Assembly: GCA_903874955.1 (NCBI GenBank)
Contig: CAIQTY010000030.1
Span: 7,846 to 71,845 of the forward strand
DNA: 64,000 nt
Origin: an uncultured Alphaproteobacteria bacterium
GTDB taxonomy: Bacteria > Pseudomonadota > Alphaproteobacteria > Paracaedibacterales > CAITNM01
Direction: 5' to 3'
Positions 1 through 64,000 of the stretch are shown here, piece after piece. The notes beneath the pieces were generated by a model. The model saw only the letters and a list, made by a program, of their open reading frames with translations. It did no database searches and was not told the DNA's origin. Numbering within the stretch: position 1 is the first letter of the stretch; each line of letters begins with the position of its first letter. The position numbers were made by a program, and so were the translations under genes.

Positions 1-318
1 CTAACCAAGCTGGAAACACGTGTTAAGAAATATCGCTCAAGATTGCGTGATCGCAAGCGCCAAGATGCTGTAGGAATTGAAGCCTCCTACTTTGTTGTTA
101 ACCACGAAGCAGAAGATAGCGGAACAGATACTCCTGTTGTTATTGCCGAGATGACCCACGATATTCATGATCTCACTGTCAGCGAAGCAGTGATGAAACT
201 TGATTTAGCAGATTCACCAGTCGTAGTATTCAAGAATGCAGCAAACAGTCAACTTAATGTAGTTTACAGACGCAGAGATGGTAACGTAGGCTGGATCGAT
301 CCCAGTAAGCACGTTTAA
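1..318 (+). CDS. hpf: ribosome hibernation promoting factor, long form (5' end outside window)
   Basis: Frame 1 is open from the window edge. The C-terminal domain matches long HPF / sigma-54 modulation protein (VVIAEMTHDIHDLTVSEAVMKLDL...VVVFKNAANSQLNVVYRRRDGNVGWIDP). Confidence 0.8.
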   Translation, partial: LTKLETRVKKYRSRLRDRKRQDAVGIEASYFVVNHEAEDSGTDTPVVIAEMTHDIHDLTVSEAVMKLDLADSPVVVFKNAANSQLNVVYRRRDGNVGWIDPSKHV

Positions 319-496
319 AAATATAGTAATTAAACCCACGAAGAGCTTAGTTCCATAAATCAGCTAGCACTTTGTGGTGTATTTAATTAATAAAGAAAAT
401 GTCTTGATTTTACAATAGATTTAAAAAAATAATATTTATTTGACTTTCATGCAATCCTCTCATATCGTATAAAAAATTTCAGAATTCGTCATTTAA

Positions 497-1879
497 ATGA
501 ACTTATCAAATTTTGATTTAGCTGTTCTTATTATATACGCTATTGCAATTTTTTACATTGGATGGAAGTCAGCAAAGAAAGTTAAAACAACAGAGGATTT
601 TGCTACAGGAGGCAAAATTTATTCGAGTTTTTTTGTGATGGCTACTTTAGCTGCCTCTTTTACAGGCGGAGGTTTCACCACTGGCCTTGCTGAAAAAGTC
701 TACAGTTTTGGTATTATTTACGTAATTGGCATATGGGGATTTTGTTTGAAAGAAATTTTAATCGCAAAATATATCGCCCCGCAAATAGTAAAATTCCCAA
801 ATGCACGTTCAGTTGGCGACATAATGGGGCAGCTTTATGGCGGTAAAGCAAAAATTTTTACAGGTGCAGCAAGTTTTCTAGTTTGCGCTGGAATTCTGGG
901 AGCTCAATTTGTGGCCTTTGGAAATGTTTGCAATGTATTACTAGGTATTTCCCCAAAAATCGGTTCCGTCGCGTGCGCTCTTATTTTGCTAATTTATACT
1001 GGGAAGGCCGGTATGCGTGGTGTTGTGGCTAATGATACGATGCACCTAATCGTAATGATGATTTCACTGCCTCTGGTTTTTTACTTCGGAGTCCAAACAA
1101 TTGGCGGGTTTGATGAATTGTATAGCCAGTGCACTACCAATTTTTGCAAAGATATATCCTATAGTTCAATCGCCTTATTATTTTTAAGTTTTTTCTTTGC
1201 CGAAACTCTTGTCCCACCTTACGCTCAGAGACTTTTAATTGGAAAAACTGTTAAAGATACAATCCGGGGAAATATGGCAAGTGGTATTTTTGCTTTTCCA
1301 TTTTTCTTAATGATCGGTTGTATTGGTCTTATGGCTGCAGTGATTAACCCTGCCTTAACACCAAGACTTGCACTTCCCTATATGGTTTTAGAGGTAATGC
1401 CATTAGGTTTAAAAGGGCTGGCAATCGCTGGGATGTTTGCGATTATTTTGTCTGCAGCAGACTCTTTCATTAATGCTGCTTCTGTGGCCGTAACTAATGA
1501 TATGTTCTCAGGTATATTAAAGCGTTTTAGTGAAACACAAAAATTATTATTTTCTAAGTACACCACATATTTAGTTTGCATGACGGCATTGCTGTTTACG
1601 ATTTCTTTAGAGAGCGCTCTCGATGTGTTGATGGAAGCATACATGTTTTGGACACCTATCATAATTGTACCTTTTGTTGCAGGAGTAATGGGCATTCAAC
1701 GCCCCAAAGAAGCTTTTTTCTATAGCGCTTTTGCAGGTGTTGCACTGGTAAGTTTGATTAGAATATTTTCGATGAATCATTCTGAATATTTCGAAGTAAG
1801 TGTTTGGGGGATTTTAGCGAATTTTATAGTGTTTTTTTGTTATCGACCAATGTCTCGTTTATCAAGAAACCCTGTATAA
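497..1879 (+). CDS. sodium:solute symporter (SSF) family transporter
   Basis: 460-aa polytopic membrane protein with a Gly-rich SSF-like N-terminal region (ATGGKIYSSFFVMATLAASFTGGGFTTG). Substrate unknown. Confidence 0.7.
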   Translation: MNLSNFDLAVLIIYAIAIFYIGWKSAKKVKTTEDFATGGKIYSSFFVMATLAASFTGGGFTTGLAEKVYSFGIIYVIGIWGFCLKEILIAKYIAPQIVKFPNARSVGDIMGQLYGGKAKIFTGAASFLVCAGILGAQFVAFGNVCNVLLGISPKIGSVACALILLIYTGKAGMRGVVANDTMHLIVMMISLPLVFYFGVQTIGGFDELYSQCTTNFCKDISYSSIALLFLSFFFAETLVPPYAQRLLIGKTVKDTIRGNMASGIFAFPFFLMIGCIGLMAAVINPALTPRLALPYMVLEVMPLGLKGLAIAGMFAIILSAADSFINAASVAVTNDMFSGILKRFSETQKLLFSKYTTYLVCMTALLFTISLESALDVLMEAYMFWTPIIIVPFVAGVMGIQRPKEAFFYSAFAGVALVSLIRIFSMNHSEYFEVSVWGILANFIVFFCYRPMSRLSRNPV

Positions 1880-1934
1880 ATTGCCTGAGCTTTATGGTAA
1901 TTTCAATAAAATGTGATAAACAAATGGTACCAAA

Positions 1935-2498
1935 GTGGATTCGAGTTATCATAATTCCAAAACAATATACGGCACCACAATTGTTGCAATAAGACGAGAA
2001 AATCATGTTGTAATGGCCGGTGATGGTCAAGTAACCCTTGGCGCTCAGATCATGAAAGGCAAAGCTAGGAAAATTCGAAAAATCGCTGCCGGCAAAGTAC
2101 TTGCGGGATTTGCCGGCGCTACAGCAGATGCTTTTGCATTGCTAGAAAGATTAGAAACACGCCTTGAACAATACCCTTCTCAGTTAGCACGCGCTTGTGT
2201 TGAAATGGCAAAAGACTGGCGTACCGATAAATATCTACGCCGACTAGAAGCCATGATGATCGTAGCAGATAATCAAAAAACATTTTTACTAAGTGGAAAT
2301 GGTGATGTTATCGAACCCGACGAAGACGCCGTATCTATAGGTTCTGGAGGAGGATTTGCGCTGGCTGCCGCTAAAGGAATGCTGAGTGTTCCAGATATCA
2401 CCTTAGACATCGAAGTGATAGCAAGACGTTCTTTAGAGATTGCCTCAGAGCTTTGTATATACACAAACAATCAAATTATTACGGAAAATTTAAGCTGA
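1935..2498 (+). CDS. hslV: ATP-dependent protease subunit HslV
   Basis: GTG start. Has the GTTIVAIRR...[13 protein letters not shown]-terminal Thr protease motif and GSGG motif. Stop overlaps the hslU ATG (TGATG). Confidence 0.9.
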
Positions 2499-3805
2499 TG
2501 ACCCAACTCACTCCTAAAGAAATCGTCACAGAACTTGATCGCTTCATTGTTGGGCAAAACGATGCAAAAAGAGCGGTGGCGGTTGCGCTACGTAACCGTT
2601 GGCGCCGCATGCAATTGTCAGCAGAATTAATCGATGAAGTTTTGCCAAAAAATATATTAATGATTGGCCCCACGGGAGTAGGCAAAACGGAAATTGCCAG
2701 ACGCTTAGCCAAGCTTGCAAATGCACCTTTTATTAAAGTGGAAGCAACTAAATTTACTGAAATTGGTTACGTTGGAAGAGACGTCGAGCAAATTATTAGA
2801 GATTTGGTAGAAATCAGCATTCACATGCAACGTGAAAGTTTGCGTGTTGAGGTAAAAGAACGCGCCATAATTTTAGCAGAAGAAAAAATTCTTGATGCTT
2901 TAGTCGGATCGTCAGCAACGCCGGATACGCGTCAAAAATTCCGTAGAATGCTTCATACAGGAGAGCTGGACGAAAAAACTATAGATGTTGAAGTACAAGA
3001 TAATGCAAGCTCACTGCCTACTTTTGATGTGCCTGGAATGCCCGGCGCGCAAATGGGCATGATTAACCTTGGAGATGTTTTTGGTAAAGCTTTTGGCAAT
3101 AAAACTAAAACGAGAAATGTATCTGTTAAAGAAGCTAAAGAACTTCTATTAACTCAAGAAGCAGATAAGTTGTTAGACCAAGAAAAAATCGTCGCGAATG
3201 CAATTGAAAGGGTTGAGCAAAATGGAATCGTTTTTCTCGATGAGATTGATAAGATTTGCGCACGCACTGAAAACCGAGGAGCTGATGTTAGCCGAGAAGG
3301 TGTACAGCGCGATTTGCTGCCACTCATAGAAGGTACAACTGTTTCCACGAAACATGGAACCATTAAAACAGATCACATTTTGTTTATTACAAGCGGTGCA
3401 TTTCATGTTGCAAAACCCTCAGATTTATTACCAGAGCTTCAAGGTCGATTACCTATTCGAGTTGAACTTAAAGCGCTAACAGCCGATGATTTTATTCGAA
3501 TACTCAACGAACCCGAAGCAAACCTAATTATCCAATCAATTGCAATGCTTCAAACTGAAAAAGTCACTCTTGAATTCAAGAAAGATGCAATTAAGGCGAT
3601 TGCCAAGCTGGCGGCTAAAATCAATGAAGAAGTAGAGAATATAGGCGCAAGACGTTTACATACCATTTTAGAAAAATTATTAGAAGAAATTAGCTTTAGC
3701 GGCCCTGAACGGGCAGGAGAAACCTTCATCATTACAAAAGAGTATGTTGAAGAAAAAATATCCCCTCTTGCCCAAAATCAAGATCTTTCAAGGTTTATTT
3801 TGTAG
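2498..3805 (+). CDS. hslU: ATP-dependent protease ATPase subunit HslU
   Basis: [37 protein letters not shown] and Walker [17 protein letters not shown] chose the ATG at 2498 rather than the upstream in-frame start at 2453. Confidence 0.95.
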
Positions 3806-3817
3806 AAGAAAATTTTT

Positions 3818-4206
3818 ATGTTTATTAACGAAATAAATATTACATCTCTTTTAAAAGCTTTTAAAAAATTCGAAACGTTTCGTCTTAATAGCAATAGTGA
3901 ACAAGAAAAAGCAGGAACAATTCATGCATTTGAGTATTGTTTTGAATTAATTTGGAAAACAATGAAACGCCTGCTTGCAGAGAAAGGTAAAATACAAACT
4001 CTCCAAAAGAAACCTTTAGAATGGCTGCTCTAGAGGGATTTATTGACAATCCCGAACTGTGGTTCGAATTTCTAAGAAAGAGAAATATGACCGCACATAC
4101 CTATGAAGAGTCAGAGGTAGAGAGTGTCCTATCAATATGTGCTGTATTTTCCGATGAAGTTAAGAAATTTTTAAAATCTATTGGCGTCCCAAATGATCAA
4201 TATTGA
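3818..4206 (+). pseudogene. HEPN-domain protein (HI0074-type nucleotidyltransferase substrate-binding / HepT-like toxin), frameshifted
   Basis: Two ORFs (3818-4033 frame 2, 4021-4206 frame 1) together give one HI0074-like protein: AGTIHAFEYCFELIWKTMKRLL...(shift)...NSPKETFRMAALEGFIDNPELWFEFLRKRNMTAHTYEE. The Rx4H motif is at 4081-4098. The frame switch lies between about 3989 and 4000, near an A-run. Confidence 0.75.
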
Positions 4207-4519
4207 GCCACAGCATTTAAAAATTGTAGAAAATATTTTAAAAAAATATCCTTATAGTTTTTTTGTTTTTGGATCACGAATAACTGCTAAAGCTAGAACT
4301 TTTTCAGATTTAGATTTATGTTTTTTTGAGGATATACCTACAAAAATACAAATTCAAATAGAAGAAGATTTTGAAGAATCTGATTTACCTTATAAAGTTG
4401 ATATAGTGAATTGGCAAAGTTGCAATCAAGAATTAAAAAATGTTATCTCAAAAAACATGAAATGTTTGCAAGAGGGCCCAAATCATTTCACGATTGACAA
4501 GATTTTTAATTCCCATTAA
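4193..4519 (+). CDS. minimal nucleotidyltransferase (MNT / MntA-like antitoxin partner of HEPN)
   Basis: GSRITAKARTFSDLDL matches the GS-x9/10-DxD polymerase-beta-type NTase motif. It overlaps the end of the HEPN gene by 14 nt. Confidence 0.8.
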   Translation: MINIEPQHLKIVENILKKYPYSFFVFGSRITAKARTFSDLDLCFFEDIPTKIQIQIEEDFEESDLPYKVDIVNWQSCNQELKNVISKNMKCLQEGPNHFTIDKIFNSH

Positions 4520-4830
4520 AAAAAATCGCCATGTTAGCGATTTCCTCCCCAAAAAAACTTAAGCAAGCCGCAAATCAGTACGTTGTGAGAATCAAGTCTT
4601 GGCGGGGGCATAGTTTTTGGTTTGGCTATCTTTACTATTTTTAAATAGCTCATTTTAATTATTTTTTGTGAAACTTTAATTTGATTGATAATTTTTTAAA
4701 AACACTCCCCTAAATTTTTTAGTGATCATTACGAAATAATTATAATTAGCTAGCTTTTTAACTAATTTTAAACGATTTAGTGCCTATTATTATTCATTAT
4801 CGTGTTTTTACGTAAAATGAATTAGGCAAA

Positions 4831-5907
4831 ATGGATTTGATTTTTAAGAAAATATGCTTAATCAGTTTCATAGTTTTTATGAACACCTTGCCAAGTCTAA
4901 AATCGGCTTCAGCAGTTAATCAAAAAATTAGTAAACCTTTTAAAATTTTTATGGTGCTTTGGTCTGGAGAAGATCAACTTACAAAAGGATTTAAAGATTA
5001 TTTAAAAAGAGAAAATATACCCACCGAATATATTATTCGAAACTGTGCACAAGACCGAAATAAATGTAGAGAGTTTCTCAAAGAAATAAAGAAAGAAAAA
5101 CCAGATTTAATTTTTACATGGGGAACTGCTATATGCGAGGAAATTGCAGGAAAAATAGATGCACCTAATAAAAGTGATTATATCTGGGATATTCCAATTG
5201 TAAGCCTGATTGTAACAGATCCTATCGCGGCAAAATTAATTTATAGCCTGGAAAAACCTGGACGTAACGTCACCGGTGTCAATCATGTGGCCCCTGTTAC
5301 GTCTCATTTGGAAACGATGAAGACCTATAAGAAAGATCTTAAAAAAATCGCAGCGCTCTACAATCCTGCTGAAACTAACGCGGTCGTAATGGTAAAACAA
5401 ATTATTGAACAAAGTTCAAAATACCGTGTCGAAGTTAAAGCTTATCCCATCAGGCTTGATGAAAATAAAAAACCAATAGTAGCTTCTATTAGCGAAAATA
5501 TTGAAAAAATTGCTCAAGATGGCGCTGAATTTATATATATGCCAGCGGAAACTTTTTTATCACTAAACATGCCTACTGTTTCTGCAGAAGCTGTAAAATA
5601 TAAAATTCCGACTTTTGGCTCAACAGAATCTATGTTTTTCAACGGACACCCTCTAATTGGATTAGTGAGTAGATTTTATAACGTTGGTCTTTTCGGGGGA
5701 TTGAAAGCAAAACAAATTCTTATGGAAAAGAAAAATCCGCAAGAAATTGCTTATGAAAAATTAAAAACATTTTCTGTTCTAATTGCACCAGATATTTTTA
5801 GATCAATAAAAAATTATCCTCCTCTAGAAATGTTCGGTTACGGCGAGTTTATTGCGGAAGCAGATAATGAAAATGACAATAAAAAGCCTGTGAAGGTTAG
5901 AGGTTAG
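4831..5907 (+). CDS. periplasmic substrate-binding protein (ABC_sub_bind / BMP-like family)
   Basis: Signal-like N-terminus (ICLISFIVFMNTLPSLKSASA). Alternating beta-alpha pattern with a NVTGV motif typical of PF04392-type binding proteins. No ABC permease or ATPase is adjacent. Confidence 0.65.
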   Translation: MDLIFKKICLISFIVFMNTLPSLKSASAVNQKISKPFKIFMVLWSGEDQLTKGFKDYLKRENIPTEYIIRNCAQDRNKCREFLKEIKKEKPDLIFTWGTAICEEIAGKIDAPNKSDYIWDIPIVSLIVTDPIAAKLIYSLEKPGRNVTGVNHVAPVTSHLETMKTYKKDLKKIAALYNPAETNAVVMVKQIIEQSSKYRVEVKAYPIRLDENKKPIVASISENIEKIAQDGAEFIYMPAETFLSLNMPTVSAEAVKYKIPTFGSTESMFFNGHPLIGLVSRFYNVGLFGGLKAKQILMEKKNPQEIAYEKLKTFSVLIAPDIFRSIKNYPPLEMFGYGEFIAEADNENDNKKPVKVRG

Positions 5908-5908
5908 T

Positions 5909-8029
5909 ATGGAAGAATTTTTAAAACGATATTTTGATAAAATTATCCTTAAAATTTTATTTCTTACAGTTATTTCTAGTACCGGCATAGGTCTAATGCT
6001 GTTTTATTTTCATACATCCGCTCAAAAAGAAATGCTTTCAACTGAAATCACCAATAGGTCTGTAGCCTCTGGAAATTCTATTGCATATATAATCACTAAA
6101 GCTATTCAGGTAGGCATTCCTTTTGATGAGATGGTGAAAGTAAATGAATTTATTTCTGAAAATGAAAAAAAACTCACAGATGTAGACTACATTGCAATTA
6201 CCGACATAAAGGGAAAAACCCTTTACAAATCGGATAGCTTGCCAAATTCTTTGAAAGGTTCGTTCAAGCGCTTTGCATTGACTACAGAACCCGATGATGA
6301 ACTCAAAGCTTATGACGTGCAAAACTACTACAATATTCCAATTAAAATCGTTTATAAAAAACAAATTTATGGTTACTTGCATTTAGGAATATCGAAAAAA
6401 ATAACAACAAATCGCATTATGGATATTTACTATGATATTTTAACAATTCTTTTTGTATCCATGATAGCTGGTGCTGAGTTTTTTCTTTTTATCTTCAGAA
6501 ATAGAATTCAACTTACAATGATGGATTTATTTAGCACGATGCGGAAAATCACGAACGGTAACTTTTCCACATTAACATGTATTCGCACCCTAAATAGTAT
6601 AAGTGCCGTTACCGAAAAATTTAATATCATCATTTCCTCAATTGCGTCAGAGTACGCTGCTTTAAAGTCAAAAATAGATAAGATTTTCGAAAAAAGTAGC
6701 AATACAGGGCAATACATAATGATAAAAGAGCAACTCACAAAATTCACTAAAAAATATTATTTACCTCAAGATGAGAAGCCTCATCAAGAAGTTCTTCAAC
6801 CAACCGTGCAAAATATGAGGTTACCTGCATTTTTAATGGTACTTGCAGAAACAGTCTTAGTAGCTATATTACCTGGTTACGCTAGTCAGTTTTATGACCC
6901 TGCAATGGGATTAACTAAAGAATTTATTAGTGGCTCACCTATTCTTGTCTTCATGATTGCTTCTACCCTAGGCGTGCTGATGTCCAGCAAATTGTCTTAT
7001 AATTTTGGTTTCAGAAAAAGTATTATGATTGGAATTTCAATTTCGGCCTTAGGCTATATTGTTTCATTTTCTACATCAGGCTTAATTTTGATGCTTATTG
7101 CAAGAGCAATTACAGCATTTGGTTACGGTATCTCATACGCGTGCTTACAAAATTATATTGCAGCTTATGCGCCCACTGGTCGCAAAATTGAGTGTTACGC
7201 TGTTTTTGCGATAGCATTTGGAGCTGCCTATATTTGTGGTGCTCCGATTGGAGGAATACTCGTTGACAACATAGGTTTTAAGTTCACTTTTGCCGTTGCT
7301 GCTTTTGCATCAATTGCATCATTGTTAATTACTTCGAATTTTCTTATTGATTTTCACGATAAAACCTTACGACAAGCCCGTGAACCAAAAAAGAAACCAA
7401 TGGAGTTACTAAAAAACAAATCATTTATGGTAACTTTAATTAGCGGAGCTATGCCAGCAAGATTAATGTTTTCTTCGCTTATCTGCCTATTTTATCCTTT
7501 ATATTTGCGTAATTTAGGTTTCTCACAGTCATCTACAGGAAGAAATTTGATGATCTTCGGGGTCGTTACGTTTGCTTTTTCTGGACTCGCCGCAAAAGCA
7601 ATTGAGAAACTAAAGAAATACAGCACTTTCATTCTATTTATGAGTATTTTTTTGATAAGCGTATCTATATCAATACCGATATTCTTCAAATCAGATTTTG
7701 CACCAAGTATAGCTTTATTGCTTTATTCTATTTCTGCAGTTATTCATACTTGCATTATATTGTCAATTTTAGAAGATTTTTCTATCAAAGAATATGAAAA
7801 TTATAGAAAAAGTACAGTTCTTGCATATTATTTCACGACGGAACGAATAGGTATGACTATGGGACCAGCGCTTATTAGTACTTTATTGCATGCTTTAAGC
7901 TTTACAAAGACCATGCTCGTACTCGCAATTTTTATGTTTATATTCAGCATGATATACGGAATATTTCATTTCTTTAATAGAAAGTTCCCTAAGATCACAA
8001 AAAATCTGAGATATGAGGAGCAATCATGA
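5909..8029 (+). CDS. fusion protein: N-terminal two-TM extracytoplasmic sensor-like domain + HAMP-like linker + C-terminal MFS transporter domain
   Basis: The first ~200 aa contain TM, a ~140-aa loop, then TM. An amphipathic linker follows (TMRKITNGNFS...). The last ~400 aa are multi-TM with MFS-like loops (GFRKSIMIG, ARAITAFGYG). Start is 1 nt after the stop of the binding-protein gene. Confidence 0.6.
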   Translation: MEEFLKRYFDKIILKILFLTVISSTGIGLMLFYFHTSAQKEMLSTEITNRSVASGNSIAYIITKAIQVGIPFDEMVKVNEFISENEKKLTDVDYIAITDIKGKTLYKSDSLPNSLKGSFKRFALTTEPDDELKAYDVQNYYNIPIKIVYKKQIYGYLHLGISKKITTNRIMDIYYDILTILFVSMIAGAEFFLFIFRNRIQLTMMDLFSTMRKITNGNFSTLTCIRTLNSISAVTEKFNIIISSIASEYAALKSKIDKIFEKSSNTGQYIMIKEQLTKFTKKYYLPQDEKPHQEVLQPTVQNMRLPAFLMVLAETVLVAILPGYASQFYDPAMGLTKEFISGSPILVFMIASTLGVLMSSKLSYNFGFRKSIMIGISISALGYIVSFSTSGLILMLIARAITAFGYGISYACLQNYIAAYAPTGRKIECYAVFAIAFGAAYICGAPIGGILVDNIGFKFTFAVAAFASIASLLITSNFLIDFHDKTLRQAREPKKKPMELLKNKSFMVTLISGAMPARLMFSSLICLFYPLYLRNLGFSQSSTGRNLMIFGVVTFAFSGLAAKAIEKLKKYSTFILFMSIFLISVSISIPIFFKSDFAPSIALLLYSISAVIHTCIILSILEDFSIKEYENYRKSTVLAYYFTTERIGMTMGPALISTLLHALSFTKTMLVLAIFMFIFSMIYGIFHFFNRKFPKITKNLRYEEQS

Positions 8030-8829
8030 AATTTTCAAAAAAACTTAGTAATAAAATTTGGGGATTTTCCTTCATAACAATTAGTTTAACCCTATTGCTT
8101 CTCACCGTGTTAATGCACTTCAAATACAAAATGACAAGATTAGACCTTATTAACGCACGCTATAGTATTTTGCTTAATGATATGAAGTGGGCAATTGAAC
8201 GTGGTATGAGTCTAGGGGTTGACTTATCAGAACTAAAAAACGTTCAGCATATAATAGACGATGGCTTACAAAAAGATAAAACAATAAAAGACATTGTTGT
8301 ATTTAACTTCAAAAATAACAAAAATAATAATATTTTTGCAACCCATCCAGAAGAAATTCAAATATCGTCAGACATAAGTAAAAGAATTATAGAAGCGTTG
8401 TATTCAACTAAAAAAGATTTTTGGTCCATAGAAATAAATGAACAAAGAAGTTTTGTAGGAATAAATTTTACAGATGCTCTAGGTATTATTACGGGAGGAA
8501 TATATTTAGTTTATTCACCTGAAATTATTAAAAATAATTCCCAAGAAGAAATCAAAAATTTATATTTAAGAATGCTAGCGTTTTTGAGCGTAATATTCTT
8601 AGTAAGCTACATAATAAGTTACAAAACAATTAAACATATTGAATCTTCTTTAACGAAAATTAGCACTTACTTAGACGTATTTATTAAAAGCCCGAAAGAA
8701 GCTGATGATCCAACCAAAATTCCAATTGAAGATATTGATTTAAGACAAGAATTTATAAAATCAGTTAAAAACGCAAAAGTTACATTTAAATCTCTTGGGC
8801 AACTTAGACGATTGTGCGACGACAAGTAG
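8026..8829 (+). CDS. two-TM membrane protein with extracytoplasmic sensor-like domain and no recognisable output domain
   Basis: Contains TM (FSFITISLTLLLLTVLM), a ~150-aa loop, TM (LAFLSVIFLVSYIISY) and a ~70-aa tail. ATGA overlap with the upstream gene. Confidence 0.45.
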   Translation: MKFSKKLSNKIWGFSFITISLTLLLLTVLMHFKYKMTRLDLINARYSILLNDMKWAIERGMSLGVDLSELKNVQHIIDDGLQKDKTIKDIVVFNFKNNKNNNIFATHPEEIQISSDISKRIIEALYSTKKDFWSIEINEQRSFVGINFTDALGIITGGIYLVYSPEIIKNNSQEEIKNLYLRMLAFLSVIFLVSYIISYKTIKHIESSLTKISTYLDVFIKSPKEADDPTKIPIEDIDLRQEFIKSVKNAKVTFKSLGQLRRLCDDK

Positions 8830-8841
8830 AAGGATTGTATT

Positions 8842-11007
8842 ATGATGGGTTCTTTTAGAAGCATTAGAAACGAAATTTTAATAAAAGTTATTTTTATATT
8901 AGTATTTTCTATATGTGCTTCTGTTGCTTACAACTATTTTGCTGGAACAGCATTGGCTATTGCTAATGCCTCAAAATCCATTCAAAAACTTAACTCATCC
9001 ATAATTTTTCGCTCGACAAGTTATTTACTTGATTCGAACAATATTGCTCAACGCGGAGCAAATTTGGTTAGCAAAGGTTTTTTATCAAATACATTTGAAG
9101 CAGCTTTAGATTATATGTTTGACGTATTAAAAACTTCTGCTGTTACGCATAGTTTAAGCGTTGGTCTAGAAAAAGGCTTCTACATGAGCCTCAGTAAAAT
9201 TTCGAAGGAATCTGATAAAATTGAGGATATTCCAGAAAATGCAGCCTTTATTTTACGTGTAATTAAAAATGGATTTAGCGACTCAGAAATACAAGAAACT
9301 TTTTATGATAAAAATCAAATTGAGATTCCTTTTAAACCAAATAAAAAAAACTTTAGCGTTAGTGACTTCCGTAAACTTTTTTGGTATTCGAAGTCTTTTG
9401 AAAGCAACGAGGCCTGTTTATCAGATATTCATGTTCATAGTGAGCAAAATCTTCCTTGTATCACCGCATCCATACCAGTGCATGACAACAACAAACAAAA
9501 AATTGGTGTGTTTGCTGCAAGTATTAGCACTCAAGAGCTCTCTAGTTTTATTAATGATATGCTCCCAACCGATTATTCAAATTCCTTCATTGTTGATAAT
9601 GATAGAAAAATTATAGCGAGCTCGGATTTAGAAAAAACGACAGTCCATGACAAACAAAATAATATTTCTATCATTACCAGTAAAAATTTAACTGATAACA
9701 CTTTAGACATGGCATTAAATCAGTACAAAAGTGATTTGAAAGGCAAAGATTTAGATGAAAATATTTTTTATTTCAAGAACGACAAAGCTAATTTTATTGT
9801 ATCCATCAATAATTTTCCTATCTCTGTTGGATTAAATTGGAGACTAGTTTCTATAACACCTTCATCAGTATTTACAGTGGATGCATTTAATATTCAGCAA
9901 AATAGCATTTACCTAGCCGTAGTGATTTTATTGATTGCTATGTTCATGGTTTATTTTGAAGCTCAAAAACTTTCGGAACCAATAAAACACTTGGCAATAG
10001 AGGCAAAAAAAATTCAATCATTAGATTTAGGTGACATCATGTTTCTTAATTCAGATATTGCTGAAATTCGTGAGCTCACTGACACAATGGAAGCTTCAAA
10101 AAGAAACTTACAAAATTTTTCTAAGTACGTTCCAAAAGGACTTGTTAAACAGTTTATTGAAAGTCAGGAAGAAGTTGAAATCGGAGGAAGTACAAAAGAG
10201 ATAACAATAATGTTTACTGATGTTGCAAACTTTACAACAGTTTCAGAATCGATGTCTCCACAAGAACTGATGATTCATATTTCAGATTATTTTGATAATT
10301 TAACCAACATCATTATCGAAAATAATGGAACAGTCGATAAGTTTATCGGTGATGCAATTATGGCATTTTGGGGGGCACCAGTTGCAAACGCAAATCAAAC
10401 TATTGATGCATGCCGGACAGCACTTTTATGTCAGCAATCCCTAAATAGTCTCAATAATTTTTGGAAAGAAAGTGGAAAAGCCCAGCTTGTTACAAGATTT
10501 GGTATTAATTTTGGCAATGCTGTTATTGGTAATGTTGGATCCTCGGAGAGAATGAACTACACAGCAATTGGTGATACGGTTAACCTTGGGGCACGTTTAG
10601 AAGGAATTAACAAAATGTATGGCACCAACGTTATTATTAGTGATTCAGCTTATGAACGATTAAATCCTAATTTTATTGTACGTCCCTTAGATGTTGTAAC
10701 TGTTAAAGGTAAATCAAACCATACAAAAATTTATGAGTTGGTTGGAATAAAGGATGACAAAGAACTTTACCCGATACCTGAAAAACATGTTACTTTTTGC
10801 GAAAATTTCACAACTGCTTTTGATTTTTATTTAGAAGGGAATTGGGCAAAAGCAAAAAAAGCTTTTGAACTCTTAAACACCCTTAACCAAAAAGAGCTTC
10901 ATTATCAAGATATTCTTATACCAGTTTACATAAAAAGATGTGCTGATTTTATTAAAAATCCACCCAAAAATGGTGTATTTGAGGCAAGGCATTTAGATGA
11001 AAAATAA
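8842..11007 (+). CDS. membrane-bound class III adenylate/guanylate cyclase with Cache-like periplasmic domain and HAMP
   Basis: TM, a ~310-aa extracytoplasmic region, TM, a HAMP-like segment, then cyclase motifs: ITIMFTDVANFT, KFIGDAIMAFWGAP, RFGINFGNAVIGNVGS, YTAIGDTVNLGARLEG. Confidence 0.8.
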   Translation: MMGSFRSIRNEILIKVIFILVFSICASVAYNYFAGTALAIANASKSIQKLNSSIIFRSTSYLLDSNNIAQRGANLVSKGFLSNTFEAALDYMFDVLKTSAVTHSLSVGLEKGFYMSLSKISKESDKIEDIPENAAFILRVIKNGFSDSEIQETFYDKNQIEIPFKPNKKNFSVSDFRKLFWYSKSFESNEACLSDIHVHSEQNLPCITASIPVHDNNKQKIGVFAASISTQELSSFINDMLPTDYSNSFIVDNDRKIIASSDLEKTTVHDKQNNISIITSKNLTDNTLDMALNQYKSDLKGKDLDENIFYFKNDKANFIVSINNFPISVGLNWRLVSITPSSVFTVDAFNIQQNSIYLAVVILLIAMFMVYFEAQKLSEPIKHLAIEAKKIQSLDLGDIMFLNSDIAEIRELTDTMEASKRNLQNFSKYVPKGLVKQFIESQEEVEIGGSTKEITIMFTDVANFTTVSESMSPQELMIHISDYFDNLTNIIIENNGTVDKFIGDAIMAFWGAPVANANQTIDACRTALLCQQSLNSLNNFWKESGKAQLVTRFGINFGNAVIGNVGSSERMNYTAIGDTVNLGARLEGINKMYGTNVIISDSAYERLNPNFIVRPLDVVTVKGKSNHTKIYELVGIKDDKELYPIPEKHVTFCENFTTAFDFYLEGNWAKAKKAFELLNTLNQKELHYQDILIPVYIKRCADFIKNPPKNGVFEARHLDEK

Positions 11008-11046
11008 TTTTTATAAGTAAAGATAGAAACTACCCGGAGAATATTT

Positions 11047-12267
11047 ATGCAAATGATCAATAAAATAAATACTTTCTTTCCTGAAGTTACAACCCATATG
11101 GGTGCAGGCCCGTGTGTAGCACATCCGCGTGTATTGCAGGCTATGGAACGCCCAGCTATAAGTCATTTGAGTGCTGATTTTTTGGATCTATGCCAAATCG
11201 TTCGTGGTCAACTTCAATACCTTTTGCAAACTAAAAATGATTTTACCATTCCGTTTCAAGGACCTGCCTCAGGAGCGCTAGAAGCCGCATTAACAAGCAT
11301 ACTTGAACCTTCTGATACAATTTTAATTTGTCAAAATGGTCTCTATAGTGAGCGTATGGCGGAAATTGCTAAGCGTTTAGGTGCAAATGTAGTGACCGTA
11401 AGCCATGAATGGGGTGAAGCACTTGATTTAAACCGAATAGATGCAGCTCTAAAAACCAATAACAATATTAAAGTGGTTGGTTATGTTCACGCAGAAACAA
11501 CTACCAATAGAATTAATGATCCAATCGCGCTGCAATCCATATTCAATAAATATGAATGCTTAGTGTTAGTTGATGCAACCGGTTCCATATTAAATCAACC
11601 AGTGCTTACCGATGCTTGGGGTTGGGATATTGTTTTTACAAATGCACAAAAATGCCTAGCTGCTCCGTCTGGCTTATCGCCGTTAAGTATTTCAAATCGT
11701 GCAATACAAAAAATTCGCACCAGAAAAACTCAAGCTTCATCTTGGATGTATGATCTTAATTACCTAATAGACCTATGGTACGAAAAATCTTCTATTTCTA
11801 GACCATTTCACCATAACCCACCTGTAAACATTATGTATGGCCTGCATGAAGCCTTAACCTTAGTTCAAGAACAAGGCATAGAAAATATCTGGAAACGTCA
11901 TCATACACTTGGCCATATATTAAAAAACGGCCTTGAAGCAATTGGGCTTGAAGAACATTTTGCTGTCCCCCGTGAAAATCAAATTATGAATATGACATGC
12001 TATAGCAACCCGAAAGGTCTTGATGATCAGAAATTTCGAGAAAACCTGACCTTAAAACATCGTCTCTCAATAAGCTCTGGGATGGGAAAATTATCAGGTA
12101 AAGTTTGGAGAATTTCCACCATGGGAAATATTTATCTAAGAGATGTATTAACTTGTTTGACCTTGATTGAGTTTGGCTTGATAAATGCCGGAGTTTGCAA
12201 ACATGAATCAGGTACCGCAATCAGGTCTGTTGAAAACGATATCAAAAAAGCGATGGAGGAACTCTAA
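11047..12267 (+). CDS. class V aminotransferase (alanine/serine-glyoxylate aminotransferase family)
   Basis: PLP-lysine context FTNAQKCLAAPSGLS resembles AGXT-family SGSQKxLxxPPG. Length 406 aa. Confidence 0.75.
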   Translation: MQMINKINTFFPEVTTHMGAGPCVAHPRVLQAMERPAISHLSADFLDLCQIVRGQLQYLLQTKNDFTIPFQGPASGALEAALTSILEPSDTILICQNGLYSERMAEIAKRLGANVVTVSHEWGEALDLNRIDAALKTNNNIKVVGYVHAETTTNRINDPIALQSIFNKYECLVLVDATGSILNQPVLTDAWGWDIVFTNAQKCLAAPSGLSPLSISNRAIQKIRTRKTQASSWMYDLNYLIDLWYEKSSISRPFHHNPPVNIMYGLHEALTLVQEQGIENIWKRHHTLGHILKNGLEAIGLEEHFAVPRENQIMNMTCYSNPKGLDDQKFRENLTLKHRLSISSGMGKLSGKVWRISTMGNIYLRDVLTCLTLIEFGLINAGVCKHESGTAIRSVENDIKKAMEEL

Positions 12268-13949
12268 TGACAGATAAAAAAAAACCCACTGTGGTAATTA
12301 TTGGTGCAGGTGGAGCAGCAATGACGGCGGCAATTGAGGCTGCTCAGGCAGGAGCACAAGTTAACGTAATAACAAAGGCAATATATCGAGAAAATGACTA
12401 TACATGGGGATCTGATGGAGGATGCACATGGAAAACACATGGTTTTAATGCTGCTGTGGACCCTTCTGATAATGTTGAAAGTCATATTGCTGATACTTTA
12501 AACGGTGGTGTTAGAGCAGCTAATCCTGAACTTGTCTCAGTTTTGTGCCATGGAGCGGTTGAACTTGTAACATGGCTTGAATCACTTGGTGTACCATTTT
12601 CAAAGTCTGACTCTTCTTTCTCATCGAGACCATTTGGTGGATGTGAAGTTCCCCGCTCAGTATTTTTTGAAGATAAGCTAGGTTTTTTTATACAAAAATC
12701 TCTTATTGAAAAAATAAAAAAATATAAAGAAAGCATCAAGATCATAGAAGGTTGTCGTGTTATTGACCTTGTAAAAAATGATCATGATAAAATCATTGGT
12801 GTGAAAGCCATGAAAATTCACACCTTGGAATATATTTTTGTTCAAGCTGATTCCATTATCATCGCCGATGGTGGAGGCGCTTCGATGTATTTGCCAACTG
12901 CAGTGTCTGTGGACAAAACTTCAGATGGTATTGCAATGGCGTTGCGAGCTGGTGCAAAAGTAATTGATTTAGAATTTGTACAATTTCACCCAACTGGCAT
13001 TGCAACCCATGTTCCTGTTTTTGATGGTTCCCTAGTGGAAGAGGCTATCCGCTATGACGGAGCACGCTTGCTTAACAAATATGGTGAACAATTCATGTTT
13101 AACTATAGCCCCACAGGGGAAAAAAGTACTCGTGATATTGTTTCACGAGGTATATATTCAGAAATCATGGAAAAGCGCTGTTTTGATAACAATGCGGTGA
13201 ATTTAGATGTGAGTCGTTGCAAGCATTTGATTAAAGATAAATACCCTGCACTCTACGAACGATTAACTCAGGCTGGTTTCTCCCCTGAGATAGTTTCTAA
13301 TATCTATGTAAGACCAACAGCTCATTACTTAATGGGGGGGCTGCTGATCAATAAAAATACAGAAACAACTTTAGAAGGTGTCTTTTGTGCAGGCGAGAGT
13401 TCCGGTGGTGTTCACGGATCAAACCGCTTAGGTGGAAATGGTTTATCTGAAGCGCTTGTGTTTGGAAGAATTGCAGGACGAAAAGCTGCTGAATATGCTC
13501 TGGGTAAAGATGCATCTTATGACTTAGAAAATGACCCTATTGTCTTTGGTAGTTATACAAAAAGCGAGGATGGTTTTTATTCTCCGGATACCCTACTTAA
13601 TCGACTTGGCAATGATATGTATTGGCACATGGGACCGATCCGCTCAGAAACAGGTATTTTACAAATGCAAAAAATATTGGATGAAATAACAGATTTGAGT
13701 TTCCGAGTGGATATTGGACGTGGTGCTCGTGCTGCAGGTCAAATTCAAACTTATATTTCTTTGACAAATTTATTATTAGTATCAAAAATCATCTGCGATG
13801 CAGCGTTGCAGCGCAAAGAAACTCGCGGAGCACATTATAGAACAGATTATTTAGAAACCGACGAAATATACCGTCCTCGGGTATATCATTTGCTTCATTG
13901 CGGAAAAATAGAAAGCGAACAGCTACCACCTTGGAGTGCTGCGCAATAG
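12267..13949 (+). CDS. FAD-dependent flavoprotein of the L-aspartate oxidase / succinate dehydrogenase-fumarate reductase family (NadB-like)
   Basis: VVIIGAGGAAMTAAIEAAQAG dinucleotide fold, plus VQFHPTGI, AHYLMGGL, GESSGGVHGSNRLGGNGLSEALVFG and ETRGAHYRTDY. TAATG overlap with the aminotransferase gene. No Fe-S subunit is adjacent. Confidence 0.7.
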   Translation: MTDKKKPTVVIIGAGGAAMTAAIEAAQAGAQVNVITKAIYRENDYTWGSDGGCTWKTHGFNAAVDPSDNVESHIADTLNGGVRAANPELVSVLCHGAVELVTWLESLGVPFSKSDSSFSSRPFGGCEVPRSVFFEDKLGFFIQKSLIEKIKKYKESIKIIEGCRVIDLVKNDHDKIIGVKAMKIHTLEYIFVQADSIIIADGGGASMYLPTAVSVDKTSDGIAMALRAGAKVIDLEFVQFHPTGIATHVPVFDGSLVEEAIRYDGARLLNKYGEQFMFNYSPTGEKSTRDIVSRGIYSEIMEKRCFDNNAVNLDVSRCKHLIKDKYPALYERLTQAGFSPEIVSNIYVRPTAHYLMGGLLINKNTETTLEGVFCAGESSGGVHGSNRLGGNGLSEALVFGRIAGRKAAEYALGKDASYDLENDPIVFGSYTKSEDGFYSPDTLLNRLGNDMYWHMGPIRSETGILQMQKILDEITDLSFRVDIGRGARAAGQIQTYISLTNLLLVSKIICDAALQRKETRGAHYRTDYLETDEIYRPRVYHLLHCGKIESEQLPPWSAAQ

Positions 13950-13976
13950 TTAATAAGTTAGTGTGATTGAATTTGC

Positions 13977-14783
13977 TTAAAGCTTACGTGATGCCCGTCT
14001 GTGCATCACAAGACCACTTATGAGAATTCCCACGCTCACAATACCCACAATAATTGTGGCTAGGGCGTTTAGCTCTGGGGTAACGCCTGTGCGAACACTT
14101 GAAAATACTAGGATAGGTAGTGTAGTTGCTCCTGGACCAGCCAGAAAGCTAGCAATGACGACATCGTCTAATGATAGCGCAAAGGCTAATAACCAGCCTG
14201 CAAGTAATGATGGAAAGATTAAAGGAAGAGTTATTTTAAAAAATACTGTAGAAGGCTTTGCACCAAGATCCATCGCTGCTTCTTCTAATGACTTATCAAA
14301 ATCAGTTAATCGGGCTTGCACAACCAAATATATGTAAGACATTGTAAGGGTTATATGAGCAATGATGATCGTCAGCATACCTCGTTCTGAGGGCCACCCG
14401 ATTGAACGTTCCAACGTCACAAACATCAGCAGCAAAGCAAGCCCTGTAATAACTTCCGGCATCACCAATGGCGCAGAGATCAGGCCGCTAAATAAAGTTT
14501 TACCTGCAAAGCGTTTGAATCGCACCATAACGATTGCTGCCATCGTTCCTAGCGCAACAGATAAAGTCGCAACAATAGCTGCAATTTCAAAACTATTAAG
14601 CACAGCACGAATAAGAGCGTCATCTTCGAATAATTTCGCATACCAACGAGTTGAAAATCCTGACCAAACACCAATGATTCTTGAATCATTAAATGAATAA
14701 ACCATAAGATACAAAATTGGAACGTATAAGAACCCATAACCAAAAATCAGCGCCCCAAGATTAAATTTTGAAAAACGAATCAT
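13977..14783 (-). CDS. spermidine/putrescine ABC transporter permease (PotC/PotI-type)
   Basis: Six-TM permease with the EAA-like loop SLEEAAMDLGAKPSTVFFKITLPL. Last gene of an F-G-H-I-ordered operon. Confidence 0.85.
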   Translation of the reverse strand: MIRFSKFNLGALIFGYGFLYVPILYLMVYSFNDSRIIGVWSGFSTRWYAKLFEDDALIRAVLNSFEIAAIVATLSVALGTMAAIVMVRFKRFAGKTLFSGLISAPLVMPEVITGLALLLMFVTLERSIGWPSERGMLTIIIAHITLTMSYIYLVVQARLTDFDKSLEEAAMDLGAKPSTVFFKITLPLIFPSLLAGWLLAFALSLDDVVIASFLAGPGATTLPILVFSSVRTGVTPELNALATIIVGIVSVGILISGLVMHRRASRKL

Positions 14784-15736
14784 TACAGCGCTGCTTTCTC
14801 GGTAGCTTCTAATTGGCGATTTTTTAAAATCATAATCGGCACAACAAACAAGAACACCATAAGAACAGCCACTGCACTTGCTAAAGGCCAGTTTCTGTTA
14901 TTAAAAAACTCCCACCAAAGTACTCTTCCTATTGTGACTGTTTCGGGCCCCCCCAAGATTTCAGGGATAACAAATTCACCAATTGAAGGCAGAAAAACAA
15001 GAATGATGCCGGCTATAATTCCCTGTTTGGATAAGGGCACAGTAATAGACCAAAACGCTCTCCACGGAGAGCATCCAAGGTCGTGAGCAGCTTCAATAAA
15101 ATCATTATTAATTTTAATTAAGGAAGCATAGATCGGAAAGACCATAAAAGGTAAATAACAATAAATGATTCCCAAACACACAGCGGCATCATTATCCAAC
15201 AACTGTAAGGGAGTGGCAATTATATTTAATTTTAAAAGGATACTGTTTATTAGCCCCTTATTGCTTAACATCGCCATCCAGGCATATACGCGAATAAGAA
15301 AAGAGGTCCAAAAAGGAAGCGCTATCATAAGCAATAAAGGCATTCTCCAAGAAGTTTTAACTCGTGAAATGCTATAAGCAATCATGTACCCCATTATCAA
15401 ACAACCAATAGTTGAAAATAGAGCTATCCTTAATGAACTTAAAATAGCGTGTAGATAAAAATTATCTGTAAAAACAGTCCAGTAACTTTCAAAATGGAGA
15501 CGAATTTTTAAAAGAAGATCAGGCGTCCATTCAACAATATTGCGAAAAGGAGGGATGCCAACCTGCAGTTCAGAAAAACTAATTTTAAAAATAATCAGAA
15601 ACGGAAACAGAAAAAATAAACTAACCCAAGCGTAAGGAATGAAGATAATAAGCCATTTATCACGTAATTTTCTACCTATATAGCGAAGCTCGCTTAAGCA
15701 GAAATCTAAAAAATTCAATACTATCCCAAAAATCAT
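14783..15736 (-). CDS. spermidine/putrescine ABC transporter permease (PotB/PotH-type)
   Basis: EAA loop FIEAAHDLGCSPWRAFWSITVPLS. Overlaps both neighbouring genes. Confidence 0.85.
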   Translation of the reverse strand: MIFGIVLNFLDFCLSELRYIGRKLRDKWLIIFIPYAWVSLFFLFPFLIIFKISFSELQVGIPPFRNIVEWTPDLLLKIRLHFESYWTVFTDNFYLHAILSSLRIALFSTIGCLIMGYMIAYSISRVKTSWRMPLLLMIALPFWTSFLIRVYAWMAMLSNKGLINSILLKLNIIATPLQLLDNDAAVCLGIIYCYLPFMVFPIYASLIKINNDFIEAAHDLGCSPWRAFWSITVPLSKQGIIAGIILVFLPSIGEFVIPEILGGPETVTIGRVLWWEFFNNRNWPLASAVAVLMVFLFVVPIMILKNRQLEATEKAAL

Positions 15737-16884
15737 ACGCTCAATACAACACCATTTTCTGGTCTCCAGAATAAGTATACCTCGTCATCCCATTTTACAT
15801 CGCGTTCTGATAAGCGAAGTAAATTTGGCGATGAAGCTTGAACAATTTTTCCCGAATCTAATTGGACATGATAAATACTAATATCTCCGAGATACCCTAT
15901 TTCACGCACAATTCCCTTTGTACAGTTGCGTCCAAAATTAGGATTTGGACTCGTTGAGATCATCACTTTTTCGGGGCGCAAAGCAACAGTTACATTTGCT
16001 CCAACTGGCATAGAAGCTGCATGGGTTACGTAAAGTTCACAACCTGCTTCTGATGATTCTATCACAACATGATCGGGCTCATCTTCAACAACGACACCTT
16101 CAAACATATTCATCGAACCAATAAATTCAGCCACAAAACGAGAATGAGGAAATTCATAAATCTCATGAGGCTTTCCAATTTGCCTAATTTGCCCTTCATC
16201 CATAATTCCAATTCGACTAGACATGGTCATCGCTTCTTCTTGATCATGAGTTACTACAACGAAAGTAATCCCCACGCGCTCTTGAATATTCACTAATTCG
16301 AATTGAGTTTTTTCTCGTAATTTTTTATCCAGGGCACCCAGCGGTTCATCTAACAGCAACAGTTTTGGTCGCTTTGCAAGACTGCGAGCAAGCGCAACGC
16401 GCTGCTGCTGCCCACCTGAGAGTTGCTCAGGTTTACGATCTTGGTATTTGCGAAGTTGAACTAAATCAAGCACTTCATCAACTCGTTCGATTATTTGGTT
16501 TTTTGACAGCTTTTCCTGTTTCAAACCGAAGCTTATATTGTCATACACCGTCATATGCGGAAACAACGCATAAGATTGAAACATCATACTGACAGGGCGT
16601 TTATAGGGCGGCAGGTCAGTTATATCAAGATCATCAATAACAATCCTTCCGCTAGAGGGCCGTTCAAGCCCAGCAAGAATTCGCAGTAATGTTGATTTAC
16701 CACAACCAGACCCCCCAAGTAGCGCAAACAATTCTCCACGATAAATTGAAAGAGACAGATTTTTAACAGCAACTGTTGTACCAAAATTTTTATTAATATT
16801 TTCAATCAACACATAGGGTTTGGCATTCGAATCCTGCCAGGGTTCAAGATTCCTTATATATTCTCTACTTGCAGTAATTGACAT
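15733..16884 (-). CDS. spermidine/putrescine ABC transporter ATP-binding protein (PotA/PotG-type)
   Basis: Walker A GGSGCGKST, signature LSGGQQQRVALAR, Walker B LLLLDEP and a C-terminal TOBE-like domain. Confidence 0.9.
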   Translation of the reverse strand: MSITASREYIRNLEPWQDSNAKPYVLIENINKNFGTTVAVKNLSLSIYRGELFALLGGSGCGKSTLLRILAGLERPSSGRIVIDDLDITDLPPYKRPVSMMFQSYALFPHMTVYDNISFGLKQEKLSKNQIIERVDEVLDLVQLRKYQDRKPEQLSGGQQQRVALARSLAKRPKLLLLDEPLGALDKKLREKTQFELVNIQERVGITFVVVTHDQEEAMTMSSRIGIMDEGQIRQIGKPHEIYEFPHSRFVAEFIGSMNMFEGVVVEDEPDHVVIESSEAGCELYVTHAASMPVGANVTVALRPEKVMISTSPNPNFGRNCTKGIVREIGYLGDISIYHVQLDSGKIVQASSPNLLRLSERDVKWDDEVYLFWRPENGVVLSV

Positions 16885-16895
16885 ATCAAATCTTT

Positions 16896-18026
16896 CTAGT
16901 ATTCATTGAGACGAATTTTTGCCCATACCCTTGTACGTTCTCTCTCAAAAAGAACTTCTTGGGACGTTTTTGGAGGCGTATTTAAAAATAACTTTTTTAT
17001 GATATTTTTCCCAGGAAAAATTCCTTGATTATCAACAATATGCTTAGATAAATACTTTTTAGCACCACTTACTGCAATACCATGTTTTGTATTCTTGCAT
17101 ATACGCGCCGCAACATGTGGCTTTAGCATAAAATTAATAAAAGCATGAGCATTTTTGGGATGAGGTGCTCCTTTGGGAATCGCCATGGCATCTATCCAGG
17201 TGATACCCCCATCAGACGGAACATAATATTCAATATTTTTACCTTGGTCTTTTGCTTCCTCGATAGCTTGTTGTGCTTCCCCCGACCAAACCAATGCCAA
17301 AGCTGTGTCCCCCAAAACAATATCATTAACAACCCGTGATGAAGTAAATCTCTTGATATAAGGCCTCATTTTCATAAGATGCTTTGCTGCTGCATCAAGA
17401 TCTTCAAATGATGTCGAGTTTGGATTTTTATTAACATACATCAATGCAAACGGGATAACATCAACCCCCTCTTCAAGCAATGAAACACCATATTTACTTA
17501 TTTTTTGAAGATTTTTAGGATTAAACAGTAACGCTAGATTTTTCTCATAACCTCCTGGAAAAATCATATCAATAATATCTTTATTATACACTATACCAAC
17601 TGTCCCCCAAAAATACGGAAGCGAATAGGTAAGATCTTTATCTATAGCGCTCATCCAGCGCACCACTTGAGGATCAAGCTCTTTAATATTTGGCAATAAG
17701 TTTTTATCAAGTTTTTGATAGACACCCGCTTGAATTTGCCATGCTACATATGGACTTGATGTAGGGAAAACGACATCAAAACCACTATTACTAGCAAGAA
17801 GTTTTGCTTCCAATACTTCATTATTATCGTAAGCGTCTAATCTGACAGTAACACCCGTTTCATTTTCAAATTCTTTTATTGTTTCCGGATCTATTAATCC
17901 GTACCAACAGTACACATTAACATATTTATCCTCCGGCTGACGGGGGGCAGGCTTGAAATAATACCATACTCCAATACCAACTAGAGAAACTAGCAGTAAC
18001 AAACGAAACAAAAAACGAGAAAACAT
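16896..18026 (-). CDS. polyamine (putrescine/spermidine) ABC transporter substrate-binding protein (PotF/PotD-type)
   Basis: N-terminal TM/signal followed by a PotD/PotF-like sequence (VNVYCWYGLIDPETIKEFENETGVTV...). First gene of the operon, as in potFGHI. Confidence 0.85.
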   Translation of the reverse strand: MFSRFLFRLLLLVSLVGIGVWYYFKPAPRQPEDKYVNVYCWYGLIDPETIKEFENETGVTVRLDAYDNNEVLEAKLLASNSGFDVVFPTSSPYVAWQIQAGVYQKLDKNLLPNIKELDPQVVRWMSAIDKDLTYSLPYFWGTVGIVYNKDIIDMIFPGGYEKNLALLFNPKNLQKISKYGVSLLEEGVDVIPFALMYVNKNPNSTSFEDLDAAAKHLMKMRPYIKRFTSSRVVNDIVLGDTALALVWSGEAQQAIEEAKDQGKNIEYYVPSDGGITWIDAMAIPKGAPHPKNAHAFINFMLKPHVAARICKNTKHGIAVSGAKKYLSKHIVDNQGIFPGKNIIKKLFLNTPPKTSQEVLFERERTRVWAKIRLNEY

Positions 18027-37458: not shown

Positions 37459-37944
37459 GTGGATTTTTTCAAGACATTACCAAAAGAATCTACAATTATT
37501 GTCTATACCGATGGCGCCTGCAGTGGTAACCCTGGCCCAGGTGGTTGGGGAGTAGTTATAATTTGTGATGAAAAAATTCATGAATGGAATGGTGGTGAAG
37601 CCCAAACAACCAACAACCGCATGGAATTAATGGCCTGCATTGAAGCCTTAAAAACTATCCCTGAAGAGTTTTCTATGATCCTACGCACCGACAGCCGTTA
37701 CGTGCGAGATGGGATTAGCATGTGGATCAAAGGCTGGAAGAAAAACGGCTGGAAAACCGCTTCTAAAGCCCCTGTTAAAAATCAAGATCTCTGGCAAGAT
37801 CTCGATGCACTTTCCCAAAACCGCCCAATCACATGGGAATGGGTTGCAGCTCATAATGGGGAAGCTGGCAATGAACGGGCAGACATGCTGGCAAGGCAAG
37901 GAATTGTTACAGCTACAATGGGAATCAATCACCCTAAAAACTAA
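37459..37944 (+). CDS. rnhA: ribonuclease HI
   Basis: IIVYTDGACSGNPGPGGWG, TTNNRMELMACIEAL, TDSRYV, WVAAHNGEAGNERADMLA. Confidence 0.9.
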   Translation: MDFFKTLPKESTIIVYTDGACSGNPGPGGWGVVIICDEKIHEWNGGEAQTTNNRMELMACIEALKTIPEEFSMILRTDSRYVRDGISMWIKGWKKNGWKTASKAPVKNQDLWQDLDALSQNRPITWEWVAAHNGEAGNERADMLARQGIVTATMGINHPKN

Positions 37945-38411
37945 ACCAAATAATGCTTCACCAAATATGCGTCATTATCTAAAACAACTTGCCAACCTTT
38001 TTGATGCCCAGGACATAAAATAATAGGAGCTTTAGTATTAACGCTGATTCTCTGCTTTCCATCTTGGTTATGAATTGATGTAACAAGATAAATAGACACA
38101 TCACTCGGTTTCAAATTTCGTTTTTCAAAATGAACAGCTAAATCTTTCACCTTAATGATACCTTCACCTTTTGAACTAAACACAACATTCATAATAATCA
38201 GCGACAAGTCTGGTTCTTCAACAGATTGGAAATATCGATAAAATTCTGGAACATTTTCACTCGGCAAAGGGGTGATAACAAAACCCTTTAAATCTTCAAA
38301 ACCATAAATTCCATTTTCAAAGAAAAAAACATCTTGATTGGTATATTCTACCTCTCCCATTCTAGTTGTAAGACGTTTCTTAAAGGGCTTTACCGCTGTA
38401 ATTCCAATCAT
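37941..38411 (-). CDS. fliW: flagellar assembly factor FliW
   Basis: FENGIYGFEDLKGFVITPL...FQSVEEPDLSLIIMNV...APIILC pattern; 156 aa. Directly downstream of flgL. Confidence 0.8.
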   Translation of the reverse strand: MIGITAVKPFKKRLTTRMGEVEYTNQDVFFFENGIYGFEDLKGFVITPLPSENVPEFYRYFQSVEEPDLSLIIMNVVFSSKGEGIIKVKDLAVHFEKRNLKPSDVSIYLVTSIHNQDGKQRISVNTKAPIILCPGHQKGWQVVLDNDAYLVKHYLV

Positions 38412-38415
38412 TTGT

Positions 38416-39351
38416 TTAACCTCTTTTTAGTATTTCAGATGCTTCTTGTATTTTACGACTCTGTTGCGCAAACAAGTATTGCTGTATGTCTTCAATAACT
38501 GACATGGTCGTGACTTGAGAAAGTAATTTTTCGACCCTATCTTCGGTTACGTTTTCACGCAGACTAATTGCTTGACCGATTAAATCGGATAATTCTTCAT
38601 CGTATTCCATAACCGTATTAAGTTGGGCTAATTGCTGGTAATAGGTCGATAAAAGTGACTTGTAAGCTTTTCCAGCTGTAGCGCTGGCTTGATCAGATGC
38701 AGGGTCAGCCCCAGTCGTGGAATTACAAAGCTGAAAAATTGCAGAATAAAGATCAGCTACTTCTGCGGAAAAGTCATTACCTGTAAAAGAAATCGTATCA
38801 CCGGCATCATTAATATAAATAGTTATAGCACCAGATACTGGAGTACTATATTCTTTTGGGCCATGAACAATTCCAGATATTTCAGCGAGACCGTTTCCAT
38901 TAGTTGGAGACGGAAAGCTCACTATGGGTGAATTTTGGGTTGCAATACCACCCATGGCGTATTCTCCAGATACAGGGTCAATTTTATTGCCAATGCTAAA
39001 AAACTTATCAATATAATTTTGTTGAGTAGATGCTAAGCCTGGTTTAACACCGCCGAGCGTGTAACTTCCAGGCATAAATTCATGATGAATTTCCTTTGCT
39101 AATTTCATAAAATCGTCAAGCACAAGCAATTGAGTTTTTAAACGACTTTCTACAAGTTTATTACCCTTTTCGAACCCTTCCAGTCGCTGAATTTGATTCG
39201 TAGATTTAATACTAACATCAATTTGGGAAGAGCTTTTATCAGACCACGGCGCTTCTGCCCCTGCTGAAGCAAGTTTTTCGCTATACTGCATACGCTTATT
39301 GCGAATATAGCTCAAGCTATTTGCCAAAAAATCTAAATCACCTACAGCCAT
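38416..39351 (-). CDS. flgL: flagellar hook-associated protein 3 (FlgL)-like
   Basis: Called mainly from its position after flgK, its size (311 aa) and helical termini. Direct motif similarity to flagellin N/C domains is weak. Confidence 0.55.
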   Translation of the reverse strand: MAVGDLDFLANSLSYIRNKRMQYSEKLASAGAEAPWSDKSSSQIDVSIKSTNQIQRLEGFEKGNKLVESRLKTQLLVLDDFMKLAKEIHHEFMPGSYTLGGVKPGLASTQQNYIDKFFSIGNKIDPVSGEYAMGGIATQNSPIVSFPSPTNGNGLAEISGIVHGPKEYSTPVSGAITIYINDAGDTISFTGNDFSAEVADLYSAIFQLCNSTTGADPASDQASATAGKAYKSLLSTYYQQLAQLNTVMEYDEELSDLIGQAISLRENVTEDRVEKLLSQVTTMSVIEDIQQYLFAQQSRKIQEASEILKRG

Positions 39352-39377
39352 TTAAAACTCCTCATTTTAAAATTCCA

Positions 39378-41360
39378 TTATCTTCCCATATCAGCAATAC
39401 GGCCAATCATACGCCAGTAATTATTAAGAAAACTAAAATACAAATCTTGGCTTTTCGAAATTTGCATAGATCGCATCGCTATCTCTTGTTCGTCCATACC
39501 ATAATTTTGTGAAAAAAGTGCCTCTTGTTGTCTATAAGCCTCAGACTGGGCTTCCATATCCGACTTGAGAAAACCAACTTCACTTGCAACTTGATTAACC
39601 AAACTTGTAGAAAAGGATTCTAAAGTCTGCGTGACTGTTGCCCCTGTTGGTGTTACGAACTTAGTATTCGTTCTGGTAAACAGATCACTCAAAGCACGAC
39701 CAATACTTGGATCTCCAGATACAGCCTGAGCAGCAAGATCAAGTGTTTCATCATTTCTCAATTGTCTAATAGAAAAGCCGTTGGGGTTACTGAGGATCGT
39801 ACTATTAACACTAATCGATGAAGCTAAACCAGCAATAGTACCATCGCGCCAAAATTGCGGCTGCGTCGTAATAAAATCATTTAAATGAAAAAATTCAGCG
39901 AATCCATAAGCTGTAGATCCGACCGTACTAAGAGAAACCGTAGGTAGGGCTTGACCAGAAACACTTCCAAGGCTTACTCCGCAACCAGCATCTGATGTGC
40001 TAATTTGAAGCGTCCCATTAACAATAGTTGCATTAACATGCCCTGCAAGCGTTGGATTGTTATTAATCAAGTAACATAAGCCATTTACATCAGTTGCTTG
40101 ATATATAGTTGAACCTTGGGCAATCGCTGAAGATAGATCTATATCCGCTGTAGCAGTAGCAACATTAGAAGTATTGTTAATGACGGCAACCCTGAGAACA
40201 CCCTGAGCTGTAATAGGTAATGCACCCACAACACTGCTTCCCCCGATATATCCTGGCCCTCCTTGCAAAATTGGCGCTGGATTAATGGCAGAACTCAAAT
40301 TATGAACCGCGTTAAACGAATCACGTAATCCTGCTGCATAGCTATCAAGCTGCTGTCCAAATTGAACAGAATCAGTTTGAAGAAATTGCATTAGACCTGA
40401 TAAAGATCCTCCAAGCGAATTACTAAAATCTTTTGAGACATCAAAAATGAAAGCTTCTTGCCTGCGATCATAATAATTAGGATCCCCAGGATAATTAGGA
40501 TTTGTAGAACTGGTATCTGTTCCCGTTGATGGAGACTCCTGCGAAGTTGTGTCAGCACCTATAGATTGTAAAGAAATTGTTCCCGGTCCAAAAGTTTGAG
40601 AAGCATCAATTTGGGCTGCCGGTGAAAAAATATACTGAGCTGCCAAAGAATCTTGAACAATGACCCTACCGTTTGGAGTATAGACTAAGAAAGAACCAGT
40701 TTTATCTGAAACCTGAATTTGCATATATTCAGATAATTTATCAAGCATCACTCTTCGTTGACGTAAATACGAAATATTGCTACCAGAAGCACTTCCAGAA
40801 GTACTCATACTGGCATTAATCCCAGCTATATCTGTTAGAAGTTGGTTGATTTCAGCTATTTGGCCAGCAAAATCATTCGATGCGCTGTTTCGGATGTTTT
40901 GTAATGTATTAGCTGCATTTGCTATTTGACGAAGATGATCTTTAACAGCATTGATCACAGCCATTTTGTTGGCCGGAATATCTCCCCCTTGGCTGCAAAT
41001 TGTGTTGATAGTGGTTACTATTTTGTTACCACTATTAATGAAGGTATTAGTGCCTCCCATGTGACCAAAGACTTTTTCAAATTCAGCAAGGTACTTTTGT
41101 AAATTTTCACTACTCTTTATTTGAGAGCTCAAACCCCTTAATTGATTTTCCGCGTCTCCATCGGTAACTTCCTTGACTTCCCCTTCGCTAATACCGATTG
41201 CATTTCCGTTGGAGTAGTATATGGAAGATTCTTGAATTGTTTTTGTAAAACCTGGTTGATCCATTGCGATCATATCAAGTTCTAGGTGCTTCATTTCTCT
41301 AAATTTTTGCCGTAACCCTGCTAGAGCCAGACCTGCACCAGAACCCCAAATTTCAGTCAT
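39378..41360 (-). CDS. flgK: flagellar hook-associated protein 1 FlgK
   Basis: 660 aa. N-terminal rod/hook-type helix and C-terminal GMDEQEIAMRSMQISKSQDLYFSFL, compared with the FlgK GVNLDEE..L..YQ.AYQA pattern. Confidence 0.8.
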   Translation of the reverse strand: MTEIWGSGAGLALAGLRQKFREMKHLELDMIAMDQPGFTKTIQESSIYYSNGNAIGISEGEVKEVTDGDAENQLRGLSSQIKSSENLQKYLAEFEKVFGHMGGTNTFINSGNKIVTTINTICSQGGDIPANKMAVINAVKDHLRQIANAANTLQNIRNSASNDFAGQIAEINQLLTDIAGINASMSTSGSASGSNISYLRQRRVMLDKLSEYMQIQVSDKTGSFLVYTPNGRVIVQDSLAAQYIFSPAAQIDASQTFGPGTISLQSIGADTTSQESPSTGTDTSSTNPNYPGDPNYYDRRQEAFIFDVSKDFSNSLGGSLSGLMQFLQTDSVQFGQQLDSYAAGLRDSFNAVHNLSSAINPAPILQGGPGYIGGSSVVGALPITAQGVLRVAVINNTSNVATATADIDLSSAIAQGSTIYQATDVNGLCYLINNNPTLAGHVNATIVNGTLQISTSDAGCGVSLGSVSGQALPTVSLSTVGSTAYGFAEFFHLNDFITTQPQFWRDGTIAGLASSISVNSTILSNPNGFSIRQLRNDETLDLAAQAVSGDPSIGRALSDLFTRTNTKFVTPTGATVTQTLESFSTSLVNQVASEVGFLKSDMEAQSEAYRQQEALFSQNYGMDEQEIAMRSMQISKSQDLYFSFLNNYWRMIGRIADMGR

Positions 41361-41372
41361 ACTGACCCCCTC

Positions 41373-41813
41373 CTACGCCATTTGCTGCACACCAAGGCTT
41401 GGCGCGTAAGAAGTTTCAAACATTTTTCCTGAAGATGTATAAAAAAATGGCTTAATTTTTATTTTATCAAAACACAGTTCCATGAGTTTCTTACTACCGC
41501 GTTTTGAAATATCTAATAAACTAATATTGTTTTTCATTCCTAGAACAACAGCTTTGAGTAAACGATTTACGTTTTGTTGTTCAGGCTTACTCAGCTGCTT
41601 CCAACAAGATTGTTCAAGAATTTGCGAAGCCAAGTCTTGATTAGCTTCAAAAAGTTCCGTTTTCTTTTGAAGAAAAGAATCTAATTCGTTTAATCTCACG
41701 TCTTTAATGTATTGCTCTTCCATTTGCATAACTTGCAATAAACTTTCAGCTGACGTGCAAAATCGGTCATAAATTTCAGAGAAGGACATTAACAATTCCT
41801 TTCTTTTGATCAT
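41373..41813 (-). CDS. FlgN-like flagellar export chaperone (tentative)
   Basis: Small helical protein immediately upstream of flgK, as flgN is in many operons. No strong motif. The start could be the Met at 41789. Confidence 0.35.
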   Translation of the reverse strand: MIKRKELLMSFSEIYDRFCTSAESLLQVMQMEEQYIKDVRLNELDSFLQKKTELFEANQDLASQILEQSCWKQLSKPEQQNVNRLLKAVVLGMKNNISLLDISKRGSKKLMELCFDKIKIKPFFYTSSGKMFETSYAPSLGVQQMA

Positions 41814-42183
41814 CTAGCTCTTTTGCAGCTTTTTGCTGAGAATTTGGAAACGATGCTTCTGAGTTTTTTTCCAAACCCATACTGGTATAAAGACTCTTTT
41901 TGATGCTAGCTCGGATATTCAGAGATTCAGCACCACCAGAATGTGAAAGTGCATCGATAAACATAGAACGCAATATTCCAGCAGCGTGGCTGTCACCCCA
42001 CAAAGCACTGTCTTGAGTAGTTGAAAACATTGATTTTACTAAATTGGCGTAACACATCGACTGAAATTCCCCGGCGACCCTATCAATTTCTTTTTCACTA
42101 GTTCGACTAGAAGCAAGAGATTCCAGTCTATTCATGCTAGATTGTGAAGAAAGCGATGAAATATCGATATTCGGTTGAATCAT
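41776..42183 (-). CDS. flagellar rod-binding protein (FlgJ N-terminal domain-like, no muramidase domain)
   Basis: AGEFQSMCYANLVKSMF...LWGDSHAAGILRSMFIDALSHSGG resembles the Rod-binding (FlgJ N-terminal / CheL) family. Located after flgI. Confidence 0.7.
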   Translation of the reverse strand: MIQPNIDISSLSSQSSMNRLESLASSRTSEKEIDRVAGEFQSMCYANLVKSMFSTTQDSALWGDSHAAGILRSMFIDALSHSGGAESLNIRASIKKSLYTSMGLEKNSEASFPNSQQKAAKELDDQKKGIVNVLL

Positions 42184-42186
42184 TAT

Positions 42187-43839
42187 CTAACTCACTATAA
42201 CTTCTGCGTGTAATGCACCAGCTGATTTTATACTTTGCAAAATTTGTGCCATTTCCCTTGGAGACGTGCCCAAAAGGTTTAGAGCATTTACAAGTTCTTC
42301 CAAATCAGCACCTGCATCTAAAATTGCAAATTTTCCTTTTTGCTCCTCAATTTTTAGATTTGTTTCAGGCACGATAGTTGCTTGCTGCAAAGGCGTATTG
42401 GTATTCAGTGCTGCATTTATCATAGAAGGAGCTTGATTTAAAAAGTTTTGCCCAGAATTTCCAGATTTCGCAGGCGTAGTAGGTTCAGCAGGAATAGCTG
42501 CAATCGCTTTAGATATCTGAGCAGGAGTAGCCGTAGTGGGCAAAGCTTTCAATGCTGTGGCTACAATTGCAGGAGAGACATCCCCAGGAATAACAGCTGT
42601 AGCAGCCTCGGCTGCACCATCGGCTTTAGGAACAATAGCATTTATTGCCGCTGCTATGGCTGATGCAGAAGCCGTTGCAGGAAGGGCTGCAAGGACTCCA
42701 CCTATTGCTGCGGGATCTGCACCCACTGGAATAAGAGTTGTTGCTGAAGGCTGCGTTGATGCTTTCGCTGAAGTTTGAGACAAATCAGATTGTCCTTGAA
42801 TATTCGTACCATTAACTGCCAACCCCAGTCCCAAAGGAGCCCCAGAATTATTCGCTAGAGGATTAACAACCTGCGTAAATGGATTCGGCTGAGAAACCGA
42901 TGCAGATTCAGCAATACGAACAGTAATTGATCCATGGGTTAGTGCCACTGTGCTAACACGAACTTTATTTCCAAGCACAATCACACCCGAAGGATCGATA
43001 ATGACTTTAGCGATCTGATCCGGCTCAATCTCTAGCTGTTCAATTTGGGTCATGGCATCGATAACTTTTTGCAAAGACCCCTTAGGTAATTCAACGTTTA
43101 TAGAAGCTGAATCCTGCGTGGAGGCAACAGTGCGTTGAAAATGCCCATTGATTGCTTCTGCAACACGTTTTGCCGTTGTTAGATCAGGGCTATGAAGACT
43201 TAAAGTTTGATTTTTAAGATCTGTCAGTTGGAAAGTAATTTCCTTTTCAACAATGGCGCCGTTTGGAATTTTCGCGCTTGTTGGTATTCCTGTTACTTGA
43301 GAAGCTGCTGCGCCGCCTGCAGCAACACCTGAAACAATAACTTCCCCCTGCCCAACCGCATAAACTTCGCCATCAGCACCCATCAAGGGAGTAACTAGCA
43401 AATTTCCACCGTTCAAATCCTTCGCATCGCCAAGCGCAGAAACAACAATATCGATTGTTGTTCCTGTTCTTGCAAAAGGAGGTAATTTAGCCGTTACCAT
43501 TACAGCTGCTACGTTTTTACCCGAAGGAACAGAACCATCACGAATATTAACCCCTAAACGCTCAAGCATTCCCGTTAGACTTTCTTTGGTATAGGGTGAG
43601 CTTGCTAAGGTATCCCCCGTTCCATTTAAACCAACGACTAGACCATATCCAACCAGTTGGTTATCGCGAATACCAGCAAATCTGGAAATGTCTTTAATAC
43701 GAACTCTAAGAGCTTTATTTGAAGAAGCTGGTGTGCGAATCACTGCTTTATGAGTAATAAGTTGAGGCTCCTTTAATACAGCTCCCGCATAAACAGTGAA
43801 GCTAAAAATGCAGCATAAAATGGTATATAAAATAACCAT
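42187..43839 (-). CDS. flgI: flagellar P-ring protein FlgI with a ~165-aa internal low-complexity insertion
   Basis: VRIKDISRFAGIRDNQLVGYGLVVGLNGTGD, LVTPLMGADGEVYAVGQG, THGSITVRI...VSQPNPF, then C-terminal LEELVNALNLLGTSPREMAQILQSIKSAGALHAEVIV. Total 550 aa, versus roughly 370 aa that I recall as typical. Confidence 0.9.
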   Translation of the reverse strand: MVILYTILCCIFSFTVYAGAVLKEPQLITHKAVIRTPASSNKALRVRIKDISRFAGIRDNQLVGYGLVVGLNGTGDTLASSPYTKESLTGMLERLGVNIRDGSVPSGKNVAAVMVTAKLPPFARTGTTIDIVVSALGDAKDLNGGNLLVTPLMGADGEVYAVGQGEVIVSGVAAGGAAASQVTGIPTSAKIPNGAIVEKEITFQLTDLKNQTLSLHSPDLTTAKRVAEAINGHFQRTVASTQDSASINVELPKGSLQKVIDAMTQIEQLEIEPDQIAKVIIDPSGVIVLGNKVRVSTVALTHGSITVRIAESASVSQPNPFTQVVNPLANNSGAPLGLGLAVNGTNIQGQSDLSQTSAKASTQPSATTLIPVGADPAAIGGVLAALPATASASAIAAAINAIVPKADGAAEAATAVIPGDVSPAIVATALKALPTTATPAQISKAIAAIPAEPTTPAKSGNSGQNFLNQAPSMINAALNTNTPLQQATIVPETNLKIEEQKGKFAILDAGADLEELVNALNLLGTSPREMAQILQSIKSAGALHAEVIVS

Positions 43840-43866
43840 GACAACCCTTTCCGTTGTCCTGGTTCA

Positions 43867-43882
43867 TGCAATTATTGTGCCA
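43867..43882 (-). promoter_or_regulatory. sigma-54 (RpoN) -24/-12 promoter upstream of flgI
   Basis: The minus strand reads TGGCAC-aataa-TTGCA, a perfect consensus. It lies 28 nt upstream of the flgI ATG, and a GGAAAGGG RBS lies in between. Confidence 0.75.
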
Positions 43883-43888
43883 ATAAAT

Positions 43889-45313
43889 TTACTTTGAGAG
43901 TTTGTTAATACTTGCTTTATGCCAGCCACCACCGAGCGATTTGACTAAAGCAACTGAAGAAACCATTCTTCGTTGTAAAATTGTATTCAGGTTAATTCTA
44001 GTGGTATGAAGGTTGATTTGAGCAGTTATCACATCAGACAAAGCGGCTATTCCTGAAATATATTCAGCTGTTACAAGCTCAAGTTGTAATTTAGCATTAC
44101 CTACTGCTTCTTTTTGAGTTTTAACTTCTTTTTCAAGCAAACGCAAAGAAACCAAGTTATCTTCTGTGTCTTGAAACGCGGCAAGAACTACTTTTCGGTA
44201 ATTAGCAACAGCTTGGTCGTAGTTTGCAACTGCTGAATTTTCCTTAGCTCTCAAAAGCCCTCCATCAAAAATAGTTGCCGCCAATTGAGGTCCCATCGAC
44301 CAAATGTAGTAAGGTGCAGATAACATTTTCCCAAAACTAGAATTTTCAACGCCGCGTGAACCACTGAGGGTGAGCGTTGGAAAAAATGCAGTAGCTGCAA
44401 CACCGATTTCTTCGTTTGCTGCTGCCATGGCTCGTTCAGCTTGAGCAATATCTGGACGTCTTTCCAGCAATTGTGAAGGTAATAAAACTGGAATAGAAGG
44501 AGGAACTAAATCAACATTTTTCGGAGAAATTGAAAAACTACAAGCAGGTTCTCCAACTAAAACGGCGATAGCATGTTCGTATTGAGATCTAAGAACACCA
44601 TTGTCGATCGCTTGGACTTCTGCAGCATCTAACTGACTCTTTATGGTCACAATATTTAACCTAGAGTCCACACCTTCTTTAAATCTATCAGTCGTAATTT
44701 TAAGTAATTTCTTAATAACTTCAACATTTACATCTAATATTTTTTGCTGCAAATCTAAAGCGCATAACTGAAAATAATATTGAGCAAGCGAAGTCTGCAT
44801 AGAAAGTTTGGTTGCTGCAAGTTGAGCGGCTGAAGCTTGCGCACTTGCTTCATTAGCTGAAACCGTATGGGAAATATTACCCCATAAATCTGGTTCCCAA
44901 GAGACAGTTGCTGAAGCGGTTGAACTTACAGTTGGTGTAGCATTTTTATTGGTAGAAGATGGTATAGGTTTTTGTTTTAAAACATAACCTGAAGCTCCAA
45001 GAGTTGGAGAAAACGGTGCAGTTGATTGATCAACCAAAGATAATGCTTGTTTATATTGTGCATAAGATATTGCTATATCTTGATTCGCATTATTAAGTTT
45101 TATAATTAAATCGTTAAGACCTTCATCACCAAAAATTTTCCACCATTCACCCCTGTCTATTTCATCCAGGGGAGTTGCTAATTTCCATTGATCAGACATT
45201 TCTTTAAAATTATTTGGTAAAGTGATGTTGGGCACAACATAATCAGGCCCCCTGCTGCAAGAACTTAACAGAAGCACGCTAATTAATATCTTGATAACAG
45301 AGCGTTTTTGCAT
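43889..45313 (-). CDS. RND efflux outer-membrane factor lipoprotein (NodT / OpmB-type)
   Basis: Lipobox LLLSSCS and two OEP repeats. Last gene of the RND operon. Confidence 0.85.
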   Translation of the reverse strand: MQKRSVIKILISVLLLSSCSRGPDYVVPNITLPNNFKEMSDQWKLATPLDEIDRGEWWKIFGDEGLNDLIIKLNNANQDIAISYAQYKQALSLVDQSTAPFSPTLGASGYVLKQKPIPSSTNKNATPTVSSTASATVSWEPDLWGNISHTVSANEASAQASAAQLAATKLSMQTSLAQYYFQLCALDLQQKILDVNVEVIKKLLKITTDRFKEGVDSRLNIVTIKSQLDAAEVQAIDNGVLRSQYEHAIAVLVGEPACSFSISPKNVDLVPPSIPVLLPSQLLERRPDIAQAERAMAAANEEIGVAATAFFPTLTLSGSRGVENSSFGKMLSAPYYIWSMGPQLAATIFDGGLLRAKENSAVANYDQAVANYRKVVLAAFQDTEDNLVSLRLLEKEVKTQKEAVGNAKLQLELVTAEYISGIAALSDVITAQINLHTTRINLNTILQRRMVSSVALVKSLGGGWHKASINKLSK

Positions 45314-45395
45314 CTGAAGAAGAAAACTCTTAGGTTATAGCATTTAAGAGTATTTTAGTGCTCTAGGTATTAATAAAATATTAAATAAAATATAA

Positions 45396-48300
45396 TTAAA
45401 TTTTTTGATAATTTTCTGATAATGACGATCTTCTAAAACGCTTTGAGATACGTTCAAAGGTCAGATAAATGACCGGCGTTGTATACAAAGTAACAATCTG
45501 ACTAAGAATTAAGCCCCCAATAATTGAAATCCCCAGAGGTTTTCTAAGCTCAGCACCATCACCATTACTCACCACTAAGGGTAATGCACTCAATAAGGCT
45601 GTTACTGTGGTCATCATAATAGGGCGGAACCGCATAATGCATGCTTCATATATCGCAACTTGAGGTGATCTCTTACGCTTTCTTTGAATGTCTAAAGCAA
45701 AGTCAATAATCATAATCGCATTTTTCTTCACAATGCCGATCAATAATAAAATCCCTATCAACGCGATAACATTCAATTCACCACCTGTTAACATCAATCC
45801 TAAAAAGGCACCAACCCCTGCAGAAGGCAAAGTTGATAAAATAGTCACCGGATGAATAGTGCTTTCATAAAGTATACCCAAAACAATATACACCGCTACT
45901 AACGCTGCCAAAATCAGGTACGGTTCTGATGCTAAGGATTTTTGAAAGGCTTGTGCTGTGCCTTGGAAAGAACCTTGAATTTTATCGACCGGCAAACCAA
46001 TTTTCTCTATAGTTTCTCGCATTTTATCGATTGCATCTCCGAGGGAATAACCTGGAAGTAAATTAAAAGAAATCGTAGCAGCAGGAAGTTGATCATGATG
46101 ATTAACAACAAGCAACGTCGAATTAGGCACAAAATCTACAAACGTGGAGAGAGGCACTTGCTTACCGTTAGGTGAATTAACATAAAATTCTTTCAAGATA
46201 CTCGGATCTCTCCATAGTCTTGGAGGTACGCCCATCACTACGTGATACTGGTTCATTAGGGTGTACGTTTTTGAAACCTGACGCTGACCAAACGCATCAT
46301 ACAATACATCATCAATTATTGAAGGAGTAACGCCTAATCTTGAGGCATTTTCTCGATTAATTTTTAATAAAATCTCTAAACCTTGGTTTAATTGATCGGT
46401 ATTTACATCAACAACGCCAGTCACTTTAGCAAATTCTTTTAATAGAATCGGAGACCACTTGTTCAGTGTTTCAAGATCATAAGCAGATAAAGTATATTGA
46501 AAATCAGCGCTTGTTTGGCGCGCACCAACAACAATATCTTGAGAAGCCCTGAGGAATAAACTTGCTCCTGTTATCACACCGAATTTTTTTCTTAATCTGT
46601 TAATAATTTCATCAGCAGATACGTGATCCCTCTCCTTCAAGTCTTTTAGAGTTATAAATATCCTACCTGAATTAGTTGTGGCAGAGTTGCTACCCCCAAC
46701 ATATCCAGTCACGTGTTTAACCCCGGGATCATCCCCAACGATTTTCATATATTGGGCAAGTTTATCTTTTAACGAATGAAATGAAATATCTTGTTGAGCC
46801 TGCAGTGATCCGGAAATTCGACCGGTATCTTGTATGGGAAAGAAACCTTTTGAGATTGTTGTAAACAAAAAAACATTTAGCATAATAGTACATGCAGTCA
46901 GCGAAAGCATTAATCCGGGCCGACGCAAGGCCCAAGCAAGCGATGCTCTGTACTTTTTTCTAAGCCACTGAATTAAATCAAATTTACTGTTTTGCTCATC
47001 ACTTTTGGCAGATATTAAATATGCCGACATCATTGGCGTTATCGTCAACGAAACGAACATAGATACCAATATTGAAATTGATAAAGATATTGAAAACTCC
47101 CGAAAGAGCCTACCCACTATTCCATTCATCAAAAGAATAGGAATAAAAACTGCTATTAGGGAAAAACTCATTGAAATAACAGTGAAAGATACTTCTGAAG
47201 CACCTAGTATGGCAGCTTGCAGGGGCTTTTTTCCTGATTCAATGTGCCGAGATATATTTTCAACAACAACAACTGCATCATCCACGACGAATCCCGTGGC
47301 GATAGTCAATGCCATCAGCGATAAGTTATCGAGGCTGTAACCAAGCAAATACATAATGCCAAAGGTGCCAAGAAGCGAGAGTGGCACGGCAATACTTGGA
47401 ACCAAGGCAGCCCTGAAATTCCCTAAGAATTTATAGATAACAAGAATGACGAGTAATATTGATAATACAAGTGTAAATTTTACTTCATGCAAAGAAGCCC
47501 TAATAGTTGTAGTACGATCCATCACAATATTAAGGTTAATATTTGCTGGAATTGTGAGCCTTAGATAATCCAGAGAATTTTTAATACCATCAACTGTCTC
47601 AATAATGTTAGATCCTGGTCGTTTGAAGACAACAAGAAGCACAGTTGGCTTACCATTTGAAAACCCTGCATTTCTTATGTCTTCTACTGAATCATAAACA
47701 TTGGCAACATCTGAGAGTTTTACTACAGCGTTATTTTTGTAAGATAATATTAGTGATTTGTAGGCCTCTGCCTTAAAAAGCTGATCTGAAGCCAAAATTT
47801 CAAAACTTTTATCGCCTTCTGTCACCTGCCCTTTAGGAAAGTTAATATTAGCTTTGGCAAGCAAATTTCGAACATCTTGAGACCCCAAACCATATTCATT
47901 AAGAGCCATCAGATTTAAATCAACACGAACGGCAGGCAGTGAACTACCAGCCACAATTACTTGCCCTACCCCATCAATTTGGGATAATTTTTGCTGCAAA
48001 ATTGTGGATGCTATGTCGTACATCTCACCAGTTGTCGATAAAGGTGACGTTAGAGCAATAACCATGATTGGTGGATCAGCTGGATTAACAATGCGGTAAG
48101 TTGGCTGACTCGGAAGCTGCGTAGGAAGTGAACTCTTTGAAGCAATAATAGCCGCTTGAACGTCACGCGCAGCCCCGTTGATGTTGCGATCGAGATCAAA
48201 CTGAATATTAACGGTCGTTGATCCAAGACCACTGGCAGAGGTCATTTCAGCAACACCAGAAATAAGCCCAAGCTGTCTTTCAAGAGGTGTAGCAACAGAA

Positions 48301-48482
48301 GTTGCCATAATTTCAGGACTTGCCCCAGGTAAGGATGCTTGCACGCTTATGGTGGGAAATTCAATTTGGGGTAGTGGAGAAACAGGCATTAACCCATAAG
48401 CCAGTATGCCAGCAAGAGCAATACCAACAGCCAAAAGGGTCGTCCCAATTGGTCTTTCAATAAAAATTAATAAAAATTTCAT
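45396..48482 (-). CDS. mdtC: RND multidrug efflux permease, MdtC/MuxC-type
   Basis: 1028 aa, AcrB/HAE1 architecture (FIERPIGTTLL..., VVDDAVVVVENI). Second of two tandem RND permeases. Confidence 0.8.
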   Translation of the reverse strand: MKFLLIFIERPIGTTLLAVGIALAGILAYGLMPVSPLPQIEFPTISVQASLPGASPEIMATSVATPLERQLGLISGVAEMTSASGLGSTTVNIQFDLDRNINGAARDVQAAIIASKSSLPTQLPSQPTYRIVNPADPPIMVIALTSPLSTTGEMYDIASTILQQKLSQIDGVGQVIVAGSSLPAVRVDLNLMALNEYGLGSQDVRNLLAKANINFPKGQVTEGDKSFEILASDQLFKAEAYKSLILSYKNNAVVKLSDVANVYDSVEDIRNAGFSNGKPTVLLVVFKRPGSNIIETVDGIKNSLDYLRLTIPANINLNIVMDRTTTIRASLHEVKFTLVLSILLVILVIYKFLGNFRAALVPSIAVPLSLLGTFGIMYLLGYSLDNLSLMALTIATGFVVDDAVVVVENISRHIESGKKPLQAAILGASEVSFTVISMSFSLIAVFIPILLMNGIVGRLFREFSISLSISILVSMFVSLTITPMMSAYLISAKSDEQNSKFDLIQWLRKKYRASLAWALRRPGLMLSLTACTIMLNVFLFTTISKGFFPIQDTGRISGSLQAQQDISFHSLKDKLAQYMKIVGDDPGVKHVTGYVGGSNSATTNSGRIFITLKDLKERDHVSADEIINRLRKKFGVITGASLFLRASQDIVVGARQTSADFQYTLSAYDLETLNKWSPILLKEFAKVTGVVDVNTDQLNQGLEILLKINRENASRLGVTPSIIDDVLYDAFGQRQVSKTYTLMNQYHVVMGVPPRLWRDPSILKEFYVNSPNGKQVPLSTFVDFVPNSTLLVVNHHDQLPAATISFNLLPGYSLGDAIDKMRETIEKIGLPVDKIQGSFQGTAQAFQKSLASEPYLILAALVAVYIVLGILYESTIHPVTILSTLPSAGVGAFLGLMLTGGELNVIALIGILLLIGIVKKNAIMIIDFALDIQRKRKRSPQVAIYEACIMRFRPIMMTTVTALLSALPLVVSNGDGAELRKPLGISIIGGLILSQIVTLYTTPVIYLTFERISKRFRRSSLSENYQKI

Positions 48483-51400
48483 TTTGATTTAGCAACTGGA
48501 TTAGTTTTATTTACCCAATCTCTAAAAAGTATCCCTGCCTTAGCAGACCAGCGATCAAAAGCTAAATAGATAACTGGCGTTGTATAAAGGGTAAGCAGTT
48601 GACTCAAAACCAGTCCGCCAATGAGCGTAATACCAAGAGGTCTGCGAAGTTCAGAACCAATTCCAGAACTTAATGCTAAAGGCACAGCCCCCAAAAGTGC
48701 TGCCATTGTTGTCATAAGAATAGGTCTAAAACGCAAAATACATGCTTCGTAAATAGCTTCTTCAGGCGATTTACCAAGATTTCTCTGTTGATCCAAAGCA
48801 AAATCAATAATCATGATCGCATTTTTTTTAACGATTCCAATCAAAAGGATAATACCAATAATAGCGATAATGCTTAATTCATTCCCTGTCAGTAAAAGAG
48901 CAACCAATGCCCCGATACCAGCGGAAGGAAGCGTTGATAAAATCGTTATGGGATGGATAAAACTCTCATACAAAATACCTAAAACAATATAAACCACAAC
49001 AATTGCAGCAATAATTAACCAGCCCTCGTTATCAAGGGAACTTTGAAATATCTTGGCAGTACCTTCAAATACAGCCTGAATGCTATCTGGCATGCCTATG
49101 TCTTGCTTGGCTTCATTAATAGCCGTGACGGCTTCTCCTAAAGATGTAGATTCCGGCAAATTAAATGAAATAGTTGATACTGGAAATTGTCCCTGACGAT
49201 TAATAACCAAAGGTCCTTTTTCTTCAGAAATTTCTGCAATTGTGCTGAATGGAACCGCGCCACCCTTAGAAGAACTAATATAAAGGTTACTAAAGGCATC
49301 TTGTTTTTGCTGAAGTTCTGGGAAAATTTCAAGCACCACATGATACTGATTAACTTGAGTGTATAATGTTAAAACTTGGCGCTGGCCAAAGGCATCATAC
49401 AAAATGTTATCGATTTGTTCGGGCGTTATTCCGAGACGGGAAGCATTATCTCGGTTAATTTTTACAACTTTTCGAAGACCATGATTTTGTTGATCGCTAG
49501 CAATGTCTTTTAGCTTGTCTTCTTTTTTTAACCTTTCCAGAAAAAGTTCGGTCCATTTCTCAACCTCTTTTTGATCAGGAGCATTCAAACTAAATTGGTA
49601 CTGGGTAAAGCTTACGCGGTCATTTATAGTCAGATCTTGAACCGGCTGCATGTAGAGCGTGATACCCGAAATAGCTTCTAATTTATTTTGTAAGCGTGTA
49701 ATAATTTTACTTATATTTTTGCGTTCTTCTGCTGGTTTTAGATTAATGAGAATGCGACCACTATTGAGCGAGGTGTTTGTTCCATCGATACCTATAAAAG
49801 ATGAAAGGCTTGCAACAGATGGATCTTTTAAAACAAGCTCTGCCAGGGCTTTTTGACGCCTCGACATTTCTGTAAAAGATATTGATTGTGGTGCTTCGGA
49901 AATACCTTGAATAATTCCTGTATCTTGATCAGGGAAAAACCCCTTAGGAATAAAATAAAAAAGAATACCCGTCAGAAAAAGCGTTAAAACAGCGATATTC
50001 AGCACTGTTTTTTGATTATTTAAAACAACCTGTAAAGATGATTTATACGCTTCAATTATTTTGTTAAGAAGCCCTTTTTTTTCACGCTCAGGATCATGAT
50101 GCTCTTGGGTTAGCAACCTTGAACATAACATCGGCGTCAAACTTAGGGATATAAAAGCTGAAATCAAAATCGTAACTGATAGCGTAATGGCAAATTCTCT
50201 AAACAATCGACCGATCAAATCGCCCATAAAAAATAACGGAATCATCACTGCTATTAATGAAATAGTAAGAGAGATAATCGTAAATCCTATTTGCTTTGAC
50301 CCCTTAAGAGCTGCATCTAATGGAGAATCACCTTCTTCGATATAACGAGAAATATTTTCAACCACCACAATGGCATCATCTACTACAAAACCTGCGGCAA
50401 TTGTAAGAGCCATGATGCTTAGGTTATTTAAGCTAAAACCTGCTAGATACATCACTGCAAAAGTAGCCACTAGAGAAAGAGGGATCACAAGACTTGGGAT
50501 CAACGTAACAGCAACTCTTTTTAAAAACAAAAAAACAACAAGAACCACCAACAAAACCGATAAACATAAATCAAATTGCGCATCGCTAATTGAAGCTCTG
50601 ATTGTTGTTGTGCGATCAGTCAAAAGATCTACTTGAATTGCTGATGGAAGTGACGCAGTTAAACGCGGAATTAATTCTTTAATTTCGTCGACAACCTTAA
50701 TAACGTTCGCACCCGGTTGGCGATTAATATTCAAGATTATAGCTGGTGTTTCGTTCATCCATGCTGCTTGCTTTATGTCCTCAGCATCATCAACAACATG
50801 TGCAATATCACTAAGACGCACCGGTGCTTGATTTTTGTAAGTTACGACCAAAGGCTTAAAGTCATCGCTTTTCAAAAGCTGGTCATTGGCGTTAATAGCA
50901 TAGGCCTGTTTATCACCATCAAAACTGCCTTTTGGTTGGTTTGTGCTAGCGTTTACTAATGCGCTTCGAACATCTTCAAGGGTAATACCATAAGAAGCCA
51001 AAGAATTAGGATTACATTGAATTCTTATTGATGGGCGCTGTCCACCACTTATACTAACCAATCCCACTCCGCTTAGCTGCGATAATTTTTGCAAAAAATG
51101 CGTTTCTGCTAAATCTTCAACTTTTGGCAAAGGAAGAGTTTTTGATGTCATAGCAAACGTTAAAATAGGGGGATCTGCCGGATTCACTTTGTTGTAGATA
51201 GGAGGATTTGGCAAAGTTGAGGGCAAATAGGTAGAAGCCGAATTTATGGCGGCCTGAACCTCTTGCTCCGCCACATCAAGATTTGTCTCCAAACTAAATT
51301 TAAGGTGGATGAGTGACGAACCCGTTGAACTAGTCGACGTCATTTGGCTAAGCCCTGTCATCTGACCAAATTGCTTTTCAAGCGGAGCCGTAATCAAAGA

Positions 51401-51580
51401 AGCCATCACTTCCGGACTTGCTCCAGGATAAAAAGTTGAAACCCGAATCGTTGGGTATTCAATCTCCGGCAAAGCAGCAACGGGCAACAACCGATAGCCC
51501 AATATGCCAACAAGGGAAAGTGCAAGCATTATTAGAGACGTCGCAACTGGCCTATTGATAAAAAACTGCGATGGATTCAT
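48479..51580 (-). CDS. mdtB: RND multidrug efflux permease, MdtB/MuxB-type
   Basis: 1033 aa; FINRPVATSLIM..., VVDDAIVVVENI. Overlaps both neighbours by 4 nt. Confidence 0.8.
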   Translation of the reverse strand: MNPSQFFINRPVATSLIMLALSLVGILGYRLLPVAALPEIEYPTIRVSTFYPGASPEVMASLITAPLEKQFGQMTGLSQMTSTSSTGSSLIHLKFSLETNLDVAEQEVQAAINSASTYLPSTLPNPPIYNKVNPADPPILTFAMTSKTLPLPKVEDLAETHFLQKLSQLSGVGLVSISGGQRPSIRIQCNPNSLASYGITLEDVRSALVNASTNQPKGSFDGDKQAYAINANDQLLKSDDFKPLVVTYKNQAPVRLSDIAHVVDDAEDIKQAAWMNETPAIILNINRQPGANVIKVVDEIKELIPRLTASLPSAIQVDLLTDRTTTIRASISDAQFDLCLSVLLVVLVVFLFLKRVAVTLIPSLVIPLSLVATFAVMYLAGFSLNNLSIMALTIAAGFVVDDAIVVVENISRYIEEGDSPLDAALKGSKQIGFTIISLTISLIAVMIPLFFMGDLIGRLFREFAITLSVTILISAFISLSLTPMLCSRLLTQEHHDPEREKKGLLNKIIEAYKSSLQVVLNNQKTVLNIAVLTLFLTGILFYFIPKGFFPDQDTGIIQGISEAPQSISFTEMSRRQKALAELVLKDPSVASLSSFIGIDGTNTSLNSGRILINLKPAEERKNISKIITRLQNKLEAISGITLYMQPVQDLTINDRVSFTQYQFSLNAPDQKEVEKWTELFLERLKKEDKLKDIASDQQNHGLRKVVKINRDNASRLGITPEQIDNILYDAFGQRQVLTLYTQVNQYHVVLEIFPELQQKQDAFSNLYISSSKGGAVPFSTIAEISEEKGPLVINRQGQFPVSTISFNLPESTSLGEAVTAINEAKQDIGMPDSIQAVFEGTAKIFQSSLDNEGWLIIAAIVVVYIVLGILYESFIHPITILSTLPSAGIGALVALLLTGNELSIIAIIGIILLIGIVKKNAIMIIDFALDQQRNLGKSPEEAIYEACILRFRPILMTTMAALLGAVPLALSSGIGSELRRPLGITLIGGLVLSQLLTLYTTPVIYLAFDRWSAKAGILFRDWVNKTNPVAKSK

Positions 51581-52833
51581 AGCATAAGTTTATTTTCAGC
51601 CAGAGATTTCAATGACGACTTTTCGCTTGGAATATCACTTACTAATTTTTTCTCTGTAACTTTAACGGGTATTCCATCATTCAATTTATCGGTGCCATCA
51701 ATGACAACATAATCTCTAAGTTTTATATCGCCAATGATAGCCGTATCATCTCCGTTCACTGTTTTAACCTCAACCGGAACAACTTTCACCGTATTATTTT
51801 TTTGAACTTTGTAAACAAAAGATCCAGTTGGGCTATGTTGGATTGCAGAAGTCGGAATAATTTTTGAACCTTTTTGCGTTTCTATAAGCAGGCGAACATT
51901 CACAAATTGATTTGGAAAAAAACGATTATTTTCGTTATCAAAATGCGCTTTAAGCTTTACAGAACCCGTTGTGTTATCAATTTGATTATCAATTGTCGAC
52001 AAAATGCCCGTACCCAGTAAATGATTTTGTTCACGGTCAAATGCATCCACTTTTAACTTATCGCCTTCCTTCATGCGTTGAGCAACTTTTTGAAGCGAAT
52101 CTTGGGGGATTGAAAAAACAACAAAAACAGGATCAACACTGTTAACAATAACTATTCCGTTAGGATCAGTCACTTGAACATAATTTCCTGGGTCAACCTG
52201 GCGAATACCAACCTTACCCGCTATAGGCGTTTTAATATCGCAGTAGGTCCGATTAAGTCGGGCTGAATCAACCAACCCCTGGTCTGACTTTACAGTTCCT
52301 TCATACTGCTGAACCAGTGATTTTTGCGTATCTAAGGTTTGCGATGAAATAGCCCCTCGCAATACTAAATTTTTATAACGCTCGTGATCTTTTTTCGCGT
52401 TTTTCAAAAGGGCAAGATCTTTTGCTAATTGCCCCTCATACTGCAAGAGTTGAGCCTCATAAGGTCTTGGGTCAATTTCTGCCAGTAAATCTCCAGCTTC
52501 AACCAATTGTCCTTCTTGAAACAACACCTTTAGGAGCTGTCCATTGATCTGCGTTTTGATAACAACGCTTCTATCAGGCACTACTGAACCTAAGGCAGTT
52601 ATATAAACGGGTATGTCTTCTCGTCTTGCACTAGAAATTAAAACACTAGGAGCTGGTTTTGCGTTCTTTTTAGCCGCTTCTTTCGCTGAAGTGCGGTGCC
52701 CCAAAAATGCTTTAGAAATTAAAAATACTAAACAAATTATAAACGCCCAGAAAAGAAACTTATGCTTTACAATAAAGATCTTGAATAGACTCTGAATGTC
52801 CTTGAATGAGAGCATTAAGTTTAGCACTTTCAA
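51577..52833 (-). CDS. mdtA: RND efflux periplasmic adaptor (membrane fusion protein), MdtA/MuxA-type
   Basis: N-terminal anchor, lipoyl/hairpin/beta-barrel pattern (GQLVEAGDLLAEIDPRPYEAQL...IKTPIAGKVG). Confidence 0.8.
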   Translation of the reverse strand: MKVLNLMLSFKDIQSLFKIFIVKHKFLFWAFIICLVFLISKAFLGHRTSAKEAAKKNAKPAPSVLISSARREDIPVYITALGSVVPDRSVVIKTQINGQLLKVLFQEGQLVEAGDLLAEIDPRPYEAQLLQYEGQLAKDLALLKNAKKDHERYKNLVLRGAISSQTLDTQKSLVQQYEGTVKSDQGLVDSARLNRTYCDIKTPIAGKVGIRQVDPGNYVQVTDPNGIVIVNSVDPVFVVFSIPQDSLQKVAQRMKEGDKLKVDAFDREQNHLLGTGILSTIDNQIDNTTGSVKLKAHFDNENNRFFPNQFVNVRLLIETQKGSKIIPTSAIQHSPTGSFVYKVQKNNTVKVVPVEVKTVNGDDTAIIGDIKLRDYVVIDGTDKLNDGIPVKVTEKKLVSDIPSEKSSLKSLAENKLML

Positions 52834-52916
52834 TAACTGTAACTTAATTATATGCCTATAAACAAATTATCAGCAATTCAGATCTTGAAAGGTGACTTTA
52901 CTCAAAGCCACAAAAT

Positions 52917-54284
52917 TTAAATATGATTTTTTATTTCTTCATAGTTTTTCTCAGGGCGGAAAATTTCAACTGGAAGCTGGAGGCCTTCAGCAGTCAGTTG
53001 CCCTTGCAGCAACAACATTTGATACATATATAAATAGTACTGTTGAACCGTGTTAATTTGATCAAGTTTTGCCTGCAAAAGCTGAGCTTGCGCATTCAAA
53101 ACATCGAGCAAAATTTTTGTACCAACTTGCATTTCTTGGGTCGTACCATCCAAGGCCACTTGTTGCGCTTCTACCTGTTTTGATGAATTTTCCATATTAA
53201 TTTTACATGCTACGAACGTTCTATAGGCTTGCACGCAGGCTTGAACGATTTGCTGTTTAACGTTTTCAAAGTTGATGCGCTTTGCAATAACTGTTTCCGA
53301 TGCCTGACGACGCTGCGAACGCGTTGAACCAGCATCATATAAAGGTATCGTTAAATTTAATCCAACTTGATTATTGAACTGGGTTTCACTAGGTCTTGTC
53401 GTAATGTCAATGTTGTTAACATTTGTTTTATTGTTATTGAAAAACTTCGATGTACTTGCTGTTAAATCAACAGAAGGCAATAGCCCACCCGTTGCAGCTT
53501 TTTTACTTTGCTTAGCAGACGAAATCTCTTCGAGCGCTTGTTTTATTTTTGGATTTTCCCGCAACGCTAGATCTTGCAATGTTTCAACCGAACTTGGAAC
53601 ATCAACAATTTCCTTTGGACGATCTACTTTTTCTGGCGCTTGTTCGCCTGTTAATTGCGTGTAGGTAGCCTTTGCTGCTTCTAGTTCTGCTTTAGCCAAT
53701 TGGAGCTTTGCTTCAGCCTCAAGATATTTTCCCTCTGCTAAAGCCTCTTGAGTTCGTGTTTCCTCACCGATATCTTTTTTCGTTTGCGCAGACTCATAAT
53801 TTTGTCTGGTTACAGTTAAATTGGCATTATAAACTTCAACCGCAGCATATTTCGCGTATAAGTCAAGGTAGGCTTTTATCACTTGCAAAAACAACTGTTG
53901 TTCCTTGTCTTTTAACTGCGCCCAAAGACCTGCTATATCGTGTTCTGTTTGCGATACCTTTGCTACATCTGAAAATCCCTTAAAGAGATTTTGTTGAAGT
54001 TTTACTGCACCCTCTTGCCTTTTATCTAACCCTTTATAGGTAGGAGCACCACCATAATGGCGCGTTCTTGATTTTGATATGCTACTGCCTGCACTAGCCT
54101 GAATCGTAGGCCTAAAGCCTGCTTTGGCTTGAACTATAGCTTCATGCTTAGCAAGAACATCCTGCCTTGTCGCCAAAAGATCTTGGTTATTCTTATATGC
54201 CGACATTAACGCATCTCTTACATTCAGGGCATGAGCAGACCCACAACTTAATAAAGTTGCTAAAAAAACAATACGAAATTTCAT
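52917..54284 (-). CDS. tolC: TolC family outer-membrane channel
   Basis: Signal peptide MKFRIVFLATLLSCGSAHA and duplicated OEP repeats. Alphaproteobacterial synteny with pcm. Confidence 0.85.
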   Translation of the reverse strand: MKFRIVFLATLLSCGSAHALNVRDALMSAYKNNQDLLATRQDVLAKHEAIVQAKAGFRPTIQASAGSSISKSRTRHYGGAPTYKGLDKRQEGAVKLQQNLFKGFSDVAKVSQTEHDIAGLWAQLKDKEQQLFLQVIKAYLDLYAKYAAVEVYNANLTVTRQNYESAQTKKDIGEETRTQEALAEGKYLEAEAKLQLAKAELEAAKATYTQLTGEQAPEKVDRPKEIVDVPSSVETLQDLALRENPKIKQALEEISSAKQSKKAATGGLLPSVDLTASTSKFFNNNKTNVNNIDITTRPSETQFNNQVGLNLTIPLYDAGSTRSQRRQASETVIAKRINFENVKQQIVQACVQAYRTFVACKINMENSSKQVEAQQVALDGTTQEMQVGTKILLDVLNAQAQLLQAKLDQINTVQQYYLYMYQMLLLQGQLTAEGLQLPVEIFRPEKNYEEIKNHI

Positions 54285-54296
54285 GATTTCCCTCAG

Positions 54297-54611
54297 TTAA
54301 TATACCGGCACAGAGTGATCTATTTCCCTACTCCACGCGTCAATTCCACCTTCTACATTGTAAACAGAAGAAAAACCACGCTGCAAAAGAAAGTCCCCAA
54401 CTCTAGCACTTCTTACACCATGATGGCACATTACAGCAATTAAACATGAGGGATCAAGTTCATTAATTTTAACGCCAATATCTTTAAGCGGTATATGAAC
54501 TGCCCCTTCGAGATGAGCAATTTCCCATTCCCAACGCTCTCGAACATCAAGTACTAAAAAATGCTTTCTTCGCTCAGAAAGTTCTTGAACTGAAATCGAT
54601 TGCATAATCAA
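54297..54611 (-). CDS. rhodanese-like sulfurtransferase domain protein
   Basis: Active-site loop CHHGVRS; 104 aa single-domain protein. Confidence 0.85.
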   Translation of the reverse strand: MIMQSISVQELSERRKHFLVLDVRERWEWEIAHLEGAVHIPLKDIGVKINELDPSCLIAVMCHHGVRSARVGDFLLQRGFSSVYNVEGGIDAWSREIDHSVPVY

Positions 54612-55276
54612 AATACAAAATGCTCGGGTTCAATAAATTCTGTACATGGCGGCATATTTGCTTCAACAGCAAAAACCTCAGTAAGAGAATCGTGTGTTTT
54701 TTCAAACACACAGGCTCTTGCACAATCATTTTCACTAGCAGTGAGACAAATAGCCAACCTTCCTTTTTCACCTAATTGCTCTACAAGGGAATCCGGCACT
54801 GACGAAAGCCCCAACTCAACAATAATAGATCTATAAGGGGATTGCTGAATAAACCCAGCCTTCAAAGGACCACTATGGATTTCAATATGGTATTTTTTTA
54901 GTTTATCCCGGCACTTGGAAACTAAAATAGGATGAGACTCAACAACATAAGCCTTGCATCCCAATTCAAGCAAGACTGTTGCTGTATATCCATAGTTTCC
55001 TCCAACCACAAGAACTTTATCATTCGGCAAAAGGTTTAAATTTTGCAAAAGCAGTCCCAGGGTCTGCGGTGCAAAAAGATAGCGACCTGGAATATCACAA
55101 AAAACGGGCGCATCACCGTACGCTAAAGGCAAAGAAGTAACCGGGACAAAATGCTCCCTGGGAACTTTATCGAGCACATTCAAGATTGTTTTATCGGTAA
55201 CACCGTTTGTTTTTAACTGGGCAAACACCATGTTAGCTCTGGCATCTTTAATAGGATCAGCACGATGAACACGCAT
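54608..55276 (-). CDS. pcm: protein-L-isoaspartate O-methyltransferase
   Basis: VPREHFVP..., a SAM-binding region VLVVGGNYGYTATVL, and synteny upstream of tolC. Confidence 0.8.
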   Translation of the reverse strand: MRVHRADPIKDARANMVFAQLKTNGVTDKTILNVLDKVPREHFVPVTSLPLAYGDAPVFCDIPGRYLFAPQTLGLLLQNLNLLPNDKVLVVGGNYGYTATVLLELGCKAYVVESHPILVSKCRDKLKKYHIEIHSGPLKAGFIQQSPYRSIIVELGLSSVPDSLVEQLGEKGRLAICLTASENDCARACVFEKTHDSLTEVFAVEANMPPCTEFIEPEHFVF

Positions 55277-55346
55277 CCCTTGACCTTCAACTGTAAACTT
55301 GTGTATTCATTATAGACGTGCAACTAGCGCTTTGACAAAAGTAAAT

Positions 55347-55420
55347 GGCCGGGTGGCAGAATGGTTATGCAGAGGATTGCAAATCCTTTGATGTCGGTTC
55401 GATTCCGGTCCCGGCCTCCA
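55347..55420 (+). tRNA. tRNA-Cys (anticodon GCA)
   Basis: Acceptor GGCCGGG/CCCGGCC plus U-CCA, anticodon loop TTGCAAA, T-loop TTCGATT. Length 74 nt. Confidence 0.9.
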
Positions 55421-55450
55421 AGCTTTTGTTTTACAGGGATATGTTCTTGC

Positions 55451-56272
55451 TTAGTTCAAAGATTTAACCCCAGACGATACAAGAGCTTTTTTTATTTTCA
55501 CAACCGATTGATTTTCAATCTGACGTACTCTTTCTTTTGTAATGCCGTAATACCTGCTTATTTCATCAAGAGTTGTCGGAGGTTCGTTGATTTTACGCTT
55601 TAAAAGAATATCCCACTCTCGTTCTTTAAGTAATAACTTTATTTTGTCATACAATATTTTGTAAAAATCCTGCTGTTGATTATTAATCATTACTGAATCA
55701 ATTAATTCTTGTTCATCGGGCAATACATCAAGAAACGTTATTTCATAGCTTTCGTTGATTTTTTGATCAAGATATTGATCTTTTTGCATCAACCGACCAT
55801 ACATATTCTCCACCTCATCAACAGAAATAGACAGCACTTTTGCAATAGCATTTGCTGTTTCAAGTTCTAAATCTAAAGTTTGAAGTTTTTCCAAGCTCCG
55901 TTTTAAGTAGCGAAGCTGAAAAAATAATTTCTTGTGCATTGCTGTTGTACCAACCCTTACAATTGACCAATTTCGCAAAACGTAGTCCTGGCAACTAGCA
56001 TTTACCCACCACCTTGCATAGGAAGAAAAACGCACCTCACGGCCTGTATCGTATTTACAAAGCGCGACACAAAGCCCGAGCCATGCCTCTTGGATTAAAT
56101 CTTCAACTGGAATTCCATAATATTGATATTTTTTAACAGCATTGATGACAAGCGGCTGGAATGCCAAAAGAAAATCGCTTGCATTACCTATATTTAAAAA
56201 AGTCTGCCATTCCTCTATAAGACTCTTTTCTTGTTTTTGAGATAGAAAAACTTGGACAATTTTTTGAGACAT
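55451..56272 (-). CDS. rpoH: RNA polymerase sigma-32 factor RpoH
   Basis: RpoH-box-like MHKKLFFQLRYLK, region 2 (LIQEAWLGLCVALCKYD) and region 4 HTH (LDEISRYYGITKERVRQIENQS). Confidence 0.85.
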   Translation of the reverse strand: MSQKIVQVFLSQKQEKSLIEEWQTFLNIGNASDFLLAFQPLVINAVKKYQYYGIPVEDLIQEAWLGLCVALCKYDTGREVRFSSYARWWVNASCQDYVLRNWSIVRVGTTAMHKKLFFQLRYLKRSLEKLQTLDLELETANAIAKVLSISVDEVENMYGRLMQKDQYLDQKINESYEITFLDVLPDEQELIDSVMINNQQQDFYKILYDKIKLLLKEREWDILLKRKINEPPTTLDEISRYYGITKERVRQIENQSVVKIKKALVSSGVKSLN

Positions 56273-56479
56273 AAATAAAAAACCACCTAAATTAATAATT
56301 TTACAATATATATTGATTATTTAAATTTTATTAACAGTAAAATAAATAAAAATTAATTAAATTTAATTTTCTCTTTTATGAAAACCTGATTCTCAATATT
56401 AAGAAAAATCCTTTTAACCATTATTTAATATTTTTGGGTTACAACAGAATATAGGTATTACTCTAAGTAGGTTTTAAAT

Positions 56480-58723
56480 ATGAAATCGTTTAAATACTCC
56501 CTCTTTCTTGGTGCCGCATATGCACTATTTAATTCGACCTTAAGTATGGCAAGTGCTGCAACGGCATCTACATTAGCTCCAGGGGCATCTATTACCCCTA
56601 CACCTTTGCCTGCAGCGGCCCCAACTACTTCAGTAGTAGGAGTCAGTGATAACGCTAAAGGAAATGCAAAAGCAGGAGAAGTTGCACCGGCTCCGGGGAC
56701 AGCTCCAACAGTGGCTCCAGGGGCATCTATTGCCCCTACACCTTTGCCTGCAGCGGCCCCAACTACTTCAGTAGAAGCAAATGCGGCAGCGACAGCACCT
56801 ACACCTACTGCTGTGCAAACAGCAACACCAACCACAGTGGCATCTATTCCTGCTCCTGCTCCTGCTCCTGCTCCTGCATCAGCTCCTTTGGCTGCGCCTG
56901 CAGATGCAAACCTAGCAACCTCAGCTGCGGCACCGGGGGCATCTCCTGCTACGGCTCCCGCCACAACATTGGCAGCAGCTCCAGCTCCAGCTCCAGCTCC
57001 AGCTGTAGATCTAAACCTAGCACCGGCACCGGGAACATCTCCTGCTACGGCTCCCACCACAACATTGGCAGCAGCGGCAGCTCCAACTGCAGATCTAAAC
57101 CTAGCACTGGCACCGGCGACTGTTGCTCCTGCTCCTGCATCAGCTCCTTTGGCTGCACCTGCAGATGCAAACCTAGCAGCGGCAGCGGCAGCTCCAACTG
57201 CAGATCTAAACCTAGCAACCTCAGCTGCGGCACCGGGGACATCTCCTGCCCCTGCCATAGCATTGGCAGCAGCTCCAGCTCCAGCTCCAGCTCCAGCTCC
57301 AGCTCCAGCTCCAGCTCCAGCTGTAGATCTAAACCCAACAACGGCACCGGCAACACCCACAACCACACAAGTAGAACCAGGCGTCAGCTCTAAAGCTGTT
57401 GCCGAAGCTGAAAAAGCCGCTACCCAAGCAACAGTAAATACCTCTGAGGTTTTGTCCACAACACCAAGCGCTAATTCTGCAGCAAAAGCTGAGGAATTAA
57501 TTAATGCTGTACGGGCGGCAAATAACCAATCAAACCAAGTTACAGCGACTGATGCTAATGCAGTAGCTCCAGGCACAGCAGGAGCTTCTCCTCTAGGTCT
57601 TGCTCAGCCATTAGTTGCTGCTCCTCAGCCTGAAACCACTCTTGCTAGCACTCCTGAAGCAAGCGTATTACCAACGCAGGTTAACGCTCAACCAACATTT
57701 GATCAAAGTGCATTACTAGCCGCTCAAGCAGGCGTATTACCAACACAGGTTAACGCTCAACCAACACTTGATCAAAGTGCATTACTAGCTCCTCAACAGT
57801 TAGCCGCAGCTCCAGGCTTAGTGAACGTTGATCCTAATTCAACAGGCTTAGTAGGAGTCTCTCCTATAGGTCTTGCTCCTCAACCATTAGTTGCAGCTCC
57901 GGGCGCAGTTGATCAAAACGCTCTAGCTCCTCAACAGTTAGCCGCAGCTCCAGGCGTTGATCAAAATGCATTACTAGCTCCTCAACCATTAGTTGCAGCT
58001 CCAGGCGCAGTTGATCAAAACGCTCTAGCGCCTCAACCAGGCGTAGCACAGACGCAGGCTCCTAACGGTCTACCGAACGATAAAACCTTTGCAGCTCTCA
58101 TACTAGCTGCAGATGGCAGTGTAAACATGGATCTTACGCAAAACCTTGATATTAACAAGGAAGGAGCCAGCAGTGAACCTAACACTAATGTTGTCGTTGA
58201 TTATGCGTCTTCTAGTGAACAGACAAAAGCTTTAGAAAAAGTGGCAGAAGCTGAAAAAGAAAAAGCTAAAATAGAAGAAGAAAAAGCAAAAGAAGAAGAA
58301 AAAAGGAAACAAGCCGAAGAAGAAGAAAAAAAAAGAAAACAAGCCGAAGAAGAAGCAGAACGGTCAAAAAAACTGACTGAAACCATTACAGTAGGAACTC
58401 CTGCAGGACCTGCTTTAGATGAAAAAAAAGAACTAGAAAAAGCTGAAAAAGTTAAAGAAGCATCTGAAGTAGCAAAAGTCGAAGAGAAAAAAGAAGAAGC
58501 CGCTGCAGAACATCATGACGCTGCCCCTGATTCAAAAGATAAAGACGGACACAGTAAGGCAGATGAACATCATGACGCTGATTCAAAAGATAAAAAAGAT
58601 GAACATCATGAAGCCGCTGCAGAACATCACGACGCTGATTCAAAAGATAAGCATGAAGATGAACATCATGAAGCCGCTGCAGAACATCACGACGCTGATT
58701 CAAAAGATAAAAAAAATAAATAA
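56480..58723 (+). CDS. secreted/surface highly repetitive Ala/Pro/Thr-rich protein with Lys/Glu-rich coiled-coil segment and His/Asp-rich C-terminal repeats
   Basis: Signal-like MKSFKYSLFLGAAYALFNSTLSMASA. Nested repeats include (AP)n, AAPTADLNLA, a 23-aa VLPTQVNAQPT.DQSALLA repeat and a 20-aa DEHHEAAAEHHDADSKDK repeat. A strong terminator follows. Visibly GC-richer than its surroundings. Confidence 0.7.
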   Translation: MKSFKYSLFLGAAYALFNSTLSMASAATASTLAPGASITPTPLPAAAPTTSVVGVSDNAKGNAKAGEVAPAPGTAPTVAPGASIAPTPLPAAAPTTSVEANAAATAPTPTAVQTATPTTVASIPAPAPAPAPASAPLAAPADANLATSAAAPGASPATAPATTLAAAPAPAPAPAVDLNLAPAPGTSPATAPTTTLAAAAAPTADLNLALAPATVAPAPASAPLAAPADANLAAAAAAPTADLNLATSAAAPGTSPAPAIALAAAPAPAPAPAPAPAPAPAVDLNPTTAPATPTTTQVEPGVSSKAVAEAEKAATQATVNTSEVLSTTPSANSAAKAEELINAVRAANNQSNQVTATDANAVAPGTAGASPLGLAQPLVAAPQPETTLASTPEASVLPTQVNAQPTFDQSALLAAQAGVLPTQVNAQPTLDQSALLAPQQLAAAPGLVNVDPNSTGLVGVSPIGLAPQPLVAAPGAVDQNALAPQQLAAAPGVDQNALLAPQPLVAAPGAVDQNALAPQPGVAQTQAPNGLPNDKTFAALILAADGSVNMDLTQNLDINKEGASSEPNTNVVVDYASSSEQTKALEKVAEAEKEKAKIEEEKAKEEEKRKQAEEEEKKRKQAEEEAERSKKLTETITVGTPAGPALDEKKELEKAEKVKEASEVAKVEEKKEEAAAEHHDAAPDSKDKDGHSKADEHHDADSKDKKDEHHEAAAEHHDADSKDKHEDEHHEAAAEHHDADSKDKKNK
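57272..57319 (+). repeat. (GCTCCA)8 in-frame hexanucleotide microsatellite encoding (AP)8
   Basis: Eight perfect units counted. Shorter arrays: (GCTCCA)4 at 56978-57001 and (CCTGCT)4 at 56849-56872. Confidence 0.95.
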
Positions 58724-58754
58724 AAAATCTCTCTTAAAAAAACTAAAGCCCACC

Positions 58755-58790
58755 AAGATGCCCTTCAAAAAAGGGCATCTTTTCTATTCT
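58755..58790 (+). terminator. rho-independent terminator of the repeat-protein gene
   Basis: 11-bp perfect stem AAGATGCCCTT / AAGGGCATCTT with a 5-nt loop, followed by the T-rich tract ttctattct. Confidence 0.75.
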
Positions 58791-58839
58791 AATGTTTGTT
58801 TTTTAAGGGTAACCTAAATAAAAAGTAGAATAATTTATT

Positions 58840-59559
58840 ATGTCCCGCATTGATAAACGTAATCCTCAAGATCTTAGGCCAGTTTTTTTGGGCCCTGGTT
58901 TTGCAAAATTTGCCCACGGTTCATGCTTTGTAAAATTTGGCGACACCCATGTTTTATGCACCGCAACAATTGAAGATAGGGTTCCTCATTTCCTAAAAAA
59001 CACCGGATCCGGATGGATTACCGCAGAATATGGTATGCTCCCCTGTTCTACCCAAGACAGAGTCGAACGAGAGGCTTCAAAAGGTAAACAATCTGGAAGA
59101 ACTCAAGAAATCCAGAGACTCATCGGACGAAGCCTTAGAGCCATTGTTGACCTAAAAGCTCTAGGAGAAAGACAAATTAAAATCGATTGCGATGTTCTGC
59201 AAGCAGACGGAGGCACGCGCACCGCAAGCATCACCGGTGCTTATGTTGCTCTTTACCAAGCAATGCAACGTCTTTTAGCTAAAAAACAAATTAGCTCTCT
59301 ACCCTTCACAGACCAAGTTGCAGCCATTTCATGCGGCATATGCGACCAAAAAGCCCTACTCGATTTGAATTATATTGAAGATTCCTCAGCAGAAGTTGAT
59401 GCAAATTTTATTTTAACTTCAAGTGGTAAAATCATAGAGGTGCAAGCCTGTGCAGAGAAAAATCCCTTCGATCAGCAACAATTTATGGATATGCTTCAGC
59501 TTGCCCAAAAAGGAACCTCTGAATTATTTGCGCTGCAAAAAAGTGTGCTAAAGTTGTAA
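58840..59559 (+). CDS. rph: ribonuclease PH
   Basis: [63 protein letters not shown]. Confidence 0.95.
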
Positions 59560-59664
59560 ATAAAGAGGTATAAAAATATGGAACATGTAAAAAATTACCA
59601 ACCATTGCCAAGAGCTTTAGGTAGGGACTACAATCACACGAACATAAATAATAGGGAGAGACAC

Positions 59665-60006
59665 ATGTCTCATGAAAAATCAGTTAATGTTCAAGATGCT
59701 TTCTTAAACCATATCCGGAAAAATAAAACCCCACTTACAGTTTTTTTAGTAAACGGGGTTAAGCTGCAGGGAACCATCACATGGTTTGATAGCAATACCA
59801 TTCTTCTTAGAAGAGAAGGACACGCTCAGCTAATTTACAAACATGCTATTTCAACCCTAATGCCCCATGGACCAGTTAGCATTCTTGATTACCAAAATAA
59901 CGATAGGGAAGAACGCTACGCGAAACCTACACCTTCAATTCCGGATGATGACAACGAAGAGGACGAGGACGATTACGAAGAAGAGCCAGAAGAGCAAAAC
60001 AAATAA
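59665..60006 (+). CDS. hfq: RNA chaperone Hfq with acidic C-terminal extension
   Basis: [58 protein letters not shown] (Sm1/Sm2). The ATG at 59665 is preceded by AGGGAGAG. The upstream in-frame extension from 59578 is unlikely to be translated. Confidence 0.9.
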
Positions 60007-60017
60007 GCTCCAGCTCT

Positions 60018-60102
60018 TGGTGCGGTCGAGAAGACTCGAACTTCCACGGATTGCTCCACAGCGACCTCAACGCTGCGTGTCTACCAATTCCACCACGACC
60101 GC
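60018..60102 (-). tRNA. tRNA-Leu (anticodon GAG)
   Basis: The reverse complement gives GCGGTCG...CGACCGC-A-CCA, anticodon loop TTGAGGT, a long variable arm and T-loop TTCGAGT. Length 85 nt. Confidence 0.9.
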
Positions 60103-60159
60103 ATTTCCAGAACATAGCAAAGTAATAATTAGCGCACAAGATTACTTGGCGCTATTTTT

Positions 60160-60630
60160 TTAAAGTAACAATGAGGCGTTGCTTATTGAGCAAACTCCAG
60201 GATTTTCCTCAATATTTAGCTGTGTAACGACGTTGTTTTCAATAACAGCTAGAAACCTTGTAGAGCGCATCCCCATATTCATTTGAGTTAAATCCAGCTC
60301 TAAACCAAGCGCTTTGGTAAAATTAGCACTTCCATCAGCCAACATAATGATATTAGCTTCCGGCGCAAGCTGTTCCTTCCAGGCCTGCATCACAAAAGCA
60401 TCATTAACAGATAAGCAAACAATATTCTCATATCCTTTTGCACGCAAAGTTCCCTCCTGCTGTGCAAAACTAGGTAGCTGCGTCTGAGAACACACCGGTG
60501 TAAAAGCACCAGGCAATCCGAACAATATTGTTTTCCTTTCAAACAAGCTACTGGAGTTTATTTCGCTTTTTCCTTGCAGGGTCACAATTTGCAACGCCAT
60601 TTCAGGAATTCTTGAATTTATAGATATCAT
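60160..60630 (-). CDS. peroxiredoxin, Prx5 subfamily
   Basis: LFGLPGAFTPVCS peroxidatic-Cys motif; 156 aa. Confidence 0.85.
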   Translation of the reverse strand: MISINSRIPEMALQIVTLQGKSEINSSSLFERKTILFGLPGAFTPVCSQTQLPSFAQQEGTLRAKGYENIVCLSVNDAFVMQAWKEQLAPEANIIMLADGSANFTKALGLELDLTQMNMGMRSTRFLAVIENNVVTQLNIEENPGVCSISNASLLL

Positions 60631-60701
60631 GCTAAACCTTAAAACTTAAAGACTAGCTAACCTTACGCCAGGTGACATAGTATCTCAATATAAAACATGA
60701 A

Positions 60702-60710
60702 GGGGGGGGG
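60702..60710. repeat. poly-G (G9) homopolymeric tract in the divergent intergenic region
   Basis: Nine consecutive G (atgaagggggggggatc) in an otherwise very AT-rich 365-bp spacer between the peroxiredoxin and CPA2 genes. Confidence 0.9.
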
Positions 60711-60995
60711 ATCTGACGTTAAATCACTAGGGCGAAACAGAATCAAGAATCTTAATATCTCTCGTTTCGCTACTACTGCACATTAAAAAAAATTACACAC
60801 CTTCTTATTTTTATTATTTTTTTGACATCGAATAGATTAATTTTTATCAATATAGAATCAACATAATAAACTAATAATCTATAAACCAAAAAAAATAAAT
60901 TTCCTAGGATTATATTTTATTATAATACCCCCAAGAGTTTCCCTTGTGTTTGTTGCAAAATGTTGGCTATCCTTAAATCATGAAGGAGAGAATTA

Positions 60996-62291
60996 ATGCA
61001 CGGTGAATTTGGTTTAACCAATATAGCGCTTGTTATATTAGTTGCCCTTGTGTTCGGTTTGGGCATGACCCGCTTAAAACAACCTCCTATTTTAGGGTAT
61101 ATTATAGCAGGGTTAATCTTAGGTCCTTCAGGTCTCGCCTTTGTTGAATCGCGCGACCAGGTTAGCACCCTTGCTGAAATGGGCGTTTTACTTCTTCTTT
61201 TCGTTATTGGTATAGAACTTAATCTTCGCACCTTCAAAAAAGTGTGGCTTGTAACCTCCCTTGCTACATTATTGCAGGTTGCTATATGTACAGGCGTTAC
61301 CTGGAGTATTTCTTACTTCTTGGGTTGGAGTAATGGCTTATCATTACTACTGGGCTTTATCATTGCAATATCATCAACAGCCGTAGCTGTAAAAATGCTA
61401 GATACCATCGGAGAAATTAATTCAGAAATTGGTCAGCTAAGTATTGGTATATTAATTGCGCAAGACTTCGCCATCGTTCCAATGATTCTAATTTTACGTA
61501 ACTACCATAGTAATTTATCTGTTTTAGGTTTAATCGCAAAACTACTTTTGGCTGCAGGGATTATCGCTGGCCTAATTTATTATTTAAGCCAGAAACAAAG
61601 AGTACGGATTGGTTTTCTAGCCGATGTAACCAAACAAAAAGATTTGCTTCCTTTAGTAAGCTTGGCCTTTTGCTTCGCCGCTGCAGCTATTTCTGGTTTA
61701 ATTGGATTGTCTGCTGCATATGGAGCATTCTTAGCAGGTCTTACTATTGGAAACACTCACGAACGCAGCGCCGTATTAGATACAATTAAACCAATACAAA
61801 GCACTTTGATTATGGTGTTTTTCCTCTCCATCGGCATATTGATGGATGTTGGGTTTATCTACACCCATTTAGGTACGTTCTTACTATTGTTATTGTTAAT
61901 AACCGTAGGGAAAACTGCGATCAATATTTTAATATTACGTTTCTTACAAATTCCCTGGTCAGAAGCATTTTTAGTAGGCGTAGTCCTTGCACAAATCGGT
62001 GAGTTCGCATTTCTAATGGCGTCTGTTGGCCATGAATCTAAAATCATTAACGAATTTGGTGAAAAGCTTATTTTATCTTTAACTGCACTTTCTCTTTTAT
62101 TCAGCCCATTCTGGATGACACTTGCTCGCCACCTAAAAAATGTGACAGACCAATCAAAAATTTCTATCCGAGACGTTGTTGCATGGATTAAAATGCCAGG
62201 CAGTCATTTTTTAAAATTAGTATGGAAACGTGCTGCAAAAGAATGGCAGAATGAAGAGAAAAAAATTCACCACCATGACGAAGAAACCTGA
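60996..62291 (+). CDS. cation:proton antiporter (CPA2 / Kef-type membrane domain, no RCK domain)
   Basis: LKQPPILGYIIAGLILGPSGL..., LAEMGVLLLLFVIGIEL, ILIAQDFAIVP; 431 aa polytopic protein. Confidence 0.8.
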   Translation: MHGEFGLTNIALVILVALVFGLGMTRLKQPPILGYIIAGLILGPSGLAFVESRDQVSTLAEMGVLLLLFVIGIELNLRTFKKVWLVTSLATLLQVAICTGVTWSISYFLGWSNGLSLLLGFIIAISSTAVAVKMLDTIGEINSEIGQLSIGILIAQDFAIVPMILILRNYHSNLSVLGLIAKLLLAAGIIAGLIYYLSQKQRVRIGFLADVTKQKDLLPLVSLAFCFAAAAISGLIGLSAAYGAFLAGLTIGNTHERSAVLDTIKPIQSTLIMVFFLSIGILMDVGFIYTHLGTFLLLLLLITVGKTAINILILRFLQIPWSEAFLVGVVLAQIGEFAFLMASVGHESKIINEFGEKLILSLTALSLLFSPFWMTLARHLKNVTDQSKISIRDVVAWIKMPGSHFLKLVWKRAAKEWQNEEKKIHHHDEET

Positions 62292-62898
62292 TTTCTCTCT
62301 TGAAAAAAGAAGCCCTTTTGAAAAAATAGCTGGCATCGACGAAGCAGGATGTGGCCCTTGGGCTGGGCCTGTTGTAGCAGCCTCAGTTATATTTTTAAAA
62401 TATGACGAACACCAGTGGTCTACCATTAATGATTCTAAAAAATTATCTGCTAAAAAACGTGAACAATGCTATGAAGCCCTTGTATCAAGCACGGACGTAG
62501 TCTATTCGATTGGAATAGCAAATGCTCAAGAAATCGATCAATTCAATATCGCCAGAGCAACCTGTCTTGCTATGGAAAAAGCTGTAGAGGGACTCAGCTC
62601 AATTCCTGATTACCTTTTGATTGATGGCATTAGAAAACCCCCAATAAACATTCCCAGCTCAACCGTTATTAAAGGTGATAGTCAAAGTATTAGCATTGCC
62701 GCAGCATCGATTATTGCAAAAGTTACTAGAGATAAAATTATGTACGACCTTTCAATTGAATATCCAAATTATTACTGGCATAAAAATGCTGGCTACGGCA
62801 CGGCTCAACACCAAGCTGCCCTGGAATCCCATGGTATAACACCACACCACCGCAAAAGTTTTGCGCCAATTCGTGCTCTTTTGGGGGTCGCAGTATGA
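62275..62898 (+). CDS. rnhB: ribonuclease HII
   Basis: IAGIDEAGCGPWAGPVVAA, DSKKLSAKKRE, AAASIIAKVTRD, GYGTAQH. I chose the ATG at 62275; in-frame alternatives exist at 62230 and 62251. Confidence 0.9.
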   Translation: MTKKPDFSLEKRSPFEKIAGIDEAGCGPWAGPVVAASVIFLKYDEHQWSTINDSKKLSAKKREQCYEALVSSTDVVYSIGIANAQEIDQFNIARATCLAMEKAVEGLSSIPDYLLIDGIRKPPINIPSSTVIKGDSQSISIAAASIIAKVTRDKIMYDLSIEYPNYYWHKNAGYGTAQHQAALESHGITPHHRKSFAPIRALLGVAV

Positions 62899-63599
62899 CC
62901 TATTGGATGTATGGATGGCACGCGTGTAATGCGGCTTTGAATAACCCCTTGCGTAAAATTGAGAAAATTCTTGTTGATAAACGCCAAGACCCAAAAAAAT
63001 TAGTTTTAACACGCAAAATCCCTGTAGAAGCAGTAGATCCTAAAATAATCGAACAAAAAGTTGGCAAGGAAGCTGTTCATCAAGGAATTGCTATGTGCTT
63101 ACATGAACTTGCCCCTGAGGATATTTCATTGCTGGAACAAGATACACCCATGTTAGTTGTGATTCTTGATCAAATTACTGACCCGCATAATATGGGCGCT
63201 ATTTGGAGATCATCTGCTGTTTTTGGCGCTAAGGGAATCATCACCACAGAACGCAACAGCGCGCCTGAATCTGGCGTGCTTGCAAAATCTGCCTCCGGTG
63301 CGTTAGAAGTTGTACCGCGAATTGAAGTCAAAAATCTTGCCACCTCAATAACAGAATTAAAAGAACTGGGGTTTTGGGTATACGGTTTTTCTGAACATGC
63401 TAAAGACACTTTACAAAATTTCTCTTTTGCCAAAAAAACTGCTTTAATTTTTGGTAATGAGGGAGACGGGATGAGATCTTTGACCATGAAGAATTGTGAT
63501 CAAACCCTGCAACTTCCAACATCTGCCGAATTTCAAACGCTTAACGTTTCAAACGCAGCAGCAGTTGCTTTATACGAAGTATTCCGTCAACAACACTAA
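62895..63599 (+). CDS. rlmB: TrmH-family 23S rRNA (guanosine-2'-O)-methyltransferase RlmB-like
   Basis: SpoU motifs LDQITDPHNMGAIWRSSAVFGA, LIFGNEGDGM, QTLNVSNAAAVALYE. ATGA overlap with rnhB. Confidence 0.8.
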   Translation: MTYWMYGWHACNAALNNPLRKIEKILVDKRQDPKKLVLTRKIPVEAVDPKIIEQKVGKEAVHQGIAMCLHELAPEDISLLEQDTPMLVVILDQITDPHNMGAIWRSSAVFGAKGIITTERNSAPESGVLAKSASGALEVVPRIEVKNLATSITELKELGFWVYGFSEHAKDTLQNFSFAKKTALIFGNEGDGMRSLTMKNCDQTLQLPTSAEFQTLNVSNAAAVALYEVFRQQH

Positions 63600-63617
63600 C
63601 CTTTTTAGGGAGAGCTC

Positions 63618-64000
63618 ATGGCTAAAAATATCGTCATTATTGGTGCAGGACCTGGCGGATATGTATGTGCCATTCGCGCTGCTCAGCTAGGGGCTAGTGT
63701 TACAGTTGTAGATGCGATGAAACAACCCGGTGGCACTTGTTTAAACATGGGCTGCATCCCTTCTAAAAATCTTCTGCATGCTTCCCATGAATATCATAAG
63801 GCACAGCATGATCTTGAGAAATTAGGTATTTCAGTCAAAGGCATTAGTATTGATATTAAGCAGATGCAAACTCAAAAAAAGCAGGTTGTCGATTCCCTAA
63901 CCCAAGGAATTGGATTTTTATTTAAAAAAAATAATGTTCGTTTTATTAACGCTACAGCAAAAATCATAAACTCTAACCAAGTTGAAGCTGGCGATGAAAT
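63618..64000 (+). CDS. lpdA: dihydrolipoyl dehydrogenase (E3), 3' end outside window
   Basis: IVIIGAGPGGYVCAIRAAQLG and the redox-active disulfide GGTCLNMGCIPSK. An AGGGAGAG RBS precedes the ATG at 63618. Open to the window end. Confidence 0.9.
   Translation, partial: MAKNIVIIGAGPGGYVCAIRAAQLGASVTVVDAMKQPGGTCLNMGCIPSKNLLHASHEYHKAQHDLEKLGISVKGISIDIKQMQTQKKQVVDSLTQGIGFLFKKNNVRFINATAKIINSNQVEAGDE

Follow-up and report, generated by a model that had tools for sequence, protein, structure and literature searches.

What a compact run of four same-strand genes does at this locus, and which of them form its core, is the question raised by positions 4831-11007 of the 64-kb window (the window being the whole stretch of DNA analysed). 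In the original prediction, three distinct extracytoplasmic sensors and an orphan solute-binding protein (SBP) converged on one nucleotide cyclase. The features of the locus, with the evidence for each, are as follows.

4520..4830, + strand: intergenic region upstream of g1 (311 nt, AT-rich)
4831..5907, + strand: g1, secreted PF04392 (ABC_sub_bind) SBP, 358 aa (Pfam, E 2.2e-34)
5909..8029, + strand: g2, sensor-MFS fusion, 706 aa (ORF, full-length homologues, conserved four-gene context)
5939-6010, + strand: g2 TM1 (hydropathy)
6011..6430, + strand: g2 periplasmic single-Cache/PDC-like domain, residues 35-174, between TM1 and TM2 (AlphaFold2 and Foldseek)
6431-6502, + strand: g2 TM2 (hydropathy)
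6503..6694, + strand: g2 HAMP-like two-helix linker, residues 199-262 (model, orthologue Pfam matches, family profile)
6812..7978, + strand: g2 MFS transporter body, residues 302-690 (MFS_1)
8026..8829, + strand: g3, 267 aa, TM/sCache-like/TM protein lacking an output domain, with two helices in its cytoplasmic tail (AlphaFold2, Foldseek, HMM)
8842..11007, + strand: g4, TM/dCache_1/TM/HAMP-like/class IIIb adenylate cyclase, 721 aa (Pfam, alignment of seven orthologues)
8947..9891, + strand: g4 periplasmic double-Cache domain, residues 36-350 (dCache_1, MCP-like_PDC_1)
9976..10161, + strand: g4 HAMP-like segment, residues 379-440, directly after TM2 (alignment)
10192..10725, + strand: g4 class III cyclase catalytic domain, residues 451-628 (structure-profile matches)
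13977-18026, - strand: complete ABC importer with its own SBP_bac_1 binding protein

Gene organisation

The g1/g2 junction reads GGTTAG-T-ATGG, leaving a 1-nt gap, the g2/g3 junction GAGGAGCAATCATGA combines an ATGA overlap with a Shine-Dalgarno-like GAGGAG, and the g3/g4 junction, TAG-AAGGATTGTATT-ATG, has a 12-nt gap; the coordinates and spacings first given thus agree exactly with the ORF listing of the window and the junction sequences. The region upstream of g1 is presumed from its position to be the promoter region of the four-gene unit. It returned no Rfam match at E ≤ 1, and a consensus promoter scan gave hits at chance level only. Profile-HMM domain assignment, run on all four proteins, upheld the domain calls made at the outset.

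Binding protein and sensor-MFS fusion

The PF04392 match of g1, together with a hydrophobic signal segment (residues 3-21, followed by SASA; hydropathy), is in accordance with the periplasmic ABC_sub_bind-like binding protein proposed. Its nearest solved structures are 3lkv, 6hni and 3lft, and solved members of this family bind aromatic amino acids. The NCBIfam TrpX model gave 109.8 bits, far under its 390-bit cut-off. It had been noted that no ABC permease or ATPase lies nearby, which is right in that g1 has no ABC partner here but overlooks the complete importer on the opposite strand; beyond it, the window's Pfam-annotated genes include no others from an ABC importer.

The g2 protein, which shares 38-69% identity with its full-length homologues, is composed of a TM helix (residues 11-34), a single-Cache-like domain, a second TM helix (175-198), a HAMP-like linker and an MFS body with helices spanning residues 302 to 690 (hydropathy), i.e. 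the fusion that had been read from the sequence. The AlphaFold2 model of the sensor (mean pLDDT 79) had its best Foldseek PDB matches to WalK models and sCache domains (9a5d at 3.4e-7, 7dud, 3cwf, 4ywz), and Pfam sCache_3_2 was matched weakly in four of ten g2 orthologues, as well as in the Beggiatoa protein P0034. Helices were modelled at 163-215 and 230-262 in the linker region. No significant Pfam HAMP match was obtained for the window g2 itself; two of the ten orthologues returned one (best E 1.2e-6), and positions 198-262 of the family profile matched the histidine kinase chimera 9trk at 3.6e-7, which is consistent with HAMP.

Residues 307-653 of g2 match MFS_1 (E 9.6e-29). The nearest matches of the family profile are DHA-type H+ antiporters (VMAT2 7e-20, NorA 6e-16, EmrB, YajR and MdfA), with the Rv1410-like structure 8pnl (6.8e-6) also among its hits. 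Residues E314, R399, E645 and R646 of the MFS body are conserved throughout the family. In total, 612 clusters match the g2 sensor domain at E ≤ 1e-10, and among the 150 best matches the same MFS body was present on 123 of 147 new representatives; the sensor domain thus appears to be dedicated to this MFS body, being found almost only with it.

Kinship of g3 to the g2 sensor

TM helices were placed at residues 10-34 and 178-202 of g3 by hydropathy. No Pfam family was found for the protein, no profile recognises a HAMP domain in its tail, and a haem motif is absent. Its AlphaFold2 model (pLDDT 70) has the same order of secondary structure as the g2 N-terminus (g2-N), both being modelled as TM/sCache/TM/two-helix proteins. 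Foldseek matched g3 to the sCache domains of WalK, KinD and CitA, and full-length WalK was the best structural match of both models.

Within the window clade alone, homology between g3 and g2-N has moderate support from hhalign (E 1e-4, probability 57%, 188 columns from TM1 to TM2). Stronger support is given by family-wide cross-matches, as the g2 sensor HMM matches g3-like ORFs. Moreover, module 1 is of g3-type and module 2 of g2-type in 18 of 22 multi-sensor relatives; in P0012, for instance, module 1 reached 116 bits under the g3-type model and 25 under the g2-type one, and module 2 reached 158 bits under the g2-type model and 27 under the g3-type one. On these comparisons, g3 is a paralogue of the g2 N-terminal sensor module and its partner half, not an independent third sensor. 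The two-TM, sensor-like topology with no output domain described earlier is retained, while its standing as a distinct third sensor is not. The fusion of a g3-type ahead of a g2-type module in many relatives suggests that g2 and g3 form a heteromer.

The cyclase

Pfam identified dCache_1 (1.3e-12) and Guanylate_cyc (2.1e-22) in g4, with TM helices at residues 7-35 and 351-378 (hydropathy), and dCache_1 was matched in all seven orthologues. Two residues of the HAMP-like segment, P380 and E408, are invariant in the seven aligned orthologues, and the segment aligns with the HAMP of a kinase of a soil clade described below, which is confirmed by Pfam at 1.4e-15. Pfam HAMP was found in one of the seven orthologues (0.019) and was not significant in the window g4 itself.

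The solved structures nearest to the catalytic domain are CyaB (3r5g, 5.6e-29), Cya2 (2w01) and CyaC (1wc0). The FTDV, DKFIGDAIM and NYTAIGDTVNLGARLE motifs align with those of Pseudomonas aeruginosa CyaB (3r5g) and are invariant in the seven orthologues, as are D460, K500, D504, T574, N581 and R585. In class III cyclases, a Lys/Thr substrate pair denotes class IIIb and ATP, and on this pair g4 is assigned to class IIIb with ATP as its probable substrate. With the catalytic residues intact, g4 is predicted to be a competent cyclase, in line with the Cache/HAMP-like class III enzyme first described.

Conservation and exchange of the fourth gene

The four genes are kept together in alphaproteobacterial MAGs in two orders, g1-g2-g3-g4 (window, L005, L008 and the P0004 contig) and g2-g3-g4-g1 (L009, L010, L094), and in a third order, g3-g2-(61-aa ORF)-g1-g4, in a distant lineage (L011). 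The cyclase is co-conserved with the triad g1-g3 in two lineages. Recurrence amid unrelated flanks and in three gene orders indicates that the set is more than chance.

The g3-g2-g1 triad was found in about 90 loci, most of them with no cyclase within 7 kb. These include 80 soil metagenome loci, in which g3-like, sensor-MFS and SBP genes follow one another in that order on one strand wherever there is enough flank, as well as Beggiatoa leptomitoformis, Azospirillum brasilense Sp7 and Vibrio sp. THAF190c. Overlap of the SBP gene with the end of the MFS gene is frequent. The genes g1, g2 and g3 thus make up an autonomous three-gene module, far commoner than the cyclase.

The fourth partner varies, a dCache_1/HAMP Ser/Thr kinase standing in for the cyclase in one soil clade. 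A complete, divergently transcribed Pkinase/TM/dCache_1/TM/HAMP gene lies directly upstream of the triad in 27 soil loci, and in nine further loci the same gene is cut off by the contig end. Its dCache-HAMP part is 24% identical to that of g4 over 263 residues (E 8e-5). No dCache partner was found within 7 kb in 12 soil loci with enough flank, nor in Beggiatoa, Azospirillum or Vibrio; with many triads lacking such a partner, coupling to a signalling enzyme is not obligatory.

The original prediction stands in its domains and in the co-conservation of the four genes, and needs revising in that it placed a cyclase fed by three sensors and an SBP at the core, since the triad is autonomous and mostly cyclase-free. 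Transport-coupled signalling remains a reasonable reading, strengthened by the dCache-HAMP kinase that another clade sets beside the same three genes. The original prediction did not recognise the arrangement as a described system, and no published description of it was found in the literature.

Proposed mechanism and alternatives

The best reading, put forward tentatively and at a little under even confidence, is an MFS complex that is coupled to an SBP and gated by HAMP, and whose dCache-HAMP signalling partner can be exchanged; every contact between the proteins, the identity of the ligand, the way in which transport runs and the coupling of g4 to the triad are what we infer. The products of g1, g2 and g3 would build one membrane complex, with g4 as a clade-specific signalling partner. 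Secreted g1 would capture a small periplasmic molecule and, when loaded, dock on a platform of two homologous single-Cache domains, i.e. the g2 N-terminus and g3 in a 1:1 heteromer. From there the signal would reach the MFS body by way of TM2 and the two HAMP-like helices, and its DHA-like, proton-coupled transport may in this way be gated by, or fed from, g1. A dimeric g4 would sense that periplasmic cue too, or else the state of the transporter complex, and answer with cAMP. As HAMP precedes the MFS body in domain order, the transporter seems to serve the periplasmic module as an output, and not only the cyclase as an input.

In favour of this reading are, besides the conservation of triad and four-gene set, the fused relatives, the shared fold, the dedicated sensor domain, the exchanged partner and the intact cyclase residues given above, the operon-like packing, in which the four genes overlap or nearly touch with ribosome-binding sites at the junctions, and the precedent of an output-less Cache-HAMP receptor acting via a partner enzyme of the same operon (bioRxiv 10.64898/2026.05.25.727664). 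Against it count the low TrpX score of g1, the weak HAMP assignment in g2 and g4 of the window and its lack in the g3 tail, the moderate hhalign support for g2-N/g3 homology within the window clade, the many triads with no dCache partner, the loss of the motif A acidic residue in the window clade (see below), and the likeness of the MFS body to H+ antiporters and exporters, a poor fit to simple SBP-fed import.

That last point bears equally on a pure tripartite importer, in which g1 feeds the MFS pore, the sCache domains of g2-N and g3 provide no more than a scaffold for docking, in the manner of the small TRAP or TTT membrane subunit, and g4 is an independent ligand-sensing cyclase sharing the operon. 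The make-up of the mostly cyclase-free triads, an SBP with a small membrane protein and a large transporter, would suit it, as would the translational coupling of MFS and SBP genes, the absence of an ABC partner nearby and the continuing discovery of SBP-dependent secondary transporter classes (PMC12344293). However, HAMP between sensor and transporter is a signalling element rather than a scaffold, the recurrence of two different dCache-HAMP enzymes by the triad argues against g4 as an incidental neighbour, and the four genes persist together through changes of order; the importer is considered unlikely.

An exporter with periplasmic feedback would accommodate the matches to VMAT, NorA, EmrB, MdfA and the Rv1410-like transporter. 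Here g2 would export a metabolite or signal by H+ antiport, g1 would bind the exported molecule, the g2/g3 sCache-HAMP unit would throttle export and g4 would report the external level as cAMP, so that a quorum-like or autocrine loop would arise, or the exported molecule would pass to a binding protein as in Rv1410-LprG. HAMP upstream of the transporter fits transport regulated by a periplasmic cue, and an MFS protein with an extracytoplasmic binding protein has a precedent in export (PMC6519032). Likeness within the MFS superfamily is nevertheless a poor predictor of direction, no conserved biosynthetic genes stand beside the module in the loci examined, and the known PF04392 ligands are nutrients (PMC10443332), leaving this, too, on the unlikely side.

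Loss of the acidic residue of motif A, which is kept in one of 17 window-clade members against 71 of 106 members elsewhere in the family, means that the MFS body of this clade may transport poorly or not at all. It could have degenerated to a sensor or anchor, like UhpC with UhpB, with g1-g3 solely controlling g4, and every context examined from the window clade does contain a cyclase. The intramembrane E314, R399, E645 and R646 are still conserved in the window g2, however, the cyclase-linked P0044 retains a canonical motif A (SDRIGRRK), and inactivity is not proven by loss of the motif, so that a non-transporting receptor complex is regarded as improbable. Finally, four unrelated functions, with g1 serving an ABC importer encoded elsewhere, as PF04392 proteins normally do by family annotation, are strongly disfavoured by overlapping genes, one-strand adjacency in the triad loci of distant bacteria with unrelated flanks, its persistence across three gene orders, and single proteins in which g3-type and g2-type modules are fused.

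Comparison with known systems

On the SBP-coupled, HAMP-gated reading, the triad may represent a new way to couple a binding protein to a common transporter type. Among secondary transporters with a soluble SBP, only TRAP, TTT and now GltS systems are known, all apparently elevator-type (PMC12344293). TRAP (DctPQM), TTT (TctCBA) and TAXI-GltS systems resemble this locus in encoding a soluble SBP with a secondary transporter and no ATPase, in having three parts (an SBP, a small membrane protein and a large carrier), and in their overlapping or translationally coupled genes. They differ in that the SBP here belongs to PF04392 and not to DctP, TAXI or TctC, the carrier role falls to an MFS protein (rocker-switch fold) and not to one of elevator type, a sensor-like TM/sCache/TM protein takes the place of the small subunit, and a HAMP-like element lies between periplasmic domain and carrier.

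In LuxP-LuxQ, TorT-TorS and NspS-MbaA, a periplasmic binding protein gene lies beside that of a PAS/Cache-like receptor with a cytoplasmic signalling module. The same pairing of binding protein and Cache-like membrane protein occurs here, whereas a transporter instead of a kinase or c-di-GMP enzyme directly follows sensor and HAMP, and the receptor is apparently a heteromer of two paralogous modules.

In UhpC-UhpB, DctA-DcuS and LysP-CadC, a transporter-fold protein is coupled physically or genetically to a signalling enzyme. CbrA is a transporter fused to a kinase (bioRxiv 10.64898/2026.03.10.710862), and the Sd-Amt1 transceptor also has HAMP (PMC11152129). In all of these the transporter is the input, upstream of HAMP or output; g2 reverses this order (sensor, HAMP, transporter), the signalling enzyme, g4, stands apart as a second protein and carries a dCache sensor of its own, and a binding protein belongs to the set.

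Like g3, the CHH receptor is an output-less Cache receptor encoded with a partner, a Ser/Thr kinase (bioRxiv 10.64898/2026.05.25.727664). The g3 protein similarly has a TM/Cache-like/TM layout, ends in a short helical tail, lacks an enzymatic domain and is encoded with presumed partners, and the soil-clade neighbour is also a Ser/Thr kinase. Unlike the CHH receptor, g3 has no haem motif, its tail is not profiled as HAMP, and it is most closely related to the sensor part of the neighbouring MFS protein, with which it is fused in many species.

The g4 protein shares two metal-binding Asp residues, the Lys/Thr pair and the transition-state Asn and Arg with P. aeruginosa CyaB, Spirulina CyaC and HAMP-linked receptor cyclases, and differs from CyaB and CyaC in its periplasmic dCache_1 sensor, in place of MASE2 or GAF/PAS, and in its conservation beside the SBP/sensor-MFS triad. 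Rv1410-LprG, in turn, unites a DHA-type MFS protein and an extracytoplasmic ligand-binding protein in one operon, as here (PMC6519032); LprG is a lipoprotein of a different fold, and sensor domains, HAMP and a signalling enzyme set g1-g4 apart from that pair.

Organization of the four-gene module

The module comprises four closely packed genes on the forward strand, g1 to g4, and the coordinates given for them in the original prediction were identical in a six-frame ORF list.

4831-5907 (+): g1, solute-binding protein (SBP) of family PF04392
5909-8029 (+): g2, sensor-MFS protein, i.e. TM helix, sCache-like domain, TM helix, HAMP-like linker and MFS body
8026-8829 (+): g3, TM helix, sCache-like domain and TM helix, without output domain
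8842-11007 (+): g4, dCache_1 domain, HAMP-like segment and predicted class IIIb cyclase

The predicted junctions were likewise present in the sequence: g1 and g2 are separated by 1 nt (TAG-T-ATG), g2 and g3 overlap by the 4-nt ATGA (GAGGAGCAATCATGA) with a Shine-Dalgarno-like GAGGAG before the overlap, and the 12-nt gap between g3 and g4 (TAG-AAGGATTGTATT-ATG) includes AAGGA. Pfam agreed with the earlier domain calls, returning ABC_sub_bind (g1), MFS_1 (g2), none (g3), and dCache_1 with Guanylate_cyc (g4), and hydropathy reproduced the topologies of all four products, with two TM helices flanking a periplasmic domain of ca. 140 residues in both g2 and g3, and a domain of ca. 315 residues in g4. 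No riboswitch was found upstream of g1, and scans for promoters and terminators gave signals at or below chance level.

The source of the window is a low-GC metagenome-assembled bacterium, and its closest named relatives are labelled 'MAG: Alphaproteobacteria bacterium'. Flagellar rod and ring genes, MotAB, FlgK, FlgI, and RND efflux genes with two ACR_tran pumps were located at 24474-27521, 31401-33360, 39378-43839 and 43889-54284, on account of which the organism is predicted to be motile and is probably free-living. A 393-aa protein encoded at 20031-21212 (+) contained DNase_II (PF03265, E-value 7.8e-57), a mainly eukaryotic family uncommon in bacteria. Aconitase was present as two overlapping ORFs, 27932-28672 and 28648-30618 (+), matching positions 15-162 and 141-463 of the Pfam Aconitase model, respectively; the split reflects a frameshift, pseudogene formation or an error in the sequence, and no gene for the product of the second ORF was on record in the protein collection. 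Upstream of the module, 3818-4519 (+) encodes a nucleotidyltransferase/HEPN-like pair of the MNT-HEPN toxin-antitoxin type.

3818-4033 and 4021-4206 (+): NTase_sub_bind, split in two ORFs
4193-4519 (+): NTP_transf_2

Conservation of the neighbourhood

In the window clade, i.e. the alphaproteobacterial MAG relatives of the module (g2 identity 29-69%), all four genes were again neighbours, amid unrelated flanks and in either of two orders, g1-g2-g3-g4 at loci L005 and L008 and on the contig of protein P0004 (the last taken from its gene calls), and g2-g3-g4-g1 at L009, L010 and L094, while L004 has g2-g3-g4 at the contig start. Conservation in relatives had been named as a check on the original prediction, and this persistence through unrelated flanks and permuted orders led us to reject chance adjacency. 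The class-V aminotransferase gene adjoining the module in the window and on the P0004 contig was not a conserved neighbour. At L003, a locus of the same population in another assembly, the cyclase gene is divided into three ORFs (3326-5893) and g2 and g3 are intact; short non-homologous stretches take the place of parts of the gene between blocks 100% identical to the window, and the break is more suggestive of an artefact of assembly than of decay.

A distant low-GC lineage (L011) carries, in order, a g3-like ORF, a sensor-MFS gene with an additional C-terminal region, a 61-aa ORF, an SBP gene and a dCache cyclase gene.

L011 6001-9354: P0044, sensor-MFS protein with an extra C-terminal region of ca. 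430 residues containing DUF5939 (PF19363, 5e-17) and an unassigned tail

DUF5939 may be cyclase-associated. For the DUF5939 tail of P0044, no homologues were obtained by word-indexed search, no NCBIfam match and no papers were found, and it had no similarity to the cyclase domain of g4.

When 1.84 billion representatives were searched with a profile of the sensor only, 1593 proteins matched at E≤1e-3, and 612 of these reached E≤1e-10. Among the 150 best sensor matches were 147 new representatives, of which 123 had the same MFS body and the other 24 were short. The metagenome scan was seeded from a soil clade that is ca. 22% identical to the window g2, and the resulting 80 closest relatives of the soil protein P0080 constitute one clade sampled deeply, not the whole family. 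In these 80 loci, wherever the flank was sufficient, a g3-like gene, a sensor-MFS gene and a PF04392 SBP gene (hereafter the triad) were always found in this order on one strand, and no cyclase was found within 7 kb. Often the SBP gene overlapped the MFS stop codon. The triad was also present in Beggiatoa leptomitoformis (WP_062152344.1, 'MFS transporter'), Azospirillum brasilense Sp7 (NZ_CP012915.1, at about 597.5-601.6 kb) and Vibrio sp. THAF190c. As the genome-contig scan gave three loci, all in alphaproteobacterial MAGs, the evidence for the taxonomic breadth of the triad comes from the metagenome scan, the plasmid collection and individual look-ups, and the census of neighbourhoods describes a few clades in depth rather than the family at large. 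Since the triad recurs in distant lineages, often without a cyclase, it represents the conserved core, and the cyclase is, as judged from gene content, a lineage-specific addition.

The cyclase and its exchangeable counterpart

The Guanylate_cyc domain of g4 scored 80 bits against a cut-off of 21.9 bits, and g4 matched CyaB of Pseudomonas aeruginosa (3r5g) at 5.6e-29 and was also aligned with Cya2 and CyaC. The active site of class III cyclases contains two metal-binding Asp, a substrate-specifying Lys and Thr, and a transition-state Asn and Arg, and the Lys/Thr pair is the mark of class IIIb with ATP as substrate. Residues D460, K500, D504, T574, N581 and R585 of g4 aligned with the CyaB motifs and were invariant across the seven orthologues; g4 is thereby a predicted class IIIb adenylate cyclase with intact catalytic residues. 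Following TM2, its HAMP-like segment has a conserved Pro and Glu and aligned with the Pfam-confirmed HAMP of the soil kinase described below, and Pfam HAMP was returned in only one of the seven orthologues (E-value 0.019). In the motif that we take to mark amino-acid-binding dCache_1 domains (D-P-R-x-R-P-W-Y-like), the second Arg appears to be substituted in g4 (SDFRKLFWY), and amino-acid binding by g4 through this motif is a tentative idea.

In 27 soil loci the g3-like gene is immediately preceded by a complete, divergently transcribed gene for an 860-aa product with the order Ser/Thr kinase, TM, dCache_1, TM, HAMP, and this kinase gene is cut by the contig end in nine further soil loci.

L035 3474-6056 (-): kinase-dCache_1-HAMP protein, divergent neighbour of the triad, also in 35 other soil loci

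Nothing follows the C-terminal HAMP of this kinase, and a terminal HAMP without output is unusual. The dCache-TM-HAMP part aligned with that of g4 at 24% over 263 residues (E-value 8e-5). No dCache-HAMP neighbour was present in 12 other soil loci with enough flank or in the three cultured genomes, and the triad thus occurs either by itself or next to one of two enzymes, a dCache/HAMP-like cyclase or a dCache-HAMP kinase. The original prediction, in which sensors and SBP converge on one cyclase, is supported insofar as the triad stands beside a signalling enzyme of either kind, and needs revision insofar as the cyclase is one possible, non-obligatory output. The kinase of the soil clade together with the window cyclase supports a module that feeds a signalling enzyme.

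Paralogous sensor modules of g2 and g3

AlphaFold2 models were obtained as monomers from shallow alignments. The first 300 residues of g2 (g2-N, pLDDT 79) were modelled as a long TM1 helix reaching into the periplasm, an alpha/beta core of PDC type, a long helix through TM2 and two cytoplasmic helices; the model of g3 (pLDDT 70) had the same order of elements and a tail of two helices. By Foldseek, the PDB entries closest to g2-N were models of full-length WalK and sCache domains from WalK and further kinases, those closest to g3 were WalK, KinD and CitA, and matches of probability 1.00 for the two models include WalK, erWalK, CitA and KinD. As modelled, both proteins have the single Cache/PDC fold, i.e. 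long N-terminal helix, PDC core, and C-terminal helix into TM2.

Family models recognized these domains poorly. Pfam sCache_3_2 reached E-value 0.15 in the window g2 and was weak in four of ten orthologues (0.006 or weaker), it is on record for the Beggiatoa sensor-MFS protein P0034, and g3 had no Pfam match, to Cache families or other. In the g2 linker, Pfam HAMP (PF00672) was below significance in the window protein and matched in two of ten orthologues (best 1.2e-6). Positions 198-262 of the g2 family profile matched the histidine kinase chimera 9trk (3.6e-7), a match that would be consistent with HAMP. The g3 tail gave no profile match to PF00672.

No similarity between g2-N and g3 was found by BLASTP. 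Profile-profile comparison aligned the two in register from TM1 to TM2 (E-value 1e-4, probability 57%), and g3-like ORFs of other lineages matched the HMM of the g2 sensor with E-values as low as 1e-12, so that the homology is seen through profiles only and pairwise BLAST is blind to it. Relatives with two sensors were typed with one HMM made from a diverse set of g3-type proteins and another made from g2-type modules, and in 18 of 22 the first module was clearly g3-type and the MFS-proximal module clearly g2-type; in P0012, for instance, module 1 scored 116 bits with the g3-type and 25 with the g2-type HMM, and module 2 scored 158 bits with the g2-type and 27 with the g3-type. On these profiles g3 and g2-N are predicted paralogues. 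No other evidence obtained speaks as strongly for a single g3-g2 complex as this repeated fusion does; most simply, the complex would be a 1:1 heteromer with two sCache/TM modules on one MFS body. Sensor modules also occur in arrays on one transporter, as P0081 (1176 aa) and P0092 (1240 aa) have four tandem TM/sCache/TM modules before the MFS body.

The binding protein

g1 belongs to ABC_sub_bind (PF04392; 119.5 bits against a 25.9-bit cut-off, E-value 2.2e-34), has the solved relatives 3lkv, 6hni and 3lft, and begins with a putative export signal, read from hydropathy and sequence as a hydrophobic stretch (residues 3-21) with SASA after it. Identity with TrpX (NF041285) was rejected at 109.8 bits against an equivalog cut-off of 390 bits, and g1 is by these scores a family relative of TrpX, not TrpX. 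According to the original prediction, no ABC permease or ATPase was nearby; a complete importer is in fact encoded 3 kb downstream on the opposite strand, and this importer owns its SBP.

13977-18026 (-): complete ABC importer with two BPD_transp_1 proteins, an ABC_tran+TOBE_2 ATPase and SBP_bac_1, unrelated to g1

The Pfam-annotated genes of the window included no further ABC importer genes, and in those triad loci that have called genes the PF04392 SBP was likewise unaccompanied by ABC permease and ATPase. For g1, a canonical ABC role was rejected; the only ABC importer found in the window brings its own SBP_bac_1.

The MFS body and the direction of transport

MFS_1 covers residues 307-653 of g2 (100.8 bits against a 33.4-bit cut-off, E-value 9.6e-29), and ca. 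11-12 hydropathy segments were counted in residues 302-690, the MFS expectation being twelve TM helices in two six-helix halves. The family profile was nearest to DHA-type H+ antiporters (VMAT2 7e-20, NorA 6e-16, EmrB, YajR, MdfA) and matched an Rv1410-like transporter at 6.8e-6. Charged intramembrane positions are conserved among 123 family members (E314 in 98, R399 in 115, E645 in 117, R646 in 112), and the window g2 keeps all of them. Its motif A site between TM2 and TM3, S-Y-N-F-G-F-R-K, departs from the canonical G-x-x-x-D-R/K-x-G-R-R/K; the acidic residue is present in one of 17 members of the window clade (pattern S-Y/N-x-x-G-F-R/Q-K) against 71 of 106 other family members. This loss hints at altered gating or reduced transport in the window-clade carrier.

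Three rival readings bear on this body. Import through g2, fed by the SBP, would go with the conserved SBP gene and has to be set beside the antiporter-like profile; feedback-controlled export through g2 would go with that profile, and the SBP would then bind the exported molecule in the periplasm. A receptor that does not transport would fit the altered motif A and has to be reconciled with the retained charged residues.

Proposed mechanism

If the domain order sCache, HAMP-like linker, MFS is taken literally, a periplasmic event at the sCache pair would reach the MFS body by way of TM2 and the HAMP-like helices, and the transporter would be an output. LuxPQ and TorTS are SBP-dependent membrane receptors and provide the model for g1 as input, and here too the SBP gene is adjacent to that of a receptor with a periplasmic PAS/Cache-like domain. 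As the SBP gene is conserved and often overlapping, ligand-loaded g1 would, by this analogy, most likely be the periplasmic input of the sCache pair. With its own dCache domain and HAMP-like segment, g4 may sense the same periplasmic cue, or else the state of the complex, and make cAMP in response. Contacts among g1-g4, the ligand, the direction of transport and the coupling to g4 are all what we infer.

An output-less Cache-HAMP receptor has been described that works via a kinase of the same operon (bioRxiv 10.64898/2026.05.25.727664), which sets a precedent both for proteins of the g3 kind and for contacts made through HAMP.

Comparison with known systems

In accordance with the original prediction of an undescribed arrangement, no description of the triad (PF04392 with sensors, SBP with MFS, HAMP with MFS, transceptors) was found in open-access full text, and the named members seen were annotated only as 'MFS transporter' or 'arabinose efflux permease'. 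The sensor domain represents an annotation gap, as it has ca. 600 clusters at E≤1e-10 and none of the Pfam models matches it above threshold. The individual domains are all ordinary, and their combination is related to known kinds of system, namely SBP-coupled membrane complexes and transporter-linked signalling. As the triad occurs in Azospirillum brasilense Sp7, Beggiatoa leptomitoformis and Vibrio, it can be tested in culture.

The module is neither a UhpC-type sensor nor a canonical ABC system. Membership in TRAP or TTT was rejected, as these need a DctP, TAXI or TctC SBP with DctQM or TctBA and the module has PF04392 with MFS_1; only the tripartite logic is shared. With both SBP family and carrier family different, the triad is not TRAP, TTT or TAXI-GltS. 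Among secondary transporters, TRAP, TTT and, since 2025, GltS are stated to be the only ones known to work with soluble SBPs; all appear to be of elevator type, and the question is raised of whether an elevator mechanism is required (PMC12344293). The pairing of a conserved PF04392 SBP and an MFS carrier would be a counter-example to this elevator-only pattern, provided that SBP and transport are functionally linked. We put forward, as a speculative reading that is rather unlikely to hold in full, that the triad is an unrecognised class of binding-protein-coupled secondary transporters, the first on the MFS rocker-switch fold, in which the SBP docks on a heterodimeric single-Cache pair, HAMP relays docking to the carrier, and interchangeable dCache-HAMP enzymes, here an adenylate cyclase and in other loci a Ser/Thr kinase, serve as outputs, together making a modular bacterial transceptor. 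The swap of cyclase and Ser/Thr kinase as neighbours points to one sensory and transport core with varied second-messenger or phosphorylation outputs. Known transceptors have the domain order opposite to that of g2, where HAMP precedes the transporter, and this upstream position suggests that a periplasmic signal may regulate transport directly.

Follow-up and report, generated by a model that had tools for sequence, protein, structure and literature searches.

A predicted exported, mostly disordered repeat protein encoded between an rpoH-like gene and rph in a genus of uncultured freshwater Alphaproteobacteria

The TRP32, TRP47 and TRP120 proteins of Ehrlichia and related Rickettsiales effectors are acidic, disordered and species-specific, and are built from tandem repeats that change quickly; TRP32/47/120 are exported by type I secretion and carry no Sec leader. 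TonB, with its (EP)n/(KP)n rod, and TolA, with its domain II, carry Pro-rich or Lys/Glu/Ala-rich spacers in extended or helical form. Mycobacterial Apa is an Ala-Pro-rich antigen that is secreted or lies at the surface. Asr of E. coli, about 100 aa long, is a disordered periplasmic protein with a His/Lys/Ala-rich segment. The window (the whole stretch of DNA analysed, 64,000 nucleotides of an uncultured alphaproteobacterium) holds a gene whose product recalls each of these in part.

56480-58723, + strand: ORF of 747 aa (P0001), a candidate exported disordered repeat protein, marked by codon-position GC periodicity and syntenic orthologues
56458-57576, - strand: antisense ORF of 372 aa, a compositional shadow of the GC-rich repeat codons and not a gene

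The 747-aa protein resembles the Ehrlichia TRPs in being acidic, disordered, fast-changing and built from tandem repeats, and in coming from a small-genome alphaproteobacterium; it differs in that a Sec-type leader is the best-conserved part of its family, and no sequence similarity was detected. With Apa (fibronectin-attachment protein, Pfam FAP) it shares a signal peptide after which comes Ala/Pro-rich low-complexity sequence, but the organism that encodes it is Gram-negative, its architecture after the A/P region differs, and the FAP profile gave no match in a Pfam-A scan that returned 0 families at E <= 10. Asr is likewise an exported disordered protein with a His-rich segment; this is an analogy only, with no sequence match, and Asr is much shorter. 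Searches of Pfam, NCBIfam and the PDB with the protein found no family, as an earlier sequence-only reading, which saw neither a catalytic domain nor a known family, had anticipated. A literature search covering Holosporales, signal peptides and disordered repeats yielded no specific finding.

The same reading had named TolA/TonB as a family that the protein might yet match. Its long Pro/Ala-rich and Lys/Glu-rich extended segments do recall the TonB rod and TolA domain II, but the proposal that it is a divergent periplasm-spanning energy-transduction protein of this type is effectively refuted: TonB_C, TonB_2 and the TolA C-terminal domain have no Pfam or NCBIfam match in it at E <= 10, its N-terminus is a short cleavable-type leader and not an uncleaved membrane anchor, neither exbBD nor tolQR-tolB-pal is among its neighbours, and a genuine TonB_C protein is encoded elsewhere in the genome beside a TonB-dependent receptor.

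The ORF is a real coding gene, as attested by its open frame (747 codons in a genome of 38% GC), its codon periodicity (GC1/2/3 = 0.69/0.56/0.22), a dN/dS below 1 and in-frame indels. Its repeat half reaches 56-60% GC, against 38% for the genome, which upholds the earlier remark that the DNA is unusually GC-rich. The excess carries no signal of foreign origin, because it shows at codon positions 1 and 2 only and follows from Ala and Pro codons (25.7% Ala and 11.6% Pro over the whole protein); GC3, at 0.22, is below the 0.30-0.38 of neighbouring genes, and horizontal transfer is rejected as the source of the high GC. The GC3 pattern also favours the + frame over the 372-aa minus-strand ORF, and similar antisense shadow ORFs are found opposite the orthologues.

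The gene is flanked by the following elements, and its product begins with a putative export leader.

56273-56479, no strand assigned: AT-rich divergent intergenic region (about 28% GC) between the rpoH-like gene and the 747-aa ORF
56480-56551, + strand: signal peptide, aa 1-24 (MKSFKYSLFLGAAYALFNSTLSMA), better conserved in the family than any other part
58755-58791, + strand: intrinsic-terminator-like hairpin (11-bp stem, 5-nt loop) with U-rich tract

The divergent upstream gene encodes sigma-70 regions 2 and 4 and an RpoH-box-like KKLFFQLR. The hairpin proper (58755-58781) has a dG of -16.6 kcal/mol (z = -5.08; none of 200 shuffled sequences folds equally well) and is directly followed by UUUUCUAUUCU. 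Both parts of the earlier description, divergence from rpoH and a strong terminator, are thereby borne out. In the intergenic region the sigma-70-like sites are weak, as is the GTAGG ribosome-binding site ahead of the ATG. Neighbouring genes encode an OEP-family (TolC-like) outer-membrane efflux protein, a rhodanese, PCMT, the sigma factor, RNase PH and Hfq, the last three being housekeeping genes that give no hint at function.

The N-terminus, MKSFKYSLFLGAAYALFNSTLSMA/SA, combines a basic n-region with a hydrophobic core of 12 residues and a small-x-small site; SPase I cleavage is probable after SMA, and AlphaFold2 (AF2) places a helix at aa 2-19. It has no Cys and is therefore not that of a lipoprotein; no lipobox, second hydrophobic segment or beta-barrel was found in the protein. 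Across the first 17-19 aa the leader is 65-79% identical to those of eight orthologues (pairwise BLAST with SEG, E 4e-4 to 8e-3; longer N-terminal matches without SEG, E 1e-5 to 1e-3). It carries the family pattern MK(S/I)xKYSLFLGAAS...SSLFA, in which M1, K2, K5, L8, F9, L10 and A13 are invariant. The signal-like N-terminus noted earlier is conserved in all orthologues, and in our reading the leader predicts Sec-dependent export.

When 41 related genomes and the genome itself were searched with the whole protein, the 747-aa protein alone was returned, because compositional bias hides the orthologues, which are revealed by synteny alone. In each of the 11 genomes of the genus that were examined, rpoH and rph enclose a signal-peptide ORF of about 400-680 aa, the same arrangement occurs in MAG ZH-15may19-298, and the 747-aa ORF likewise lies between the rpoH-like gene and rph, divergent from the former. 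The genus consists of uncultured freshwater alphaproteobacteria with small genomes (1.1-1.7 Mb), whose nearest named MAGs are Holosporales/Paracaedibacter-like. The family as defined here comprises P0003-P0029, P0031-P0033 and L022-L032. Beyond the leader, one short island links the 747-aa protein to it, and a second, shorter one aligns with a family motif.

58079-58198, + strand: block C island, aa 534-573 (DKTFAALILAADGSVNMDLTQNLDINKEGASSEPNTNVVV), matched by an independent profile, pLDDT 78-83
58376-58420, + strand: block D, aa 633-647 (TETITVGTPAGPALD), family motif xIIVxGTxDGPxVD

Block C is the sole internal segment with significant similarity to the orthologues. A block C profile built without the protein's own sequence ranks the 747-aa ORF first of 5,717 six-frame ORFs of its genome (E = 1.6e-4; next best 0.26), and the family pattern (P)YAxLxFxxDGxVxLxxTxxxxxxFNxK...IVVxP is present. 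The sequence-only reading had suggested profile searches of two non-repetitive parts, and for about residues 540-590 this is the match obtained; an independent profile of a family helix island found nothing in the linker (aa 301-380) that overlaps the other, about residues 290-350. Block C profile matches are confined to this genus among 62 genomes of the order. Block D aligns with the family, with G643 nearly invariant; its profile, being short, does not reach significance by itself. Beyond the leader and block C, homology to the orthologues is weak. The gene is nonetheless the local orthologue of an undescribed, genus-wide syntenic family and not an isolated oddity.

A family profile search of 1.84 billion protein representatives gave 23 matches; among these, P0030 is an unrelated cadherin-repeat protein (E = 5e-6 over six repeats) and was left out of the family. 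A set of 5.8 billion clusters contains 17 relatives, each either unnamed or labelled "hypothetical". Further alleles were found neither by genome and metagenome contig scans with the protein nor by an exact 37-nt metagenome contig scan. As for the cadherin link, NVVVDY...TETITVGTPAGP of the 747-aa protein resembles the last two strands (TIVVGYDV...ETITIHGTNDGP) of cadherin-like/Big_9 domains (...TITIxGTNDxP). A cadherin-like domain is rejected and the resemblance stays at the level of a motif: hhalign gives a probability of only 18%, Cadherin_4/5 and Big_9 have no Pfam match (PF17892 and PF17963 at E <= 10), and AF2 builds no beta-sandwich.

Most relatives carry one to three copies of a K-rich patch with a KLTPEQIxALKAAGAxK helix motif. 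Pattern search finds no copy of KKxKLTPEQIxALKAAGA in the 747-aa protein, where it is absent or degenerate; MAFFT aligns the protein's PT(F/L)DQSALLA and VDQNALAPQ repeats at this position. What the family does in common may accordingly depend on a feature that this member has lost. Against the PDB, the relatives' motif gives generic helix-start matches only (a designed repeat, uL4, the calmodulin N-terminus), and a SAP/HeH-type reading of it found no support, no such entry being among the best 60 matches listed.

The gene evolves quickly. For three species pairs its dN/dS is 0.34-0.67, against 0.03-0.06 for the neighbouring rph, and its dN is about 10-35 times that of rph. A second assembly of the same species, about 99% identical, differs by three in-frame repeat indels only, all of them whole repeat units and multiples of 3 nt; repeat copy numbers here are those of short-read metagenome assemblies and may in part be artefacts. 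Purifying selection is weak but real, and length shifts as whole in-frame repeat units are gained and lost. The rapid change through repeats that was proposed from the sequence is supported, and the comparison of repeat numbers between strains, suggested there as a check, gives a difference between the two assemblies. That the ORF is decaying or functionless, open by chance in repeat-rich DNA, might be argued from its very low sequence conservation, its lack of a detectable fold and its loss of the family's K-rich motif. The intact frame in every species examined, dN/dS below 1, the conserved leader and block C, frame-keeping indels and the gene's own terminator make this highly improbable.

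Between and beyond the islands the protein is largely repetitive (units called with Tandem Repeats Finder).

56552-57379, + strand: Ala/Pro/Thr-rich nested repeats, aa 25-300 (101 Ala, 56 Pro, 38 Thr), pLDDT below 50 throughout
56848-56877, 56976-57004 and 57270-57322, + strand: 6-nt (AP)n arrays
56897-57075, + strand: 96-nt unit, 1.8 copies
57380-57619, + strand: non-repetitive Ala/Ser/Thr/Asn linker, aa 301-380, containing TTPSANSAAKAEELINAVRAAN
57653-58039, + strand: Q/P/L-rich repeats, whose copy numbers vary in the second assembly of the species
57653-57796, + strand: 69-nt (23-aa) unit, 2.1 copies, 90% matches
57871-58039, + strand: 51-nt (17-aa) unit, 3.3 copies
58280-58360, + strand: 30-nt K/E units
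58505-58720, + strand: repeat tail rich in His, Asp and Lys, aa 676-747 (16 D, 14 H, 12 K; HH[DE] pair present six times)
58565-58714, + strand: His/Asp 60-nt unit, 2.6 copies, 90% matches

The modular repeat ORF first described from the sequence thus stands as a whole, with every repeat class it named recovered; one of them, reported as a 34-aa repeat, exists with a unit of 17 aa, 34 aa being two units. By visual alignment TTPSANSAAKAEELINAVRAAN resembles a "PPxTLxAExRxxxAI" helix island of the family, a resemblance that is not statistically detectable, and a "PPxTLxAExR" island in this protein is rejected on the absence of an independent profile match.

The tail invites the proposal of a periplasmic stress or metal-buffering protein, in which His pairs and Asp would bind Zn, Ni or Cu or titrate with pH, under co-regulation with the rpoH-like gene; disordered periplasmic Asr and the His-rich loop of ZnuA are precedents. 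Within the last 72 aa, His occurs 14 times, Asp 16 times and the pair HH[DE] six times, whereas the genome's long ORFs average 0.72 HH per 1,000 residues. Of 23 other tabulated members, 7 likewise have HH[DE] repeats in their C-terminal third (L022, L023, L028, P0019, P0023, P0003 and P0016), and divergence from rpoH is kept across the genus. We consider this improbable, however, since His pairs are absent from more than half of the family, the tail is less than 10% of the protein and leaves 500 aa of A/P and Q/P repeats unexplained, no sigma-32 promoter was identified for the ORF, and no metal transporter is among the genes near it.

In the AlphaFold model pLDDT is below 50 at 572 of 747 residues (77%), and the protein is predicted to be almost entirely disordered. 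The model of a compact orthologue gives a similar picture, with no globular domain, and in neither are the conserved islands folded into a domain. Two helices stand out.

58214-58390, + strand: long Glu/Lys/Arg-rich alpha-helix, aa 579-637, AF2 helix with pLDDT 85-97
58421-58510, + strand: second charged helix, aa 648-677, AF2 helix with pLDDT 72-84

In alignments the first is an insertion between blocks C and D relative to compact orthologues. Its K/E block (aa 591-632) has 16 E, 12 K and 3 R, so that 31 of 42 residues are E, K or R, with one aliphatic residue and no heptad core. The coiled coil predicted here earlier accordingly gives way to an ER/K single alpha-helix (SAH) as the likelier form: composition and the AF2 helix make it probably of this type, a physical analogy to SAH domains and not homology.

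The 747-aa protein is most likely, judging from sequence features, an envelope or surface spacer or coat protein, and we hold with moderate confidence that it is a predicted Sec-exported, almost wholly disordered envelope protein, its species' version of the rpoH-rph orphan family, serving as a variable-length spacer or brush. The leader would be cleaved, and those C-terminal islands that are conserved (block C together with the GTxxGP strand) might dock to an envelope partner or to each other. Stiff extended elements, namely the polyproline-like (AP)n and PT-rich tracts and the probable ER/K single helix of about 59 residues, would form the spacer in the periplasm or on the cell surface, to which the acidic His-pair tail could add charge dependent on pH or metal. 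Repeat slippage with relaxed constraint on linkers would leave close species with almost no alignable sequence. The analysis identified no anchoring domain, no sorting motif and no partner. For the A/S/P tracts O-glycosylation was considered and rejected: the genome has two Wzy_C-family genes, which do not show that a PglL-type O-oligosaccharyltransferase is present.

It is unlikely, if by no means far-fetched, that the protein instead acts on a host as an adhesin or effector, shed or released through a secretin, its fast variation reflecting selection by a host, probably a protist, against variants that it recognises. The dN of 10-35 times that of rph, repeat lengths that differ between near-identical strains and a make-up like that of the Ehrlichia/Anaplasma tandem-repeat effectors would fit; so would the small genome, with Holosporales/Finniella/Caedibacter-type MAGs as nearest named relatives, and the several other exported low-complexity orphans it encodes (at least three other signal-peptide proteins bear (AP)n tracts). 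Two secretins encoded in the genome could carry Sec substrates outward, but secretins usually export folded proteins. The KKxKxxKK patches of the relatives resemble nuclear localisation signals (NLS), but are missing from this member. Further, dN/dS stays below 1, Pfam and NCBIfam reveal no adhesin domain, autotransporter barrel or T1SS/T4SS signal, and the endosymbiotic lifestyle of the genus is itself inferred. The earlier interpretation, a fast-evolving surface fibril, adhesin or host-interaction protein, is supported in part, for the fast evolution; as to location, the findings fit a periplasmic protein as well as a surface or released one.

A bolder and, we think, quite unlikely version takes the family to be a lineage-specific, repeat-length-variable coat or effector of protist-associated bacteria, in which short docking motifs (a degenerate cadherin-like beta-hairpin, and NLS-like patches in most members) would alone be conserved and would be joined by a tunable AP/QP and ER/K "ruler" that sets host distance or masks the cell. 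If this were true, it would be an exported protein working almost purely through disordered spacers and linear motifs. The locus reveals no new mechanism, and the roles given here are predictions from sequence and model. Exported low-complexity repeat proteins are common and rarely traceable, because they diverge beyond recognition; the fixed rpoH-X-rph synteny lets one such gene be followed through a whole genus. All that persists besides the leader is short islands amounting to about 40-70 residues, while the stretches between are rebuilt from new repeats. The locus is thus a natural series for the evolution of disordered envelope proteins and of minimal function-carrying motifs, is useful for strain typing, and provides a candidate surface or host-facing protein of uncultured, probably protist-associated bacteria.

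The open reading frame proposed at 56480-58723 (+) is present, encodes 747 aa and has the four parts ascribed to it by the sequence-only reading, behind a leader (MKSFKYSLFLGAAYALFNSTLSMA/SA) that looks signal-like. The A/P/T-rich stretch spans about 275 aa (aa 25-300: 101 A, 56 P, 38 T), and all classes of repeats described earlier were recovered by Tandem Repeats Finder:

(AP)n arrays: 6-nt unit, perfect
96-nt unit: x1.8
69-nt (23-aa) unit: x2.1
51-nt (17-aa) unit: x3.3
K/E units: 30-nt
His/Asp unit: 60-nt, x2.6

A 372-aa minus-strand ORF overlapping the gene is a shadow of its base composition. The gene is indeed GC-rich (reaching 56-60% vs 38% for the genome), with GC by codon position of 0.69/0.56/0.22 and a GC3 in neighbouring genes of 0.30-0.38; the rise comes from GCN and CCN codons and is therefore uninformative on foreign origin.

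Searches with the whole protein found no match in Pfam, NCBIfam or PDB, nor in 40 related genomes. It is nevertheless not a singleton, as synteny shows where whole-protein searches do not. The upstream gene, read at the outset as a divergent rpoH, is rpoH-like, with sigma-70 regions 2 and 4 and an RpoH-box-like KKLFFQLR; the strong terminator noted downstream corresponds to a hairpin with an 11-bp stem, trailed by a U-rich stretch (dG -16.6 kcal/mol, z = -5.1), beyond which lie rph and then hfq. Orthologues were sought by locating rph in related genomes and reading the DNA upstream of it. All 11 same-genus genomes examined carry, between the rpoH-like gene and rph and in the same orientation, an ORF of ~400-680 aa beginning MK(S/I)xKYSLFLGAAS, while other families of the order have a different gene there (e.g. 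hrcA). Synteny is constant only in the core of rpoH, the target gene and rph.

Around this core, the following were observed:

Window 55347-55417 (+) and 60021-60102 (-): tRNA genes (Rfam tRNA scores 62 and 51 bits) on either side of the block running from rpoH to hfq
Window 59578-60006 (+): Hfq ORF, 142 aa, Sm domain at aa 38-100; either a 37-aa N-terminal extension is possible or the true start lies further in; C-terminal tail of ~40 aa, the final ~25 strongly acidic
L026:3271-3967 (locus in related genome G003): pcm (PCMT) beside rpoH, seemingly split in two, the overlapping ORFs measuring 140 and 130 aa; a frameshift or sequencing error
L028:1-3434 (locus in related genome G001): a transporter-like 443-aa ORF in place of pcm, a rhodanese and an OEP-family (TolC-like) gene

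From N to C terminus, the aligned orthologues share one plan: after the leader come a repeat region that varies, the helix island 'PPxTLxAExRxxxAI', a basic patch plus KLTPEQIxALKAAGAxK (1-3 copies), block C ('(P)YAxLxFxxDGxVxLxxT...FNxK...IVVDP'), block D ('xIIVxGTxDGPxVD') and an acidic tail, which in some members contains HH[DE] repeats. Pairwise BLAST of the target against them aligns the leader at 65-79% identity (first 17-19 aa) and otherwise only scraps. Profiles of block C, block D and the helix island, built without the window's sequence, were searched against the genome's full set of 5,717 six-frame ORFs. The block C profile ranked the target first (E = 1.6e-4; runner-up 0.26); block D alone and the helix island alone gave no significant match to the target in this set. 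The target lacks the K-rich KLTPEQI motif, having Q/P/L repeats in its position, and among the 60 best PDB matches listed for that motif there were only generic helix starts. Its orthology is therefore based on leader, block C, position and orientation. The repeats expanded at equivalent positions are wholly unlike from one species to the next. One orthologue was seen as follows:

L025:1-1890 (locus in related genome G004): some ten PAEH(A/T)AV units in tandem, plus a 21-aa unit, EKPAEVKAEVSKTEPAVTT, present five times

With the window's sequence included, the block C/D profile found matches confined to this genus across the 62 genomes searched from the order (10 families). From 5.8 billion clusters, a nine-orthologue profile retrieved 17 proteins, the few named ones being 'hypothetical' and none of the 17 having a Pfam domain; 1.84 billion representatives, searched exhaustively with HMMER, gave 23 matches. 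One of the 23 is a cadherin-repeat protein, whose 'TIVVGYDV...ETITIHGTNDGP' resembles the window's 'NVVVDY...TETITVGTPAGP'. However, hhalign gives this a probability of 18% and Pfam models have no match at the locus at E <= 10; the resemblance is a lead, not membership. No known family had been claimed for the protein at the outset, TolA/TonB being the example named as a possible match; that identity was rejected, the C-terminal domain and operon context both being absent, and its chances are close to nil. A true TonB_C protein lies elsewhere in the genome, adjoining a receptor.

Rapid evolution through repeat change had also been proposed. In three species pairs (Nei-Gojobori), dN/dS is 0.35, 0.67 and 0.34 for the target gene, against 0.035, 0.064 and 0.029 for adjacent rph; its dN is 10-35x that of rph, although repeat misalignment may inflate both dN and dS. 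The gene is under weak constraint and is not neutral; that it is a decaying ORF is very improbable. For this species another assembly exists (ENA sample ERZ19525881, locus L045), which has ~99% nucleotide identity and, over 400 shared aa, three substitutions and three indels:

Indel 1: minus one 23-aa unit, in frame
Indel 2: plus 34 aa (two 17-aa units), in frame
Indel 3: minus one 20-aa His unit, in frame

The high dN bears out the rapid evolution; the whole-unit indels reflect either a real polymorphism in repeat length or noise from the assembly. The start of that assembly shows:

L045:1-300 (scaffold_29350): sequence begins within the (AP)n repeats, with an in-frame TAG (APAKA*SAAPAP), probably a contig-end artefact, though it could be a broken allele

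At three orthologous loci (L024 of G012, L025 of G004, L022 of G002), the contig ends within the gene in two and in the upstream AT-rich spacer in the third; contigs ending inside the gene mean that it breaks short-read assemblies systematically.

AlphaFold2, run with the family alignment, leaves 572 of 747 residues under pLDDT 50 (mean 47.9). It is confident about the leader helix, about aa 540-560 (in block C) and about two further helices, 579-637 (pLDDT 85-97) and 648-677; the compact orthologue P0017 is likewise helices and disorder, with no beta-sandwich in its model. The K/E-rich segment exists, but is less likely to be the coiled coil proposed for it: E/K/R make up 31 of 42 residues and aliphatics 1 of 42, a composition that better fits a candidate ER/K single alpha-helix, as judged from established knowledge of SAH domains. 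At least three further signal-peptide ORFs in the genome have (AP)n tracts, and AP-rich tracts are a recurring feature of its exported proteins. Outside the window, the source genome (G000) encodes:

G000:C35:4032-7472 (-): 1,147-aa signal-peptide protein of the same 'grammar', in which a helical N-domain is joined by G/N/F-rich repeats (GGFNGGANGGNGFQNG), an (AP)n tract of ~90 aa, long charged-helix repeats (DRQKAE) and Q/P repeats (FVYEQPQTVNLVPQT)
G000:C46:20680-20985 (+): 102-aa lipoprotein (LAFVGC lipobox) with AP/His repeats (DAHAxPAPAP)
G000:C42:11434-12579 (+): 382-aa signal-peptide protein with a ~120-aa core between (AP)n tracts

The most likely reading, which we favour by a modest degree of belief, is a predicted Sec-exported protein of the envelope or surface, extended and mostly disordered. 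In this model the short conserved islands would bind a partner, the stiff AP tracts and ER/K helix would form a variable-length spacer, and the sequence between islands would drift freely, lengthened or shortened by slippage. The genome carries two secretins and two Wzy_C-family genes; that this protein might travel past the periplasm, or that its A/S/P tracts might be glycosylated, is conceivable but hypothetical, and a released host-interaction effector or adhesin is a possible, less probable alternative. The His/Asp repeats, in a gene divergent from a stress sigma gene, could suit a periplasmic His-based metal/pH buffer tied to that gene, which we consider unlikely.

Ranked by rph, the named records are led by freshwater MAGs ('Alphaproteobacteria bacterium ZH-15may19-298', 81%), after which come Candidatus Finniella, 'Caedibacter sp. 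38-128' and MAGs of Holosporales. This makes the host an uncultured alphaproteobacterium of Holosporales/Paracaedibacter-like type. Its genome is 1.74 Mb, and we infer an endosymbiotic lifestyle. The gene is real, its family is genuine, small and undescribed, and in physical terms the protein is of a well-known type: exported, built of repeats and evolving fast.
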